The position numbers were made by a program, and so were the translations under genes. From Rhizophagus irregularis (lineage: Eukaryota), in the NCBI RefSeq assembly GCF_026210795.1, contig NC_089432.1, positions 806,001 through 870,000 on the forward strand: DNA of 64,000 nt, given 5' to 3'. Below the pieces are notes generated by a model, which was not told where the DNA came from, did no database searches, and was given only the letters and a program-made list of their open reading frames with translations. This document shows, piece by piece, positions 1 through 64,000 of this stretch. The number at the start of each line of letters is the position of its first letter. Within the stretch, counting starts at the first letter, position 1.

Positions 1-164
1 CTGGAAATATTGTAGCACAATATAATATTGCTTTGATGTATGAATTTGGAAAAGGAATCGAAAAAGATATGAGTCAAGCAATTTATTGGTACAAAAAATC
101 TGCTGAACAAGGAGATAAATATTCAAAAATTAAACTAAAATCTCTTTCAAATGTATTAAATTAA
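1..164 (+). CDS. 3' end of a Sel1-like repeat protein (5' part outside the window)
   Basis: Frame from nt 3 reads GNIVAQYNIALMYEFGKGIEKDMSQAIYWYKKSAEQGDKYSKIKLKSLSNVLN*, the same terminal SLR unit as the other paralogs here. Confidence 0.85.
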   Translation, partial: GNIVAQYNIALMYEFGKGIEKDMSQAIYWYKKSAEQGDKYSKIKLKSLSNVLN

Positions 165-604
165 TTTAGTATTTAAAGTAGTTATATATGTAATTACAAA
201 TTTATAAAATTATACATAATAGGAAAATCTAAATATTCTATATGTGTGATTAAAATTATTATTTGGTACATTAAATTAAAGTGAACTTAGGAAAAGAAAT
301 GCCTTATTTCTAAAGGATAAAAATTAAGATAATTAATTATAAATGGTTTTTGTTGATTTAATAAACATTATGATGTAGTTTTCCATAAATGACTTCTAAT
401 CAACCAATCATTTGTCATTATTTTGATTTTGATTGGTTGGCATAATATCACGTGATATAATTAGGCCAAGTATAATGTAGGCCGGAATTATATAGTGTTG
501 ACCAGCCTTAATCTCAAATCGGTTTTGGCTACGAAAATGATCGATCACGTGAATTTCGCTGCCTCACGTGACTTAAAGCTAACGATCATTTCCACATTAT
601 TTGC

Positions 605-926
605 TAGTGCTTCGATCCGTGTACGGATTGATCCGGATTGATCCGGATTAAATCAAAAATCCGGATGTAATCCGCGGTTTGAACCGGATTTCGTCAGATC
701 CATCCGGATTGCCAGTTTTCGGATAACTTAAAATATTTCCGAAACCAATGATCAGAATTTAACAATTTAAGACATATTTGATAGTGCTTGACGGTGCGCA
801 TTTAATGGTAGGACTGGATTTTTTGAAATAATTTTTTTTATCCGGATTTTCGTTTAATAACAGTTTTCATCCGGATTAAATTGTTATTCAATCCGGATGA
901 CGGATTTCATCCGGATCGAAGCACTA
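605..926. mobile_element. hAT-type MITE
   Basis: TIR TAGTGCTTCGATCCG...CGGATCGAAGCACTA; perfect 8-bp TSD TTATTTGC (597-604, 927-934); internal ATCCGGAT repeats. Confidence 0.85.
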
Positions 927-1384
927 TTATTTGCTTTTATCGCTTTATAATTATGCACCATTATTCATATAATTTGCTGCGCCAATATCAAAGGTAAATG
1001 TGATAACACTGAAACGAGAAATATTATAAAAATTAATATTTTTATTACACGAATTTTCTCAATTTTAATAAATTGGATATAAAAGAAATAGACGAATAAC
1101 TAAAACTTAATGCAATATATACAAAAAATAGTTTATGATTGGTTAATCTTCATTTAGTATATTTTTTTTTAGATTATCTTATATATATGGTAAGATTTTT
1201 ACAAAAGATCGATCAGTTTCACGATTTTAGTGCTTACCAATATCGAACAGGCATAAAGTAATTTTTAAATATGAAAGAAAATATTTAATGGTTGGATGCA
1301 TACTGTTATATCTCTCTATCTTTAAAATACTATACAGCAGTTATTGATTATAATGTAATAAAATCAGATTTATTTAATATTAGA

Positions 1385-1800
1385 TAAGTCATAAAAAAAA
1401 AAGAATTATTTAAATTACAAACTAAGAAACCTGTAAACTTTTACTACTCTAGTCTTAGTGTTTAAATAATCCTAAAAAAAAGAAAGAATACATATTGGAT
1501 AAATCATAAAAAAAAAAGAATTATTTAAATTACAAACTAAGAAAATTGTAAAATATTTTACTACTCTAGTCTTAGTGTTTAAATAATTCTTGAAAAAAAA
1601 AAAAATCAAAAATAACTTCTGTTAAATGTATAGTATCACATATAACATAGTAGAATAGTGTTGTAAAGTTTTAAAATTCGTAAATTTAATAAAATAATTT
1701 TTATCTATTTCCGATATCTAAATAATTAAACAAATTACTTTATATAAAAAAATTAACTTTTTTGTACATACAGTATTATATACTTACTCAATGACTACAT
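1385..1800. repeat. Duplicated 3' flank shared by the two minus-strand kinase genes (other copy ~15890-16280), with an internal ~120-bp tandem duplication
   Basis: CTACTCTAGTCTTAGTGTTTAAATAAT and CATAAAAAAAAAAGAATTATTTAAATTACA occur twice here and recur at 15.9-16.1 kb; TACATACAGTATTATATAC is also shared. Confidence 0.8.
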
Positions 1801-1804
1801 GTCT

Positions 1805-4800
1805 TTAAATCATACAATCTTCAAAACTTTCACTAGCAAAACTAAGTAAGCCACTACAATCCAAGCAATCAGAGTTTTGATCTAAAATTTTGGTAGTTAA
1901 ACGGTTTGTATAATATGCTTGTGGACGAAATTGTATAATAGAAGTTTCAGTTTGTTCTTGCAATAAAGCTTTATTGGCTTTTACAAATTCTTCTATAACA
2001 TTTCTGTTTTGGTCCATATTAATACTAGTTATAGAATATTCACTATTTTCTTCATTCACTTCATAATATTCATTAACACATATAAGCCATTTAGATATAA
2101 TATTTTCAAGATCTCCTATAGTTGGTCTTTTAAAAGGGTCCGAATTCCAACATTTTTTCATTAAATCTATATAACATTTTGGAGTACTTTTTATAATTTC
2201 AGGACGTTCTCCTTCACAAATATCTATAATGAGTTGATGATCATGTACTTTATTATTAAATGGAGGAACACCTGACGTAAATTCCCACATTATCATTGAG
2301 AAGCTATAGATATCACTTGCTTGAACATAAGGTTGGTTTCTTAATGCTTCAGGTGCTATATACGGTATAATTCCATAAATTTTGTCAATTTCATTTTGTA
2401 ATGAGTCTTTTACGAGTTTACACAATCCTAGATCAATAATATATGTTTCAAAATTATCTGATATTAAAACATTACCATCATGAAGGTCACAATGAATAAG
2501 ATTTGATTCATGTATTGTCTTAAGTCCCAAAATAATATTTTTTAGTAATTGTAATTTGTATTGCCATTTAATTTTAGCTATGTCAGATAAACATTTTCTT
2601 AAACTTCCTTTTTTTGCATAACTCATTACTATTATATAATTTAAATTATTTGGGTCTTGAGTAATCCCAAAAATTTGAATAAATTTTGAAAATGATTTTT
2701 TCTGACAATTATAATGATATTTCCACTATATAAGTGATTAAAAAAATCATTAGTTTTAATAAATAAAAGAAAAAATAAAATAAAATTTACCTCACTTAAA
2801 AATCTATCAAAATTTGATGAATTATTAAAACATTTAAGAACAACTTCATAATTTGGTAGCCTATTCCACTGTTGTTTATTAAAATTCCAACTATTAATAG
2901 GACCATCTAGCCAAATAGCTTTATGGATTTCACTAAATCCACCTTTATCATAATAACTAATATTTTTCAATCTATTATAAGATATCCACTCTAAAACTTC
3001 ATAACTATTTTTAGCATTTAGTTGTGCTTCTTGAATAAATTCATCAATAAACTTGTTTTTACTTGTCCAACTTAAAAAATATTGTTGAAATTGTCTAGTA
3101 TTACATTTTTGACACCAATAGTAATCAGTAAATGGTTGTTTACATTCTTTACATAATTTATTACCATAAAAATTTTTAAGAATTATTTTATCATTTTCTG
3201 CTACTTTTTGATACCAATAAAAGGCTTTTTCTAAATTCTTTTCCGTTCCTTTACCATCATAATAACATCTAGCTAAATTAATTTGTGATTCTTTAACACC
3301 ATTTTCTGCTGCTTTTTGATACCAATGAAAGGCATCTTTTAGATTCTTTTTTGTTACTGTACCATAGTAATAACTTAAACCTAAATTAAATTGTGCTTCT
3401 TTAACACCATTTTCTGCTGCTTTATAATCCCAATAAAAGGCCTTCTTTAGATCCTTTTTTACTCCTTCACCATTAGTATAACAACCAGCTAAACTGTTCA
3501 TTGCATATTTATTACCATTTTCTGCTGCTTTTTGATACCAATAAAAGGCTTTTTCTAGATTTTTTTCTGTTTCTTTACTATTTCTATAATAGTTGGCTAA
3601 AGTATATTGTGCATTTTCTTCACCATTTTCTGCTGCTTTTTGACGCCAATAAAAGCCTTTTTCTAAACTCTTTCCTGTTCCTATACCATTATAATAAAAT
3701 ATAGCTAAATTAATTTGTGATTCTTTAACACCATTTTCTGCTGCTTTTTGATACCAATAAAAGGCTTTTTCTAGACTCTTTTCTGTTCCTTCACCATGTT
3801 CATAATGTATGGCTAGATTAAACATTGCTTCTTTAACATCATTTTCTGCTGCTTTGTAATACCAGTAAAAGGCTTTTTCCAATTTTTTTTCTGTTCCTTT
3901 ACCAGTTTTAAAACAATTGGCTAAATCACATTGTGCACTTTTATTACCATTTTCAGCTGCTCTTTGATACCAATAAACAGCTTTTTCTAGATTCTTTTCT
4001 GTTCCTTCACCATTGTAAAAATGTGTAGCTAAACTATTCATTGCACTTTTATGATCATTTTCTGCTGCTTTTTGATACCAATAAAAGGCCTTTTCTAAAT
4101 TATTTTCTATTCCTTTACCATTTTTATAATATAAAGCTAAACTGTTCATTGCATTTTTATCACCATTTTCTGCTGATTTCTGAAACCAATAAAAGGCTTT
4201 TTCATGATTCTTTTCTGTTCCTTCACCATTGTAATAATGTATAGCTAAATTATGCATTGCATTTTTATTACCATTTTTTACTGCTTTTTGAAACCAATAA
4301 AAAGCTTTTTCTAGATTCTCTTCAATTCCTTCACCATTATAATAATGCATAGCTAAATTAGCCATTGCATTTTCATCACCATTATCTGCTGCTTTTTGAA
4401 ACCAATAAAAGGCTTTTTCTAGATTCTTTTCTGTTCCTTCACCATTATGATAACATGCAGCAAAATTAAATATTGCATTATCGTTACCATTTTCAACTGC
4501 TTTTTGACACCAATAAAAGGCTTTTTTTTGATTCATTCCTATTCCTTTACCATTATGATAACATTTGGCCAAACCGTTCATTGCATCTTTAGAACCATTT
4601 TCTGCTGCCTTTTGATACCAATAGAAGGTTTTTTCTAGATTTTTTTCAGTTCCTTTACCAGTTTTAAAACATAAGGCTAAATTATATTGTGCATTTTTAT
4701 TACCATTTTCAGCTGCTCTTTGATACCAATAAACAGCTTTTTCTAGATTTTTTTCTGTTCCTTTACCATTTGCATAATATATGGCTAAAATGTTCATTGC

Positions 4801-6399
4801 ATCTTTATCACCATTTTCTGCTGCTTTTTGATACCAATAAAAAGCTTTTTCTAGATTCTTTTCTGTTCCTTCACCATTTTTATAACATGCAGCCAAATTA
4901 AATATTGCATTATTATTACCATTTTCAACTGCTTTTTGACACCAATAAAAGGCTTTTTCTAGATTTTTTTCTGTTCCTCTACCATTTGCATAATATATGG
5001 CTAAAATGTTCATTGCGTCTTTATCACCATTTTCTGCTGCTTTTTGATACCAATAAAAAGCTTTTTCTAGATTCTTTTCTGTTCCTTCACCATTTTTATA
5101 ACATGCAGCCAAATTAAATATTGCATTATCATTACCATTTTCAACTGCTTTTTGACACCAATAAAAGGCTTTTTCTAGATTTTTTTCTGTTCCTTTACCA
5201 TTTTTATAATGTATAGCTAATTTATTCATTGCATTTTTATCACCATTTTCTGCTGATTTTTGATACCAATTATAAGCTTTTTCTAGATTCTTTTCTGTTC
5301 CTTCACCATTTTTATAACATTTAGCTAAATTAAATTGGGCACTTTTACTACCATTTTTTACTGCTTTTTGAAACCAATAAAATGCTTTTTCTAAATTCTT
5401 TTCTGTTCCCTTACCAATGTAAAAATGTGCAGCTAGGCTATTCATTGCACTATTATGACCATTTTCTGCTGCTTTTTGATACCAATAAAAGGCTTTTTCT
5501 AGATCCTTTTTTATTCCTTCACCATTTTCAAAGCATACAGCTAAATTATTCATTGCAACTTCATTACCATTTTCTGCTGCTTTTTGATACCAATGAAATG
5601 CTTTTTCTAGATTCTTTTCTGTTCCTTTGCCATATTTAAAACACATGGCTAAATTATATTGTGCACTTTTATTACCATTTTCAGCTGCTTTTTGACACCA
5701 ATAAACAGCTTTTTCTAGATTCTTTTCTGTTACTTCACCATCTTTATAACATATAGCTAAACTGTTCATTGCATCTTTATTACCATTTTCTGCTGCTTTT
5801 TGATACCAATAAAAGGATTTTTCTAGATTCTTTTCTATTCCTTTGCCCTTTTCATAATATATTGCTAAATTATATTGTGCATCTATATGACCATTTTCTG
5901 CTGCTTTTTGGAACCAATAAAAGGCTTTTTTCAAATTCTTTTCTGTTTCTTCACTATTGCAATAATATACAGCTAAATTGTATATAGCCTTTGTATTACC
6001 ATTTTCTGCAGCTTTTTGAAACCAATAAAAGGCTTTTTCTAGATTCTTTTCTGTTCCTTTACCATTTGCATAATATATGGCTAAAATGTTCATTGCATCT
6101 TTATCACCATTTTTGGCTGCTTTTTGATACCAATAAAAAGCTTTTTCTAAATTCTTTTCTGTTCCTTTACCATCTTCATAACATAAAGCTAAACTGTTCA
6201 TTGCATTTTTATTATTACCATTTTCTGCTACCTTTTGATACCAATAAAAGGCCTTTTCTAGGTTCTTTTCTATTCCTTTACCATTTTCATAACATGCAGC
6301 TAAGGCAAATTGTGCAATTTCATCGCCATTTTCTGCTGCTTTTTGATAGCAATAAAAGGTTTCTTTTAACAAATCAATATTAACACTTGAATCACTCAT
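1805..6399 (-). CDS. Sel1-repeat (~29 units) + protein kinase, about 1509 aa; exons 6399-2791 and 2725-1805
   Basis: The two track ORFs join through a 65-nt GT-AG intron (2790-2726), giving ...FLSE|WKYHYNCQ...IVMSYAKKG. 36-aa SLR units; kinase motifs DKGGFSEI, VVLK, HCDLHDGN, DLG, APE, DIYSF. Confidence 0.9.
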
Positions 6400-7639
6400 A
6401 TTAGTGAGACTGAGTTACTATTATTGAGGCAATAAGTTGTCAATTTAATAATTTTTTTTCATTTATTTGAATTTGGATTTCTTTTAATAATTAAGAATAA
6501 AAAACAATGTATAGTCCTTTATGTAATCCGTATATATATGGAAATTATATGTTTACATTTAGAATTAGGTTTGTGTAATGGCGTTTGATGTATCATGTGA
6601 GAATGTCACATTTATTCTTAAACATGAAATCCAGATTATCTGTGTAACAGGCATGCATCAGGAAGTCACGAGAAAAATGTTCATCACATGTATATTTTTG
6701 CATTATTTTAAATGTACATGTAATATTTAACGTTAATGAACATCATCAATGAGATTTTTATCAAATGGCACTGAGTGAATAAATTTATATGTATTTGAAA
6801 ATAAAATTTTAAATTAGCTTATAGGTGCGGTCGGAATTGCCAAATTGAAATTATGGCATTACGAAATATGGATTTTACCATTTAAAATATATAACAAAAC
6901 ATCAAGATTATCAGATTTACGGATTACAAATTATCTATGCCCATAATCAAAAAAAAATTTTACTTTCTTTGTGTAATTTTTGTATATTTGGCATTAAATA
7001 ATTATGACATTACGGCGATTTAATATATTACGGTATAAGCTTCATATGTATGGCAAGCCGAGTTGGACTAAACTATCAGGCATTGGGCGGATGAAAAATA
7101 AAGCATGGATTGACAAATGTTACACTGTGCCTGACATTTTATCTGTTGTAAGACCTAAGCCCGTATAACAATACGTTTGCCACCTTAGGACTTAACAAAA
7201 TAATACTTTATTAATAATATAAACAAATACAATATATGCTTGGTTTAACAATACTAAATATTATCCTAAAATAAATCTCTAAATTCGTATCCTAGAATTT
7301 AATCTTCAAATTAATTCACGAAATTCGTAACTTGAAATTTTATCAGTCAAATTTGGTTCCTTTTTGTATTTTTCTAACTCTTAGCAGCACCCATTCCTTA
7401 ACAATTCAAGTATACTTTCTTCATGTATCAACAATTACACAAATCCGTAGTTACTCCTTAAATTGATCATCAGAATTTTCTAAATTCTTAATTCCTAAAT
7501 TTACTAGTTTAACGTCATCTCGTAACGTTACATTTGTAACGTCATACAATTTTAAAATACTAAAAATTCATACACTAATTTTAAATACGACATTACCCTT
7601 CATAATTAATAAATTTACTAGGTATATTACGGCATTACA

Positions 7640-7760
7640 GTGTTCATGCTTGATATTCATCTGTCCGTGCTTGATATTTATCTATCACGTGCTTGATATT
7701 TTTATTTGTACGTGCTTGATGGTTTTATTTGACCATGCTTGACGTCTGTGCTTGATGTTT
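7640..7760. repeat. Short degenerate tandem repeat (~22 bp, GTGCTTGAT core)
   Basis: About six copies of (G/A)TGCTTGA at near-regular spacing. Confidence 0.6.
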
Positions 7761-7899
7761 TTGTCCAACTGTGTTTGATTTAATCCAACTATACTCAATA
7801 ATTTTATCTTTGTCAAAAATTAGTTTCTTTGACAGCACAGGCTGTCGATCACATGTTTTTAAGTTTAGGTAGTATTAAAATTTTTTTTTTTTATAAATT

Positions 7900-8800
7900 T
7901 TGTAGAGAATTTTTATTTTTAATATAGGAAAGGCTTTGTTTGATAGAATTTCTTTGGGAATTTTTTTAAATAAAAAGATTTTTTTCGATAAAAAATTTCG
8001 TTAGAAAATTTTTTCATTGGTAGGGACATTTCTGAGTTTTTTTTTGATGGATAATTTCGTTAAAAACTTTTATTTGATAGAAATTTCAATTGGAGAATTT
8101 TTTTTTAATAAGATTTTTTTTTCTTAATTTGTTGGAACAATTTTTTTAACAGGAGGGATATTTTTTTTTGATAGAGAATATATTGAGAATTTTTTTTTTT
8201 TGTAGAAAATTATTTGATAGATAATTTCGTTAGAAAATTTTTTTAACAAGTGAGATTTTTTTTTGATAGAGAATTTCGTTAAAAATTTTTTTTAATAGGA
8301 GGGAGTTTCCTTGATAAAGAATTTCTTTTGAGAATTTTTTTAATAGGTGAAAGTAATTTTTGACGGAGAATTTTATTAGAGAATTTTTTTAATAGGGGGA
8401 TTGTTTTTGATAGAGAATTTCATTAAAGAATTTTTCTTTAATAGGTTTCGCTGAGAATTTTTTTTTTTTTTGATAGAAATTTCATCATAGAATTTTTTTT
8501 TAATAGGTAAGAATTTTTTTTTGATAGATCATTTCGTTAGTGTAAATTTTTTTAACATGGGAGATTTTTTTTTTTGATAGAGAATTTCGGTAAAGAATTT
8601 TTTTTTTAATAGAAGGGAATTTTTTTTTATATAGTAATTCTTTTGAGAATTTTTTTAATAGGGGAAATGTGTTTTTGATGGAAGATTTTGTTAGAAATTT
8701 GATATTTTTTTTGATTGAGAATTTCATTAGAGAATTGCTGATTGAAAATTTTATTTATTTTTTTGATGGAGAATTTTGTTAGAGATCTTTTTTTTTATAA
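7900..8800. repeat. Degenerate T-rich minisatellite (~55-60 bp unit)
   Basis: Recurring TTTTTGATAGAGAATTTCGTTAGAAAATTTTTTTAATAGG-like units. Confidence 0.7.
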
Positions 8801-8859
8801 AAAATTGATTGAAAATTTATTGGAAAATTTTTATTAAATTTTACAATTTTAATAAATTT

Positions 8860-9170
8860 TTACTCCTCTTCATCTTCCCATCATTTCTTTTCATCTCCCA
8901 TCGCTCCTTTTCGTCTCCCATCACTCCTTTTCGTCTCCCATCACTTCTTTTCGTCTCCCACCACTCCTCTTCATCTTCCCATTACTTCTTTTTGTCTCTT
9001 ATCACTCCTTTTCATCTCTCCGGATATGGAATATGCGGTAGGTGTTGTTTAGTGAGTGTGTGTCTGTGTAATGGTGTTATAAAACATCATTAACGCTATT
9101 TCTCTCTCTTTTTTTAGTTAAAGCTCAAGTCCAGCTCGAGCCAGCTCGAGTCAGCTCAAGTCCAGCTCAA
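8860..9170. repeat. 20-bp pyrimidine-rich tandem repeat (TCACTCCTTTTCGTCTCCCA) followed by AGCTC(A/G)AG repeats
   Basis: About 7-8 copies of the 20-mer at 8860-9020 and about 5 AGCTC(A/G)A units at 9121-9170. Confidence 0.7.
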
Positions 9171-9837
9171 CAAATTGGCAGTCGCAATGTAGCATATAAA
9201 AGTGAAGATACACTATGACGAAAGCAATAGAAAAATCTATTAAAGAGAATGACTTAGAAAATTTATGGATATATCAAATATAAAAGAAAACTTCAATTTT
9301 TTTCCATCGAACGATAGTCCAATCGTCGAAACATCATGCTGAGACGAACTATCCCACGGGAAATGATATAAAAGGCAAGATTGTGAAGATGAGCCGATGA
9401 GTCATAAGAAGATTATAGACAAAACAGAAGAAAATTATGATGGTACGTTACACAAGATAGGATAAGATGTTTAGAATGAATCTGCAAAAATTAAAGGATG
9501 ATAACAAAGGATATTGAAATAGAGAAACAGAATTTAAGGACTTATTTAGTGAATCATACAAAGGTATAAAAAGAAAGAAATATTGAGGCAATTTATTACA
9601 AAATTATAAATTTGAAAAATTACAAAAACAGTAAGATTTAGATAGATTTGTGACCCTAGATAGCGCCACAACCCTAGTAGGCATACCATGGAGGTGATGC
9701 TTTTTGATTATAGAAGTTGGTTGTACAACTATGATTATTAAAAAAAAAATTGGATAGTTTTTGTTTGTTGAAAAAATTTTTTTGTGACGGTACATCCGCC
9801 TCTTTTTAAATTTCAAATAAAAGTACAAAAGTAGTTA

Positions 9838-10271
9838 CAGTAAGCCCTTTCTATAGCGAATTTTGATATAACGAATTTCACAATATAACGAATCTTTAGC
9901 GTGGTACCCGAATTTCACTAATAAAATGCAGTATAACGTTTAACGAAGAAAAACTTATAAATTCACAGATGTAAGTGACCTCTTTCATAACGAATTTCTT
10001 TTAAACCGAATTTTTTTTTTATTATAACAAAGATTTTTGCAAGATAAATTTTGTTATACAATAAACAATTTTACCACTTTTAATTCATTTTATCAAAAGA
10101 TGGATAATTTATGTTTCGAGAGTTTCCTTTGCCACGTTCTACGAATGTTCTATTTTACTGCATTATGCCAAATTTCCACTATACCGAATAATTCGTTATA
10201 GGCTTATAATATTAACGAATTTTCTCATAACGAAAGCTTGATCGGCCCGGACGCCTACTTCAGGGCCGACT
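9838..10271. mobile_element. Tc1/mariner (pogo-like) MITE
   Basis: TA|CAGTAAGCCCT...AGGGCCGACTG|TA imperfect TIR with TA flanks; internal TAACGAA repeats. Confidence 0.6.
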
Positions 10272-12507
10272 GTATTATTGTGTTTTATTTATTTTACCAT
10301 TGGTGGTTTGTTTTTTATATTTTTTTTATGCAAAAGTTTAGAGCATAGTTTTGGTACTTTGGTCAAAGTATACCGTTCTTCTTGATAAAACCTAAAAAAA
10401 ATTTTTTTTTACAAAAAAATCAAATACACAATAAAATGAATTCATTCTCGTCTCAAAAAACTCTTAAAATTTCTATTCTTAATTCAAATTACACAAATTA
10501 CACAAATTACATTTTTTTTTACATAAAAAATCAAAAACTCTAAACAAAAAATAATAAAATCAATCAAAATTCCTTAACCAATTCGCCCAAAAATTGTATG
10601 AGGGCAATATAGATTTGGAAACTTGAAAACTATATGGAGACCAAATAAAGTTATTTAATGGGTACGGATTATGATATATATCATTTTCATTGAATTTAGC
10701 TTATATATTTGTGAAGAAAATTTCGTATCTACGCCTTTATTAATAATCAATTATTAAGAAAATTTCACATATCACGCTTCTCCATTACTCCTTCCTAATA
10801 ATAAAAAATCAAATACCCTGATTTTTACAACTTTCTAGTAATAAAACTTACAACTTCCACACTCTCCAAATAATACTTATTTACTGTATTTACTCTATAA
10901 TGTTTAATAGAAAATTACATAAAATTTTCACTCATATCTTTATTTGTTTTGTTAACTTTTTATATTCTAAAAGTATGAAATATTTTAAAGTTTGAAATTC
11001 TTTTTCGATTATTAAAATAAAGATGCGATAAAATTTTTTCTAAGATATTACGCAAAATAAGTGGTAATAATTACATGTGGGGTAGAAAAAATCAAAAACG
11101 ATACACTTTTGTTTAATTTCAAAAATGCATGTTACCAAACAAAAAAAGTTTATGGACACAAAAATGTAGTGGCATAACAACAAACACCATACTTGTTTCG
11201 GAACTTCTAAAAACCAATCGGATATTGAGGCTTTTTCATAAAGTCAATCTTCATGTGGCAAAGATTTATCGGGTAAATCTAAAATCCACAGCCAACAAAA
11301 AAGGATGATCATAATAAGCCTATCATACTATAAAAAGAGAAGTCTTCAAAGAAATACTTGAACCCGGAAAAAAGTAAAGCCAATATCCGAAGCATCTTGA
11401 TATATGATATCCCGGACGCGCAATACCAAATGATACACACCACAATCGTTCACTGTTCACAGTTGGCTCTCAGGCAAATATAACCTCCCAGAACGAAAAC
11501 AATGTGAAATCAAGAGAACACACACAAATTTCGTTAACCTTCTATACAAAAAGTTTTGAAGTTGTCGAAATGCCGATGAAAGAGGAACATATGTTGATGA
11601 GGCATTTCAATAAATATGAGCTCTCAATACCAGCTTGAACAAGGGAATTACCAACTAAATTAAACCTACGTCTATCTCTGGCAAATTTAAATCTATCAAT
11701 GCTAGAATTTTGCCTTATATCGTCGGATAGACCATCTAATTGATTAGGTTTAGGATTATTAATTGGGTTCTCCCTTCTTGTTCTTCGCGACAGAGCCTTT
11801 TTTGTTATCATTTTATATCGAAGGTCATTACGAAAAGTCTGGAGTATTTTTATTTTTTTCCTTTTCTTTTTTGGTTGGAACCAATAAATTAACCGATTAA
11901 GACAGTAAAAATTGGTTAATCGATTAAAGTTATAATTTTGTCAAATTATTTAACGCGGCTCGGAGATTTGTAAATTTAGATCACGTGTTCTCTGAGAATT
12001 TTTATTAATTTATTACTGTAATAAGGTAATAAAGCCCTACAACTAAGTATATGAGTCAAAACAAATTATTTGCTGTCAAAAAATTAGATTAATTTAACCG
12101 GTTAAAGCTTTATATCATTAACTGATTTCATGGCTTATTCAAATGATATGCTGTTGATTCGGAGTCAACTGAGGATAAAATAAAATAATAAGATCGTTAC
12201 GAATCTTAATTTATAAACAACAATAAAATAATGTTACATATATACTTTTATTTTTACTTTTAAATTTTTTGTTTTTTATAATAAAAAAAGATAAACCAAT
12301 TAATTATCAATTATTGATCGGTCAATTTATATTTGAATATAAATATTTTGTTTGTTCCAATTGAATAATAATCGTAAAAATCGCAATTTTTCCAATGCAT
12401 GATTAATAAGGATTGAAAAAGTTCGGGTTGAGTGACTTGAGTCGGTCGGTTTGGTACATTGGTAATCGGTTCCCAAATCAGTTTTACAGCTAATTTCAAA
12501 GAGGTTT

Positions 12508-12675
12508 GGGCACTTAGCAAAATTTAAAGAACTCGGAAATATTCGGTAAAGCCTAATATAAAATAAAAATCATAAGCTAATTTTGGAATATTGTCCCGAG
12601 AATGGTGTTATAATTTTATCTTATTTTGAGCTCTACCAAATATTTCCGAGTTCTTTAAAATTTGCTAAGTGTCCC
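12508..12675. mobile_element. MITE / foldback with ~45-bp TIR
   Basis: GGGCACTTAGCAAAATTTAAAGAACTCGGAAATATT versus AATATTTCCGAGTTCTTTAAAATTTGCTAAGTGTCCC. Confidence 0.75.
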
Positions 12676-14043
12676 GTACATTATGAAATCAGCTGTAATA
12701 AATTTTGATATATACTGACTCAAATCTAGATCGAAGTAATTATGGAACCGAACCGGTTTTTTTTGTTTGACTTTGCTCACTCGTTTTTTCGATAGTATCG
12801 GTACTGAATCGAGCGAGTCATCCCATCCCTAATAATTAACCAATTACCAATCGAAACGCTTTATTAATTTTCTAGTTTATAATGTCTATTTTATTATCTG
12901 AGTTTACATTGCAATTTAATTTTGAAATTTTTTTTTTTGTAATAATATTAAAGAAATCATATAAAAAGTATGGCAGATATTCAACTTTTTTGCGAATATT
13001 TGTCATAAATGATCCATGAAACCAAAAATTCTCTGTAAATATTGTATCGATAATTAGAGAAAAATTTATAAAAAATAACATTAGTGATAATTATGATTAT
13101 TCATTATTAATTTTACTTGCGATATCTTTTTTAAAGATTATATATAAGAACATGTACCGGAACATTCATATAAATATTTATTTTTTATGAAAGTATCAAC
13201 AAATTTTGACATTCATCTTTCTCATCAATGCGCGAAAGAATAGATGAAATCATCAAAAAAATTTAAATTAATAACGAAATAAACACTTTTTTGCTGGGCT
13301 CCAAATATTCTTAACATTATTAATACGTGACTATAAACTTTAATGAGCTGTCACAGTTTAGAATCATAACCTGCCGTAATGTTGCAATCATTTACGACCT
13401 AAGTGTCATAAAACGTAATTATGTAACTTGCAATATGTAAGCTTGATTTACGGTTTCGTTAGTATTGCAATCCAAAATGTCGTAATTATTACTTACGGTC
13501 AGAAATCTTAGTTCAAAGGAATGCATAAATCAAAATCAGATTTTTTGATATTTACCAAATTGGAAATCATCTATTAAAAAATTATTGAAGATTGGCAATT
13601 CATACGATTTTCACCAATCATTTATTTTCCGAATTTTCGTTCATGAATATAACTATAGAAAATTAATCCTGCGGTTGGTAAGAATTATGGTTTCAAATAT
13701 TTGATTTATTAATTATTCTTACATACATGTATTTTTAAATTTTCTTTATTAACATTTTAATTTTGTAAGATAAATTCTTGATGTTAAAAGCGATTAAGAC
13801 GAAAAAAAACTCGGAAAATATCTGACGGGTAATCTATTTGATGTACATTGTATCTGTAGGTTTAAATCGATTACACGTGATTTTTCGTTACGTACTCATG
13901 TTACTCTCACTTACTATAAAAGATTGATCGGTGGTTGCGTACAAATGATTTGTACTACAAATAAATAATGAGCCCGTTCAAACAAAGATTTTCCTTTTCT
14001 CCCTTTATTTTCTGTAGGAATATTATTATTCACAAATTATAAA

Positions 14044-14790
14044 ATGCATTCTGTAAATAATTCAGATAATTCATTAACTCAATTTATTCAAAATTCTTAT
14101 AAAATCGATATAAAAGAAATAGAACCTACAATTCAAAATATTAATAAAAGTATATATGAAGATTATAGTACTTTAATTAATGAATTAGTTGATATTTATT
14201 TTAAAGCAGCTAATAAAGGAAAAGAAGAAGATATAAGAAAACAACAAATTCTTGATTATATAAATACTTATGAACTAAATTTACAAGAAATATATAATTG
14301 GCTTTTAAATACTCAAAATGATTCTAATTCAACTTTTTTACTTGGATATTTTTATTTTTATGGTGTTGGAACTAAAATCAATAAACAAAAGGCATTTGAA
14401 TTATATAAAAAAGCGGTAGAATTAGAACATATTGCAGCACAATTAGTTCTTGCTGATATATATGTACATGGTAAGGGACTTGAGAAAAATCATAATAATG
14501 CTTTTTATTTAGCTAATAAACTAGCTGAAGAGGAACATTTAGCTGGAATAAATATGTTAGGATATTGTTATGGTTGTGGAGTTGGAACTGATATTAATAT
14601 GGAAAAAGCATCTGAATTATATAAAAAGGCAGCAAATTTGGGAAATAGTATAGCTCAATATAATATAGCTTTGTTGTATGAATATGGAAAAGGAATTGAA
14701 CAAGATTTGGATCAAGCTATTTATTGGTATAAAAAATCTGCTGAACAAGGATATCAATATTCTCAAAAAAAATTAGAAATATTGAATTGA
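14044..14790 (+). CDS. Kinase-less Sel1-repeat protein, 248 aa
   Basis: Intact ORF; family N-terminal motif IQN..KI..KEIEPT.QNIN..IYED; about 4 SLR units. Confidence 0.9.
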   Translation: MHSVNNSDNSLTQFIQNSYKIDIKEIEPTIQNINKSIYEDYSTLINELVDIYFKAANKGKEEDIRKQQILDYINTYELNLQEIYNWLLNTQNDSNSTFLLGYFYFYGVGTKINKQKAFELYKKAVELEHIAAQLVLADIYVHGKGLEKNHNNAFYLANKLAEEEHLAGINMLGYCYGCGVGTDINMEKASELYKKAANLGNSIAQYNIALLYEYGKGIEQDLDQAIYWYKKSAEQGYQYSQKKLEILN

Positions 14791-14793
14791 ATG

Positions 14794-15152
14794 TTGGGTT
14801 GGATCGGTCTCAGCAAAGACTGGTATTTGGCCAGTCATAAGAACAAATTCATGTTCATATGCATCATTGTTCAATTAATATGTCTATTTTTAGTTTTTTT
14901 TAGTTTTTTTTCCATTTCAAAAATCAAAATTTTCAGTTAATTTTTCACACTTCAAAAAAAACAATTTAAAAAAAATTTAAAATGTTAAATTTTTTGTTTG
15001 AGAATTAAGATCCATTTACAATAAATTTCACAACTACAATAATAAAAATGAATCCTTAACTTTAAGCGGGATCTTTATTACAAATTATGGGTAACTATTT
15101 TATAATGTTAAATATTAGTCCGGTTTCAGTCCAAAAGACCAGTCTAACCCTA
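14794..15152. mobile_element. hAT-type MITE inserted just after the Sel1 stop codon
   Basis: Imperfect TIR TTGGGTTGGATCGGTCT...AGACCAGTCTAACCCTA; 8-bp TSD ATTGAATG (14786-14793, 15153-15160). Confidence 0.75.
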
Positions 15153-16163
15153 ATTGAATGTATTTATCCCATATTTATGTCGTTAAAAATTGCTTTAAAA
15201 ATTGTATGAATTTTAGTATATTATAAATATATGGTTAGCGCACTAATTATTAATAGTTTTTGATATCCAATAATATTTGTTTACTAGATATTATTTTATT
15301 TCCTCCTTAGTAAAATTCATCGGATATAGGATATATTGATTAATGGGTGAATTAAATTTGCTACATGAAATTATAATCTTCTGGACATACAAGTTCATAC
15401 TGGAACCTTTTACATTATTTTCAAATTTTGTTTTTATGTAGATAGATATTTGAATATTTGAATATCAGTTAAATAGTTTTTGTTATAATTATTATACTCA
15501 GTTGTATACTACAGTATTTCAGATAAATATTATCATATATAACTCCTTTATAATAAATTACTACTTTTATCGACCGTTCATTCAAGAAATTTGAAATTTT
15601 GCTACACAATATATCATACAAATATACTTTGCAAATTAATTACAATTTTTTTTTCTACGAAAAAAAAAGTCAATATCTTACGATTGATCTAATATCTCAT
15701 TGAATTTATATTTTCTCAAAATAGTATGATACAGATTTTCAATGTGAATTGAATTGTAAATACTGTATATGGAAATCATTTAACTGACCGAATATAAAAT
15801 AAAATATTTAATAATTTGTTGCATGTATATAATGACATGTAGTTATTAATGATATTGTAAATAAAAATCAAATTTATTGATATGTTGAATTATTCAAATT
15901 ACAAAACTAAGAAACTTGTAATACATTTTACTACTCTAGCCTTAGTGTTTAAATAATCCTAAAAAAGAGAATACATATTGGATAAATCATAAAAAAAAAG
16001 AATTATTTAAATTACATACTAAGAAATTTGCAAAATATTTTACTACTCTAGTCTTAGTGTTTAAATAATTCTACAAAAAAAAACGAATAATCTCTGTTTA
16101 ATGTATAATACCATAATATCAAATATCACTTAAAAAGTGTTGTAAATTTTTTAAAAATTCAAA

Positions 16164-19100
16164 TTAATTTTCATCTATTTTGATTTCTAAATAATTAAAT
16201 AAACAAATTACATCACATAAAATAATTGTGAATAAATACTTCTTTGTACATACAGTATTATATACATACCAAATGACTCCATATCATTAATTATATAATC
16301 ATCCAAATTTTCACTTTCTAGAATTCCATTCAATTTTCCACTAGTAAAATTAAGTAAGCGACTTGTATAATATGCTTGTGAATGAAATTTACTAGTATTG
16401 AGATTGCTACATCCAATTAAATTTGAAGTCAAAGGGGTACCATTAAGTGCTGAATCTGGTGTAGCTGATGATACTGGGGGTGCATCTATAAATTCCATAA
16501 CATTGCGTTTTAACTTTCATTAATATCTTTAATTTTCTTCCCATTAGGAATCATGATCCATTTTTTAATAATATCTAATACTTCTTCAGATGATGGTCTT
16601 TTTAATGGATCTTCATCCCAACACTTTTTCATCAAATCTACATAACATTGTGGAGTACTTTCAATAATTTCAGGACGTTCACCTTTACAAATACTTAAAC
16701 TAAGTTGAATATCATGTGCTCTATTATTAAATGGTGGAACTCCAGATGTAAATTCCCACATAATCATAGAAAAACTATAAATATCACTTGCTGGAGTATA
16801 AGGTTTTCCTCTCAAAACTTCAGGTGCCATAAATGACATCACACCATATAGCTTATCTTTTAAAAAAGATTCTGCAGGTTGACATAATCCTAGATCACTA
16901 ATATAAACTATATCCACTTTATTTTTTTGATTTTCTTTATTGTTATTATCATTCTTTTCATTTTTTTTATTATTATTATCCTCTTCATTTTCTTTATTAT
17001 CATGATCATCTTCATTTTCTTTCTTATCATCATCCTCTCCCTCATTATTATCATCCACTTCATTTTCTTTATTATTATCATCCACTTCATTTTCTTTATT
17101 ATTATCATCTACTTCATTTTCTTTATTATTATCGACTTTATTATTAACATCCTCTTTATACTCATGAAATAAAATATTACCATCATGAAGGTCGCAATGA
17201 ATAAGCTCTTGTTCATGTATTTCATTTAGCCCAGAAATAATTTGATACAAAATATATAATTTTTGTTTCCAATTATTTTGAATGATTTTTGTTAAATTTC
17301 CTCTTAAATTACCTCTGTTTGCATAATCCATTACTACCATATAATTTGAAGTATCTGGATCTTTTGTAAATCCATATAAATAAATAAAATTATATGAAAT
17401 TGAACAAATTATATGGTATTGCCACTATAAATATAAATTTAATATATTAGTATAAATAAATTATAGCTAAAATAAAAAAATAAATAATATATTATCATAC
17501 TTCTTTTAAAAATTCATTTAAATTTTCATTCAAATTATCAAGACATTTAAGAACTACTGTTTTATCTTTACGCTTATCTGACAAAATAGCTTTATATATA
17601 GTACTAAACCCTCCTTTATCAAGATATTCAACATTTTTAAATTTATTATAAGGAAACCATTTTAATCCCGTATGAAAAATAAATCTATCTAAAACCGTAT
17701 CTCCGCTTTCTCCTAATCTGCAAATTTAAACGAAGGTAGTCAAAATTTATATTAAAATCAAATTAAGAGAAAAAATAATACTAATACTTACTCTTAAATT
17801 TAAATAGAAATTTAAAAATTTAATATGATTTTAATATATATGTTGTGCCTCAGATCGATTCTTGCCTCAGATTGAAGCTCACGCACCTCACATTGAGATT
17901 GTCACCTGACGCACCTCATTTGAATCATTCAATAAAGTCTGTTATAAGTAAACTTTTTTTCTCATTAATTAAACCACTTTTTGTAACATAAACAAACTTG
18001 TGCACCATAACGAGTTACATGTTTCCTGAAATATTTATGTAAATCCAATTTATATTGAAGTTTATATTTGTGTTTTATCTGAAAAATCATTAAATTTTAA
18101 GTCATTTTTCAAATGAAAAGATTTAATAAGTATGATTCCAATTAATCTGAAATTATAGGATTGTATACTTAAAATAATGATAAATAAGTTTACTTAGTAC
18201 TTAAAAATACATTAAAATTGGAAATTTTGATGTTTAATTATAGCACATTTTTATTAGCAATTGAGGTGCGTCAGATGACAATCTCAATCTGAGGTGCGTG
18301 AGCTTCAATCTGAGGCAAGAATCAATCTGAGGCACAACATATATAATATATAATAACCTACAGTATATATAATTTAGTGTAACTTACCAACTAAATTAAT
18401 TGTCCAATATTTTTTTTAAAAAAATAATAAAATCAATTAATAAAAGTCGTAAATAAATATTGCAAAATATGTAATAATAAACTTAAATAGTGAACTTATA
18501 ACTTACAATCAAAAGTAAAAATATTATAATTTTTTTAAAAAAAGTTTTTGTTAAATTACATGTAATTATTATATAAATTAAATATATAACATTAAATTAG
18601 TAAATTTCTCACTCTCTATATCGTCAAATAATTATTTAAATAAAGTTTAGATAGTAAAAATTAGTACATGTAATTATATAGTTGTAAAAAATTAAATTAC
18701 AACTTACTAACTATAATAACTTGCCAAGTAATAAATAATTTTGTTAGTTTAGAGATCACATACATATATAATTAAAATAAAATAATTAACTTACTCCTTA
18801 TAATATTGAATAATTCTATACAAAAGTATATTTAGTAAATTATATAAAAACATCATATAAATTTATTATAATAAATTAAGATTAATAACTTACTCCCTAT
18901 TATTATGAAATAAAAAATTTAGTTAATAATATATAAAATATATACACAATAAATTAAATAACTTACACCCTAATTATTTAAATAAGAATGTGATTAGTTT
19001 AAACTTTAAAAACTTTAAATAATTATTACATAAATATATAAATAATAATAATAGAATTAAATAAATAACTTACGTCCTATAGTATTAAGTAGTTTTTTAA

Positions 19101-22100
19101 TTATAAATTTTAGTAAGTTTGAATTTATAATAACATTACTAAATAAATAACTTACTCACTATAATTTTATAAATAAAATTTTAGTTTATATTATATGCAA
19201 ATATTATATAGATATGTAAAGTAAAATTATAATTTAAAATGATAAAATTAAATAAGTAACTTACTTCCTATTATTAGATAATTGTTTAAATAAAGAGTTT
19301 AGTATTTTAATTTTTAAATTTATATAAATATCATAAATGAATAATAACAGAATTAAAAAACAATAGCTTACCCGCTATATTATTAAATAGTAATTATTTA
19401 AATAAAATTGGTTAATTTATACATATTATATAAATATTAAATAATCATTAGTAAATTGTAAAAAATTTGGTTAATTAAATCATATTAATAATATTATAAA
19501 ATAACTTATAACTTACAAGCTAAAATATAATGAAAAAATTAAAATTTAATTAGCTTAAACTATAAATCAATATTAATTAAATGACTAATTTATAACTTAC
19601 ATTCTATATTATTAGGTAATTTTTAAATAAAAATTTAATTAGTTTAAATTATAAAATATATAATAGTGGAATAAAATAAACAACTTACTTGCTATATTAT
19701 TAAATAATTTTCGAAATATTTAAATTATATAATTATTATATACTATACTGTAGTAAATACAATAACAGATTAAATATATAACTTACTCCCTAATTATTAA
19801 ATGGTAATTTAGATAAAAATTTAGTCAGTTTAATTCATAGTTAAATATTATTATATAAATTCAATATATAATTATAGAATTAATAACTTACTAACTATAA
19901 ACAATTTATTTATAAATAAAAGAATTAGTTATTTTATATAATAGTAAAATTAAATAATAATTTATGACTTACAAGCTAAGATTATAAATCATATTTTAAT
20001 TAGTAGTTTAAATTATAAATAAATGTTACACAAATGTGTAGTAATGTAATTAAACAAACAACTTACATGCTATTATTGAATAATATTTAATAAAATTTAA
20101 TTAGCTTAAACTATAAATAACTATTAATTAAATGACTAATTTATAACTTACATTCTGTATTATTAGGTAATTTTTAAATAAAAATTTATCAGTTTAAATT
20201 ATAGAATATATAATAGTAAAATAAAACCAACTTACTTGCTATAGTATTATTAAATAATTTTCAAAATATCAAATATTTTAAATTATATAATTATTATTAT
20301 TATATATACTGCAGATTAAATATATAACTTACACCCTAATTATTAAATAGTAATTAAATAAAAATTTAGTCAGTTTAATTTATAGTTAAATATAATAATA
20401 TAATGTGTAATAATAAATAACTTACACCCTAATTATTAAATAATTATTTAAATATTAAAATTAATTACACATAAATATCATATAAATATGTATAAATAAT
20501 TAAAAAAATAAATAACTTACACTCTAATTATTAAATATAAAATTTAAATTACATGTAAATGTTATATAAATGTGTAATAATAAAATAATATATAAATAAA
20601 AAACCAACTAGTTAGTTTAAATTATATGTATATATTAATAATTTATAATAATAAAATAAATAAACAATCAACTTACTTCCTATTATTGTATGTATTATCA
20701 GGTAATTATTTAAATAAAGAATTATAAAGAATTTAGTTTGTTTAAATTATATAAGCATATTTCAACTTAATTGTTTGTTTAATATATGGATTTACTGAGA
20801 GTTTTAGGAAAGGGTAGTTTCATTAAATGTATTAAATAAAACGAATGTAATAAAATTTTGGAAATTTTAGAAAATTTTAGAAATTGTAATTTAAAATTAA
20901 AGGGGCATTTTAATCATATAATATTATCAAAATTTGAGGAGTGGTATTTGTTAAACAAGCAATTAAGTTGCCTATATAATGTGTAAATATGCAATGTCAT
21001 AAATTAAATGAATAACTTACTTCCTATGTTTAAAATAATTTTTTAAATAAAATTTGATAAATTTAAATTTTATATAAATATACGTGTATAATAAAAACTT
21101 ATAGTTTACCAGTACCTTTATAAATTATTAAATAATTATAGTAAATTGTATAAATATTATACAAATAAACATAAATTTAATATATAACTTACAAGCTGTA
21201 ATAAATTACCATATAGTTAATTAAATAAAGAATCTAATTAGTTTAAATGATATGTATTATTTAATTATATAATAATAGAATAATATAAATAGTTTATAAC
21301 CTACCATCTATAATGAATTAAGAATTAAATTAATTGAAATTATGTAATAATATTATATAATTATAATATCATGATTAAATAAATAGTTTATAACCTACAA
21401 GCTATAATGAATTAAAAATTTAGTTAGTTAATAAATTATTTATAAATATTGTATAATTACATAATAATAGGATTAAATAAGTAGTTTATAACCTACCAAC
21501 TATAATGAATTAAGAATTTAGTTAATTAAAATAATATATAAATATTACATAATTATATAATAATAGGATAAATAAGTAGTTTATAACTTACCAACTGTAA
21601 TAAATTTAATAAATAAAGAATTTAGTTTGAATTATTTGTAAATATTGTTACATAATAATAGACTAAATAAATGGTTTGTAACTTACAAGCTGTGGTGGAT
21701 AAAGAATTTGGTTAATAAGAATTATATGTAAATATATATAATTAAATAATTTATGACTTACCAACTATAATAAGTTATCAAATAATTATAAAAATAAAGA
21801 ATTTAATTAATTAAAATAATATGTAAATATTGCATAGCTATATGATAATAAGATCAAATAAATAATTTATAACTTACCAGCTATAATAAATAAAGAATTT
21901 ATATTAATTAAGATAATATATAATTACTGTATAATTATATAATTATAAAATTAAATAAATAATTTATAACATACCCACTATAATAAATAAAGAATTTGGT
22001 TAATTAAATTTATTTATAGATTATATAATATTATAATTAAATAATTTATGACTTACTAGCTATAGAAAATTACCAAATAATTATATAAATAAAGAATTTA

Positions 22101-25100
22101 GTTAACTAAAATAATTTGTAATATTGTAATAGGATTAGATAAATAATTTATAACTTACCAACTATAACAATAACCAAACAATTATATAAGTAAAGAATTT
22201 AGACAATTGAAATAATACATAATTATTACATAATTAGGCAATACAAACTTAATTTTTCAGTTCTCATATCCCAGCTGGATGGGTCAGTTTCTGTTAAATC
22301 TCAAAAAAAAAATTTTTATATTATTATTATACCAGATAAGGTTTTATAAAAGTTAAAAAAAAATCAAAGCCAGGTTGCCAGGTTATGTCGTGTTATGAGA
22401 ACCAAAAAATTAAGTTTGCATGACTTATAGGATTAAATAAGTAATTTATAACTTACCAGCTATAATAAATAAAGAATTTATGTAAATTAAAAAATATGCA
22501 ATTTTATAGGATTAAATAAGTAATTTATAACTTACCAGCTATAATAAATAAAGAATTTATGTAAATTAAAAAATATGCAATTATCATATAATAATACAGT
22601 AATTTGTAACTTACGATCTATATTATTAAATAATAAAATTAGTCAGATTTACTTAATTAGATCATATAAATATATAATAATAAATTAAATAAATAATTTA
22701 TATAACTTACAAACTAAATGACAAGGTTAAATGAAAAATTTAGTTAATCAAAATAATTATATAATTATATAATAATAGTATTAAATAATTTATAACTTAC
22801 CAACTATAATAAATAAAGAATTTGGCTAATTAAGATTGTATGTATATATTGCATGATTATATAATAATACAGGATTAAATAAATATGACTTACTCCCTAT
22901 AATAAATAAGGAATTTATGTGGTGTAAAAGGATCGATTAGATCAATAACAGATTTGGCTACCGTTTTTTTGTGGTAAATAAATAGTTTATAACTTACAAA
23001 CTACAATAAATTACCAAAAAAAAAAAAAAATGGTGATTTAAAATACAAATATACAGTATAATAACAGGATTAAATGAATAGTTTATAACTTACAAACTAT
23101 TATAAAATACCAAATAATTATATAAATAAAGAATTTAGTTAAAATTATTTGTAAATATTATAATAATAAGATTAAATAAATAATTCATAACTTACCAACT
23201 ATAATAAATAAAGAATTTAGTTAATTATAAATTATATAAATTATAATTATATGTAAATATTATATAGTACCAGAAGTCTATACTTGCATAAAATTTAAAG
23301 AAATAAACTGGTGCTTTCTTCTACAAGACGAGTACTATTATATTACCAGTCAGATTTCAAAAAATGACTACATAAAAGTTATAAGTATTTAAAATATGTT
23401 GATTTTTATATAATCAGCTTAAAATCATGTGATTTCAATTTTATTTAGCCAATATTTTTTAATGACATTTATTTATTGAATACCATTCTAAGGCTTAAAA
23501 CATTCCAATATTTAAATTCAGCTTATTATCAGTTTGATTTTCTGAAACAGATGCCAAAACTGTTGCAATCTTATGATAATTTTTTTGCCAATTTCCTTTT
23601 TATGCTTGATTGTTATACTTTTCATATAAAATTGTGGATTTTTATTGGCCAATTTTTTACTCACATGATGGATTAGAAATTTGAAACATTGTTAAGTATA
23701 GACTTCCAGCACCATAATGATAAGAATAGAATTAAATAAGTAATTTATTAACTTACTTTCTGTAGTAATTATCAGAAATAAAAATTTAATTAAACTTATT
23801 ATATGTAAATTTATTTATATATAAGTTTAAATAAATAATTTATAACTTACCACCATCTATAATAAATATATAAAGAATTTGGTTAATATAACTATTAAGC
23901 AAATATATGCAAATATATAAATTTAATAATGTAATTAACAGAGGTGCAAACTTTACTGACATAACTGCCATAAAAAAGCTACGACAATATGCTTACATAG
24001 AAATTTATAATAATTTATATAATATTAAGCTACATCACGAGTTCCAACCTTTCATTAGTGATGTAGCTAAAAAAAGAAAAAGTCTGCACCCCTAGTGATT
24101 AAATAAATAACAGGTTTTGTTTTTTATCACACCCGCAATATATCACACCCATATAAAAGTCAAATACAGCATTCTAAACCCTTTGATATACTAAGTAAAA
24201 TTGTAAAGCAGGCAAAAATAAGCATACTATATGGTTTTTTAAGTGTTACAATAGGTACATAGTTTTTGCGCCAAAAATGTGAAAAATTTTTGGCTAAGAT
24301 CGGCAAAGATTGGCATATTCATTATATAAAAATTGCCAAAAGGGAGCGTATCGCATATGCAAAAAAAATTAAATCCATAATAATAAATTAAAATAAATCA
24401 CTTATATAACTTACCAGCTATAATAATAAATCACCAATTTCATAAATAAAGAATTAAAATAATTAACATTATATGTAAATATCAAATAAATAAATATGTC
24501 ATAATAACATTAAAATTAACTTACCATCTGCATTTTTAAATAATTTAAAGAATTAAGTTAGTTAAGATTATTTGTAAATTCTGTATAATAAATTTGTATA
24601 TATTAACTTACAATCTATAATAAATTACATAAATAAAGAATTTAGTTAATTAAATGTTATATCATTACATAGTAATAGAATTAAATAAATAATTTATAAC
24701 TTACAATCTATAATAAATTACATAAATAAAGAATTTAGTTAATTAAATGTTATATCATTACATAGTAATAGAATTAAATAAATAATTTATAACTTACAAT
24801 CTATAATAAATTACATAAATAAAGAATTTAGTTAATTAAATGTTATATCATTACATAGTAATAGAATTAAATAAATAATTTATAACTTACAATCTATAAT
24901 AAATTACATAAATAAAGAATTTAGTTAATTAAATTATATGTAAAGATTACATCATTACATTAAATAAAATTAAATAAATAACTTACTCCCTATGATAAAA
25001 TAATTGTATAAATATAATTAAATTATATGTAAATATTATTTAAATATAATAAAACAATTTATATCTTACATACTATATTATTTATTATTAAATAATTTTT

Positions 25101-28100
25101 AAATAAAATTTAGTTAGTTTAACTTAGTATATATAATTATTTTATAAATATATTATAATAGGATTAAATAATAACTTATAACTTACATACTAATATATTA
25201 TAAATGATTATAAATAAATAAATTGTTAGTTTAGTAGATCATATTTAATTATATAATAGATATAACTTACCGACTATAATAAATTACCATATGAATAAAG
25301 AATTTAGTAATTATAAATATCATATAAATAAATATACAATTATAACTTACATGCTATATTATTAAATAATTTTTAAATAAAAAATTTAGTTAGTTTAAAT
25401 TATATATTAATTATATGATGATAAAGTTCAATATAACAATTTTAACTTACCAACTAGTAAATAATAAATTAATGTTTAAATTATATATAATTATACAATA
25501 ATAAAGTTCAATATAACAATTACAACTTACCCGCTATAATAAATTAACAAATAATTTTTGATTAAGGATTTAGTTAGTTTAATTATATATAGATATATAT
25601 ATATAAATATGAAATGAAGGAATTTTAACTTACTAACTATAATAAAGTAGTTCCAAATAATTTTAATTAAAGAATTTAGCTTGGACCATTAATTATGTAA
25701 ATGTCTAATAATAAATTTGAATAACTTCTACTTACTAACTACAATCAAATAACAAGTAATTTTTAAATAATATAGTTAGCTTATATTATATGTAAATATC
25801 TTACAAATATTAATTATCGAATAATAAATAAATAATTTCTAACTTACTTGCTATATTATTCATATCATTATTAAACAGTTTTAAATAAGGATTTTAGTTA
25901 GTTTAAATTATATGTAAATCTTATACAAATGTTTAATAGTTAAATAAATAATAACTTATATATAACTTACAATCTATAATAAATTAACAAATAAATTATA
26001 AGAGTTAACTTAGTTTAAATTATATAAAAATATTATATAATTATCTAATAATAAATTTGAATAGTAACTTCTACTTACAAATTATAATAAATTAATAAAT
26101 AATATATTAGCTTTATATTATATGTAAATATCACCCCTGTAAAAAATCTGATCCGTGTTTGTTTTTTCCGTGAATGTATCATTTTCACGGAATTTTTACG
26201 GAAGACACGATACATCAATTGGAATTATAGCGATAATTTATTATTGAGAAATAATGGAAATATTCGGATAAAAATTTTTTATAGGGCACACAAATATGAA
26301 TATGAAATTAATAAATAAATAATTTCTAACTTACTTGCTATATTATTTATATATTAACAAATTTTAAAAATAAAGATTATAGTTAGTTTAAATTATATGT
26401 AAATATTATAAGCATATATAAATATTAAATAACTTATATATAACTTACGAACTATAGTATAATTAAATATATTTATAAAAAAAGAAATTAGTTAGTTTAA
26501 ACTGCATTATTAATAATTATAAATATAGATTAAATAAAAATTTATAACTTACCGACTATAATAAATTTTAAATAATATAATTAATTTATATGTAAGTATT
26601 ATGCAAATATGTAATTTATAAAAGTAACAAATAAATAATTTCTAACTTACTAGCTATAATAAACCACCAAATTTAAAGAATTTAGTTAGTTTAATTTAAT
26701 ATATATATATAAGTATAAAAATAAAAATAATGTGAACTTACTAACTGTAATAAATTAATACCATAAATTTAATTGAAGAATTTAGTTTGTTTGATTGTTT
26801 TTATATAAAAGTCTAATAATAAAATTAAATAAGTAATTTATGGTGGCTTACCCCCTACAATAAAAATAATTTTATAAAAAAAGAATTTAGATAGTTTAAA
26901 CTTTAAACTATAATAATTATTATATAAATATATAATAATAAGGTTAAATAAATTTACTTACAACCTAAAATAAATTATCAAGTTTAGTTGCCTTAATTGT
27001 ATATAAATATCATATAAAAGTATAATAATAAAATTAAATAAATAATTTATGGCTTACAACCTATAATAAATTATCAAATAATTTCACAAATAAGAAATTT
27101 TGTTAGTTTAAACTAAGTAATTATTATATAGGTATATAACAATAGGATTAAAGAATAACTTACGATCTAAAATAAATTAACAAATAAAAATTTAGTTCGT
27201 TTATGTACTAATTGTTATAATAATTAATAATAAATATAAACAAATAATTTATAACATACCATCTATAATAAATTACCAAATATATAATATTATAAATAAG
27301 TGAATTTAATTAGATTAAATCATATATTAGCATTATACAAGCTCTAAATATGTCTTATCAGGTTGAGACTAAAATATTGGGTTATAGGTTAAACCAAGTT
27401 TATCACAAATAAATAAATTACTTACTTCCTACATTAATAAATAATTTTAAAGAATTTTGTTAATTTAAATTGTGTATAGATATTATAACAAATGCATAAA
27501 AATAAAAAAAATAAGCAACTTACTCTCTATTTATTAGATAATTAATCAAGTAAATAATTCAGTTAGTTTAAAAGCTTATATTATACTGCTATAATAAAAA
27601 TATGTAGCAATTAGACTAAATAACTTATAACTCACTTGTTAGGCCTATTAAATAATTTTTTTCAATAAAAATTTGGTTAATTAAATTATATGTAAATATC
27701 TTATAATAAAATTAAATGAGTAATTACGTACTATATTATTAAATAAATATTTGATAAAAAATTTGATTGATTAATATTATGTATGTTATATAAATATGCA
27801 ATAATAAAATTAAATAAATAACTTACTTTTTCCTAATTTTTAATAAGAAAATTGTTAATTTTAAATTATTATATACATGGATATAATATAAAGATGTAAT
27901 AATGAAATTAAGTAAGACTTACTTCCTACTATATTATTCGATAATTTTTTAAATAGAGAATTTAGTTCATATATATTGTATAAATATATGATAATGGAAT
28001 TTAAAACTTACTCCCTATATCATTGGATAATTTTTAATTAAGGAATTTGGTAATTTAGATTATGTATATAATTGTATAAAATAATTGAATAAACAATTTA

Positions 28101-29489
28101 CTTTCTACATTAAAGAATTTTTAAATAAGACTTACTTCCTATTTTATTAAATAATTTTCAAATGTTAGTTTAAATCATATTGATAAAATTGAATAAATAA
28201 ATTGTGACTTACCAACTATAATAAATTATCAAATAATTTTAAATTATAGAGTTAATATATAAATTATATAAATATGCAATAATAAAATTAAATAAATAAT
28301 TTGTAACTTACAGTCTAAATCAAATTACCAAAATAATTTTATATAAATATTATATAAATATGTAATAATAAAATTAAATAAATAGTAATTTATGACTTAC
28401 AACCTAAAATAATTTACCAAATTAATTTTTTATTAGTTAGTTATATGTGAATATTATAATATTAGAGTAAAATAAATAACTCACTCTCTACATTATTAGA
28501 TAATTTTTTTTGAATGAAAGAATTCAGTTAGTTTAAGTTATTTACAATATATGTGGTAGAATCAAATAAATAACTTACTCTCTATAATATTTCAATATTT
28601 TTTTTAAAATTTGGTTAATTTAAGTTATTTAAGTATATAATAATAGAATTAAATAAATAACTTATAACTTACTCTCTACATTATTAAATAATTCATTTTT
28701 AAATAAAAAACTTAGTTAGTATACAATATAGACTGAATATTGTATATAATAGAATTATGTAACTTACCAACTAAGTATTTACCAAATAATTTTGATTAAA
28801 AATTTAGTTAAATATATAAATAATAATAAAAGCATAAACAACCTATAACTTACACCCTATAATATTATTGATCGTTAATTAACTAGACGTAAATATTATT
28901 ATAAAAGTATATATAATTAAATTATAACTTACAATCTAATTTTAAATAAAAAATCAAATTAGTTTGAATTAAACGTGGATATTATATAAATAAAATACAC
29001 ATGAGTATAATATATCCTACCTTCTATAATATCATTAATCATTTAATGATTATTTGAACATGAAAGTTAATTATTTCATTTGAATATCATATAAAATGCA
29101 TTAAAAAAATAAATAACTAATAACTTACTAACTATAATTTTAAATTATTTAGTCATAAATATAAAAAATATTGTAAGTAATTCAACTATTATTCAAATTG
29201 TAAGATGACCAATTATTGACTTACGAGCTAAAATATTTAAATAAAAATAAGTTAGTTCCTATTATTTGTGTATATCACATAGAATTAAGAAACTTTTAAT
29301 TCATAAATATATTTGAATTACAGCTTGTATAGCAAATTATATTTACCTTCAGATTCCATAGCGCCGCTTGAATCTAGTTTTATTATAATATTGCAAATTT
29401 ATTACAAAATTTTAAAATAATTATATAATTCTAATTTGTATTATACATTCATGTTATATTCTTTTACCTTCATCATTTCTATGAGCCAT
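16164..29489 (-). CDS. Predicted two-TM membrane-anchored protein kinase with ~95 microexons. Exons: 29489-29468, 29373-29347, microexons 29227 to 17792, 17717-17501, 17424-16510 (stop as sequenced); ancestral tail continues in another frame to 16270 plus last exon 16186-16164
   Basis: Manual splice: MAHRNDEDSSGAMESEALKDWFEKKSYFGKRRRKIRLTKRNDRCWVTIVP(IY/N)SIITVAFVLWNYYYYADGEIVFWIVYPAVAMAVAFVAYACTGRKWWSKSSFRTKSSGMRRWIKIELGESGDTVLDRFIFHTGLKWFPYNKFKNVEYLDKGGFSTIYKA... then VVLK, HCDLHDGN, DLG, APE. The kinase exons are well supported; the microexon joining is inferred. Confidence 0.75.
16920..17160 (-). repeat. 30-nt coding tandem repeat making an N/D/E/K-rich insert in the kinase domain
   Basis: NKENEVDDNN-like units lie between HCDLHDGN and the DLG motif. 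Confidence 0.85.
17837..18343. mobile_element. MITE with ~85-bp TIR, intronic
   Basis: TATATGTTGTGCCTCAGAT...GACGCACCTCA versus TGAGGTGCGTCAG...TGAGGCACAACATATA, flanked by TA runs. Confidence 0.85.
20763..20970. mobile_element. MITE, intronic
   Basis: CAACTTAATTGTTTGTTTAA versus TTAAACAAGCAATTAAGTTG. Confidence 0.65.
22235..22427. mobile_element. MITE, intronic
   Basis: CAAACTTAATTTTTCAGTTCTCATA versus TATGAGAACCAAAAAATTAAGTTTG. Confidence 0.7.
23265..23714. mobile_element. MITE, intronic
   Basis: TAGTACCAGAAGTCTATACTT versus AAGTATAGACTTCCAGCACCA. Confidence 0.7.
23939..24094. mobile_element. hAT-type MITE, intronic
   Basis: CAGAGGTGCAAACTTT versus AAAGTCTGCACCCCTA; near-perfect 8-bp TSD GTAATTAA/GTGATTAA. 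Confidence 0.7.
24605..24960. repeat. 93-bp tandem repeat (4 copies) of one intron+microexon unit
   Basis: Microexon at 24612, 24705, 24798 and 24891 with essentially identical intervening sequence. Confidence 0.9.
26135..26286. mobile_element. Small MITE, intronic
   Basis: CCCTGTAAAAAAT...ATTTTTTATAGGG termini; higher GC than the flanks. Confidence 0.6.
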
Positions 29490-31621
29490 TATTATATATT
29501 TCTTTCTAAAAGAAAGCGTATATTTATTAAACGAATATGAATATGGGTATTTATATAGTTATTTGGGATAGTTATTTGGGTAGTACCAAGTATTCAGGTT
29601 ACAGGGTTACAGCCAGATTTACTTAATACAGTAAGAATGTATTACAAACAAGTGCAATTATGTTGATCAACAATCAACACAAAAAATTGCATTGCGTGAC
29701 AAAAAAAAAATAACATGAAGCTTTGGTATGCTAAGTTTTATTGAAATCTTCAAAACATAAAACCATCAATACTATTTCTAAATGGGTCACTTCTCATTGG
29801 TTGTAAATTAAATTTCGATTATTAAATTTAAATGATAATTTCATAATTATTTGATATCTATGGTTTTAGAATTAAGTGAACGAAAAATAATTAACTATTT
29901 AAACGGGTTCTTACAGATTATCATAAGGTATGTAGTACTGTATTTTCAGTAGGCAGAAAACAAAAAAAATAGCAATCCAGTTATTTTAATAATACAGAGA
30001 ATCAAAATTTGTGATATAAGAACTGAAGTAAAATTATTAAGTTATTTTGTTTTTTATTTATTTTTTTTTGCAAACAGGAACATACTGTATATATCATGTA
30101 TTTTATTATTTAAATTTATATAGAATTTCATTATTAAAAAATTTTTACCTTTATAAAATAATAATATTAAGAAGGCACATAATTGAAATTAATATATTCC
30201 AGCTACGGATCGTCCTTTGTCGTCGATGATCCATTAAATGACTTTTTCTGTCGATCAAAAATTTTCAAGTTGAAAAAAAAAGAAGAGTTATATGTGTTTG
30301 TTTGTTCTATTTACAAAATTACCCGACGAAAATCTATATAAAGTATAATAAAGGAATGACAACATCTGGATGCAATAATGAGCGAAGAAGAAGTTCGGAA
30401 AAACAAAAGGAACAAAAAGGGATACAAGATCAGCAAGTGTAACAAATATCAGATCTATCTAAAGTTTTTACGAAGTAAGAAGGCGATTTTTGGCTTGTAG
30501 TGTTTAACTTGGTGAGAAAAATTTCGATTTTCGTAGTTTACTGTGGGTGGCGCAGCAAAGAAAGAGAAGTTCAACATGGCGGCAAAACCAAAAAAGAAGG
30601 TTGTATGGATAGAAGAACGAATTAAATTTTAGAAAATGAGGTTCATCGATATTTTTAACAAAGTTATATTAAGTTTATCAAACAGTTTAGAAGCTTAAAA
30701 ATATTCTCTATTTTAGCTATTGAAGAGGTTTTCGAAGTAGACGGAGACAAAAATTTAGCTGACGATCTGCGGCGGACACGAGAATTTCGAAGATCGAATT
30801 TTGTAGATCGGTGTTCGCCTTGCTTATGGAGCCTGTATGGAAACGACGGTTAAAGGTCATGCGACCAAGTCATTTCTGTATATTTGGTAATTACATTGAT
30901 TGTTTTAGCGTTTAGGTTAGTTGAAAAAGGCCGAGTAGTTATTTGGTACGTGGTGTTAGCCTAGTCTGTTTATTTAATTGGAATGTGGTTTAGTTAGTTT
31001 TGTTTGGATAAAGTTTTTAGCCACGAAAGTGGTACTTTATCACATGAATGATTTGTCTTCTTACGTCAAAGTCATTGGGATCAATGTTCCATTTTTCCCC
31101 GGTGAAAGAAATATAAGTTCGCCGTAAATATTAATAATTTTCTATTTTTTAAAAAAAAATTTATAAATAATTCAAAGATAATTTATTATTTTTCCAAAAT
31201 TATTTAAAAAAAAAATTTTAAAAGAACAGACTTTTTGCTGTGCCTCGATATTCTTAAAATTATCTTTACGACATTAAAACCTAAATGGACTGGCACAGAT
31301 AGAATCATAACAATCAGGATTGCCAAAGAATGCACAAGAGCAAGTCGAATTTATTGAAATTAATAAAACATTTTTCTGAAGGTTGACTCACCAACCATTT
31401 ATTTTCCCGTTCGTAAATAAATATTACTGCGGTACTGCAGAATGCTGCCGCAGGAAATTAATGTAAATCATCTAAACTATAATTGGTGATCAACTACTGT
31501 CGTACTACATTCGCTCAAATGAAATATGCTGTGGCTGAGAAAATCATTTCATTATATATTTACTTTTCCGATACTTCTATAGAAAAATAATAAAACAAAA
31601 ATAAAAATACAATAGAATAGA

Positions 31622-33877
31622 ATGACCGATAACATTGAAATGAATCCAAATGAATGGACTAACTGGATTAAAGAGGCTATTTCTAAAAAACATATTAAAT
31701 ATTATGAATATAAGGATTTTCATAATATTGAAATTAACAGTTATGACTTTGGGAATGTTTATCGTGTAAATTGGAAAAATTCGAAACAGTATTTTTCATT
31801 AAAATCGTTTAATCTTGACAACATAACTGTAAAAGAAATTATACGTGAGGTAATTTACAGTAGCGTAAGTAAAATTTATCTTGGTTTACAATATTAATAT
31901 TTACGTCGTTATATTTTAAAAATTTAGTTTGAACTGCGTCGTAAAGTCAATTTTCACGAAAATATTGTTCAATTTTTTGGAATAACGAATAAAGGTATAA
32001 TAAGATATATATATAAATATTTGTTTTTTTTTATTCATATAAAATGCGTTAATAATTTTAATTATTACTTTTTAATTAGAAAGTCAAAATATTCAATTAA
32101 GACAGTATTTATTAGTAATGGAATATTTTAATGGCGGTTCTCTTCGAAATTATTTGGAAGAAAAGTTTAAGGATCTTACTTGGGAAAATAAATATAAGTT
32201 AGCACATCAGTTATCTAGTGCCGTATCACACTTACATGAAAAAGGAATTGTTCATTGTGATCTGGTAAGTAATTAACCATAAGTTATTCAGAACTTTCAA
32301 TAATCTTAATATTTACTCAAATTTTGTTTAAAATATATAAAAATAGCACACAAATAATATATTTGTTCATCAAGATACTATAAAATTGGCGGATTTTGGT
32401 TTATCGAAAAGAATCAAAGGGGCATCTAAACAACAATCAGACTTATTTGGTGTTGTTCCTTATATTGACCCACAATGGTTAAATTGCCGTAATAATTTAG
32501 TACAAGAAGATTCATTAAATGAAAAGAGCGATGTTTACAGTATTGGAGTGATACTATGGGAAATATCAAGTGGTCAACCACCATTTAAAGATAAATCATA
32601 TGATGCAGATTTAGTAATGAAAATTTTACAAGGTCGTAGAGAAACGATGGTTCCAGATACTCCTACTGATTATTTTAATATTTATACTGGTAAATGAAAT
32701 TTTTAATTTTAATTTTGTAATTTGTGTTTTATAAAGTCTTATTTTTTTTGTTTCTTGTTTAGAATGTTGGGATAGCAAACCAAATAATAGGCCGACTATG
32801 GATCAAGTAGTTTTTAAATTGAATGCAATTATCAACACAAAAAATAGTATAATAATAGATAATAATAAATTAATTCCTCAATCATCAGAGAATTCTGATA
32901 ATATTGGTATTTCAAATATTATTAATTTATCGCATGAAGAATTATCATCTATTATGAGAAGTTTTAATAATATGAATGTAAAAGAAATGGAACCTACAAC
33001 ACTAAATATTCATGAAAATATTTTTGAAGAAGACTTGAGCATTATAATTGATGAATTGGTCGATCTTTATTTTAGAGAATTAAATAAAGGGAAGGAAAAT
33101 AATGTAAGAATGCAATGCGTTTTTGATTATGTTAGTAATCACAAGATAGATTTACATGAAATTTATAATTGGCTTTTAAATAATCAATATCATTCAAATT
33201 CTATTTATTTACTTGGATATTTTAATTATCGTGGAATCGAAACTAATATTAACAAGCAAAAAGCGTTTGAATTATATAAAAAAGCAGCAGAATCAGGAAG
33301 TAGTGTGGCTCAATTTGAACTTGCTTATATGTATATTTATGAAAAAGATATTGATAAAGATTATGATAAAGCATTTGAATTATCTAAAAAATTAGTAACA
33401 AAAGAATATTCAAGTGGAATTAATCTGTTGGGTTATTGTTATGAGTGTGGATTTGGAACTTGCATTAATATGCCAAAGGCATTTGAATTATATCAAAAGG
33501 CTGCAAATTTAGGAAATCTTAGATCTCAATTTAATCTCGCCTTGATGTATATATACGGAAAGGGTATCGAAAAAGATTACTTTAAGGCGTATGAATTATT
33601 TGAGAAATCAGCGGCAGGAGATTATTCACATGGAATATGTATGCTAGGATATTGTTGTGATCTTGGGTTTGGAACTAGTACTAATAAACAAAAAGCATTT
33701 GAATTATATCAGAAAGCAGCAATTTTAGGAAATCGTATAGCTCAATATAATCTTGCTATGATGTATGAAAAAGGAAGTGGAATTAAAAAAAATTTGTATC
33801 AAGCAATTTATTGGTACAAAAAATCCGCTGAACAGGGATATCAAAATGCTCAAATTAGATTATCAAGGTACTTATAA
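31622..33877 (+). CDS. Protein kinase + C-terminal Sel1 repeats; exons 31622-31849, 31928-31994, 32080-32264, 32347-32689, 32763-33877
   Basis: Four GT-AG introns join the three track ORFs in frame: FSLK, HENIVQFFG, LVMEY, HCDL|HTNN, DFG, SDVYSIG, E|CWDSKPNNRPTM, then about 6 SLR units. Confidence 0.9.
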
Positions 33878-34851
33878 AAAAATACATTTATATATTACGG
33901 ATTTTATTTATTAGAATTATATGAATTGTATTGTAAGTTTTAAATTTTGTATAAAATATGTATTTACATTAGAAAGTATTATGAATAAAGTTTAACTTTT
34001 TTTTATCACCTTTAACATTTTTTAAAACGTTGTAAATGTATCCGAATATTATAATAAATAAAAACAAGAATACAATTACCGTGACAAAATATTGGCATAA
34101 AAAATTTTGTGAATAAATTATTACTTATTTTATTATATTATAGCATAAAGTAAATACGAATCATGTTTGATGATAAATTTATTATATAATTGAGAAGCGC
34201 TTAAAATAAATCAAATATTAACGGAATAGTCAAAATAAATCATCTAAATTTTTTGATCATAATAATTCATAATAATTCATAATACATAATGGATTTTATA
34301 ATCATGTCTGACGTGAAGGTAAAAAAACTAAAACAGAATCAGCGGTAATGTGATGTGATCAAGACACTTAGCTGAATATCACAATTCTGCTCCACGCTCA
34401 ACAATTAGTAAATTCGTAACGTGAATTGATGAGGTGAACGTAACATTATTAATCTTTTAGATGAGAATAGTTTTCGATACCGGAATGCTAAAATCTTGTA
34501 GGTATATCTGGTAGTCCTTTGTGTTTTACCATATAATTATGCATTATAAGTGAGTTAAAATAAGTTTTTTTTTTAAAAAAAAATAAAATCTATCTCTGAA
34601 AAGCGATAAAGGCACACATTCCTATTGATATTGGCATGTAACGTTAGTATCGAATGTTGTGAAATTTCAAATTTAGATATTAATGTGAACGCCTTATAAA
34701 TACCTTCTAAAATCCATTATCGTTTGCCCAATCTACATAATTCAACTTACAAAATTAATAACTCCTATAATGATAATAAATAAACTACAATAATAAATAG
34801 TTTTGATAGGGGAAAAAAGATATCGATCGAAGACCGATATCTCTCATTCAA

Positions 34852-35055
34852 TAGCCCTTTCAATTCCGGTCGGTTACATTTTTCGGTCATGCACAAAATA
34901 AACCATTCTATTAGTGAAACGCGCTCGACCGAAAAAAACGCAAAAATTTTATGGGTCAAAAGTTCGGATATTTCATGTGTTACACAAAAATCAGACAAAT
35001 CAAAATTAAACAAAACCGACCGAAGAATGCAACCGACCGGAATTGAACAGGGCTA
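34852..35055. mobile_element. MITE (hAT-like termini, no clear TSD)
   Basis: TAGCCCTTTCAATTCCGGTCGGTT versus AACCGACCGGAATTGAACAGGGCTA. Confidence 0.75.
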
Positions 35056-35652
35056 ATAAATGAATTGTTCAACCATTAGGAATACTGTGATGTGATGACC
35101 AATAGGAATTAATGTTACTAATAACGTTTATGTTTCACAAAAATATCGTCATTAAAATCCCGCATATTCCTAATCGACTAAACAACAACATTTTTATTTT
35201 ATTTTTTATTTTATTTTCAAAGCACTTTCCAGCACTATACTTTGAATATATAGTTTAATTTTCCGTTGAGCTCACTTATTATTTGATTATTAAAGTGTCG
35301 TATTAACCTACATCGTAAAATGTAACGAATAATTTGTGCGAACGATTAAAAATTTTATGGAATTTTGAGCAACAGAAAAAACCAAAACAAATTTGAAATC
35401 ACATGATATTTATTTCCTGTTATGACTGTTACGTTGTAACGAATGTAACGATTGTAATATTGTGTAAGGGTGAATAGCAGACTGCGGTGGCTTAGAAATT
35501 GATCTGCAGTAGTAACTAATTAAATTATAGCGTGGTGATACGTGTCATCACTTACTAGTACTACAAATATATAAGCGTATTGAGCGAAATGCATGAAAAA
35601 AAAAAATTTTTTCTATTTCCCTTAGAGTAAAATTATTTTATAATTATTCACG

Positions 35653-36570
35653 ATGTTTAATAATAATATTGAAATACGTACAAATGATGTGACAATATCA
35701 AATACTTACAATTTATCACATGAAGAATTAACTCAAATTATTCAAAATTTTGATAAAATTTATATAAAGGAAATAAAACCCACGACTCAAAATATTAATG
35801 AAAGTATATATGAAGAGGATTTAAGTATCGTGGTAGATGAATTAATTAATATTACTTTTAAGGATTTAAATGACGGAAGTGAAAATAATTTAAGAAAATA
35901 TCATATTCTAAATTTTCTTAACAATCACAATATAATATTACAAGAAATTTATAATTGGCTTTTAAATAATCAATATCATTCAAATTCCACTTATCTACTT
36001 GGATATTTTAATTATCATGGAATCGTAACTAGTAAAGATAGGCAAGAGGCATTTAAATTATATCAAACTGCAGCAGAATTAGAAAATATCGTAGCTCAAT
36101 TAGAACTTGCTAATATGTATATATATGGAAAGGGTACCAAAAAAAATTTTGACAAAGCTTTTGAATTGTCTAAAAAGTTGGCAGAAAAAAATAATCCAAA
36201 TGCAATAAATAGATTAGCATATTGTTATGACTTTGGAATTGGGATAGAAATTAATAAACAAAAAGCGTTTGAATTATACCAAAAAGCTGCAGATTTGGGA
36301 AATTCCAATGGAATAAATAACTTGGGAAGTTGTTATGAAGGTGGATTTGGAGCTAATATTAATAAAAAAAAAGCATTTGAATTATATAAAAAGGCAGCAA
36401 ATATGGGAAATGATTATGCTCAATATAACCTTGCTGTGATGTATGAAAAAGGAAATGATATTAAAAAAGATTTGAATCAAGCGATTTATTGGTATGAAAA
36501 ATCTGCTAATCAAGGCCATAAATATGCTAAAAAAAAATTAATTAAACTTTTAGAAAAATGTGTTATTTGA
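35653..36570 (+). CDS. Kinase-less Sel1-repeat protein, 305 aa
   Basis: Intact ORF, family N-terminal motif, about 5 SLR units. Confidence 0.9.
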   Translation: MFNNNIEIRTNDVTISNTYNLSHEELTQIIQNFDKIYIKEIKPTTQNINESIYEEDLSIVVDELINITFKDLNDGSENNLRKYHILNFLNNHNIILQEIYNWLLNNQYHSNSTYLLGYFNYHGIVTSKDRQEAFKLYQTAAELENIVAQLELANMYIYGKGTKKNFDKAFELSKKLAEKNNPNAINRLAYCYDFGIGIEINKQKAFELYQKAADLGNSNGINNLGSCYEGGFGANINKKKAFELYKKAANMGNDYAQYNLAVMYEKGNDIKKDLNQAIYWYEKSANQGHKYAKKKLIKLLEKCVI

Positions 36571-37599
36571 TTTCTTAAGTCATTATGAAATTTTAATATC
36601 TTATTTACTATCTTATATACAATTTTTTACATTATCTCGATTATTACAATTTTGAGTACATACATTTACAATAAATCAAATAAATAAAACATTAAAAAAT
36701 ATATGTATACATAAAACCAAAATTTATTAAATAATATTTCCATTATTTTAACATAAAATAACGAGGGATAAGTTGCTAAAAGAATAAATTATCGATTTTG
36801 TTATGTTTCAATACTTTAATGCTTTGAAGTCGTCAATAAAGTTGATATGCCATTCTGATGAAAAAAATTGAATGTTCTTGATGCTTACATTGCTTAAAAA
36901 AATTTAGCCCCGTCTTGAAAGATCCAGTTAATAAAATATGCAATTTATTACCTAGTTTAAAGTCACATTACTTTGGTGATTTGACCCTTGATCTGATCAT
37001 GATGATTTCTGACCATGATTTAAACTTTATGCATCATTTGACATCATATCTTATTAAACTAATCATATTATGAACATAATATAAAAAAAAAAGACAGCTT
37101 TTAAGCATATGCTAAAATCTCATAAATTTATTGAATATAATTATAAATAAAGCTAAGTACTAACAAATTAGTATCCTTGACAGTTTTCCTACATGAAAAT
37201 ATATGTAAAAATTTACTATACTATTATTAAGTGTATAGATAATAGGAGGGAAATTATTTTATATAGTTTTATGCCTATATCTTTTAATGTAAGTTTTAGG
37301 AGAAATTTTTTATTATAGTTGTTTTGGTCTTTAAAGATTTAATGAAATGTTAAAATATAAATAACTTTAATATTGAACTCAGATAATTATTTAATTGTGA
37401 CATTTTATACATCATTGTCATTAATTAATTATTGAACTAAAAATTCTGGACATTCGTTTTTTGCGCCAGAACATATGACCGGAATAAACAAATTACCAAT
37501 AAAATATTGCCAGATTTTTTTTTAAAAAAATTTAATCAGAATTATTGTCATAGATCTATTTTTTTATCGATATTTGATATTGATTCAAATATTTTTTCA

Positions 37600-38810
37600 T
37601 TATGTCTTTATTTCTTTAAACGTCAAAGAGTTAATGATAATTTGACTCAAGAAAATGAAAAAAATTCTGAAAATCCACAAGTTACGTTATGATGATAATA
37701 GAAATATGAAAATAAATTCGCTTCGGAAGGTGCAGCAAATATTTCAAAAAAATCTGCAGACAAAGTTTAAAATATTCGAATAAAATCTTTGCAAAATCAA
37801 ATTTTTTCTTCCGATGCAAATGTCGAACATGTTGTTGTAATGCGAGCTGTGTATTTTTTAGCAAAAAGGGATCCGCCTCTCCGACTTTTACCTTCCATTA
37901 TGGAAATAATGAAAGAATTAGGAACGCCACATATTTCTGATGGTTCAATTACATATACGAACGAGATTTCTGGACGCGAATTTTTAGTAGCAATATCTAA
38001 AATTATTGAATATGAAATTTGGGAAGAATTGTCCGATGCTACAGCATTTGGAGTAATGATCGATGAAAGTACAGATATTACAACAACGAAAACATTTGGA
38101 TATATATATTTCATATGTAACAAAACAAGAGACGCGTTTTTTGTGTCTTGTACCTTTAACTGTATGTGATGCAGAAAGTATTACACAAGTTTTAAAGATT
38201 TTATCAAAACTTGCGGCATTTGCCTCAGATGGTGCTTCAGTTATGTTAGGAAAAAATGAGGATGTTGCAGCAGAACTTTCTAGAATATTGAATTTTACAA
38301 AGATTAGTTAAAAAAATTTATGGTTATTTTAAAAATTCATGTTCCCATATTTCAAAAATTAAGAGAAATTCAGGATCTTTTGGATTGTCCTATTTTAAAA
38401 ATAAAGAGATTGTATGAGATACGTTGGCTTGGTATGAAGCTATTAAAAAATATTTGTAATCGATTCCTGCGTTACTTAAAGTTTTTGAAGAAGCAAAGAA
38501 TGATGGAGGTTGAGAATTATATTAAATTAACATCTTGTAAAATGTTAGCATTTTATATTTTCTTTATATTTTAGAACATGTATCACCGACACTTGAGTAA
38601 ATTTTTACAGAAAAGAAATTTACGATTTTCGGATATAGATTCAATGATAAAACTACGATTAATTCTATACCTAACAAATGATCAATTTCACAAATTTGGA
38701 TATAACGTTCGAAAATTTATTGATGAAATTAATCCGTTTGAAAATAATTCAATAGAATATATGGGACATAATCTTTCTTTTACCGAAAAAGATTATGATG
38801 ATTTTTAATG
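37600..38810 (+). pseudogene. Frameshifted hAT-superfamily (ZNF862-like) transposase remnant
   Basis: IDESTDITT, KHLDIYISYV, FASDGASVMLG and EIRWL are spread over several frames. Confidence 0.7.
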
Positions 38811-39699
38811 GATATATGTAACTATTCAACAAGTATTAAGTTTACCATAAATTACATCAGAAATTTGTTGTAACCATGAAGCTATCCATTTAAGTCAGCT
38901 TGTATGTGAAGTGGGCTCATTGCTTTATGATGAAAATTTTGGTCTTTGAACTCTCAGATTTTTAAATTAATTGTTGTCTGAGGTTAATATTAAGTCTGTC
39001 AGAATTTTCATGTAAGGTGAGATATTATCTCAAAAAAGTATACCAATGAGGTATCCTGATTTTTTATTGATAAGATTCGCAAATCCAGATATCCGGAAAA
39101 AAAAATATCCAGATCGATCCAAATCGATCCGGATAGTAGATATGGAGAATGGTAACACAAAATATTCATGTGAGCACGAAATATTTTTACGCTTAATATC
39201 TTTGTGGTCTAATAAATAGGCTGAGTCAATAGTAATAATTTGATCTAAAAACATGATGCCTTTTTGTTTTAAACTTTTTAGATGTGCAAATAAAAATTTT
39301 GGAATTGATAACAAAATGTGCTATTGGATGAAAATCTCCTTTTACTTTAAAATGGAAGTTAGACAAAAGTGATAGATTATAAAAATGAAAAGAAGTAAAT
39401 AAAGATTCTATACAAGAAAACAAATGTAATAGTATAACAAAAAGCAAAAAATATTGAATAGGATTATTAGATAACCAAATCTATATCGTGATAATAAAAT
39501 TAAAAATTTTGATGTATTGGATGTGTATGGGGAGTTGCTTGAGCTACGAAAAGTTAAGCTTGTGCTTTAATTTGATTGTCAAAAATATTAATTATATGCA
39601 GGTAAATGATGCTACGAGTTATGGAGTTGTAAATATTTTTTGGTAATTGTGTTGCTTGTTATTAGAAAGTTGAACATAAGATTGAGTTTATTTTAAGGC

Positions 39700-40290
39700 A
39701 TTGTGAAGGGTTGAGAAACATATATTGTATTAAGTATTTGATTGTTATGACTTTGATTATGTAGGTTATATGAATTTTTCTTTTTGATGAGAAATGATAT
39801 GTAATTGACCATCTTATTAACTTTTGTAATAGTGGTTTGTTGGAATAATTAGCGCTAATATAAACTCATAAGATCCTAGTTGCCTTTCCCAAAGGGAGCA
39901 TGTCAATATCAATGGAGTTTATGCTAAATTTGGTCATATTTTGTTGTTCATTAAGAACATGGTTTGGTTTTTTGTTTGTTGATTTTGATGTTTGCTAGTT
40001 GGTAAAAATCATCATTTATGGATAAATTATGCTCTGAGTTATGGGATATTATCTGTGATCCAAGTAGTGTCATCTAAGTATCCTTGTAATTTGTATTCTA
40101 GTTTTAATTGGTAAATGTCAATGGAATCAGCAGATGGTATATAAGTAGGTAATGAGGCTGTATAAGATATACCTGGGTGTGGTGAGTTATTAATGGCTTC
40201 AAACATTGGGTCATAATAAATGACCCAGAGTAAAGGACATATGGATTCTTCTTGGTCAATTCCTGTAATAATGTTCAATGGTCCACCTAT
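39700..40290 (-). pseudogene. Non-LTR retrotransposon reverse-transcriptase fragment
   Basis: TGIDQEESICPLLWVIYYDP and GYLDDTTW resemble the QG..SP and YxDD RT motifs; the sequence is interrupted by stops. Confidence 0.7.
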
Positions 40291-41689
40291 ACCTTTGATT
40301 TCTGTTCAGATTCACTTATTTTTTCTAATGCTATGCGTACCACATGATTCACTAAATTTCTGACATCATTATATGAAGCTAAAGCATTATTACTTACTGT
40401 ACTGAACCTGTACTAATGTTATTATCTCACCTAAAGTATTCTGTTTATAAGTAGATTTGAAAAATAAAACTAAACTATTTTTCTATAACATCTCTTTGCT
40501 TTAATTACATCAACTTTTTAAGCCCAATCCTCTAATTTCTTCAATGTCTGTCCATTTCAATATAATACGTTTAAATCAGGTAATTAAGGTGTACATTAAT
40601 ACAATTAATATTTCGTAACCAATTTTTTTATATTTTTGTATTGTAATGGTATTTTTCACCAAACAATGAAAAAGCTGATAATAAAGATGACAATGATGAA
40701 AAAATTTACGAAGATAACGAAAGTGATTAAACTACAAATGAGAATTTTGTATTTGTCATGATTGATTTGTAAATTAGCCACTATAAAAGCTCAATATCTC
40801 TTGGTTGTTATCTCCATTTCTTATAAAGTGTTAATTCAATTTAATAAATTTAATTTCAAATAAGAACCACTAGTATGTTTGGGATCATTATCCTGTTGGA
40901 AAATGATCTCATCATTAACTAATTCATCTATTGGATTGTTCTTAATGTATATTAATTTGGATGAAATTTTTAGAGTGGAAGAATGCAACTGATATTGTAC
41001 TTTTAATGTTATAATATATCACTATTTCATGTTTTCTATTCATATAAGTAGTGCATAATATATTAGATGGTAGATTTTTATAGTTACAATAACCCAAATT
41101 GTTTTGGAAAAATGTCATATATTGGGTTCTATCTCCATTTTCTGATGATAAGTTTCACGAAAAGTGTAATGTTTATCTCTCAAGTTTATAAATTGTAATT
41201 GAAGATTTATCATGGTGATGCACATTATGACTTCACTTTGTATCTTCTTCTTTTGCAATGTATATTTATTGAATTATTCATTAAATCATATTTTAAACAA
41301 TTTTTGCTACCATCCGTTATAAATTTTGATTAATCTTAATATTATTTAATATAAATATTTGTCAAATATGTATTTTTTGCAAATTTTGACCATAAATACT
41401 ACTGGTGATTTTATTTGAATTATAATTTTTATGTTTAATTCTGAAAGATATATTCGGAAGGGTATTTATTCTATGTAAAGTGATCCCCTTCACATCTTAA
41501 ACTAGAACATCCTGATGAATCCTTATATAACTTAAAATCATCATCATTCAATTTTCTCGCATTCCCTTACTTAGGTGAATAATGTTTTGATTGATGTTCT
41601 TGAAATTGTAGGCTTTATATTATTAAGAAAAAGAAATAATAAGTTATATTCACTCTGCACTATGTATTAATTTTGTGAATATAGTCTGA

Positions 41690-41800
41690 TTTGAAAGTTG
41701 TTAGGATGGATATAAACTTTTAATAAGATCAATAAAAAATGGATTTGATACAGTCTTAAATGGGATACCACAACATATGAAAATCTAGTAAGAGCATGAT
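41690..41800 (-). pseudogene. Degraded hAT-like transposase fragment
   Basis: Minus strand reads FICCGIPFKTVSNPFFIDLIK; the surrounding 40.3-45.2 kb looks like decayed element sequence. Confidence 0.5.
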
Positions 41801-44800
41801 TACATTATTGTGCTTTAGCATTATCAATTTCCACAGCAGGTTCAAATTTTGACGTTATTTTTGTTCGTACTGATGACATGACATTAGTTTTAGGCCATAT
41901 TTTTTGAGTGTATTGGCTATTGATGGATTTGCTGTAAGACTATTTGAAAAATCCATCAATAATATATAATTTTTAAATAATATTATCTTACTTGAACCCT
42001 TGATTTAGTAAAAACAAGCTATTGCTTGTGTGATCATATATTACTTTCAGAGTTTATTTTTATTTTGAATTTTTTTGTGTTCTCAAACTAAAATAAATAA
42101 AAACTAAGTATATTAAAAATGCAGATATTTTCTTTTAAAGCAAAACAACTTTCCTCTATTATTATTGTTATAACTATATTTACTATATAATTATTAATAA
42201 AGTTGTTTCATCTCTTAGATTTTTATGGTAATTCATTATTGCATATGCTTTATAAATTATTATTATGCATTGTGTTTGCTTCTTTTGACAATTCAATCTA
42301 CTAATTACTTCAAACTCACTATTGGTTGAGTAGTCACTTTTGGTGTCACTATTGTCGCTTAATTGCAGTTTGCATAATTTTCTTTTCCCCTTATTTGATG
42401 ATTTTTTTTGAGCTACTTCAACGTTATCACTATTATTGTCATCTGCATCACCCGTATCACTATTGGTCTGAGGACTGTTAGATTATTCAGGCTATTTGTA
42501 CTATAAGTCTATAAGTTACAATGATTGATAGTAAAAGTGGTAAAAATAATTTTCTATATGCAATTCTAAAATGGTTATAGCAATCAAGCATAGCATTATA
42601 TGACTTGAGATATGTCATTCTTTAAACAAAAAGTAAAATAATGGAAAATTAAATAATTTATTCATCAATAGTACTTCATAATGCTAATACTTTAGCTTTT
42701 ATTTCCATTATTGATATTGCATTTTGAAGTTTAAAATTTGCTGTAACTATGCCTATCTCAATAGAAGGATTAGACCACCTTTCTTATTTTGGAATTATGA
42801 ACTATTAATAATTGCGTTAATGGTTGTTTTATGAAACTAATCCCTTCTCTGAATTCCCATACAGAGCCTCCAATATTTAATGATTCATTAATTTAAAATT
42901 TGAATTAAAACAATTTACCTAACATAAATATAGTTTCATACACTTAATTGAGTTTTCTATAATTTGCTGGTAAAGTCAACTTATGAATAAAAAATATTAT
43001 ATCTTTTTAATTTCTTTGCAGTTATACCTATTGGCAATTTTCCATATGATTGTCTATCATGTTAAATGACTATATCATAAATTTTTTTCCAAGGATTTGT
43101 TTTTAATGAATAATGAATTAATATTATTGTTGTATCTAACTGATTTAATATTGTTATTGATTGATTGGAACATTGTATTCAACTTGTTTAAGAAAATAAA
43201 AGTAATAATATCTATATTAAAGCTAGGAATATTAATTTTTCATCCATCCTTGAGCATCCATTACCATAGTCGCATTCTCATTGCACATTCTTGCTGTTTC
43301 ACTAAGTTGAGCTTGGGTTTCTTCAAGTTGTACATTTTGAAAAATTTAACCTCTTTGCACAGTTGCATTACCATGACCTTCAAGCCAATGCATTATTCGA
43401 AGCCACAACGATCAAAATATACCTCTCAGACCTTCATTTAATTGATCTTTTATATTGATTTCATTTTCTAATTTTGCAATGTGATTTTGAAGTTCGATTA
43501 TTCTATCAGTAGAATTTCTTTCTTGTATTTCAATAGTGGGATTTTCTATCTGAAGTTGTTTCATATTATCTAACCATTTAAACTCCCCATTCAGTTCCCA
43601 TGGTTGTTTAATTTCTTAAATGACCAATGATCATATCCTTGTCCTGGGAATAAAATTGTTTTTCTGTTTAAACTTAAATATATAAGGAGATGATCATAGT
43701 TATTCTTCTAAAGGTGGTATAGTGTTATCAACCAAATACCCACTTGATGTTTTTTCTCTATATTCAGATATATATAAAATAGTTGAAAATTTGAGTGGGC
43801 ATTTTTTATGAAGAACAAATATTTATAAAAGTTTTTGTTATAAAATTTTTTTAGAAAAAATTTTCATTAAAAAATTATTTTTCAGGAGAATTCAGGAGAA
43901 AAATTTTTTTAGTTTTATCATTTCTATTAAGTTTCTAGTTTGATAATTCAATTTCTAGTAAAGTGAACTCTATCTTAAAAGTTTAATAATATGAGAATTT
44001 ATATCCAAAATAATCCATTTTCATACTTTTTACTGCTATATATCAGCTGAAAAGATTGGTGAAGACCATCGTCACATTCACTAATTCTATATATGTTTTA
44101 ATTTCTTTGTAGTTACCAATGTTTTCATATGATGTTAAATACTTAAATGTATAGCACGTTTTGGTAGACCAGAAATTGAGTTATATGATTGTAAAGTTGA
44201 TTCATTATCCAAACAATTATCTATTGCAACTGAATCCATTTGTAAGTCTTCATGGGGATCATCATTTTCGATATCATCTATTGTGATTACTGAATTATTA
44301 TTAACATCACTTCGTTTTTGTGTTGGTAATACAAAAGGATCTTTGTATTTGGAAGTGGATGATTTTACTGGTGTGTATCATAAATTTTTGTTTCTAATGG
44401 CTAATGAATTGATTTTATTATTATTTCTAACTGATTGGTTGGAGCATTGTACTCTTTATTTCTATATGATCATGGTCATTAGATAGTTATGGTAGATGCA
44501 CTATAACGGAGAGAGAATCTGTCTCTTTTTATCAATGTATGTTAACACTACATATAGGCCTGTAATTCCAATCGTTGTAAATACTTGATTTTTTCTACCT
44601 AAGAATCATTCTAACATTCTCTAAATTATCTGGATTTATGTGATCATTGGTGTATACCGTTGCAGTTCCCAGGACTTATAAGCTGATATTTGTAGGATAA
44701 TAAAATATTTGTTTAAAATAGCCCATTCCCTTGATGGCTAGAATTTTATAAAATTCTTTTATTTTATCAGGTTTATTGTTCAATATTGATTTCATGATTT

Positions 44801-46509
44801 GTTAATTTTAGCCTTTTTTGATTGTTAGATTTTGTTCTCATAATCACTTGAAAAGAATATATTTTTCATTTACTATATTTTGACTTATAAGATCATAATA
44901 ATATATGGAACGTTTAGCATATATATATCATTTATATATAGTATTATCTTATGGAAACGCTGAGTATATTTGATCAAAAGATCTTTGATAGCCCAATCTG
45001 CCATCATGGGTGGAATAAGTGGTTAATAATAATCATATATTTTCATATTTAAACTTATTTTATTCATTTATTATATTTCTAAAGAGTGGTTATCAAAATC
45101 CATTCTCCAGATATCCTAAAATTTTTCAGAAAAATGATCACGTGTCTGAGTTTCTTCAGAATAAAAACTAGAAAAATGATTATTTATTAGAGTTTTTTTC
45201 AGAATTTTTTTTATAGGGATAACATTATATGAGATAATTTTGTAAATCAGGAGAATTTGTTGATTTTATATCTGAATAAATTTTGTGGCTTATTGATTTT
45301 GACTGAGAAGTTACATTGTTCATGATGACTTTTAACAAAGCCACATATATACACATATTAGTTTAGGGCTAAGTTAGAAGTGGGCATAGCCACTTGATCT
45401 TTAACTTTTATCAATGACAGATCTAGCATTTGGCAAGTTGTAATTTGTTTACAATTATGATTATATGCTTATTAATATTTGATATGCTTTTTGAGAAAAG
45501 CCACGAAAGCCACATAAACATATCATGTAATTTTTTTAAATTTCTATTCAGAATGTTGTACTACCACATAGCCATATACAAATTTATTTAGTTTTTGTTA
45601 ACAATATTCTATGACACAATTATCACATGCTTATCTAAAATGAAAAATTTTAATATGCAATGTTTATTCTTTATACCAAAGAATTACCCTAAAAATAGGG
45701 AAGTCTTGAAAGAAAATTGAACTCCGTTGCCTGTCTATTCCAATAAAATGATTATCGGAGAGAGTGGTATAATTGTTGTACACTTAAACGTGAATGAAAG
45801 GAAGTGCATTTTCTATTAACAGAAGAATAACTACCAGTTTCAGCATTAATTCTTATCAACAAAACTTTTAATCAGTTGTTTCTTTATTTCGTCCTGTCAA
45901 TTGTTGTATTTTCAAATATACTTCCGTTTGTTAATAATTTTTTATAGAATAAATTAATTAATAAATTAAAAATAAAAATATTACTTAAAAGTAGTAATTC
46001 ATATTGTCATAAAACTTTTTATAAATTTTATTTTTACATTACTCTATACCAATGAAATAACAATATTATTAGAAGTTTTTATTTTAATTTTGCAATTTGA
46101 CAAACGAATATATGCGACCTTTTTATTCAACCCATAATAAATAATTATTTATTTAAATTCCCAAATTAAAATAATTAAAATACCGAGAAATTAAATGATG
46201 AGATAAATAAAGGCAGAAAATAATTATGAAGTAAATTAGAAATTAATCAAGCGGGAAATAAAAAAAAAACTCCTGTTTAATGGGAAATTTATTTTTTATT
46301 GATATTTACCTAATAATGGCCATATGTATCCTTAAATATACAATATAAACATAAATATAAAATAATCAATAACATAACTGATACTAATCATAATTTACAC
46401 CAATTATAATTAACACTAATCATAATAACATAACTGATACTAATCATAATACACTAATTATAATTGACACTAATCATAATACATTACAACATTATTGTAA
46501 ATAATTCAC

Positions 46510-47400
46510 TTATCCATTCAATAACTTTTTTAATGCATTTTGAGCATCTTCATCTCCTTGGTTAGAGGATTTCTCATACCAATAAATTGCTTTATTTTTA
46601 TCTTTTTCAGTTCCATATCCGTTTTCATACATCCAGGCAAGATTATATTGAGAAGAGCAATTCCCTAAATTAGCTGCCTTTAGAAATAATTCAAAAATTT
46701 TTTTATAATCTTTTTCAACAACTAATCCGTCGATATACATTTGAGCAAGATTATATTGTGCTATACAATTACCCAAATCTGCTGCTTTTTGATACAAATT
46801 AAAAGCCTGTTGCATATTAACATCAGTTCCAATTCCATTATCATAACAATATCCTAAAAGATTTAATCCACCTGAATATTCTTTTTCTGCCAACTTTTTA
46901 GATAATTTAAAAGCATTTTCATAATCTTTATCACCACCCACTCCATCAATACACATATTAGCAAAGTCAAATAATGCTGCATTATTTTCTAATTCTGCTG
47001 CTTTTCGATATAATTCAAACGCTTTTTGTATATTAATAGCAATTCCAATACCATAATAATTAAAAAATCCAAGTAAATAAATAGAATTTGAAACTTTTTG
47101 ATTATTTAAGAGCCAATTATAAATTTCTTGTAAATTTATCCTGTAATTATTAATACAATCAAGTACATGTTTTTTCCTTATTTTTTTACTTTTCCCTTCA
47201 TTTAATTCCTTAAAATAAAGATCAATCATTTCATCAATTACAATACTTAAATCTTCTTCATATATATTATTATTAATATTTTGAGTCGTAGGTTCTATTT
47301 CTTTCATATTCACTTTATTAAAATTTTGACCATGTGATGGATTACAAATATTTGACACCTCTAAATTGCTAATAATATACATTTTAACGTTGTTAGTCAT
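46510..47400 (-). CDS. Kinase-less Sel1-repeat protein, 296 aa
   Basis: Intact ORF, family N-terminal motif, about 5 SLR units. Confidence 0.9.
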   Translation of the reverse strand: MTNNVKMYIISNLEVSNICNPSHGQNFNKVNMKEIEPTTQNINNNIYEEDLSIVIDEMIDLYFKELNEGKSKKIRKKHVLDCINNYRINLQEIYNWLLNNQKVSNSIYLLGFFNYYGIGIAINIQKAFELYRKAAELENNAALFDFANMCIDGVGGDKDYENAFKLSKKLAEKEYSGGLNLLGYCYDNGIGTDVNMQQAFNLYQKAADLGNCIAQYNLAQMYIDGLVVEKDYKKIFELFLKAANLGNCSSQYNLAWMYENGYGTEKDKNKAIYWYEKSSNQGDEDAQNALKKLLNG

Positions 47401-47983
47401 AAAGAAAAACTATAGAAAATTTAAATTTCTATCGACATACGTTTATTTATTTTGTATACGGTAGTACAGGTAACAATACAGTTAATTTAGTTTAGTATTG
47501 CAGATCAATTTTTAAGCCACAACCTATGAACACAGTCACCTGACCATATGTTATGTGATTTATTTGATTTGACATTAAGTTAAGAGCTAAAGAACACTAG
47601 GAGTCAATCATAGTGCGAAACTAATAACGAGCTAGAATTACAAAATAATTTCAAAATAGAAATAGCTAAATAATATATAATAACTAAACACAAAGAAAAT
47701 TTTTTAAAAAATTTTGTTTGTACGACTTTACCACGTGATTTTAAAGATATAAATTTAGTTAATTTAATTTCTATCGAAGTTTAACTTCCTATCAAAAGAT
47801 TAATACACTGTTAAATAAAAATAAGATAAAATAAAGTTAAGTTTAACTTCCTATCAATGAATTTCAAAAGTATTTGAATTTTTAAAAAACATTTTTGATC
47901 GTTTGATATATTTTAAAAATACATAAATTTTATAAAAATTAATATCGATAAACCAACCCCATACGTTTTTAAAAATAATTGAT

Positions 47984-49009
47984 TCAATTTTCTGAAATAA
48001 ATCCAAAGATTTTTAACTTTTTTTTTGCTCTTTTATGTCCTTGTTTAGCAGATTTCTTATACCAATAAATTGCTTTGGTTATATCTTTTTCAACTTGATA
48101 TCCATTTTCATACATCAAACCAAGATTATATTGAGCAAACCGATTTTCTAAATTTGCTGACTTTTGACATAATTCAAATGTTTTTTGTAAATCAATAACA
48201 GTACCAAATCCTTCTTTATAACACCATCCCAAACTATTCAATGCACTTGTATTCCCTAAATATGCTGCTTCCTCATATAAATCAAATGCTTTTTTTTTAT
48301 TTAAACTAGTTCCAATTCCACAATGGTAACAACACCCTAAGCTATATATTCCATGTGAATTTCCTAAATCCGCTGCATCTTGATATAATTTAAATGCTTT
48401 TTCTTTATTAATATCAGTTCCAATTCCATTATAATAACAAAATCCCAATTTTTCTACCGCACTTGGAATATCACTTGCTGCTAAGTTATTAATTAATTCA
48501 AAGGCTTTATCATAATTTTTTTCAATACCGCTTCCAAATATATACATAGTAGCAATATCTAATTGGGCTACCATATTTTTTAATTCTGCTGCAGTGTAAT
48601 ATAATTCAAATGCTTTTTGTTCATTAGTATTAGTTATAATTCCATGATAATTGAAAAATCCAAGCAAATAAATAGAATTTGAACTATTTTGATTATTTAA
48701 AAGCCAATTATAGATTTCTTGTATGATTATATTATGAATATCAATATAATCAAGAATTTCTTTCTTTCTTACATTATTATCGATTCCTTTATTTAAATTC
48801 TTCATATTAAGGTCAATCAATTTATCAACTACAATACCTAAATCTCCTTCATAAATATTTTCATTAATATTTTGAGTTGTAGGTTTAATTTCCTTCATAT
48901 CTATTTTATTAAAATTTTGAATAATTCGAATCATTTTTTCATGTGATAAATCGTAGGAGTTTGATGTATACATTTTATCTAAATTTTTAGTAACATGGAT
49001 TTCGGACAT
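47984..49009 (-). CDS. Kinase-less Sel1-repeat protein, 341 aa
   Basis: Intact ORF, family N-terminal motif, about 6 SLR units. Confidence 0.9.
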   Translation of the reverse strand: MSEIHVTKNLDKMYTSNSYDLSHEKMIRIIQNFNKIDMKEIKPTTQNINENIYEGDLGIVVDKLIDLNMKNLNKGIDNNVRKKEILDYIDIHNIIIQEIYNWLLNNQNSSNSIYLLGFFNYHGIITNTNEQKAFELYYTAAELKNMVAQLDIATMYIFGSGIEKNYDKAFELINNLAASDIPSAVEKLGFCYYNGIGTDINKEKAFKLYQDAADLGNSHGIYSLGCCYHCGIGTSLNKKKAFDLYEEAAYLGNTSALNSLGWCYKEGFGTVIDLQKTFELCQKSANLENRFAQYNLGLMYENGYQVEKDITKAIYWYKKSAKQGHKRAKKKLKIFGFISEN

Positions 49010-51081
49010 TATGAATAATAATAGCGATAGAATGCAGAAAAAAAAAATTGGGAATATTTGTGATTATTTATTTTGTATACAGTAGTACAACTGTACAACC
49101 GACGGTCAATTTTTCGCAGATCAATTCCTGCGGTATTTTAATGAATTTTGAGCTGCGTCTAATAAAACTGTTAATCTATTTAAAGTACTTATATTTTCCG
49201 CAATTCATAGTTATAATTAGCTTTACAATTATACATACTGTTAAAAAATAAAAATATAAAGAATTTTCAAAAATAAAATAAATAAATAATCAATTTCTAT
49301 TTTTATTTACATTTAAAATATTTTAAATTAATTTTTTTTTACAATAATTTTTACGATTACAAATATTTTTTCTTTTCTGAAAAAGGAAAAAAAAATATTT
49401 AACTAAGAAACATTATTTATTATCAAATCATTATTAATATATTTGAATATGTTTGAAAATTATATATAAATTTTATTATATATCTATTACACTATAACAT
49501 TTTTTTTTTATGTTTATTGAATTGCTTTGTTAATGATATATTAATAAATCAATACCGCCTTGTTCACGTGATAATTCATTATAAATAATTTAATATAAAT
49601 AATTTGTTTTATTAAAAATCAAGCTATTAAAATCATTATTGATTCTATAGTGTGATCATGAGAAGTCTATATAATAAAACACTTATCGTCTTATCATATA
49701 TGTCTTTGGACAATACCCTGCCGTATTCGATTTGGGTTACTTATGTGGACAATCTGAGCCTGTCAAATGGTCCCAATTAAAACCAGTACGTTTTTATTTA
49801 AATAATATACAAGAAGTATATAATATTATTTAAATTATATTAATTATATCATTATTGTTTATTAATGTATTAAAGAAAATTTCTTGGTCTGGATGAACTG
49901 CACTGTTTATTAACATCAGTAAATTCATTACAAAATTAACCTTAAACTGATATTTTTTTCCAAAGTTTCATTACATTTAAATAATATTTAAGCAAATTAC
50001 AGTATATTGTTAATTTATTATTGAGTCAACTTTTATGTATAGATTCAAACTATAAAATGTAGAAAATCATTTTAATTACCCTATTATTTATATTTAACCT
50101 TTTATGATAAGATACTGCAAATGAGATATTAATAAAATTTGGTATTCTGAGAACATTACGCTTTTTTTGGATTATTGCGGATTGAGTAGTTTGCCTCTTT
50201 CTATATCTAAATGGATAAATATAATAATCCTGTATTATTATTAGTGTTCTTTATGGATAAAGTCGAATCAAATTTAATTACATTTGAATTTTGAATTGAT
50301 TGAATTGAATCAAAAAATCTAGATTCAAATTATAATTAAATTTGGATTCAATTTGTATTTGATTTTAATAAATTACATTTTGGAATTAAAGTTAGAAAGA
50401 TGACGTTAACAGGATCTTATTTTCTCAAGTCACGTACAAAAGTTTTCAAGAAACAAAGTGGTAGTGTGACACTGGATTATTAGATAGTACTGACAACAAG
50501 GGTCGTCGGGTCTTTTCTGTTGTTTAACACGCGTAAGCGTATAGAATACAACTATTCTGGGATTAGATTCATAGGTTCGCTACTACCTTTATAGCACTAG
50601 GTTGAGGGTTGAAATATACCCTTCATGTTGTTGTTTTGTTGTTGTATTTAAATAGATGCCTTTATTGATATGATGTATTTTTTTACGTCTATGTTTTTGG
50701 AAATTTCCGCAATACTAGTAAAGGTTAAATTTTTTTTTAAAAAAAAAAATTCAGTCACAACATCATAAACTAGTAAAGAATACAAATAATGTTGATATAT
50801 TATTATTATTTATGAATTGAATGAAAGACTAATAATGAAAACATAATTATTTACAAGTATTCAGGATTAAATAAATTCAAAAATCTTGATGATAATTAAA
50901 ATAATATTTGCTTGATAATAATAAGCACAATATATATATATATATAATAGTATATACAAATGCGATTATATAACAATTTTTAGTTTGACATAACATGATT
51001 ATTTAATTTTATTCGCCAACAATTTCAAATAATACAATACTTTGAATACTTTGGTACTAGAACTAAAAAACTAAAGCTCGC

Positions 51082-51975
51082 TCAATTTTTTAAAAGTTGT
51101 TTCAATTTATCTTGAGAATATACAGAATAAACAATTCCTTGTTCAGAAGATTTTTTATACCAATAAATTGCTTGATCTATATTTTTTTCGGTTCCATGTC
51201 CATATTCATACCTCCGAGCAAGAATTATTTGAGCTAATTCATATCCAGAATTTGCTGCCTTTTGAAATAATTCAAATGCTTTTGTATAATCTAAGTCAAT
51301 TACTTCTCCCTTTACGTAACAACGTCCTAAATTATAGATGCCTTTTATATCTCCTAATTCTGCCGCTTTTTGATATAGTTTGAATGCTTTTTGTTTATTA
51401 ACACTAGTTCCAATTCCAGAATTATAACAATCTGCTAACATGTTTATTCCACATGAATATTTTTTTTCTGATAATTCTTCAGATAATTCAAAACCTTTTT
51501 TATTATTTTTATTATAATCTATATTAATTTCTTTCCCATATAAATACATCTGAGCAAGTTCAAATTTAACTAACGTATTTCCCAATTCCGTCGCTTTTTG
51601 ATATAATTTAAATGCCTCCCATTTATTTTCATTGGTTATAATTCCATGATATTTAAAATATCCAAGTAAATAAATAGAATTTGAAGTAGTTTTATCATTT
51701 AGTAATTTATAATAAATATCTTGTAGATTAATCTTGTAACTATTAAAATAATTAAGAACAAACTTTTTTCTTGCGCTTATATTTTTTCCATTATTTATTT
51801 CCTGAAAATGAAGATTAATCAAATCATCAATCATAATATTTAAATCATCATCAATATATTTATTAATATATTGGGTTGTAGGTTCTATTTCCAATATATT
51901 TACTTTAAAAAAATTTTGAATTAATTGTTGTTTATTTGATAATTTAGAAGAATTATTATCTGTATTATCAGGCAT
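51082..51975 (-). CDS. Kinase-less Sel1-repeat protein, ~297 aa
   Basis: Intact ORF; first true ATG at 51975 (the track start is TTG); about 5 SLR units. Confidence 0.85.
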   Translation of the reverse strand: MPDNTDNNSSKLSNKQQLIQNFFKVNILEIEPTTQYINKYIDDDLNIMIDDLINLHFQEINNGKNISARKKFVLNYFNSYKINLQDIYYKLLNDKTTSNSIYLLGYFKYHGIITNENKWEAFKLYQKATELGNTLVKFELAQMYLYGKEINIDYNKNNKKGFELSEELSEKKYSCGINMLADCYNSGIGTSVNKQKAFKLYQKAAELGDIKGIYNLGRCYVKGEVIDLDYTKAFELFQKAANSGYELAQIILARRYEYGHGTEKNIDQAIYWYKKSSEQGIVYSVYSQDKLKQLLKN

Positions 51976-52559
51976 TGTAAACAATAATTTTACATGTGAA
52001 CGGATTGAAAGTTTACGAAATACAGCATATTTATATATTTTGATGTAGTACTGCAGTACTATAAGTGGAAATTAAATTTTTGTCATCATGATATTCGATA
52101 TACAAAAATTGACCACATAATGATTCTATGGATGAGTAATTATATAAACATCACTGTTTTAGTAAGCATTGTTTCAACTAAATACAAAAAAAAAAATAAA
52201 CCGTTTATTCGTTTGCAACTCTCATAAAGAAATCCGGAAACAAATGAATAAATTACTGATCAAACGCACACTTAGTCAATCTGTTTGAAAAAACTAGTTA
52301 CAATTTGAATTCTATTTATAATGTACACTTAATTTTCATCTTTATTTATTTGTGTAATTAGTAATTTAGAAATTTACATAATTTACATTTAATATCTTAA
52401 AACATCCCCATTATTTTTATATGAAAAAAAATAAAAAATAAATAGTGAATAAAATAGATAACTAAAAGTTTCATCACTGCAGTACATTATTTTTTAGGCG
52501 CTTTCAAAATTCGAGTGATAACTGCTCTATCATTTTTGGTTGCGAGCAAAGTAAGAATT

Positions 52560-53450
52560 ATTCAAAAAAGTTCAATATAACTAATTTTTATATTATTGTT
52601 TTAGCTCCTTAATGTGCAAGTCCCATTTTTTTTTAATGTCAACTCCTAAGTCGCAATTTGGAACAGTGTGGACAATTGTCAGAGAAATGATAATCGGATG
52701 CGAGTGTAAGTGTGTAACAAATGAATATCTTACAGTATATTGACCATGTCACCATCACAAAATTCAGCTGCAGCTATTCTAGAATTATGAAAAGATATTT
52801 CGATGTGAACGGAAAATATGAAACCATATTCGAACGGCATTATTGGAGAACTTAATAAACTTAACGTTAATAACAGCACAAAATAATAATCAAAGAAATC
52901 AAGATAAAATTATAAAAATAAAACCGTTCCTTTTCCAGATGTTTAATATGTAATTTATTTCTTTGATTTCTTTGAAAGTTTTTTAATCCTTCTGGAGGAT
53001 TATTTAATACCGAGCTTTACAAAATATGCAATGATAAGGGAACGCGGAATGATGGAAGAAGTGTGGGAGAGGTTTTATTTAAACGTAAGGAAAATAATTT
53101 GGTTAACAAGATGCGATAAAATTAATGAGATAGAAAAAAGCAAAGGATAACAAAATTAGATAAGAAACGCAAACGTCAAATTTTATCATCTGCTAGTGAC
53201 GAAGAGGGACTAAGACACAAAAAATAGAAAATCAAAGAAAAAATATGAAAATAATTAATAAAAGAATAAAAAAAGAAATTATAATGGAAAATATGGTTGG
53301 TAATAGCTTACTCATTAATAGACCTTATCAAGGTACATGGGATTTTGTCCATAGACCGGAATTGTATAATTTATAGTATTCATTAATATTAGATTAACAA
53401 TAGCATATTAGTATAGTTTAGTATAGTTTAAGTATTAATTTTTATTAGTA
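52560..53450 (+). mobile_element. Probable degraded 3' end of a LINE-like element
   Basis: Fragmentary Cys-containing and RKIIWLTRCDKINEIEK...KKRKR peptides with stops and frameshifts. Confidence 0.4.
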
Positions 53451-53723
53451 TTTCCATAAATAATATGGAGTTAGTAGATAGTATTTATACGAGTATATAG
53501 TAAATTAGTACTGTACAGTAATACAAATTAGTACGGACGCGTACTCAAACGGACCTTTAAAAATAAATTTATACTAATATTTTACATTGTAACATCATGT
53601 GATCAAATTTTTGAGATAAATATGTTGTACACAATATTTGAGTAATATAATAATTGTGTAATGATCAATCTGATTAATTTATAAATTTGTAATATAATGA
53701 TTTTAACGTTCTGTCATCGTAAA

Positions 53724-54642
53724 ATAATTTTTTCTGACTAGGACATAAAATTATAAGTTTAGCAGAAAAATCAAAAATATTCGAGGAATATACAACCCTA
53801 AACGATAATTTTAAACAAAGATTGGAGAACGAAAATCGCTACCAAGACGAAAAGAAGACCGGAGAGAAGAGACCAATACTAGAATCGCCGAGTAAATGGA
53901 GTGACATAGAAGACGAAGAAGAGAGAAACAAAGCTTTCACAGCAATGTATAAGGAACAAAGGCAACGAGAGCAACTTTTACCCTCTTCGCCTTCAGAAAC
54001 ATATGGATGTAGCGAAGAAATAGAAGGAGATGAAGAAAAAGAAGACGGAATTACCAAAACATCACCATCAAAGAAACAAAGCGGCATAAAGAAGAAGAAA
54101 AAGGGAAACAAGAAGAAATAAACGAAACGAAGGAGAAGTAAGAAGAGGGCGGAACTATACTTCTAATCGAAGTCACGTGATTCACGTAAAAAATTTTTTC
54201 CGATAAAAAAGAAAATCGAATATAGCTCCTTCCATCTTGTAGAATGTAGGATAGAATACTAACTTTTTTTTTGTAGGATAAGGAAGATTTGGTGGAATAA
54301 AACAAGTTGAGTGTGGGTACATTGGGACCCTCCTTGGGAACTGCCATATAGGCAGACTCGACTTTATTACATATTTCATCCTTTTTTCCTACACATTAAA
54401 TTAGATCATAAATAGTTAGGTTTCGATAAATAGATAGTTTGCTATTATTTTGTATACCGGTATAGTATTTATTTTATATTATTTTTTGTAATGTATCTTA
54501 TAGTTATAGTTCGATAAATACTCTGTTATAGGGTTGACACGTGATTGTCACGGCCGGCTCTAGGTATCTTTACTATTAGAGTAGTATATATTTTATGTCA
54601 AATTCTAATAAAGATGCGTTACAGTTTAAAAAAAAAAAAAAA
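53724..54642 (+). mobile_element. Retroposed insertion (5'-truncated LINE or SINE-like) with poly(A) tail and 16-bp TSD
   Basis: GTTCTGTCATCGTAAA at 53708-53723 and 54643-54658; AATAAA near 54607; A15 at 54628-54642. Confidence 0.85.
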
Positions 54643-55739
54643 GTTCTGTCATCGTAAATATCTCTTTTAATTTTTTACTTCTTTGAAGAAGAAAAATAAT
54701 TGGAAATATGGATATTTATAATATATCCGATGTTGAAGATTATCCATTTGAGCTAGTAAATCCTGAATTTGAACAGGTTTTTATATTAAAAAATAATTAT
54801 GTATTATGACTTTTTTAAAGTATTTCTTGTACTAATTTTTTTGTAAATGCTAAATATGGTTGTCTAATTTATATAAAAATAAAATATGATAAAGAATTGA
54901 AAAAATCGAATATAAATAAACCAATAAAATTTAGTTTTAATGGTCAGTTTTATTATTATGGATCTGAATATTTTAAAGGAATGAAAATTTATTAGCTTAT
55001 CTTCAAAGAATTTTTTTAATTTTATAATTTAACATTCAATTTTATAATTAGTAAGATATTTTGTTAAAAACAATATTCGAAGTTCAAAAATACAAAAATG
55101 CAAAGTCGTGAAAACTCTAATTAGTACAAAAATTTCAAAACTTTCGTACGTATTAGTATAAAAAAATTGATTAGCTGTAAATGTACGTACGAACAAAAAA
55201 AATACACATACGTACTAATTGGTTTAATTTATAAATTATACAATACAATAAAAGAATGCGTGTCACTAACAAAAAAAAAAAAAAAAAAAAAGTTTTTTAA
55301 TCCTTCTAGAACATGCTCATTTCTTTTTCCATAAATTTTATTCTAATAAACCAAATCTTTAATTTGCCTTATATTCTTTTATAATATATTTAACATAAGC
55401 AATTTGCAAAATTTAATAAGTAAGATATACGATTTAAATTGACATGAAATTATTTTATAATTGTTGATATAATCAAGATTTGTTTTTTTTTCTTTACTTG
55501 TATTATTCTCTTTATTATACATCATTCTATCATAGTGGTGCTTAAATCAACAAATGATCAGCGCACATTTACGTATCTTAATTCTGGTCGGAGACTATAA
55601 TGCCAGTAGATGATTTAAGGTGTCACAAAACTCTAGCAGAGTCTGGCTGGAATTATCCAAAAAAAGTAATGATCTACAATCCATTTTGCGCAAACTCAAC
55701 TTCCTAAGTAAAACTTACAACAACTTTAGAATACTTTAT

Positions 55740-58700
55740 TTATTAGGAATTTGACTTTTATGCGGGATGCATAAATTGCATCCCATGCATAGTAATTCTG
55801 ATATACATGGGTATTTAAATTATTTAATAAATACATCATAATTGTCTCATGCGCAGCTTTTTTTGATACGCGTCTAAATTTAGACTTTTTTATTTCACAT
55901 GATCATGTGTTTAAATTATATTTTACTTTTTTTTCCCAACGATTATCATCTTTCCTCTTCCCCTCTCTTCCTCTCTTCCTATCTCCCCTCTTCTTCTCTA
56001 GTCTCTCCTCTCAACCTCTTTCTCCCACTTATAAATTTTATTACAACTAAAATGAGTGACTCCGAATTTATGTCAAGCGATGATGAAATTTTCGATGAGG
56101 CTTTTGATAATGATTTTATTGAAAATATTCCTAACGACAGTGACTCTGATGGTGAAGATAATGGCGGTTCCTCCAATGAAACTCTGAAATTGGAAGTTGG
56201 GATGGCTTTTCTCACCTGGAAGATTGCATTTAACCACATCAAGCAATGGGCTCACCAACAGGGCTTTGGCATACGCAAAGGAAGATCAGAAAAAATAGAA
56301 TCTAAATTAAGAAAACAAACAATTGTATGTTTCTGTGAAGGGGTTTATAATAATCAATCAAAAAAAACTAACAAACCATCAAAAACACATCGCACAAACT
56401 GCAAATGGCATGTTAATCTTTTTCGGCCAACAAAAAATAACCAAAACTCTATGATTTTCATTACTACAATTGTTGATGAACATTCTGGACACAGTTTGGA
56501 TCCTTGTGCACGTCGATTTGAAGCAGATAAAGCTTTTACAAAACCAATGTTAGATGATATTGAATGGATGTATGTGCATGGTCATTTAAAGCCATTAGCA
56601 ATTAAACGAATGTTGAAGGCTAAATATAAACGTAAAGTTTATAACAAGGATCTTTATAAAATAATTTACAAGTACCATCGCAATATTGATCAATTAGGCA
56701 ATGATGTTTCACAACTTTTTGAGTATCTTGAAAAATGTAAGGAAGATGATCCACGTTGGATAATTTATAAAGATTGGGACCGTGAAACCAACACACTGAC
56801 GAAACTTTTTTGGATGAATCCTGATCAATTAGAAACTTGGTATCGCTATAATGATGTAATTCTTAATGATAATACTTCAAAAACAAATCGTTATGAAATG
56901 TCTCTTTCTTTTTTTGTAGCAATAGACAATAGTATGAAATCTCGAATTGTAGCACAAGCATTGATGGATCGTGAAACAAAGGATGCGTACGCTTGGGTTT
57001 TGCAATGTACAATTGATGCAACAGGAATTATTCCAAAAGTATTCATAACAGATGCTGATCCTGGTATGGATCTAGCTATTCGGTTAAAATATTCATCCAC
57101 ATTTCCTATTCATTGTATCTGGCATATTGGACAGAATTTACCTTTACGTCTTAAGTCAAAGCTTGGTGGTTTATTTGACCAATTTAAAAAAGATTTTTAT
57201 GAATGTAGGAATAGTTTGAAACAAGAAATATTTGAACATCGTTGGGCAAATTTACTTATTAACTATCCAAATGCTGCTAATTATCTTGAAAAGTTTCTTT
57301 ATCCTTCTAAATGTTCTTTGGCTCGAGCATTTAGTGTCATGATTTTTACAATAGATATTCAAACAACATCACGTTGTGAATCTGTTAATGCCACATTTAA
57401 AAATCTCTTACAAAATTCAAATAATACACTTGTAGATATATTTTTTACTATTGAAGAGCGGTTAGAAGAAGAGTAAGATAATACTGATTATTTAAATTGG
57501 CAGAACTCTCTTACAACAATTCAATCCAGTACAATAGCTTCTAATGCTTTTACTGATGTAATTAACGAACTCAAGGATTTTACAACTCCTTCAATTCAAA
57601 AAATTCATAATAATGAAATGGAATTGGCATTTAGTTATGACGCTAGACCTTTGGATCAATCTTATATTAATAATGAAGATTCTCATGTATGATGTTAATT
57701 ATTAAGTTCATTTATTTTTCAGATTGATATGTAACAAATTTTAACTCTTTTTTAGGATTTATTATTTGCTAATGATTTTATTGAAAAACAAGAAGTACGG
57801 CAACTTTCCTTTCAGCAACTTTTACTATCATGTGACCAGAAAGAAATTAAAAGTCTTTGGGGCGTTAGCTATTTAACCTCTTCCGATACACACCATTTAG
57901 TCATTTTATTAGATAATGGGATGTATAAATGTTCGTGTATGTCTCTGATTAATCGTGGTACTGTTTGTAGGCATTATTTCTGTGTAATGTTACGAACATC
58001 TCAAGCTCAATTCCATATTGGATTCCTTAATCCGCGGTGGTTTGTTGAAACTTCTCCAGATCTTAGGAGTCGTCCATTCTGTCCTGCTTCGAAGTTTAAA
58101 ATGGATTTGGTTATTCCATATTTAGAATCTAATAATCCTCCTAATTTTCTTCATTCAATAAATGAAAATATTTTGAATAGAAATAATCCGTATGTCACTC
58201 TTAGTAAGCAAAAGTTATATTATATGAATATTAAAGGTTTGTCTAAACAAACAAGTTGTGTTGCTTGCAAAACTTGTGATGAATCTTTTGTTACATTACT
58301 TGAGGATTATATTACCAAGAAAAATCATGAAGCATTGGAGTTGGCGCAACTTGGATCATTAAACAATCGATCTCAAGATTTGATTAATTTAGAACCTGAT
58401 CAGGAAAATGCTGAACAACTTGGAAATCCTATAATTTGGCGGCCTAAGGGAAGACCTCCGGGAGTTGCAAGGTACAAAAATCCTTTAGAGGAATCATCTA
58501 AACCTAACGAAGGTACCTGTAAAAGAAAAAATCAACAAAATAAATGTAGTTTGTGTAATAATGTTGGACATAATCGTACAACTTGTCCTTCAAATCCAAA
58601 TGGAAAGAAAAGGAAAACATCATTGTAATTTAATGGCTCCCTTCGGTCGCCTGTTTGCATTTTAATAGTATTTTAATAGTATGAGCTTATCTTTGATACT

Positions 58701-58915
58701 TTTTCGGCATATAATTTAATTAATAGAAAAAATAATTTTTTTATGTAATAGAAGGGATGCGTACAGAAATACATATGCATTGTTTTATTTTTAGAAAATT
58801 TATTTAAATTTTTTTACCAGTGCGTAAAATATTCAAAAATCGAAAATTTTATATATAATATATGCACCCTACAATTTATGCAGGTGCGTAGAAAATAAAA
58901 ACCTTATTTATTAAC
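55740..58915. mobile_element. Approximate extent of the MULE element (degenerate TIRs)
   Basis: TGCATAAATTG...TGCATA near 55770-55790 is mirrored by TATGCA...CAATTTATGCA at 58861-58882; the ends are not resolved. Confidence 0.4.
56052..58628 (+). pseudogene. Mutator-like (MULE/FAR1) transposase with SWIM and C-terminal CCHC knuckle; one in-frame stop at 57474-57476; intron 57687-57755
   Basis: FAR1-like region, ND(N)TSKTNRY, FITDAD, HCIWH, TTSRCES, CSC..CRH and CSLCNNVGHNRTTC. The frame continues cleanly past the TAA and across a GT-AG intron into the 57921 ORF. Confidence 0.85.
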
Positions 58916-59283
58916 TCCATGTGATAAATTATAAACATCTGATATATCCATTTTTTTTGAATATTGGACGAATTTTACTATAGGAAAAATTTCATACAGC
59001 TATATTCTATAAAATTTGTAATAACACAATCTACAAAAAGTCATATTGAAAGGCTATAATAATTCATGGAGATTTGTTTCTCTATTCAATCTAATAATGG
59101 GCTAATCAGAAGAATTTTGGTATCCATTAGACCAGCTCAGAACTATAGAGCTATAAATAATTAATTGTTTTTAGTTAAAACCAAATGTGAAAAAAATTCT
59201 TTGTTTCTTATTATCAAATTTATTTAAATATAATGAACTTATTAATAATAGACTACCACATAACATTACATAATTAAAAATAT

Positions 59284-60304
59284 TTAATTCAATTTTTCTA
59301 AAAGTTCTGCTAATTTTGCATGAGCATATCCATGTCCTTGTTCAGCAGATTTTTTATACCAATAAATTGCTTGGTTTATATCTTTTTCAGTATCACTTCC
59401 ATATTCATACATCAGAGCAAGATTATATTGAGAAAAATCATTTCCCGAATTTGCCGCTTTTTGATATAATTCAAATGCTTTATGGTTATCAACGTCAGTT
59501 CCAACTCCATTTTTATAACAACATCCCAGACTATTCATTCCATTTATATTCCCTAAATCTGCTGCTTTTTGATATAACTCAAATGCCATTTTTTCATTAA
59601 TAATAGTTCCATAACCACATTCAAAACACCACCCTAAGTTATTTATTCCATGTGAATTTCCTAAATCAGCTGCTTTATGATATAACTCAAATGCTTTTTG
59701 CTTGTTGACTTCAGTTCCAATTCCAATATCATAACAATACCCTAACCTATTTATTGCATTCGGGTTGTTTTTTTCTGCTAGCTTTTTAGATAATTCAAAA
59801 GCTTTATTTTGGTTATTTTCAATCCATTTTTCATGAATACACATATTAGCAAGATCTAATTGTGCTGCAATATTTTCAAATCTGCTGCCTTTTGATATAG
59901 TTCATATGCTTTATGCTTACTTTTATTGGTTGCAATTCCATAATAATTAAAATATCCAAGCAAAAAAATGGAATTGAATGATATTGGTTATTTAAAAGCC
60001 AGTTATAGATTTCTTGTAAAATAATTTTATGATTATTAATATAAGTAATAATATGATTTTTCCTTTCTTTAGCTGAACACCCTTTATTTAATTCATTTAA
60101 AGTGAGATTATTCAATTCATCAACCACGATGCTTAAATCTTCTTCATATATACTTTCATTAATATTTTGTATCGTAGGTTTTATTTCCTTTATTTCTATT
60201 TTATTAAAATTTTGAATAATTTGAGTTAATAGTCCAAATGATGAATTATATTTGTTTGATACATTCTCATTATTTGAATTATTGGAAACATTTATTTCAG
60301 TCAT
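59284..60304 (-). pseudogene. Kinase-less Sel1-repeat paralog with two 1-nt deletions (about 59975 and 59877); pseudogene or sequencing error
   Basis: Relative to the paralog consensus YHSNSIYLLGYF and DLENIAAQL, one A and one G are missing; restoring them joins both track ORFs. Confidence 0.75.
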
Positions 60305-60534
60305 TGTGAATACAATTTTACTGTTAGGTAAAGCGAAAAAAAATTTCATGCATCAGCTTGCTTTGTATTTATATTGCTTATATTGTATACAGTAGTACTG
60401 TACTGTAGCACTATAATTAATTAGTTTAGTTACTGTGGATCAGCCTTTTGTTACATTTTTGTTATTTTGTGGCACCATAATCTATTAACGGCCATTTTTA
60501 ATGATATAAATAATATTCCATTTGTCATTTAAAC

Positions 60535-60811
60535 CAGCGTTCGGAAATGACTGGTCATTTGACCATTTAAAAATCATTTGTTATTATTCATAATAATTTG
60601 TCATTTAGTGATTGGCTAATATTTATCACAAAATAATCATGTGACTATAATTAAAAAAAATAATGAATGTAGTGTAGGCAAAAATTATAATGTTGGCCAA
60701 AATTACATTCAAATGACCAAGATCATTTGTCATTTGAACATTGAAATGACGTGTTATTTGTCATCTGTCATTTGAATCATTTGGTCATTTCAAGTCATTT
60801 GCCGAACACTG
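60535..60811. mobile_element. MITE (hAT-like CAG...CTG termini)
   Basis: CAGCGTTCGGAAATGACT versus AGTCATTTGCCGAACACTG; internal GTCATTT repeats. Confidence 0.7.
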
Positions 60812-60925
60812 GTTTGAATCGTTTAATGTTTAACATTGAATTGTTAAAAAAAAAATCTTTATTTATTACCTAAGTACTTAAAATACATTTAAATATTTAA
60901 ATATAAAGAATTTATTAATACCATA

Positions 60926-61909
60926 TTACAAGATTAATAAAAGATCATTTAATTTTTTTTGTGCATAACTATGCCCTTGTTCAAGAGATTTCTTATACCA
61001 ATAAATTGCTTTAGTTATATCTTTTTTAGTCTCAATTCCTTTTTCATATAACGAAGCAAGGTTAAATTGAGCATAATGATTTTCCAAATTTGCTGCCTTT
61101 TGATATAATTCAAATGCTTTTTTAATATCAATATCAGTTCCAACTCCATTTTCATAACAATATCCTAGGCTATTCATTCCGTTCGCATTTCCTAAGTCCG
61201 CTGCTTTTTGGTATAACTCAAATGCTTTTTTAATATCAATATCAGTTCCAACTCCATTTTCATAGCACGTCCCCATATTATCTATTCCATTCGAATTTCC
61301 TAAATATGCTGCTTTTTGATATAATTCAAATGCTTTTTGCTTGTTGACTTCAATTCCAATTCCACGATCATAACAAAATCCTAATCTATTCATTGCATTC
61401 GGATTACCTTTTTCTGTCAACTTTTTAGATAATTCAAAAGCTTTAGTATAATTTTGTTCACCACCTACTCCATTTATATACATAATAGCAAGATCCAATT
61501 GAGCCACAATATTTTCTAACTTTGTTGCAATTTGATATAATTTAGACGCTTTTTGTTTATTATTATCGGTTACAATACCATGATAATTAAAATATCCAAA
61601 TAAATAAATGGAATTTGAATGATATTGATTATTTAAAAGCCAATTATAAATTTCTTGTAAAATTATATTATGTTCATTAATATAATTAAGAATACGTTTT
61701 TTTCTTACAATACTTTCATTTCCTTTATTTAAATCATTAAAAGTAAGATTAATCAATTCATCTACTACAATGCTTAAATCTTCTTCATATATATTTTCAT
61801 TTATATTTTGAATTGTAGGTTTTATTTCATTTATATCTACTTTATCAAAATTTTGAATAATTTTATTTGACTCTTCATGTAAAGAAATATAAGTGTTTGA
61901 TATATTCAT
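60926..61909 (-). CDS. Kinase-less Sel1-repeat protein, 327 aa
   Basis: Intact ORF, family N-terminal motif, about 6 SLR units including a recent near-identical pair. Confidence 0.9.
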   Translation of the reverse strand: MNISNTYISLHEESNKIIQNFDKVDINEIKPTIQNINENIYEEDLSIVVDELINLTFNDLNKGNESIVRKKRILNYINEHNIILQEIYNWLLNNQYHSNSIYLFGYFNYHGIVTDNNKQKASKLYQIATKLENIVAQLDLAIMYINGVGGEQNYTKAFELSKKLTEKGNPNAMNRLGFCYDRGIGIEVNKQKAFELYQKAAYLGNSNGIDNMGTCYENGVGTDIDIKKAFELYQKAADLGNANGMNSLGYCYENGVGTDIDIKKAFELYQKAANLENHYAQFNLASLYEKGIETKKDITKAIYWYKKSLEQGHSYAQKKLNDLLLIL

Positions 61910-62393
61910 ATTATTTGAATTTTATGACTTTTTATGAATAACAATAACAATATTTCACTGCGTCTTTATTTATTTTAGTATACCGTAGTACAGTAGTACA
62001 GTCATACAGGACGGGTAGTGCAACAATAATTGGATTTGCAGATCAAATTTTCTGTCTGCAGTTAATGAAGTTAATGAACCAATAAATTCATTTATCGTTC
62101 AGCCTAATGAGTTCATGCAGATTTACAATAGACTATAACTATATTTTATTAAGCATAACAATAATACAGGGTTACACATAATTGACGTATGTATCCCGTC
62201 ACAGGGCCTTTCATTGGTAATCATGATACTTCTCATCAAATAATATATATATTTTTAAGAGGATATTTAATAGTTTGTATTTTTTACAATAATAACTTAT
62301 TTATTGAACAACGGAGTAATATGGTGACCACTAGAGCTAGCCAAAGTTAAGCATATTACGAAGCTTAGAGTACGGTAGTTCAGTAAAGATATC

Positions 62394-62594
62394 TTACCCA
62401 GTATCACCGACACTTTTTTCACCCCACGTGATTTTGTAATATTCATCACCGGCATCACACCCCATCGCGTTTTCACTGTTTATATTTATCTGAGGGACTT
62501 AGCCTCGCAAAATTATTTTTTCACGTCCCTTTAAATGTCACCGGTCACGTGGGGTGGAATTTTAATTATAAAAGTGTCGGTGATACTGGGTAAA
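62394..62594. mobile_element. MITE with ~24-bp perfect TIR
   Basis: TTACCCAGTATCACCGACACTTTT versus AAAAGTGTCGGTGATACTGGGTAA. Confidence 0.8.
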
Positions 62595-62604
62595 TAGTAA
62601 AGAC

Positions 62605-62970
62605 ACTTACCGCAAGTACCGATGTGGTTGATTTTGTGCACTTGTAATTTTTTACACTCTGGTGGATGGTTATCTTCTGTCCGGCACCCTAGTAGTTTTG
62701 AGTTAGATATAGATAATTTTTCTTTTTCATGTAATTTTAATTTTAATTTTTTTAGTTCTTCTTTTGCATTTGATAGCCCGTTTTAGACTCCAGGTTATGC
62801 TTGATTGTTCTATAGAATAATGGGCAAGACGACCCCTTCAGGCTCCTCCTGAGAGGTTGGGTAGAACACTAGCTTAGAATTTATTGATCTTTTAGACCAT
62901 GTTTATTCCTATTTAGCGTTCGACCCCAGTCGAGTCTATATCTTAAAAATAAAATAAAAAAATAAAAAAT
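62605..62970 (+). mobile_element. Possible short retroposed element with A-rich tail
   Basis: Higher-GC segment ending in AAAATAAAATAAAAAATAAAAAAT, flanked by ATAGTAAAGA on both sides. Confidence 0.45.
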
Positions 62971-64000
62971 AGTAAAGATGCGGCAGTCACATGATTGTTT
63001 GGCACAGAAATCAGATGATTATTGGCGCAGCAACGCACAGTGATCGACAAATTAGTACAAACACACAATTGTTTGCACGAAATGTTCAAGTGATGTAAAT
63101 AAAATAATATTTATTAACTTGATTGGAAACAAACGTAGATAATGGAGGAAATGATAGATCAGTTTATAATGTTAATAGTTAAAGAAAAATGAATTATATT
63201 GATAAAATTCTTTAACATTAGGAACATTTATTTTTAGAAAAAAGGATCATTGCAAATTATAAGTCATAAATCAAAATATTTGTAAAATTTTATAAAAATG
63301 ATGTAACTATATTAAAGAATTATAAGTGCCTTAGTTTAAAATGATTTAGTTCAGCCTTGGCCATCATGAAAAATAAAATTATTGTTAAAAGAGCTTTGCT
63401 CAATTATTAAAGAGTAATTATTGTTAATTAAAAATTATAAAGTTTAATAATGGAAAAATTCACTTATCGTCAATTGAAAATTGTAATGGGATAATAAAGT
63501 GGTTGTTTAATGAAAAAGTCCTTAGTAAACTGTGATAAACCAAGTACGATTAATGTCGTATTTGAAATGTACTGAGAGAGGGCAACTGGTCACTGGTTCA
63601 TCAGGCTCTCAGTTACAATGGTATCAATTATAAGCAAACTTTATTTGCTAACATTATATTTTTAATAAACTTGCAATTTTATTCATTAATTATAAGTAAA
63701 TCAATTTTATATTAATCTTTTACTCAATTATAATTAAAGATTGCTGAAGAAACGAACTAGAGGCTTGGCAAGTTGGCATAATGCTGAAAAGGTGAAACTT
63801 GGTGAAACCATGATGAACTCTTATTAAAATATTAGCAAACCTAATCAAATGTTAAAACTGCTGAAACTATATTAAACCTATATTAAAAACTTGATGGAAT
63901 TAATCATAAAATTTCGGAGGGATATAATAATCATTGTAGAAATCAACTAAATTCACAGATGCATAAATTCCACCTTTAACATAATTGCACACATAAAAAG

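Follow-up and report, generated by a model that had tools for sequence, protein, structure and literature searches.

The one-base unit at the array-kinase junction

Can a single nucleotide be an exon in its own right, and does the reading frame of a gene depend on it? This question is raised by a predicted kinase gene of Rhizophagus irregularis on the minus strand of the window, the stretch of 64,000 nt that was analysed (NC_089432.1, 806,001-870,000, assembly GCF_026210795.1; all coordinates are window-relative). A preliminary description of this DNA had proposed that an isolated A, lying between an array of tiny exons and the kinase exon, is spliced in as an exon of one base and is needed to restore the frame. 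The elements at this junction are the following:

17792, minus strand: candidate single-nucleotide exon (A), from the letters and the alignment with relatives
17793..17795, minus strand: acceptor of the one-base unit, AAG (TAG in 8/8 relatives)
17718..17791, minus strand: 74-nt intron GTAAGT...TTTGCAG, the CAG of which is the family-conserved phase-2 acceptor
17713..17715, minus strand: copy-specific TAG, a phase-1 acceptor after which the exon would start at 17712 (from the sequence, the relatives and record 12 of contig set X3)

The minus strand reads TTTAAG-A-GTAAGT, with the A at 17792 and the GT of the donor at 17791. The letters reported earlier (AAG-A-GTAAGT and a 74-nt intron ending in the CAG at 17718) are therefore correct. 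One base lies between AG and GT with introns on both sides, as is expected of a single-nucleotide exon; these introns measure 595 nt upstream (78 nt without an insertion described below) and 74 nt downstream. The strict motif [TCA]AG-N-GTAAG[TC] was matched once in control sequence of the window amounting to 116,002 bases. Because the kinase exon behind the 17718 acceptor reads A TTA GGA GAA AGC, the CAG acceptor needs phase 2. When the exons were joined in silico using this acceptor, the A restored the frame and one GAA codon was built from three exons, as had been proposed.

Other candidates were considered and rejected. Five further AG-N-GT matches in the array turned out to be GAG within 3-nt units of AGA or AGT and are not one-base exons. 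Nor does a longer exon fit the 17791 donor, as all six other upstream AGs within 120 nt gave stops and the wrong phase.

A candidate array of codon-sized exons

Upstream of the kinase, units of the form YAG-NNN-GTAAGT recur about every 95 nt. The predicted 5' part of the gene, with the insertion that interrupts it, is composed as follows:

29468..29489, minus strand: predicted first coding exon of 22 nt, with the ATG at 29489, ending in phase 1 (from the sequence and paralog annotations)
29347..29373, minus strand: predicted second exon of 27 nt, starting and ending in phase 1 (from the sequence)
18388..29227, minus strand: array of 93 candidate microexons (from a motif search and the openness of phase 1)
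21110..23198, minus strand: units for one hydrophobic segment (about residues 68-92) followed by basic residues (Kyte-Doolittle)
17832..18348, no strand assigned: MITE-like insertion with 91-nt terminal inverted repeats that are 95% complementary (from the sequence)

The annotated paralogs P0083, P0091, P0100 and P0113 start with similar residues, MA[HYL]-N. Between 17700 and 29300 the minus strand contains 85 AG-NNN-donor motifs as against 0.32 in 100 Markov resamples, with two elsewhere in the window, which indicates that the array is not a product of chance. Its 93 units consist of 91 found in a first pass and two that were inserted manually (donors 25069 and 21109); the model excludes one further unit, with an intron of about 30 nt, at donor 28101. 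There are 89 units of 3 nt, three of 6 nt and one of 9 nt, preceded by 85 TAG, seven CAG and one AAG acceptors, and the median intron is 93 nt.

Since exon 1 has 22 coding nucleotides and exon 2 has 27, the array is in phase 1. The 91 first-pass units contain one phase-1 stop compared with 5.5 in unit-order shuffles (P=0.006), and the 93 units contain none with 5.6 expected, phases 0 and 2 being at expectation; for the 93-unit model to be free of stops, one of the manually inserted units, which has AAG as acceptor and GTAAAC as donor, must be included. The avoidance of stops in phase 1 alone implies that the array behaves as phase-1 coding sequence, that is, as a long run of consecutive exons, 89 of them of 3 nt, with short introns and coding constraint. 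Exon lengths, stop avoidance and the reading of the kinase exon together bear out the earlier deduction that a phase-1 array meets a phase-2 kinase exon. Skipping of a single unit would create a stop in 5/91 cases.

Joined to the first exons, the array gives a head of 114 amino acids. Its Kyte-Doolittle maximum over 19 residues is 2.18, a value attained in 16/3000 unit-order shuffles in a test that is inflated by local unit duplication, and the hydrophobic segment of residues 68-92 is, by this prediction, likely to be a transmembrane helix. A second membrane helix in the 114-aa head was not detected at a hydropathy cut-off of 1.6. The array would in this way encode an unannotated N-terminus of about 114 amino acids with one membrane helix, tethering the kinase to the membrane.

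Between 24604 and 24934 a perfect 93-bp tandem repeat (3.6 copies, 100%) comprises one intron plus an ATT unit, which suggests that the array grows by recent unit duplication. At donors 26078, 18794 and 18506, array-like units retain a good GTAAGT donor and have TAA or TTG replacing TAG; these AG-less units are probably dead microexons, and the one at 18794 could alternatively be read as AAG-GA, an exon of 2 nt. The MITE-like insertion, the arms of which are covered by high-depth contigs, separates the last 3-nt unit from the A at 17792. Its removal in silico leaves an intron of 78 nt before the A, compared with the array median of 93 nt, so that without the insertion the A would lie at normal array spacing.

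The one-base unit in related loci

A metagenome scan yielded 60 loci, of which 53 were examined (L049, L052 and L056-L060 were excluded as contig-end or weak matches). Fifteen of the 53 lacked an upstream donor and eight lacked a tiny last unit. A 1-nt terminal unit, TAG-A-GTAAGT or TAG-T-GTAAGT, was present in six loci (L001-L005 and L007) and a 4-nt terminal unit, TAG-AAAA-GT, in two (L008 and L010). The AG and the GTAAG of the window align with those of the relatives, where the upstream intron averages 54% pairwise identity; the 1-nt unit of the six loci and the 4-nt unit of the two occupy the same place in the homologs.

The first open downstream acceptor was of phase 2 in 8/8 loci with a 1-nt or 4-nt unit. 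Among loci ending in a 3-nt unit the phase-1 acceptor came first in 18/22, or in 16/19 after merging three near-duplicate pairs, the exceptions being L006, L045/L046 (phase 2 first) and L020 (phase 0). The last unit of L006, which groups as sister of L005, has decayed; in L005 a stop follows the first acceptor. The end branches of the tree measure 0.2-1.06 among the relatives, and the 1-nt, 4-nt and 3-nt classes cluster by subfamily (five changes for four labels). This clustering means that the phase match reflects few independent events. The main force of the argument is the retention, at the sequence level, of AG-N-GTAAG along long branches.

A longer open exon of 3n+1 nt leading to the same donor was absent within 120 nt in the window and in 7/8 relatives. 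The seven relatives checked have no phase-1 AG among the opening 17 nt of their kinase exon, so that these relatives have no close bypass of the one-base unit. Array stops showed the same pattern as in the window, with none in phase 1 against 6.6 expected over 15 loci (140 units) and with phases 0 and 2 at expectation. A second kinase subfamily (L019, L031, L041, L045 and others) has up to 18 3-nt units within the stretch covered, and its arrays join directly to a phase-1 exon.

These observations might also be accounted for if the phase shift of the family came from a donor moved by 4 nt (GTAA-GT) on the last exon, AG-N-GT being vestigial. K-F-G joins are found in 18 annotated paralogs; the residue before the K is S, C, G or R in 18/18, and all 18 joins fit a run-through of GTAA. 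The joins are gene predictions, however, and in favour of the adapter reading the residue before the K would be as expected of gene predictors that read 4 nt into a GTAAGT donor in order to reach phase 2. Moreover, the shifted donor on the last 3-nt unit of this copy would be a poor GTTACA, and a shifted donor leaves unexplained why six diverged loci keep AG-N-GTAAGT and two have a 4-nt unit in its stead. A moved donor is thus regarded as highly improbable.

It is very likely, instead, that the one-base exon is real and serves as an inherited phase adapter, and we attach a high probability to its being a true ancestral feature of the kinase subfamily. The ancestral join would have been last codon exon, A and CAG acceptor, with a terminal exon of 3n+1 nt converting phase 1 to phase 2. 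If each short intron is removed separately, by intron definition, exon size would hardly matter and exons of 1-3 nt could be retained.

A second acceptor in this copy

In the window copy the kinase exon itself contains a second acceptor, a TAG that ends 5 nt in, at 17713; it is reached directly in phase 1 and had been missed in the preliminary description. The close relatives L001 and L007 have Phe (A TTT GG) where this copy has Leu (A TTA GG), and it is the TTA in place of TTT that created the TAG. Two in-frame forms were obtained in silico: the A with the CAG gives 491 amino acids, and omission of the A with TAG 17713 gives 489. The mixed combinations are out of frame and end after 115 and 123 amino acids. 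As the form without the A that uses TAG 17713 is in frame, the A is not required in this copy, contrary to what had been claimed, whereas in 7/7 relatives checked, with no phase-1 AG in those 17 nt, the frame would be lost without the terminal unit. It had further been suggested that skipping of the A shifts the frame and could switch the kinase fusion off. The frame is indeed lost with the CAG, but it is kept with TAG 17713, and the idea of an off-switch finds no support here; a regulated off-switch is possible in paralogs that have no bypass acceptor.

According to this scheme, the present copy would later have changed in three ways: the upstream intron took up an insertion, the acceptor of the A became a weaker AAG, and a phase-1 TAG arose. 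Two in-frame and two out-of-frame splice routes would result.

RNA evidence at the junction

Reads and contigs were aligned to window positions 16300-18400. X3, a set of contigs that carries another organism label (a related organism) and is RNA by guess, has zero depth over the 74-nt intron. Record 12 of this set (379 nt, depth 3.9), the only RNA-like contig to reach the junction among the matches listed, shows no differences over 87 nt (17712-17626), and 292 unaligned nucleotides precede 17712. Use of the CAG would have extended the match to 17717; its end at 17712 points to TAG 17713. The loose ends of paralog reads coincide exactly with the exon end at 17501, which suggests that such ends are base-precise. 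Record 12 begins at 17712 and not at 17713, as a last exon of TTG predicts, which implies that the preceding base is not G. The upstream exon or allele of record 12 could differ from the TTG model, and it could end in A; alternatively, the record could represent the out-of-frame form that combines the A with TAG 17713. The preliminary description had named a junction at another acceptor as the outcome that would contradict it, and the start of record 12 at 17712 goes weakly in this direction, being one contig of a related organism that is RNA by guess.

Among the matches listed, no read or contig containing the A at 17792 was seen in X3, X11, X21 or X22. The raw RNA runs X21 and X22 consist mostly of paralog reads, near-identical reads (99% or more) making up 10/1488 and 18/1748, and neither the joints (15 of 22 listed) nor the loose ends (24 of 284 listed) touch the junction. 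X11 has no piece at the junction among the matches listed.

It could be argued that this copy, too, requires the A and includes it constitutively, the CAG at 17718 being always used and the TAG at 17713 ignored. The CAG is the first AG past the putative branch region as well as the family-conserved site, the annotation of protein P0042 uses it, and AAG acceptors look tolerated, as AAG is found at the kinase acceptor in 6/7 relatives listed. Against this, record 12 stops short of the CAG without a mismatch, and the A has to be reached through an AAG, where 8/8 relatives have TAG, behind an intron of 595 nt. Constitutive use is therefore considered unlikely. The A at 17792 is probably an inherited one-base exon that would lead from array phase 1 to kinase phase 2 and has become optional here through TAG 17713. 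That it is used in most of the in-frame mRNA of this copy is possible, at somewhat below an even chance.

The kinase gene and its annotation

Downstream of the junction the gene continues with two exons:

17501..17717, minus strand: first kinase exon (72-aa match to P0042; the end at 17501 agrees with the loose ends of paralog reads)
16510..17424, minus strand: second kinase exon, PK_Tyr_Ser-Thr, with an acidic Asn/Asp/Glu insert, stopping early after a one-base loss near 16514

P0042 is an annotated R. irregularis protein (EXX54375.1 / GBC20504.2) with 100% identity over the 72 amino acids of the first kinase exon and the same C-terminal residues as the window kinase. PF07714 and PF00069 score above cut-off in it (124 and 115 bits), in agreement with a predicted kinase. 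Pfam returned kinase families only, without NACHT or ankyrin, which places P0042 outside the nank family of Tuber. The annotation of P0042 does not include the array; it begins with five residues from the insertion arm at 17928, uses a GTGCGT donor and joins at the CAG acceptor 17718. The N-termini annotated for the paralogs are short, partial or inconsistent, and among the N-termini listed from protein searches no protein had an evident transcript-derived, array-encoded N-terminus. In the annotations of P0100 and P0113 the N-terminus carries acidic repeats of nine residues, the length that a 27-nt exon such as the second one here would encode, and these may reflect arrays of such exons.

The kinase frame has its stop at 16510. 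One extra base is present at 16514-16515 in paralog reads (15/15 and 19/19) and in an X3 contig, and the frame with this base runs into the conserved C-terminal tail of the family; P0042 is equally short. Within the kinase domain, the acidic Asn/Asp/Glu insert (16925-17133) has a 27-nt period and is absent from the paralogs listed, and an X3 contig carries a version that is 6 nt shorter. The window further contains, at 1805-6414 and 13972-61921, a kinase frame that adjoins a frame with 29 Sel1 repeats, seven more frames with Sel1 repeats and, at 55884-57476, a MULE transposase.

Signs of decay in this copy could mean that its one-base unit is a dead relic and that any kinase expression begins with a first exon in the insertion, or that a pseudogene is forming. 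The first residues of P0042 at 17928 with their GTGCGT donor, the loss near 16514 of the base that gives access to the conserved tail, and the lost AG of the units at donors 26078, 18794 and 18506 would agree with this. The whole array is nevertheless still open in phase 1, and the first exon derived from the insertion is an annotation prediction that is not common to the paralogs. A dead unit is accordingly judged improbable, and it would leave the one-base exon of the family unaffected. The preferred reading of an inherited but optional exon would allow that this copy has drifted, as seen in the insertion, the AAG, the new TAG, the lost AGs and the one-base loss near 16514, and that its dependence on the adapter is likely gone.

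Discussion

One-base exons have been described before. In plants they are known from APC11 (PMC4674806) and VPS55 (PMC8831610), in Coprinopsis cinerea 13 were reported (PMC12230235), and the CYP621A P450 genes of Fusarium contain one as well (Nelson and Syed 2026, PMC12940212). Judging by the relevant sections of these papers, such exons are commoner than the preliminary description suggested. The exons of APC11, VPS55 and Coprinopsis share with the window unit, as far as these sections describe them, the single base, the flanking normal spliceosomal introns, the strong GTRAGT donor and the fact of having been missed by annotation. They are isolated, belong to ordinary genes and are RNA-supported, and none is described there beside a microexon array.

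The closest parallel is the CYP621A exon, which is also fungal and conserved among homologs and in which a phase-1 boundary likewise needs one base between AG and GT to reach a phase-2 exon. As presented in the sections concerned of PMC12940212, it provides the middle base of a conserved Gly, lies between ordinary exons and was confirmed by SRA reads. The window unit, in contrast, ends an array of about 90 microexons, has A or T or a 4-nt unit in its place among relatives, is accompanied by a bypass acceptor and was seen in none of the reads listed. By analogy, it is a candidate exon that would work like that of CYP621A, except that this copy does not require it.

Arrays of codon-sized mini-exons are known from the nank (NACHT-ankyrin) genes of Tuber melanosporum (Iotti et al. 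2012, cited in PMC4986451 and PMC13449251). As summarized in these citing papers, they resemble the window gene in having codon-sized exons in runs of tens and in belonging to a fungal gene family that has expanded. The window gene differs in that it is a PK_Tyr_Ser-Thr kinase of Glomeromycota with a predicted membrane-anchored N-terminus and a 3n+1 adapter at the end of the array. Kinases (PF07714/PF00069) are expanded in R. irregularis and were described, in the section of PMC3886924 that deals with them, as a strikingly over-represented gene class. The literature searched, which covered journals outside subscription, gave no report of microexons in Rhizophagus or mycorrhizal fungi; the matches listed that had both microexon and mycorrhizal wording concerned circular RNAs of Lotus, and main-text passages of a preprint on long-read annotation of R. 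irregularis make no mention of microexons. One-base exons and codon-exon arrays are thus each known already, and for mycorrhizal fungi no report of either was found.

A broader proposal can be put forward tentatively. A widespread kinase subfamily of mycorrhizal fungi may have a hidden membrane-anchored N-terminus that is spliced from exons of one codon each (up to 90), a one-base adapter and a junction codon made from three exons. Duplication and skipping of units would vary the receptor-like part, and the choice of the adapter would determine whether a full kinase is made or a membrane peptide that lacks the kinase. Combining an old adapter with a newer acceptor that is in frame, this copy offers a natural experiment on the loss of a one-base exon. 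If the array and the adapter are spliced, the gene would be an extreme test of splicing, with some 95 introns flanking exons of 1-9 nt, and the end of the array would place 3-nt, 1-nt and kinase exons in succession. Many R. irregularis kinases would in that case have a front end that is missing from the annotation, likely anchored in the membrane and readily varied; the annotated paralogs were seen without this N-terminus. The front end would then be a candidate sensor at the surface of the fungus.

Follow-up and report, generated by a model that had tools for sequence, protein, structure and literature searches.

Micro-exon genes of Schistosoma consist mostly of very short, frame-keeping exons of 6–36 nt, encode secreted proteins and are diversified by exon skipping. 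Introners and introner-like elements are families of similar introns dispersed in unrelated genes, and tandem genomic duplication is a route of intron gain. Arrays of codon-sized mini-exons are already known from the NACHT-ankyrin (nank) genes of Tuber, whose mini-exons are reported to be alternatively spliced (PMC4986451, PMC10197012, PMC13449251). The tyrosine-kinase-like kinases (PF07714) are expanded in Rhizophagus, with 2,533 kinases described, and searches of that article's text (PMC10234402) did not find the word “microexon”. The literature searched, which lay outside the subscription journals, held no report of codon-sized exon arrays in Glomeromycotina.

The locus analyzed here lies in a 64,000-nucleotide stretch of Rhizophagus irregularis DNA (the window). 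The locus resembles the nank genes in placing tens of consecutive 3-bp exons in an expanded fungal signaling or non-self-recognition family (90 AG-flanked 3-nt exons in the window), and differs in belonging to Glomeromycotina, in its ∼95 units, in its position N-terminal to a kinase, in its phase 1 introns, in its apparent selection for in-order splicing and in its predicted membrane helices. Neither a NACHT domain nor ankyrin repeats occur in P0121, the public model of the downstream kinase, and no ORF of this kind lies beside the array; a nank-like metagenome locus (L106) reads in phase 0. The locus shares with the Schistosoma genes a construction mainly from very short frame-keeping exons, but its exons are of 3 nt, a kinase is attached and hydropathy indicates no signal peptide. 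With introner-like elements it shares a family of similar introns, whereas its copies are adjacent, carry the exon along and are locus-specific within the loci compared. The downstream exons belong to the expanded Rhizophagus kinases, whose public models are without an array-encoded front end. Our preferred reading, to which we assign a probability of about 0.68, is that ∼95 three-base exons are spliced in order into one frame to give a predicted two-helix membrane anchor fronting the adjacent tyrosine-kinase-like protein, and that residues are gained by tandem copying of exon+intron units.

18388..29227, minus strand: microexon array of 97 exon+intron units, with a median intron length of 93 nt and 300 exonic nt in 10.8 kb

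The array itself is readily recognized. An AG acceptor is present in 93 of the 97 units (90 exons of 3 nt and three of 6 nt) and decayed in the other four. On the minus strand, 89 acceptor-donor pairs are spaced by 3 nt, with at most 6 pairs at any other spacing from 1 to 12 nt, and the plus strand holds only 2 pairs at 3-nt spacing; a three-donor pattern matched 28 times in the real sequence and never in 100 shuffles. AG and GT are conserved around variable triplets. The original prediction had placed the array at 19500..26450; the array is real and its extent is larger. At least half of the words of 17000–26900 are present in 15 of the 24 runs listed, none of them on record as RNA. The array DNA is therefore real, being present in runs of several studies.

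21110..21115, minus strand: weak 6-nt exon with an AAG acceptor and a GTAAAC donor; the only in-frame stop arises if it is skipped

The exons had been taken to correspond to one codon each. Instead they straddle codons, each supplying two bases to complete one codon and one base to open the following codon: array introns are in phase 1, not phase 0. The start exons and kinase junctions indicate this phase, and so do codon usage and the avoidance of stops. Read in this phase, neighboring exon pairs in the window contain no stop (0/75 versus 4.4 expected, P = 0.002), and codon-usage fit to the window is best (0.32 bits per codon, versus 0.03 and −0.52 in the other phases). An independent set gave the same result. 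A metagenome scan yielded at least 111 loci, from which 66 were dropped for closely spaced matches, mostly TAA-type microsatellites; 16 AT-rich loci were picked from the 45 kept, and the 15 of these with exon pairs (all but L003) show 0/101 stop pairs versus 4.7 expected within loci (P = 0.001). Phase 0 is nearly open too, with 1 stop in the window and 0 in the metagenome set. A phase 2 reading was ruled out by stops (5/75 in the window and 18/101 in the metagenome set). Stop-like triplets are scarce as exons (2/215 versus 16.7 expected), which may be due to rival donor sites. The expectation that length changes by single residues would be frame-safe holds for the most part; the exceptions, due to the split codons, are 3 of 93 exons whose copying and 5 of 91 whose skipping would create a stop.

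These counts bear on whether the array serves mainly for combinatorial alternative splicing, as in Tuber nank, with duplication supplying raw material. The precedent in PMC4986451, PMC10197012 and PMC13449251 favors this, as do the weak and decayed sites and a frame that stays open after 86 of 91 single-exon skips. Yet stops are absent between neighbors (0/75) and present across skips at the base rate (5/91; base rate 5.6%), and purging of the former but not the latter is the pattern expected for in-order splicing; random skipping would also damage the ordered two-helix pattern described below. We therefore consider a mainly combinatorial array quite unlikely. Alternative splicing of this kind and in-order splicing with a duplicated front end are compatible with one another.

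24604..24934, minus strand: exact 93-bp tandem repeat with four ATT exons, encoding a Tyr run (residues 59–63)
22425..22582, minus strand: exact 79-bp duplication with two CTG exons, inside predicted hydrophobic segment 2
20060..20425 and 19510..19891, minus strand: block duplicate pair with a period of six units
25803..25953 and 26290..26438, minus strand: older duplicate pair

Duplications of several ages are visible within the array. In the assembled sequence, the 93-bp unit seen four times by the original prediction spans 331 bp without a mismatch (3.6 copies at a period of 93, three identical introns), with ATT exons at 24612–24614, 24705–24707, 24798–24800 and 24891–24893, and the NYYYY run ascribed to them is obtained by phase 1 reading. 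The 79-bp unit likewise occurs twice, 22425–22503 matching 22504–22582 with no difference. Both older block copies were borne out: 19510–19891 aligns with 20060–20425 over 326 of 352 bases, and 25803–25953 aligns with 26290–26438 over 131 of 143 bases, this best local alignment spanning only part of the pair first proposed (25700–25930 versus 26040–26410). The newest expansion had been placed in the loop between the helices, which is half correct: the Tyr run comes after helix 1, whereas an Ala within helix 2 stems from the 79-bp copy, which is just as exact. Because multi-unit blocks were duplicated as well and introns may have undergone gene conversion, an origin of the array by serial duplication of one cassette is only inferred.

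The introns resemble each other more than they resemble ordinary introns: similarity is 0.46 within the array, versus 0.20 in comparison with 9 GC-matched ordinary introns taken from the window and three loci, and 0.27–0.32 in comparison with the arrays of five other loci. Inside the array similarity falls with distance (Mantel rho = −0.19, p = 0.001), and no array-like intron sequence matched elsewhere in the window. This array-specific likeness, stronger between neighbors, supports tandem duplication. The proposed shared intron scaffold survives as a family likeness but not as a fixed string: exact copies of its three pieces are carried by 7, 16 and 4 of 87 array introns, respectively, and by none of the 9 ordinary introns.

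Alternatively, the protein might be old and its introns alike through gene conversion or the insertion of one intron family, with duplication only a touch-up. Between the 28 closest unit pairs, the per-site difference is 0.51 in exons and 0.11 in flanks, the latter figure being lowered by the choice of pairs on flank identity; this roughly fivefold excess in exons is what such a history would leave, and mean flank identity in the window array (0.66) barely exceeds that to other arrays (0.62–0.64). However, the exact copies take in the exon, the period-six block repeats exons together with introns, whole-intron similarity is array-specific, and an intron at every third base would be hard to reach through independent insertions. 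We regard an old, merely homogenized gene as very unlikely. Under the duplication reading we prefer, a unit would be added when similar units cross over unequally or slip, and a 3-nt exon between phase 1 introns would preserve the frame. The new triplet might then quickly diverge, or introns might be homogenized while selection holds the triplets, and acceptor decay could take residues away again. Besides the 28 closest unit pairs of the window, metagenome loci L014, L019, L076 and L106 have near-identical introns with differing triplets. The likely role would be cheap DNA-level variation of the sensing or localizing end in a large mycorrhizal kinase family, not random skipping.

29468..29489, minus strand: predicted exon 1, with ATG, 22 nt and a phase 1 donor; paralogue start motif
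29347..29373, minus strand: predicted exon 2, 27 nt, phase 1 at both ends; paralogue match
24987..27060, minus strand: predicted hydrophobic segment 1, residues 40–58, mean hydropathy 1.45 (by hydropathy only)
21193..23759, minus strand: predicted hydrophobic segment 2, residues 67–87, peak 2.06 (by hydropathy only)

Upstream of the array, two predicted exons provide a start. An MA[LHY]xN[DN]-type start like that of exon 1 is found in 11 of 388 proteins, all from kinase searches, and 10 of the 11 have a Pfam kinase family match; paralogue models also show an ES[KE] end matching exon 2, followed by a G-initial residue. The likeness of exon 1 was judged by this motif count in place of BLOSUM scores, by which exons 1–2 could not be separated from background against protein N-termini (null maximum 28). 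In the predicted peptide, the first 35 residues are hydrophilic and two hydrophobic segments with basic stretches beside them follow, separated by a loop of ∼9 residues, an arrangement rarely reached in 1000 exon-order shuffles (p = 0.002). By hydropathy, the array peptide is without the signal peptide and large ectodomain that are traits of receptor-like kinases, and a local search against 120 proteins gave no match (best E = 0.14).

The locus carries four decayed acceptors, several intron insertions, an intron of 31 nt and a frameshifted kinase tail. These apparent signs of decay would fit a non-coding, splice-site-like satellite in a long intron or in a dead gene, with the 93-bp run perhaps an assembly artefact. 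Against this stand stop avoidance that is phase-specific in each of two independent data sets, the codon-usage fit and hydropathy order, the conserved AG and GT around variable triplets, and the presence of the DNA in runs of several studies. We hold a non-coding array to be highly improbable.

17832..18348, no strand assigned: MITE-like insertion in the last array intron, with terminal inverted repeats of ∼90 bp
17794..17796, minus strand: final donor upstream of the kinase, of a candidate exon of 1 nt (17794) or of 3 nt, the latter with a decayed acceptor
17501..17717, minus strand: first large kinase exon, with two acceptors giving exon starts at 17717 (phase 2) and 17712 (phase 1)
16510..17424, minus strand: main kinase exon (PF07714/PF00069); an acidic insert is present and a frameshift past the domain truncates the tail

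Downstream, the array is followed by kinase exons that are 100% identical to P0121, which matches PF07714/PF00069 above the curated cut-off and kinase families only. The array likely lies inside a tyrosine-kinase-like gene of R. irregularis, which the original prediction had missed. Runs guessed to be RNA were compared with 15900–18395 only: a contig of run X19 matches 17626–17712 without mismatch and leaves at the phase 1 acceptor with 86 letters unplaced, its end at 17712 being silent on upstream splicing, and a contig of run X20 skips the intron 17425–17500. The link from array to kinase spans the MITE and the candidate junction exon. No transcript-derived protein spanning the array-kinase junction was found, the searches giving only 2 short matches and none among 28 of 150 representatives.

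It is conceivable that the array is coding but that translation ends after helix 2, or that the array specifies a small two-helix protein of its own, with the kinase transcribed alone. The open frame depends on the weak 6-nt exon, and a chain of strong sites stops right after helix 2; moreover, the MITE lies between array and kinase, and the P0121 model starts inside it. However, splice sites remain good in ∼25 exons beyond that stop and these exons avoid stops; kinases are joined in this phase by four other arrays, and in paralogue models an exon-1-like start is joined to a kinase. A separate product is accordingly unlikely, and the free two-helix protein first envisaged is, from the array-kinase layout at other loci, likely the front of a kinase instead.

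At metagenome loci L005, L014, L044 and L076, the array is joined to a kinase exon in phase 1 across an intron of 74–102 nt, and at L031 a kinase-like exon, below the curated cut-off, shortly follows the array. No kinase was found at L015 and L040, 2 of the 7 AT-rich loci with downstream DNA. We tentatively extend our reading, with somewhat less than even odds, to a whole subfamily of arbuscular mycorrhizal kinases that are at present annotated without an N-terminus; they would be membrane-anchored or sensor kinases with variable front ends, encoded at one residue per exon by arrays of up to ∼100 split-codon microexons and tuned in single-residue steps by unit duplication and loss into a hidden, fast-evolving recognition repertoire. 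Aligners and gene finders are unable to position 3-nt exons; if the preferred reading is correct, many kinase models of this model mycorrhizal fungus therefore lack a front end, and sensors with variable ends would make up part of the unexplained kinase expansion. With exact beside aged copies, the locus shows intron gain by tandem duplication under way, and the array raises the question of how the spliceosome handles ∼95 consecutive 3-nt exons.

Hydrophilic partial chains adjoin the kinase in L005, L044 and L076, and the membrane anchor may thus be particular to the window locus. No common annotated N-terminus unites the 58 members of the FG[KT]SG[ND] subfamily, and viral contigs gave a single match, a simple repeat. 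L010 and L083 have one invariant triplet each and may be plain tandem repeats. In the protein model P0152, a microexon-like stretch, read in phase 0, lies between an exon-1-like start and the kinase.

Acceptor-donor pairs 3 nt apart occur 89 times on the minus strand of the window, compared to at most six pairs at any other spacing and two 3-nt pairs on the plus strand. A weight matrix trained on 76 strict sites recovered 91 sites within 18390-29227 and only two marginal matches elsewhere in the window; six further units (one exon plus its intron) were added by hand, located from double-length gaps. Of the resulting 97 units, 90 hold an AG-flanked exon of 3 nt and three an exon of 6 nt; in the other four the acceptor of the triplet has decayed. 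The donor is GTAAGT in 81 of the 97, and the median intron length is 93 nt. The features of the locus are as follows.

18388-29227, minus strand: array of three-base exons
Upstream of the array: two ordinary exons of 22 and 27 nt, the first opening with ATG, which set phase 1 (each exon carries the last two bases of one codon and the first of the next)
29915-29924: second upstream ATG, then a phase-1 donor; possible alternative first exon
23860-24410, 23200-23750, 22165-22450, 20685-21015 and 26085-26330: insertions of 160-470 bp and higher GC in array introns, likely small mobile elements
After the array, minus strand: kinase exon, across a MITE-containing intron
17794: possible 1-nt exon, which would convert phase 1 to phase 2
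16925-17170: acidic 27-bp repeat insert (~80 residues) within the kinase domain, with a 6-nt length variant in contigs from runs X19 and X20
16510-16516: frameshift directly after the kinase domain, shared by the database kinase P0121 and removing a tail that paralogues retain

The original prediction described an array grown by unit duplication, and its observations were confirmed: the 93-bp repeat spans 331 exact bases of that period, the 79-bp repeat is an exact pair, and the older multi-unit duplications appear as a period-six block matching at 326 of 352 bases and a further, older pair (131 of 143). Pairwise alignment of 87 array introns of 60-125 nt gave a mean score of 0.46, versus 0.20-0.22 for shuffles, 0.20 against ordinary introns of the same GC (few controls, n = 9) and 0.27-0.32 against the arrays of five other loci, which score 0.65-1.39 internally. 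Thus, the likeness of these introns exceeds what splice signals and AT richness provide, subject to the small number of controls. The score declines with distance: neighbours average 0.60, and units more than 50 apart 0.41 (Mantel rho = -0.19, p = 0.001). In the 28 unit pairs most alike, a choice that favours low flank values, the per-site difference is 0.51 in the triplets and 0.11 in the flanks; either rapid change of a copied triplet or gene conversion that homogenises the introns would fit. Look-alike units may mispair, so that one unit or a whole block is copied and residues are added, after which triplets would change and acceptors decay.

Where the intron between neighbouring exons is normal (75 pairs), reading in phase 1 gives no stops (4.4 expected, P = 0.002), compared to one in phase 0 and five in phase 2, and phase 1 best matches the codon usage of the window's genes. 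Against this reading, phase 0 is also nearly open, and the open frame requires a weak 6-nt exon (21110-21115). The proposed frame safety of single-residue changes holds for most units; since each exon spans a codon boundary, a stop arises when any of 3 exons (of 93) is copied or any of 5 (of 91) is skipped. The skip-stop rate equals the base rate (5.6%), so selection appears to act on neighbours and not on skips, a sequence pattern that points to in-order splicing. A further point against the phase-1 reading is that stop-like triplets are scarce as exons (2 of 215, versus 16.7 expected). So are other triplets beginning with TA or TG, possibly because the acceptor's G plus such a start would make a competing donor.

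Hydrophobic residues cluster in two segments of the phase-1 chain (40-58 and 67-87), flanked by basic stretches, and one of 1000 exon shuffles equalled this order. In this predicted chain the four ATT exons give residues 59-63, immediately after the first segment, consistent with the suggestion that the newest expansion lies in the loop, whereas the exact 79-bp pair sits within the second segment.

The link to the kinase was missed in the original prediction, whose interpretation is supported in part. Three models of the junction preserve frame. A contig from X19, presumed RNA, is exact over 17626-17712 and departs at the phase-1 acceptor, leaving 86 letters unplaced, and one from X20, also presumed RNA, skips the next intron; together they hint weakly at an array-kinase link. 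We favour, at roughly two chances in three, an array spliced in order into a ~490-residue protein with a short cytosolic start, a helical hairpin with a nine-residue loop, a basic linker and the kinase; the hairpin would span the membrane and may serve in sensing. The exon layout, the unit copies and the frame statistics are observed, while the splicing, the topology and the sensing are inferred. Signs of decay are the four dead acceptors, the insertions found in several introns and the frameshift past the kinase domain.

In Tuber NACHT-ankyrin (nank) genes, tens of codon-sized exons are reported to undergo alternative splicing (PMC4986451, PMC10197012, PMC13449251). The window locus shares this design, yet is not a nank gene: its lineage, size, split-codon phase, kinase partner and predicted membrane anchor are new, as is the evidence for variation at the DNA rather than the splice level. 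The literature searched contained no report of such arrays in arbuscular mycorrhizal fungi.

A metagenome pattern scan found at least 110 loci plus one viral match (111), with intron-like spacing in 45 of the 111 among the matches listed. Fifteen AT-rich arrays among these were compared with the window, and their kinases and base composition suggest that they belong to Glomeromycotina. In four of them the array runs straight into a kinase exon, in phase 1 (L005, L014 and L044 by tblastn, L076 by translation), L031 has a kinase-like exon shortly after the array scoring below cut-off, L015 and L040 have no kinase in the DNA after the array, and eight stop at or near a contig end. Their 101 neighbour pairs contain no phase-1 stops, versus 4.7 expected within loci (P = 0.001). 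At L005, L044 and L076 the chains adjoining the kinase are hydrophilic; the two helices may therefore be specific to the window locus, or lie further upstream.

No common N-terminus was found among 58 public kinase models with an FG[KT]SG[ND]-type start; in 20 of the 58 the upstream part ends in SK, CK, GK or RK, as if the gene finder had read through N-GTAA. A start like exon 1 of the window occurs in 11 of 388 database proteins, ten of which match Pfam kinase families; a twelfth match to the motif, P0117, was set aside as unrelated. One stretch of the database protein P0152 resembles a phase-0 reading of a microexon array.

Arrays outside kinases were found in nank-like (L019, L106), NACHT (L029) and GTPase-like (L048, L065) loci. 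In L019:2507-8261 a hydrolase-NACHT-winged helix-ankyrin gene leads into 32 three-base exons whose introns, 80 nt long, are near-identical (differences per site: flanks 0.05, exons 0.56), and in L106:1-3005 phase-0 runs of three-base exons alternate with ankyrin exons, the Tuber nank layout. L029:3603-7520 is a NACHT gene whose splice signals are of basidiomycete type, with a run of 31 three-base exons at its C-terminal end. L065 and L048 (the same gene) and L052 carry a gene that ends in a run of ~35 three-base exons, whose phase-2 reading is hydrophobic; the gene is called GTPase-like from a P-loop read by eye, with no Pfam match for the two exons tested. Arrays of 10-38 three-base exons lie on the higher-GC contigs L017, L021, L036, L045, L046, L053, L104 and L111.

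The window is AT-rich and rich in Sel1-repeat and kinase ORFs, and its ORF at 16510-17424 matches P0121 with 100% identity (a kinase of Rhizophagus irregularis DAOM 181602/197198 per its source record). Sel1-repeat genes and Sel1-kinase fusions cluster around the array (2641-6414, 13972-14790 and 32735-61921), and ORFs judged by eye to be FAR1/MULE-like transposases lie near 55884-58628.
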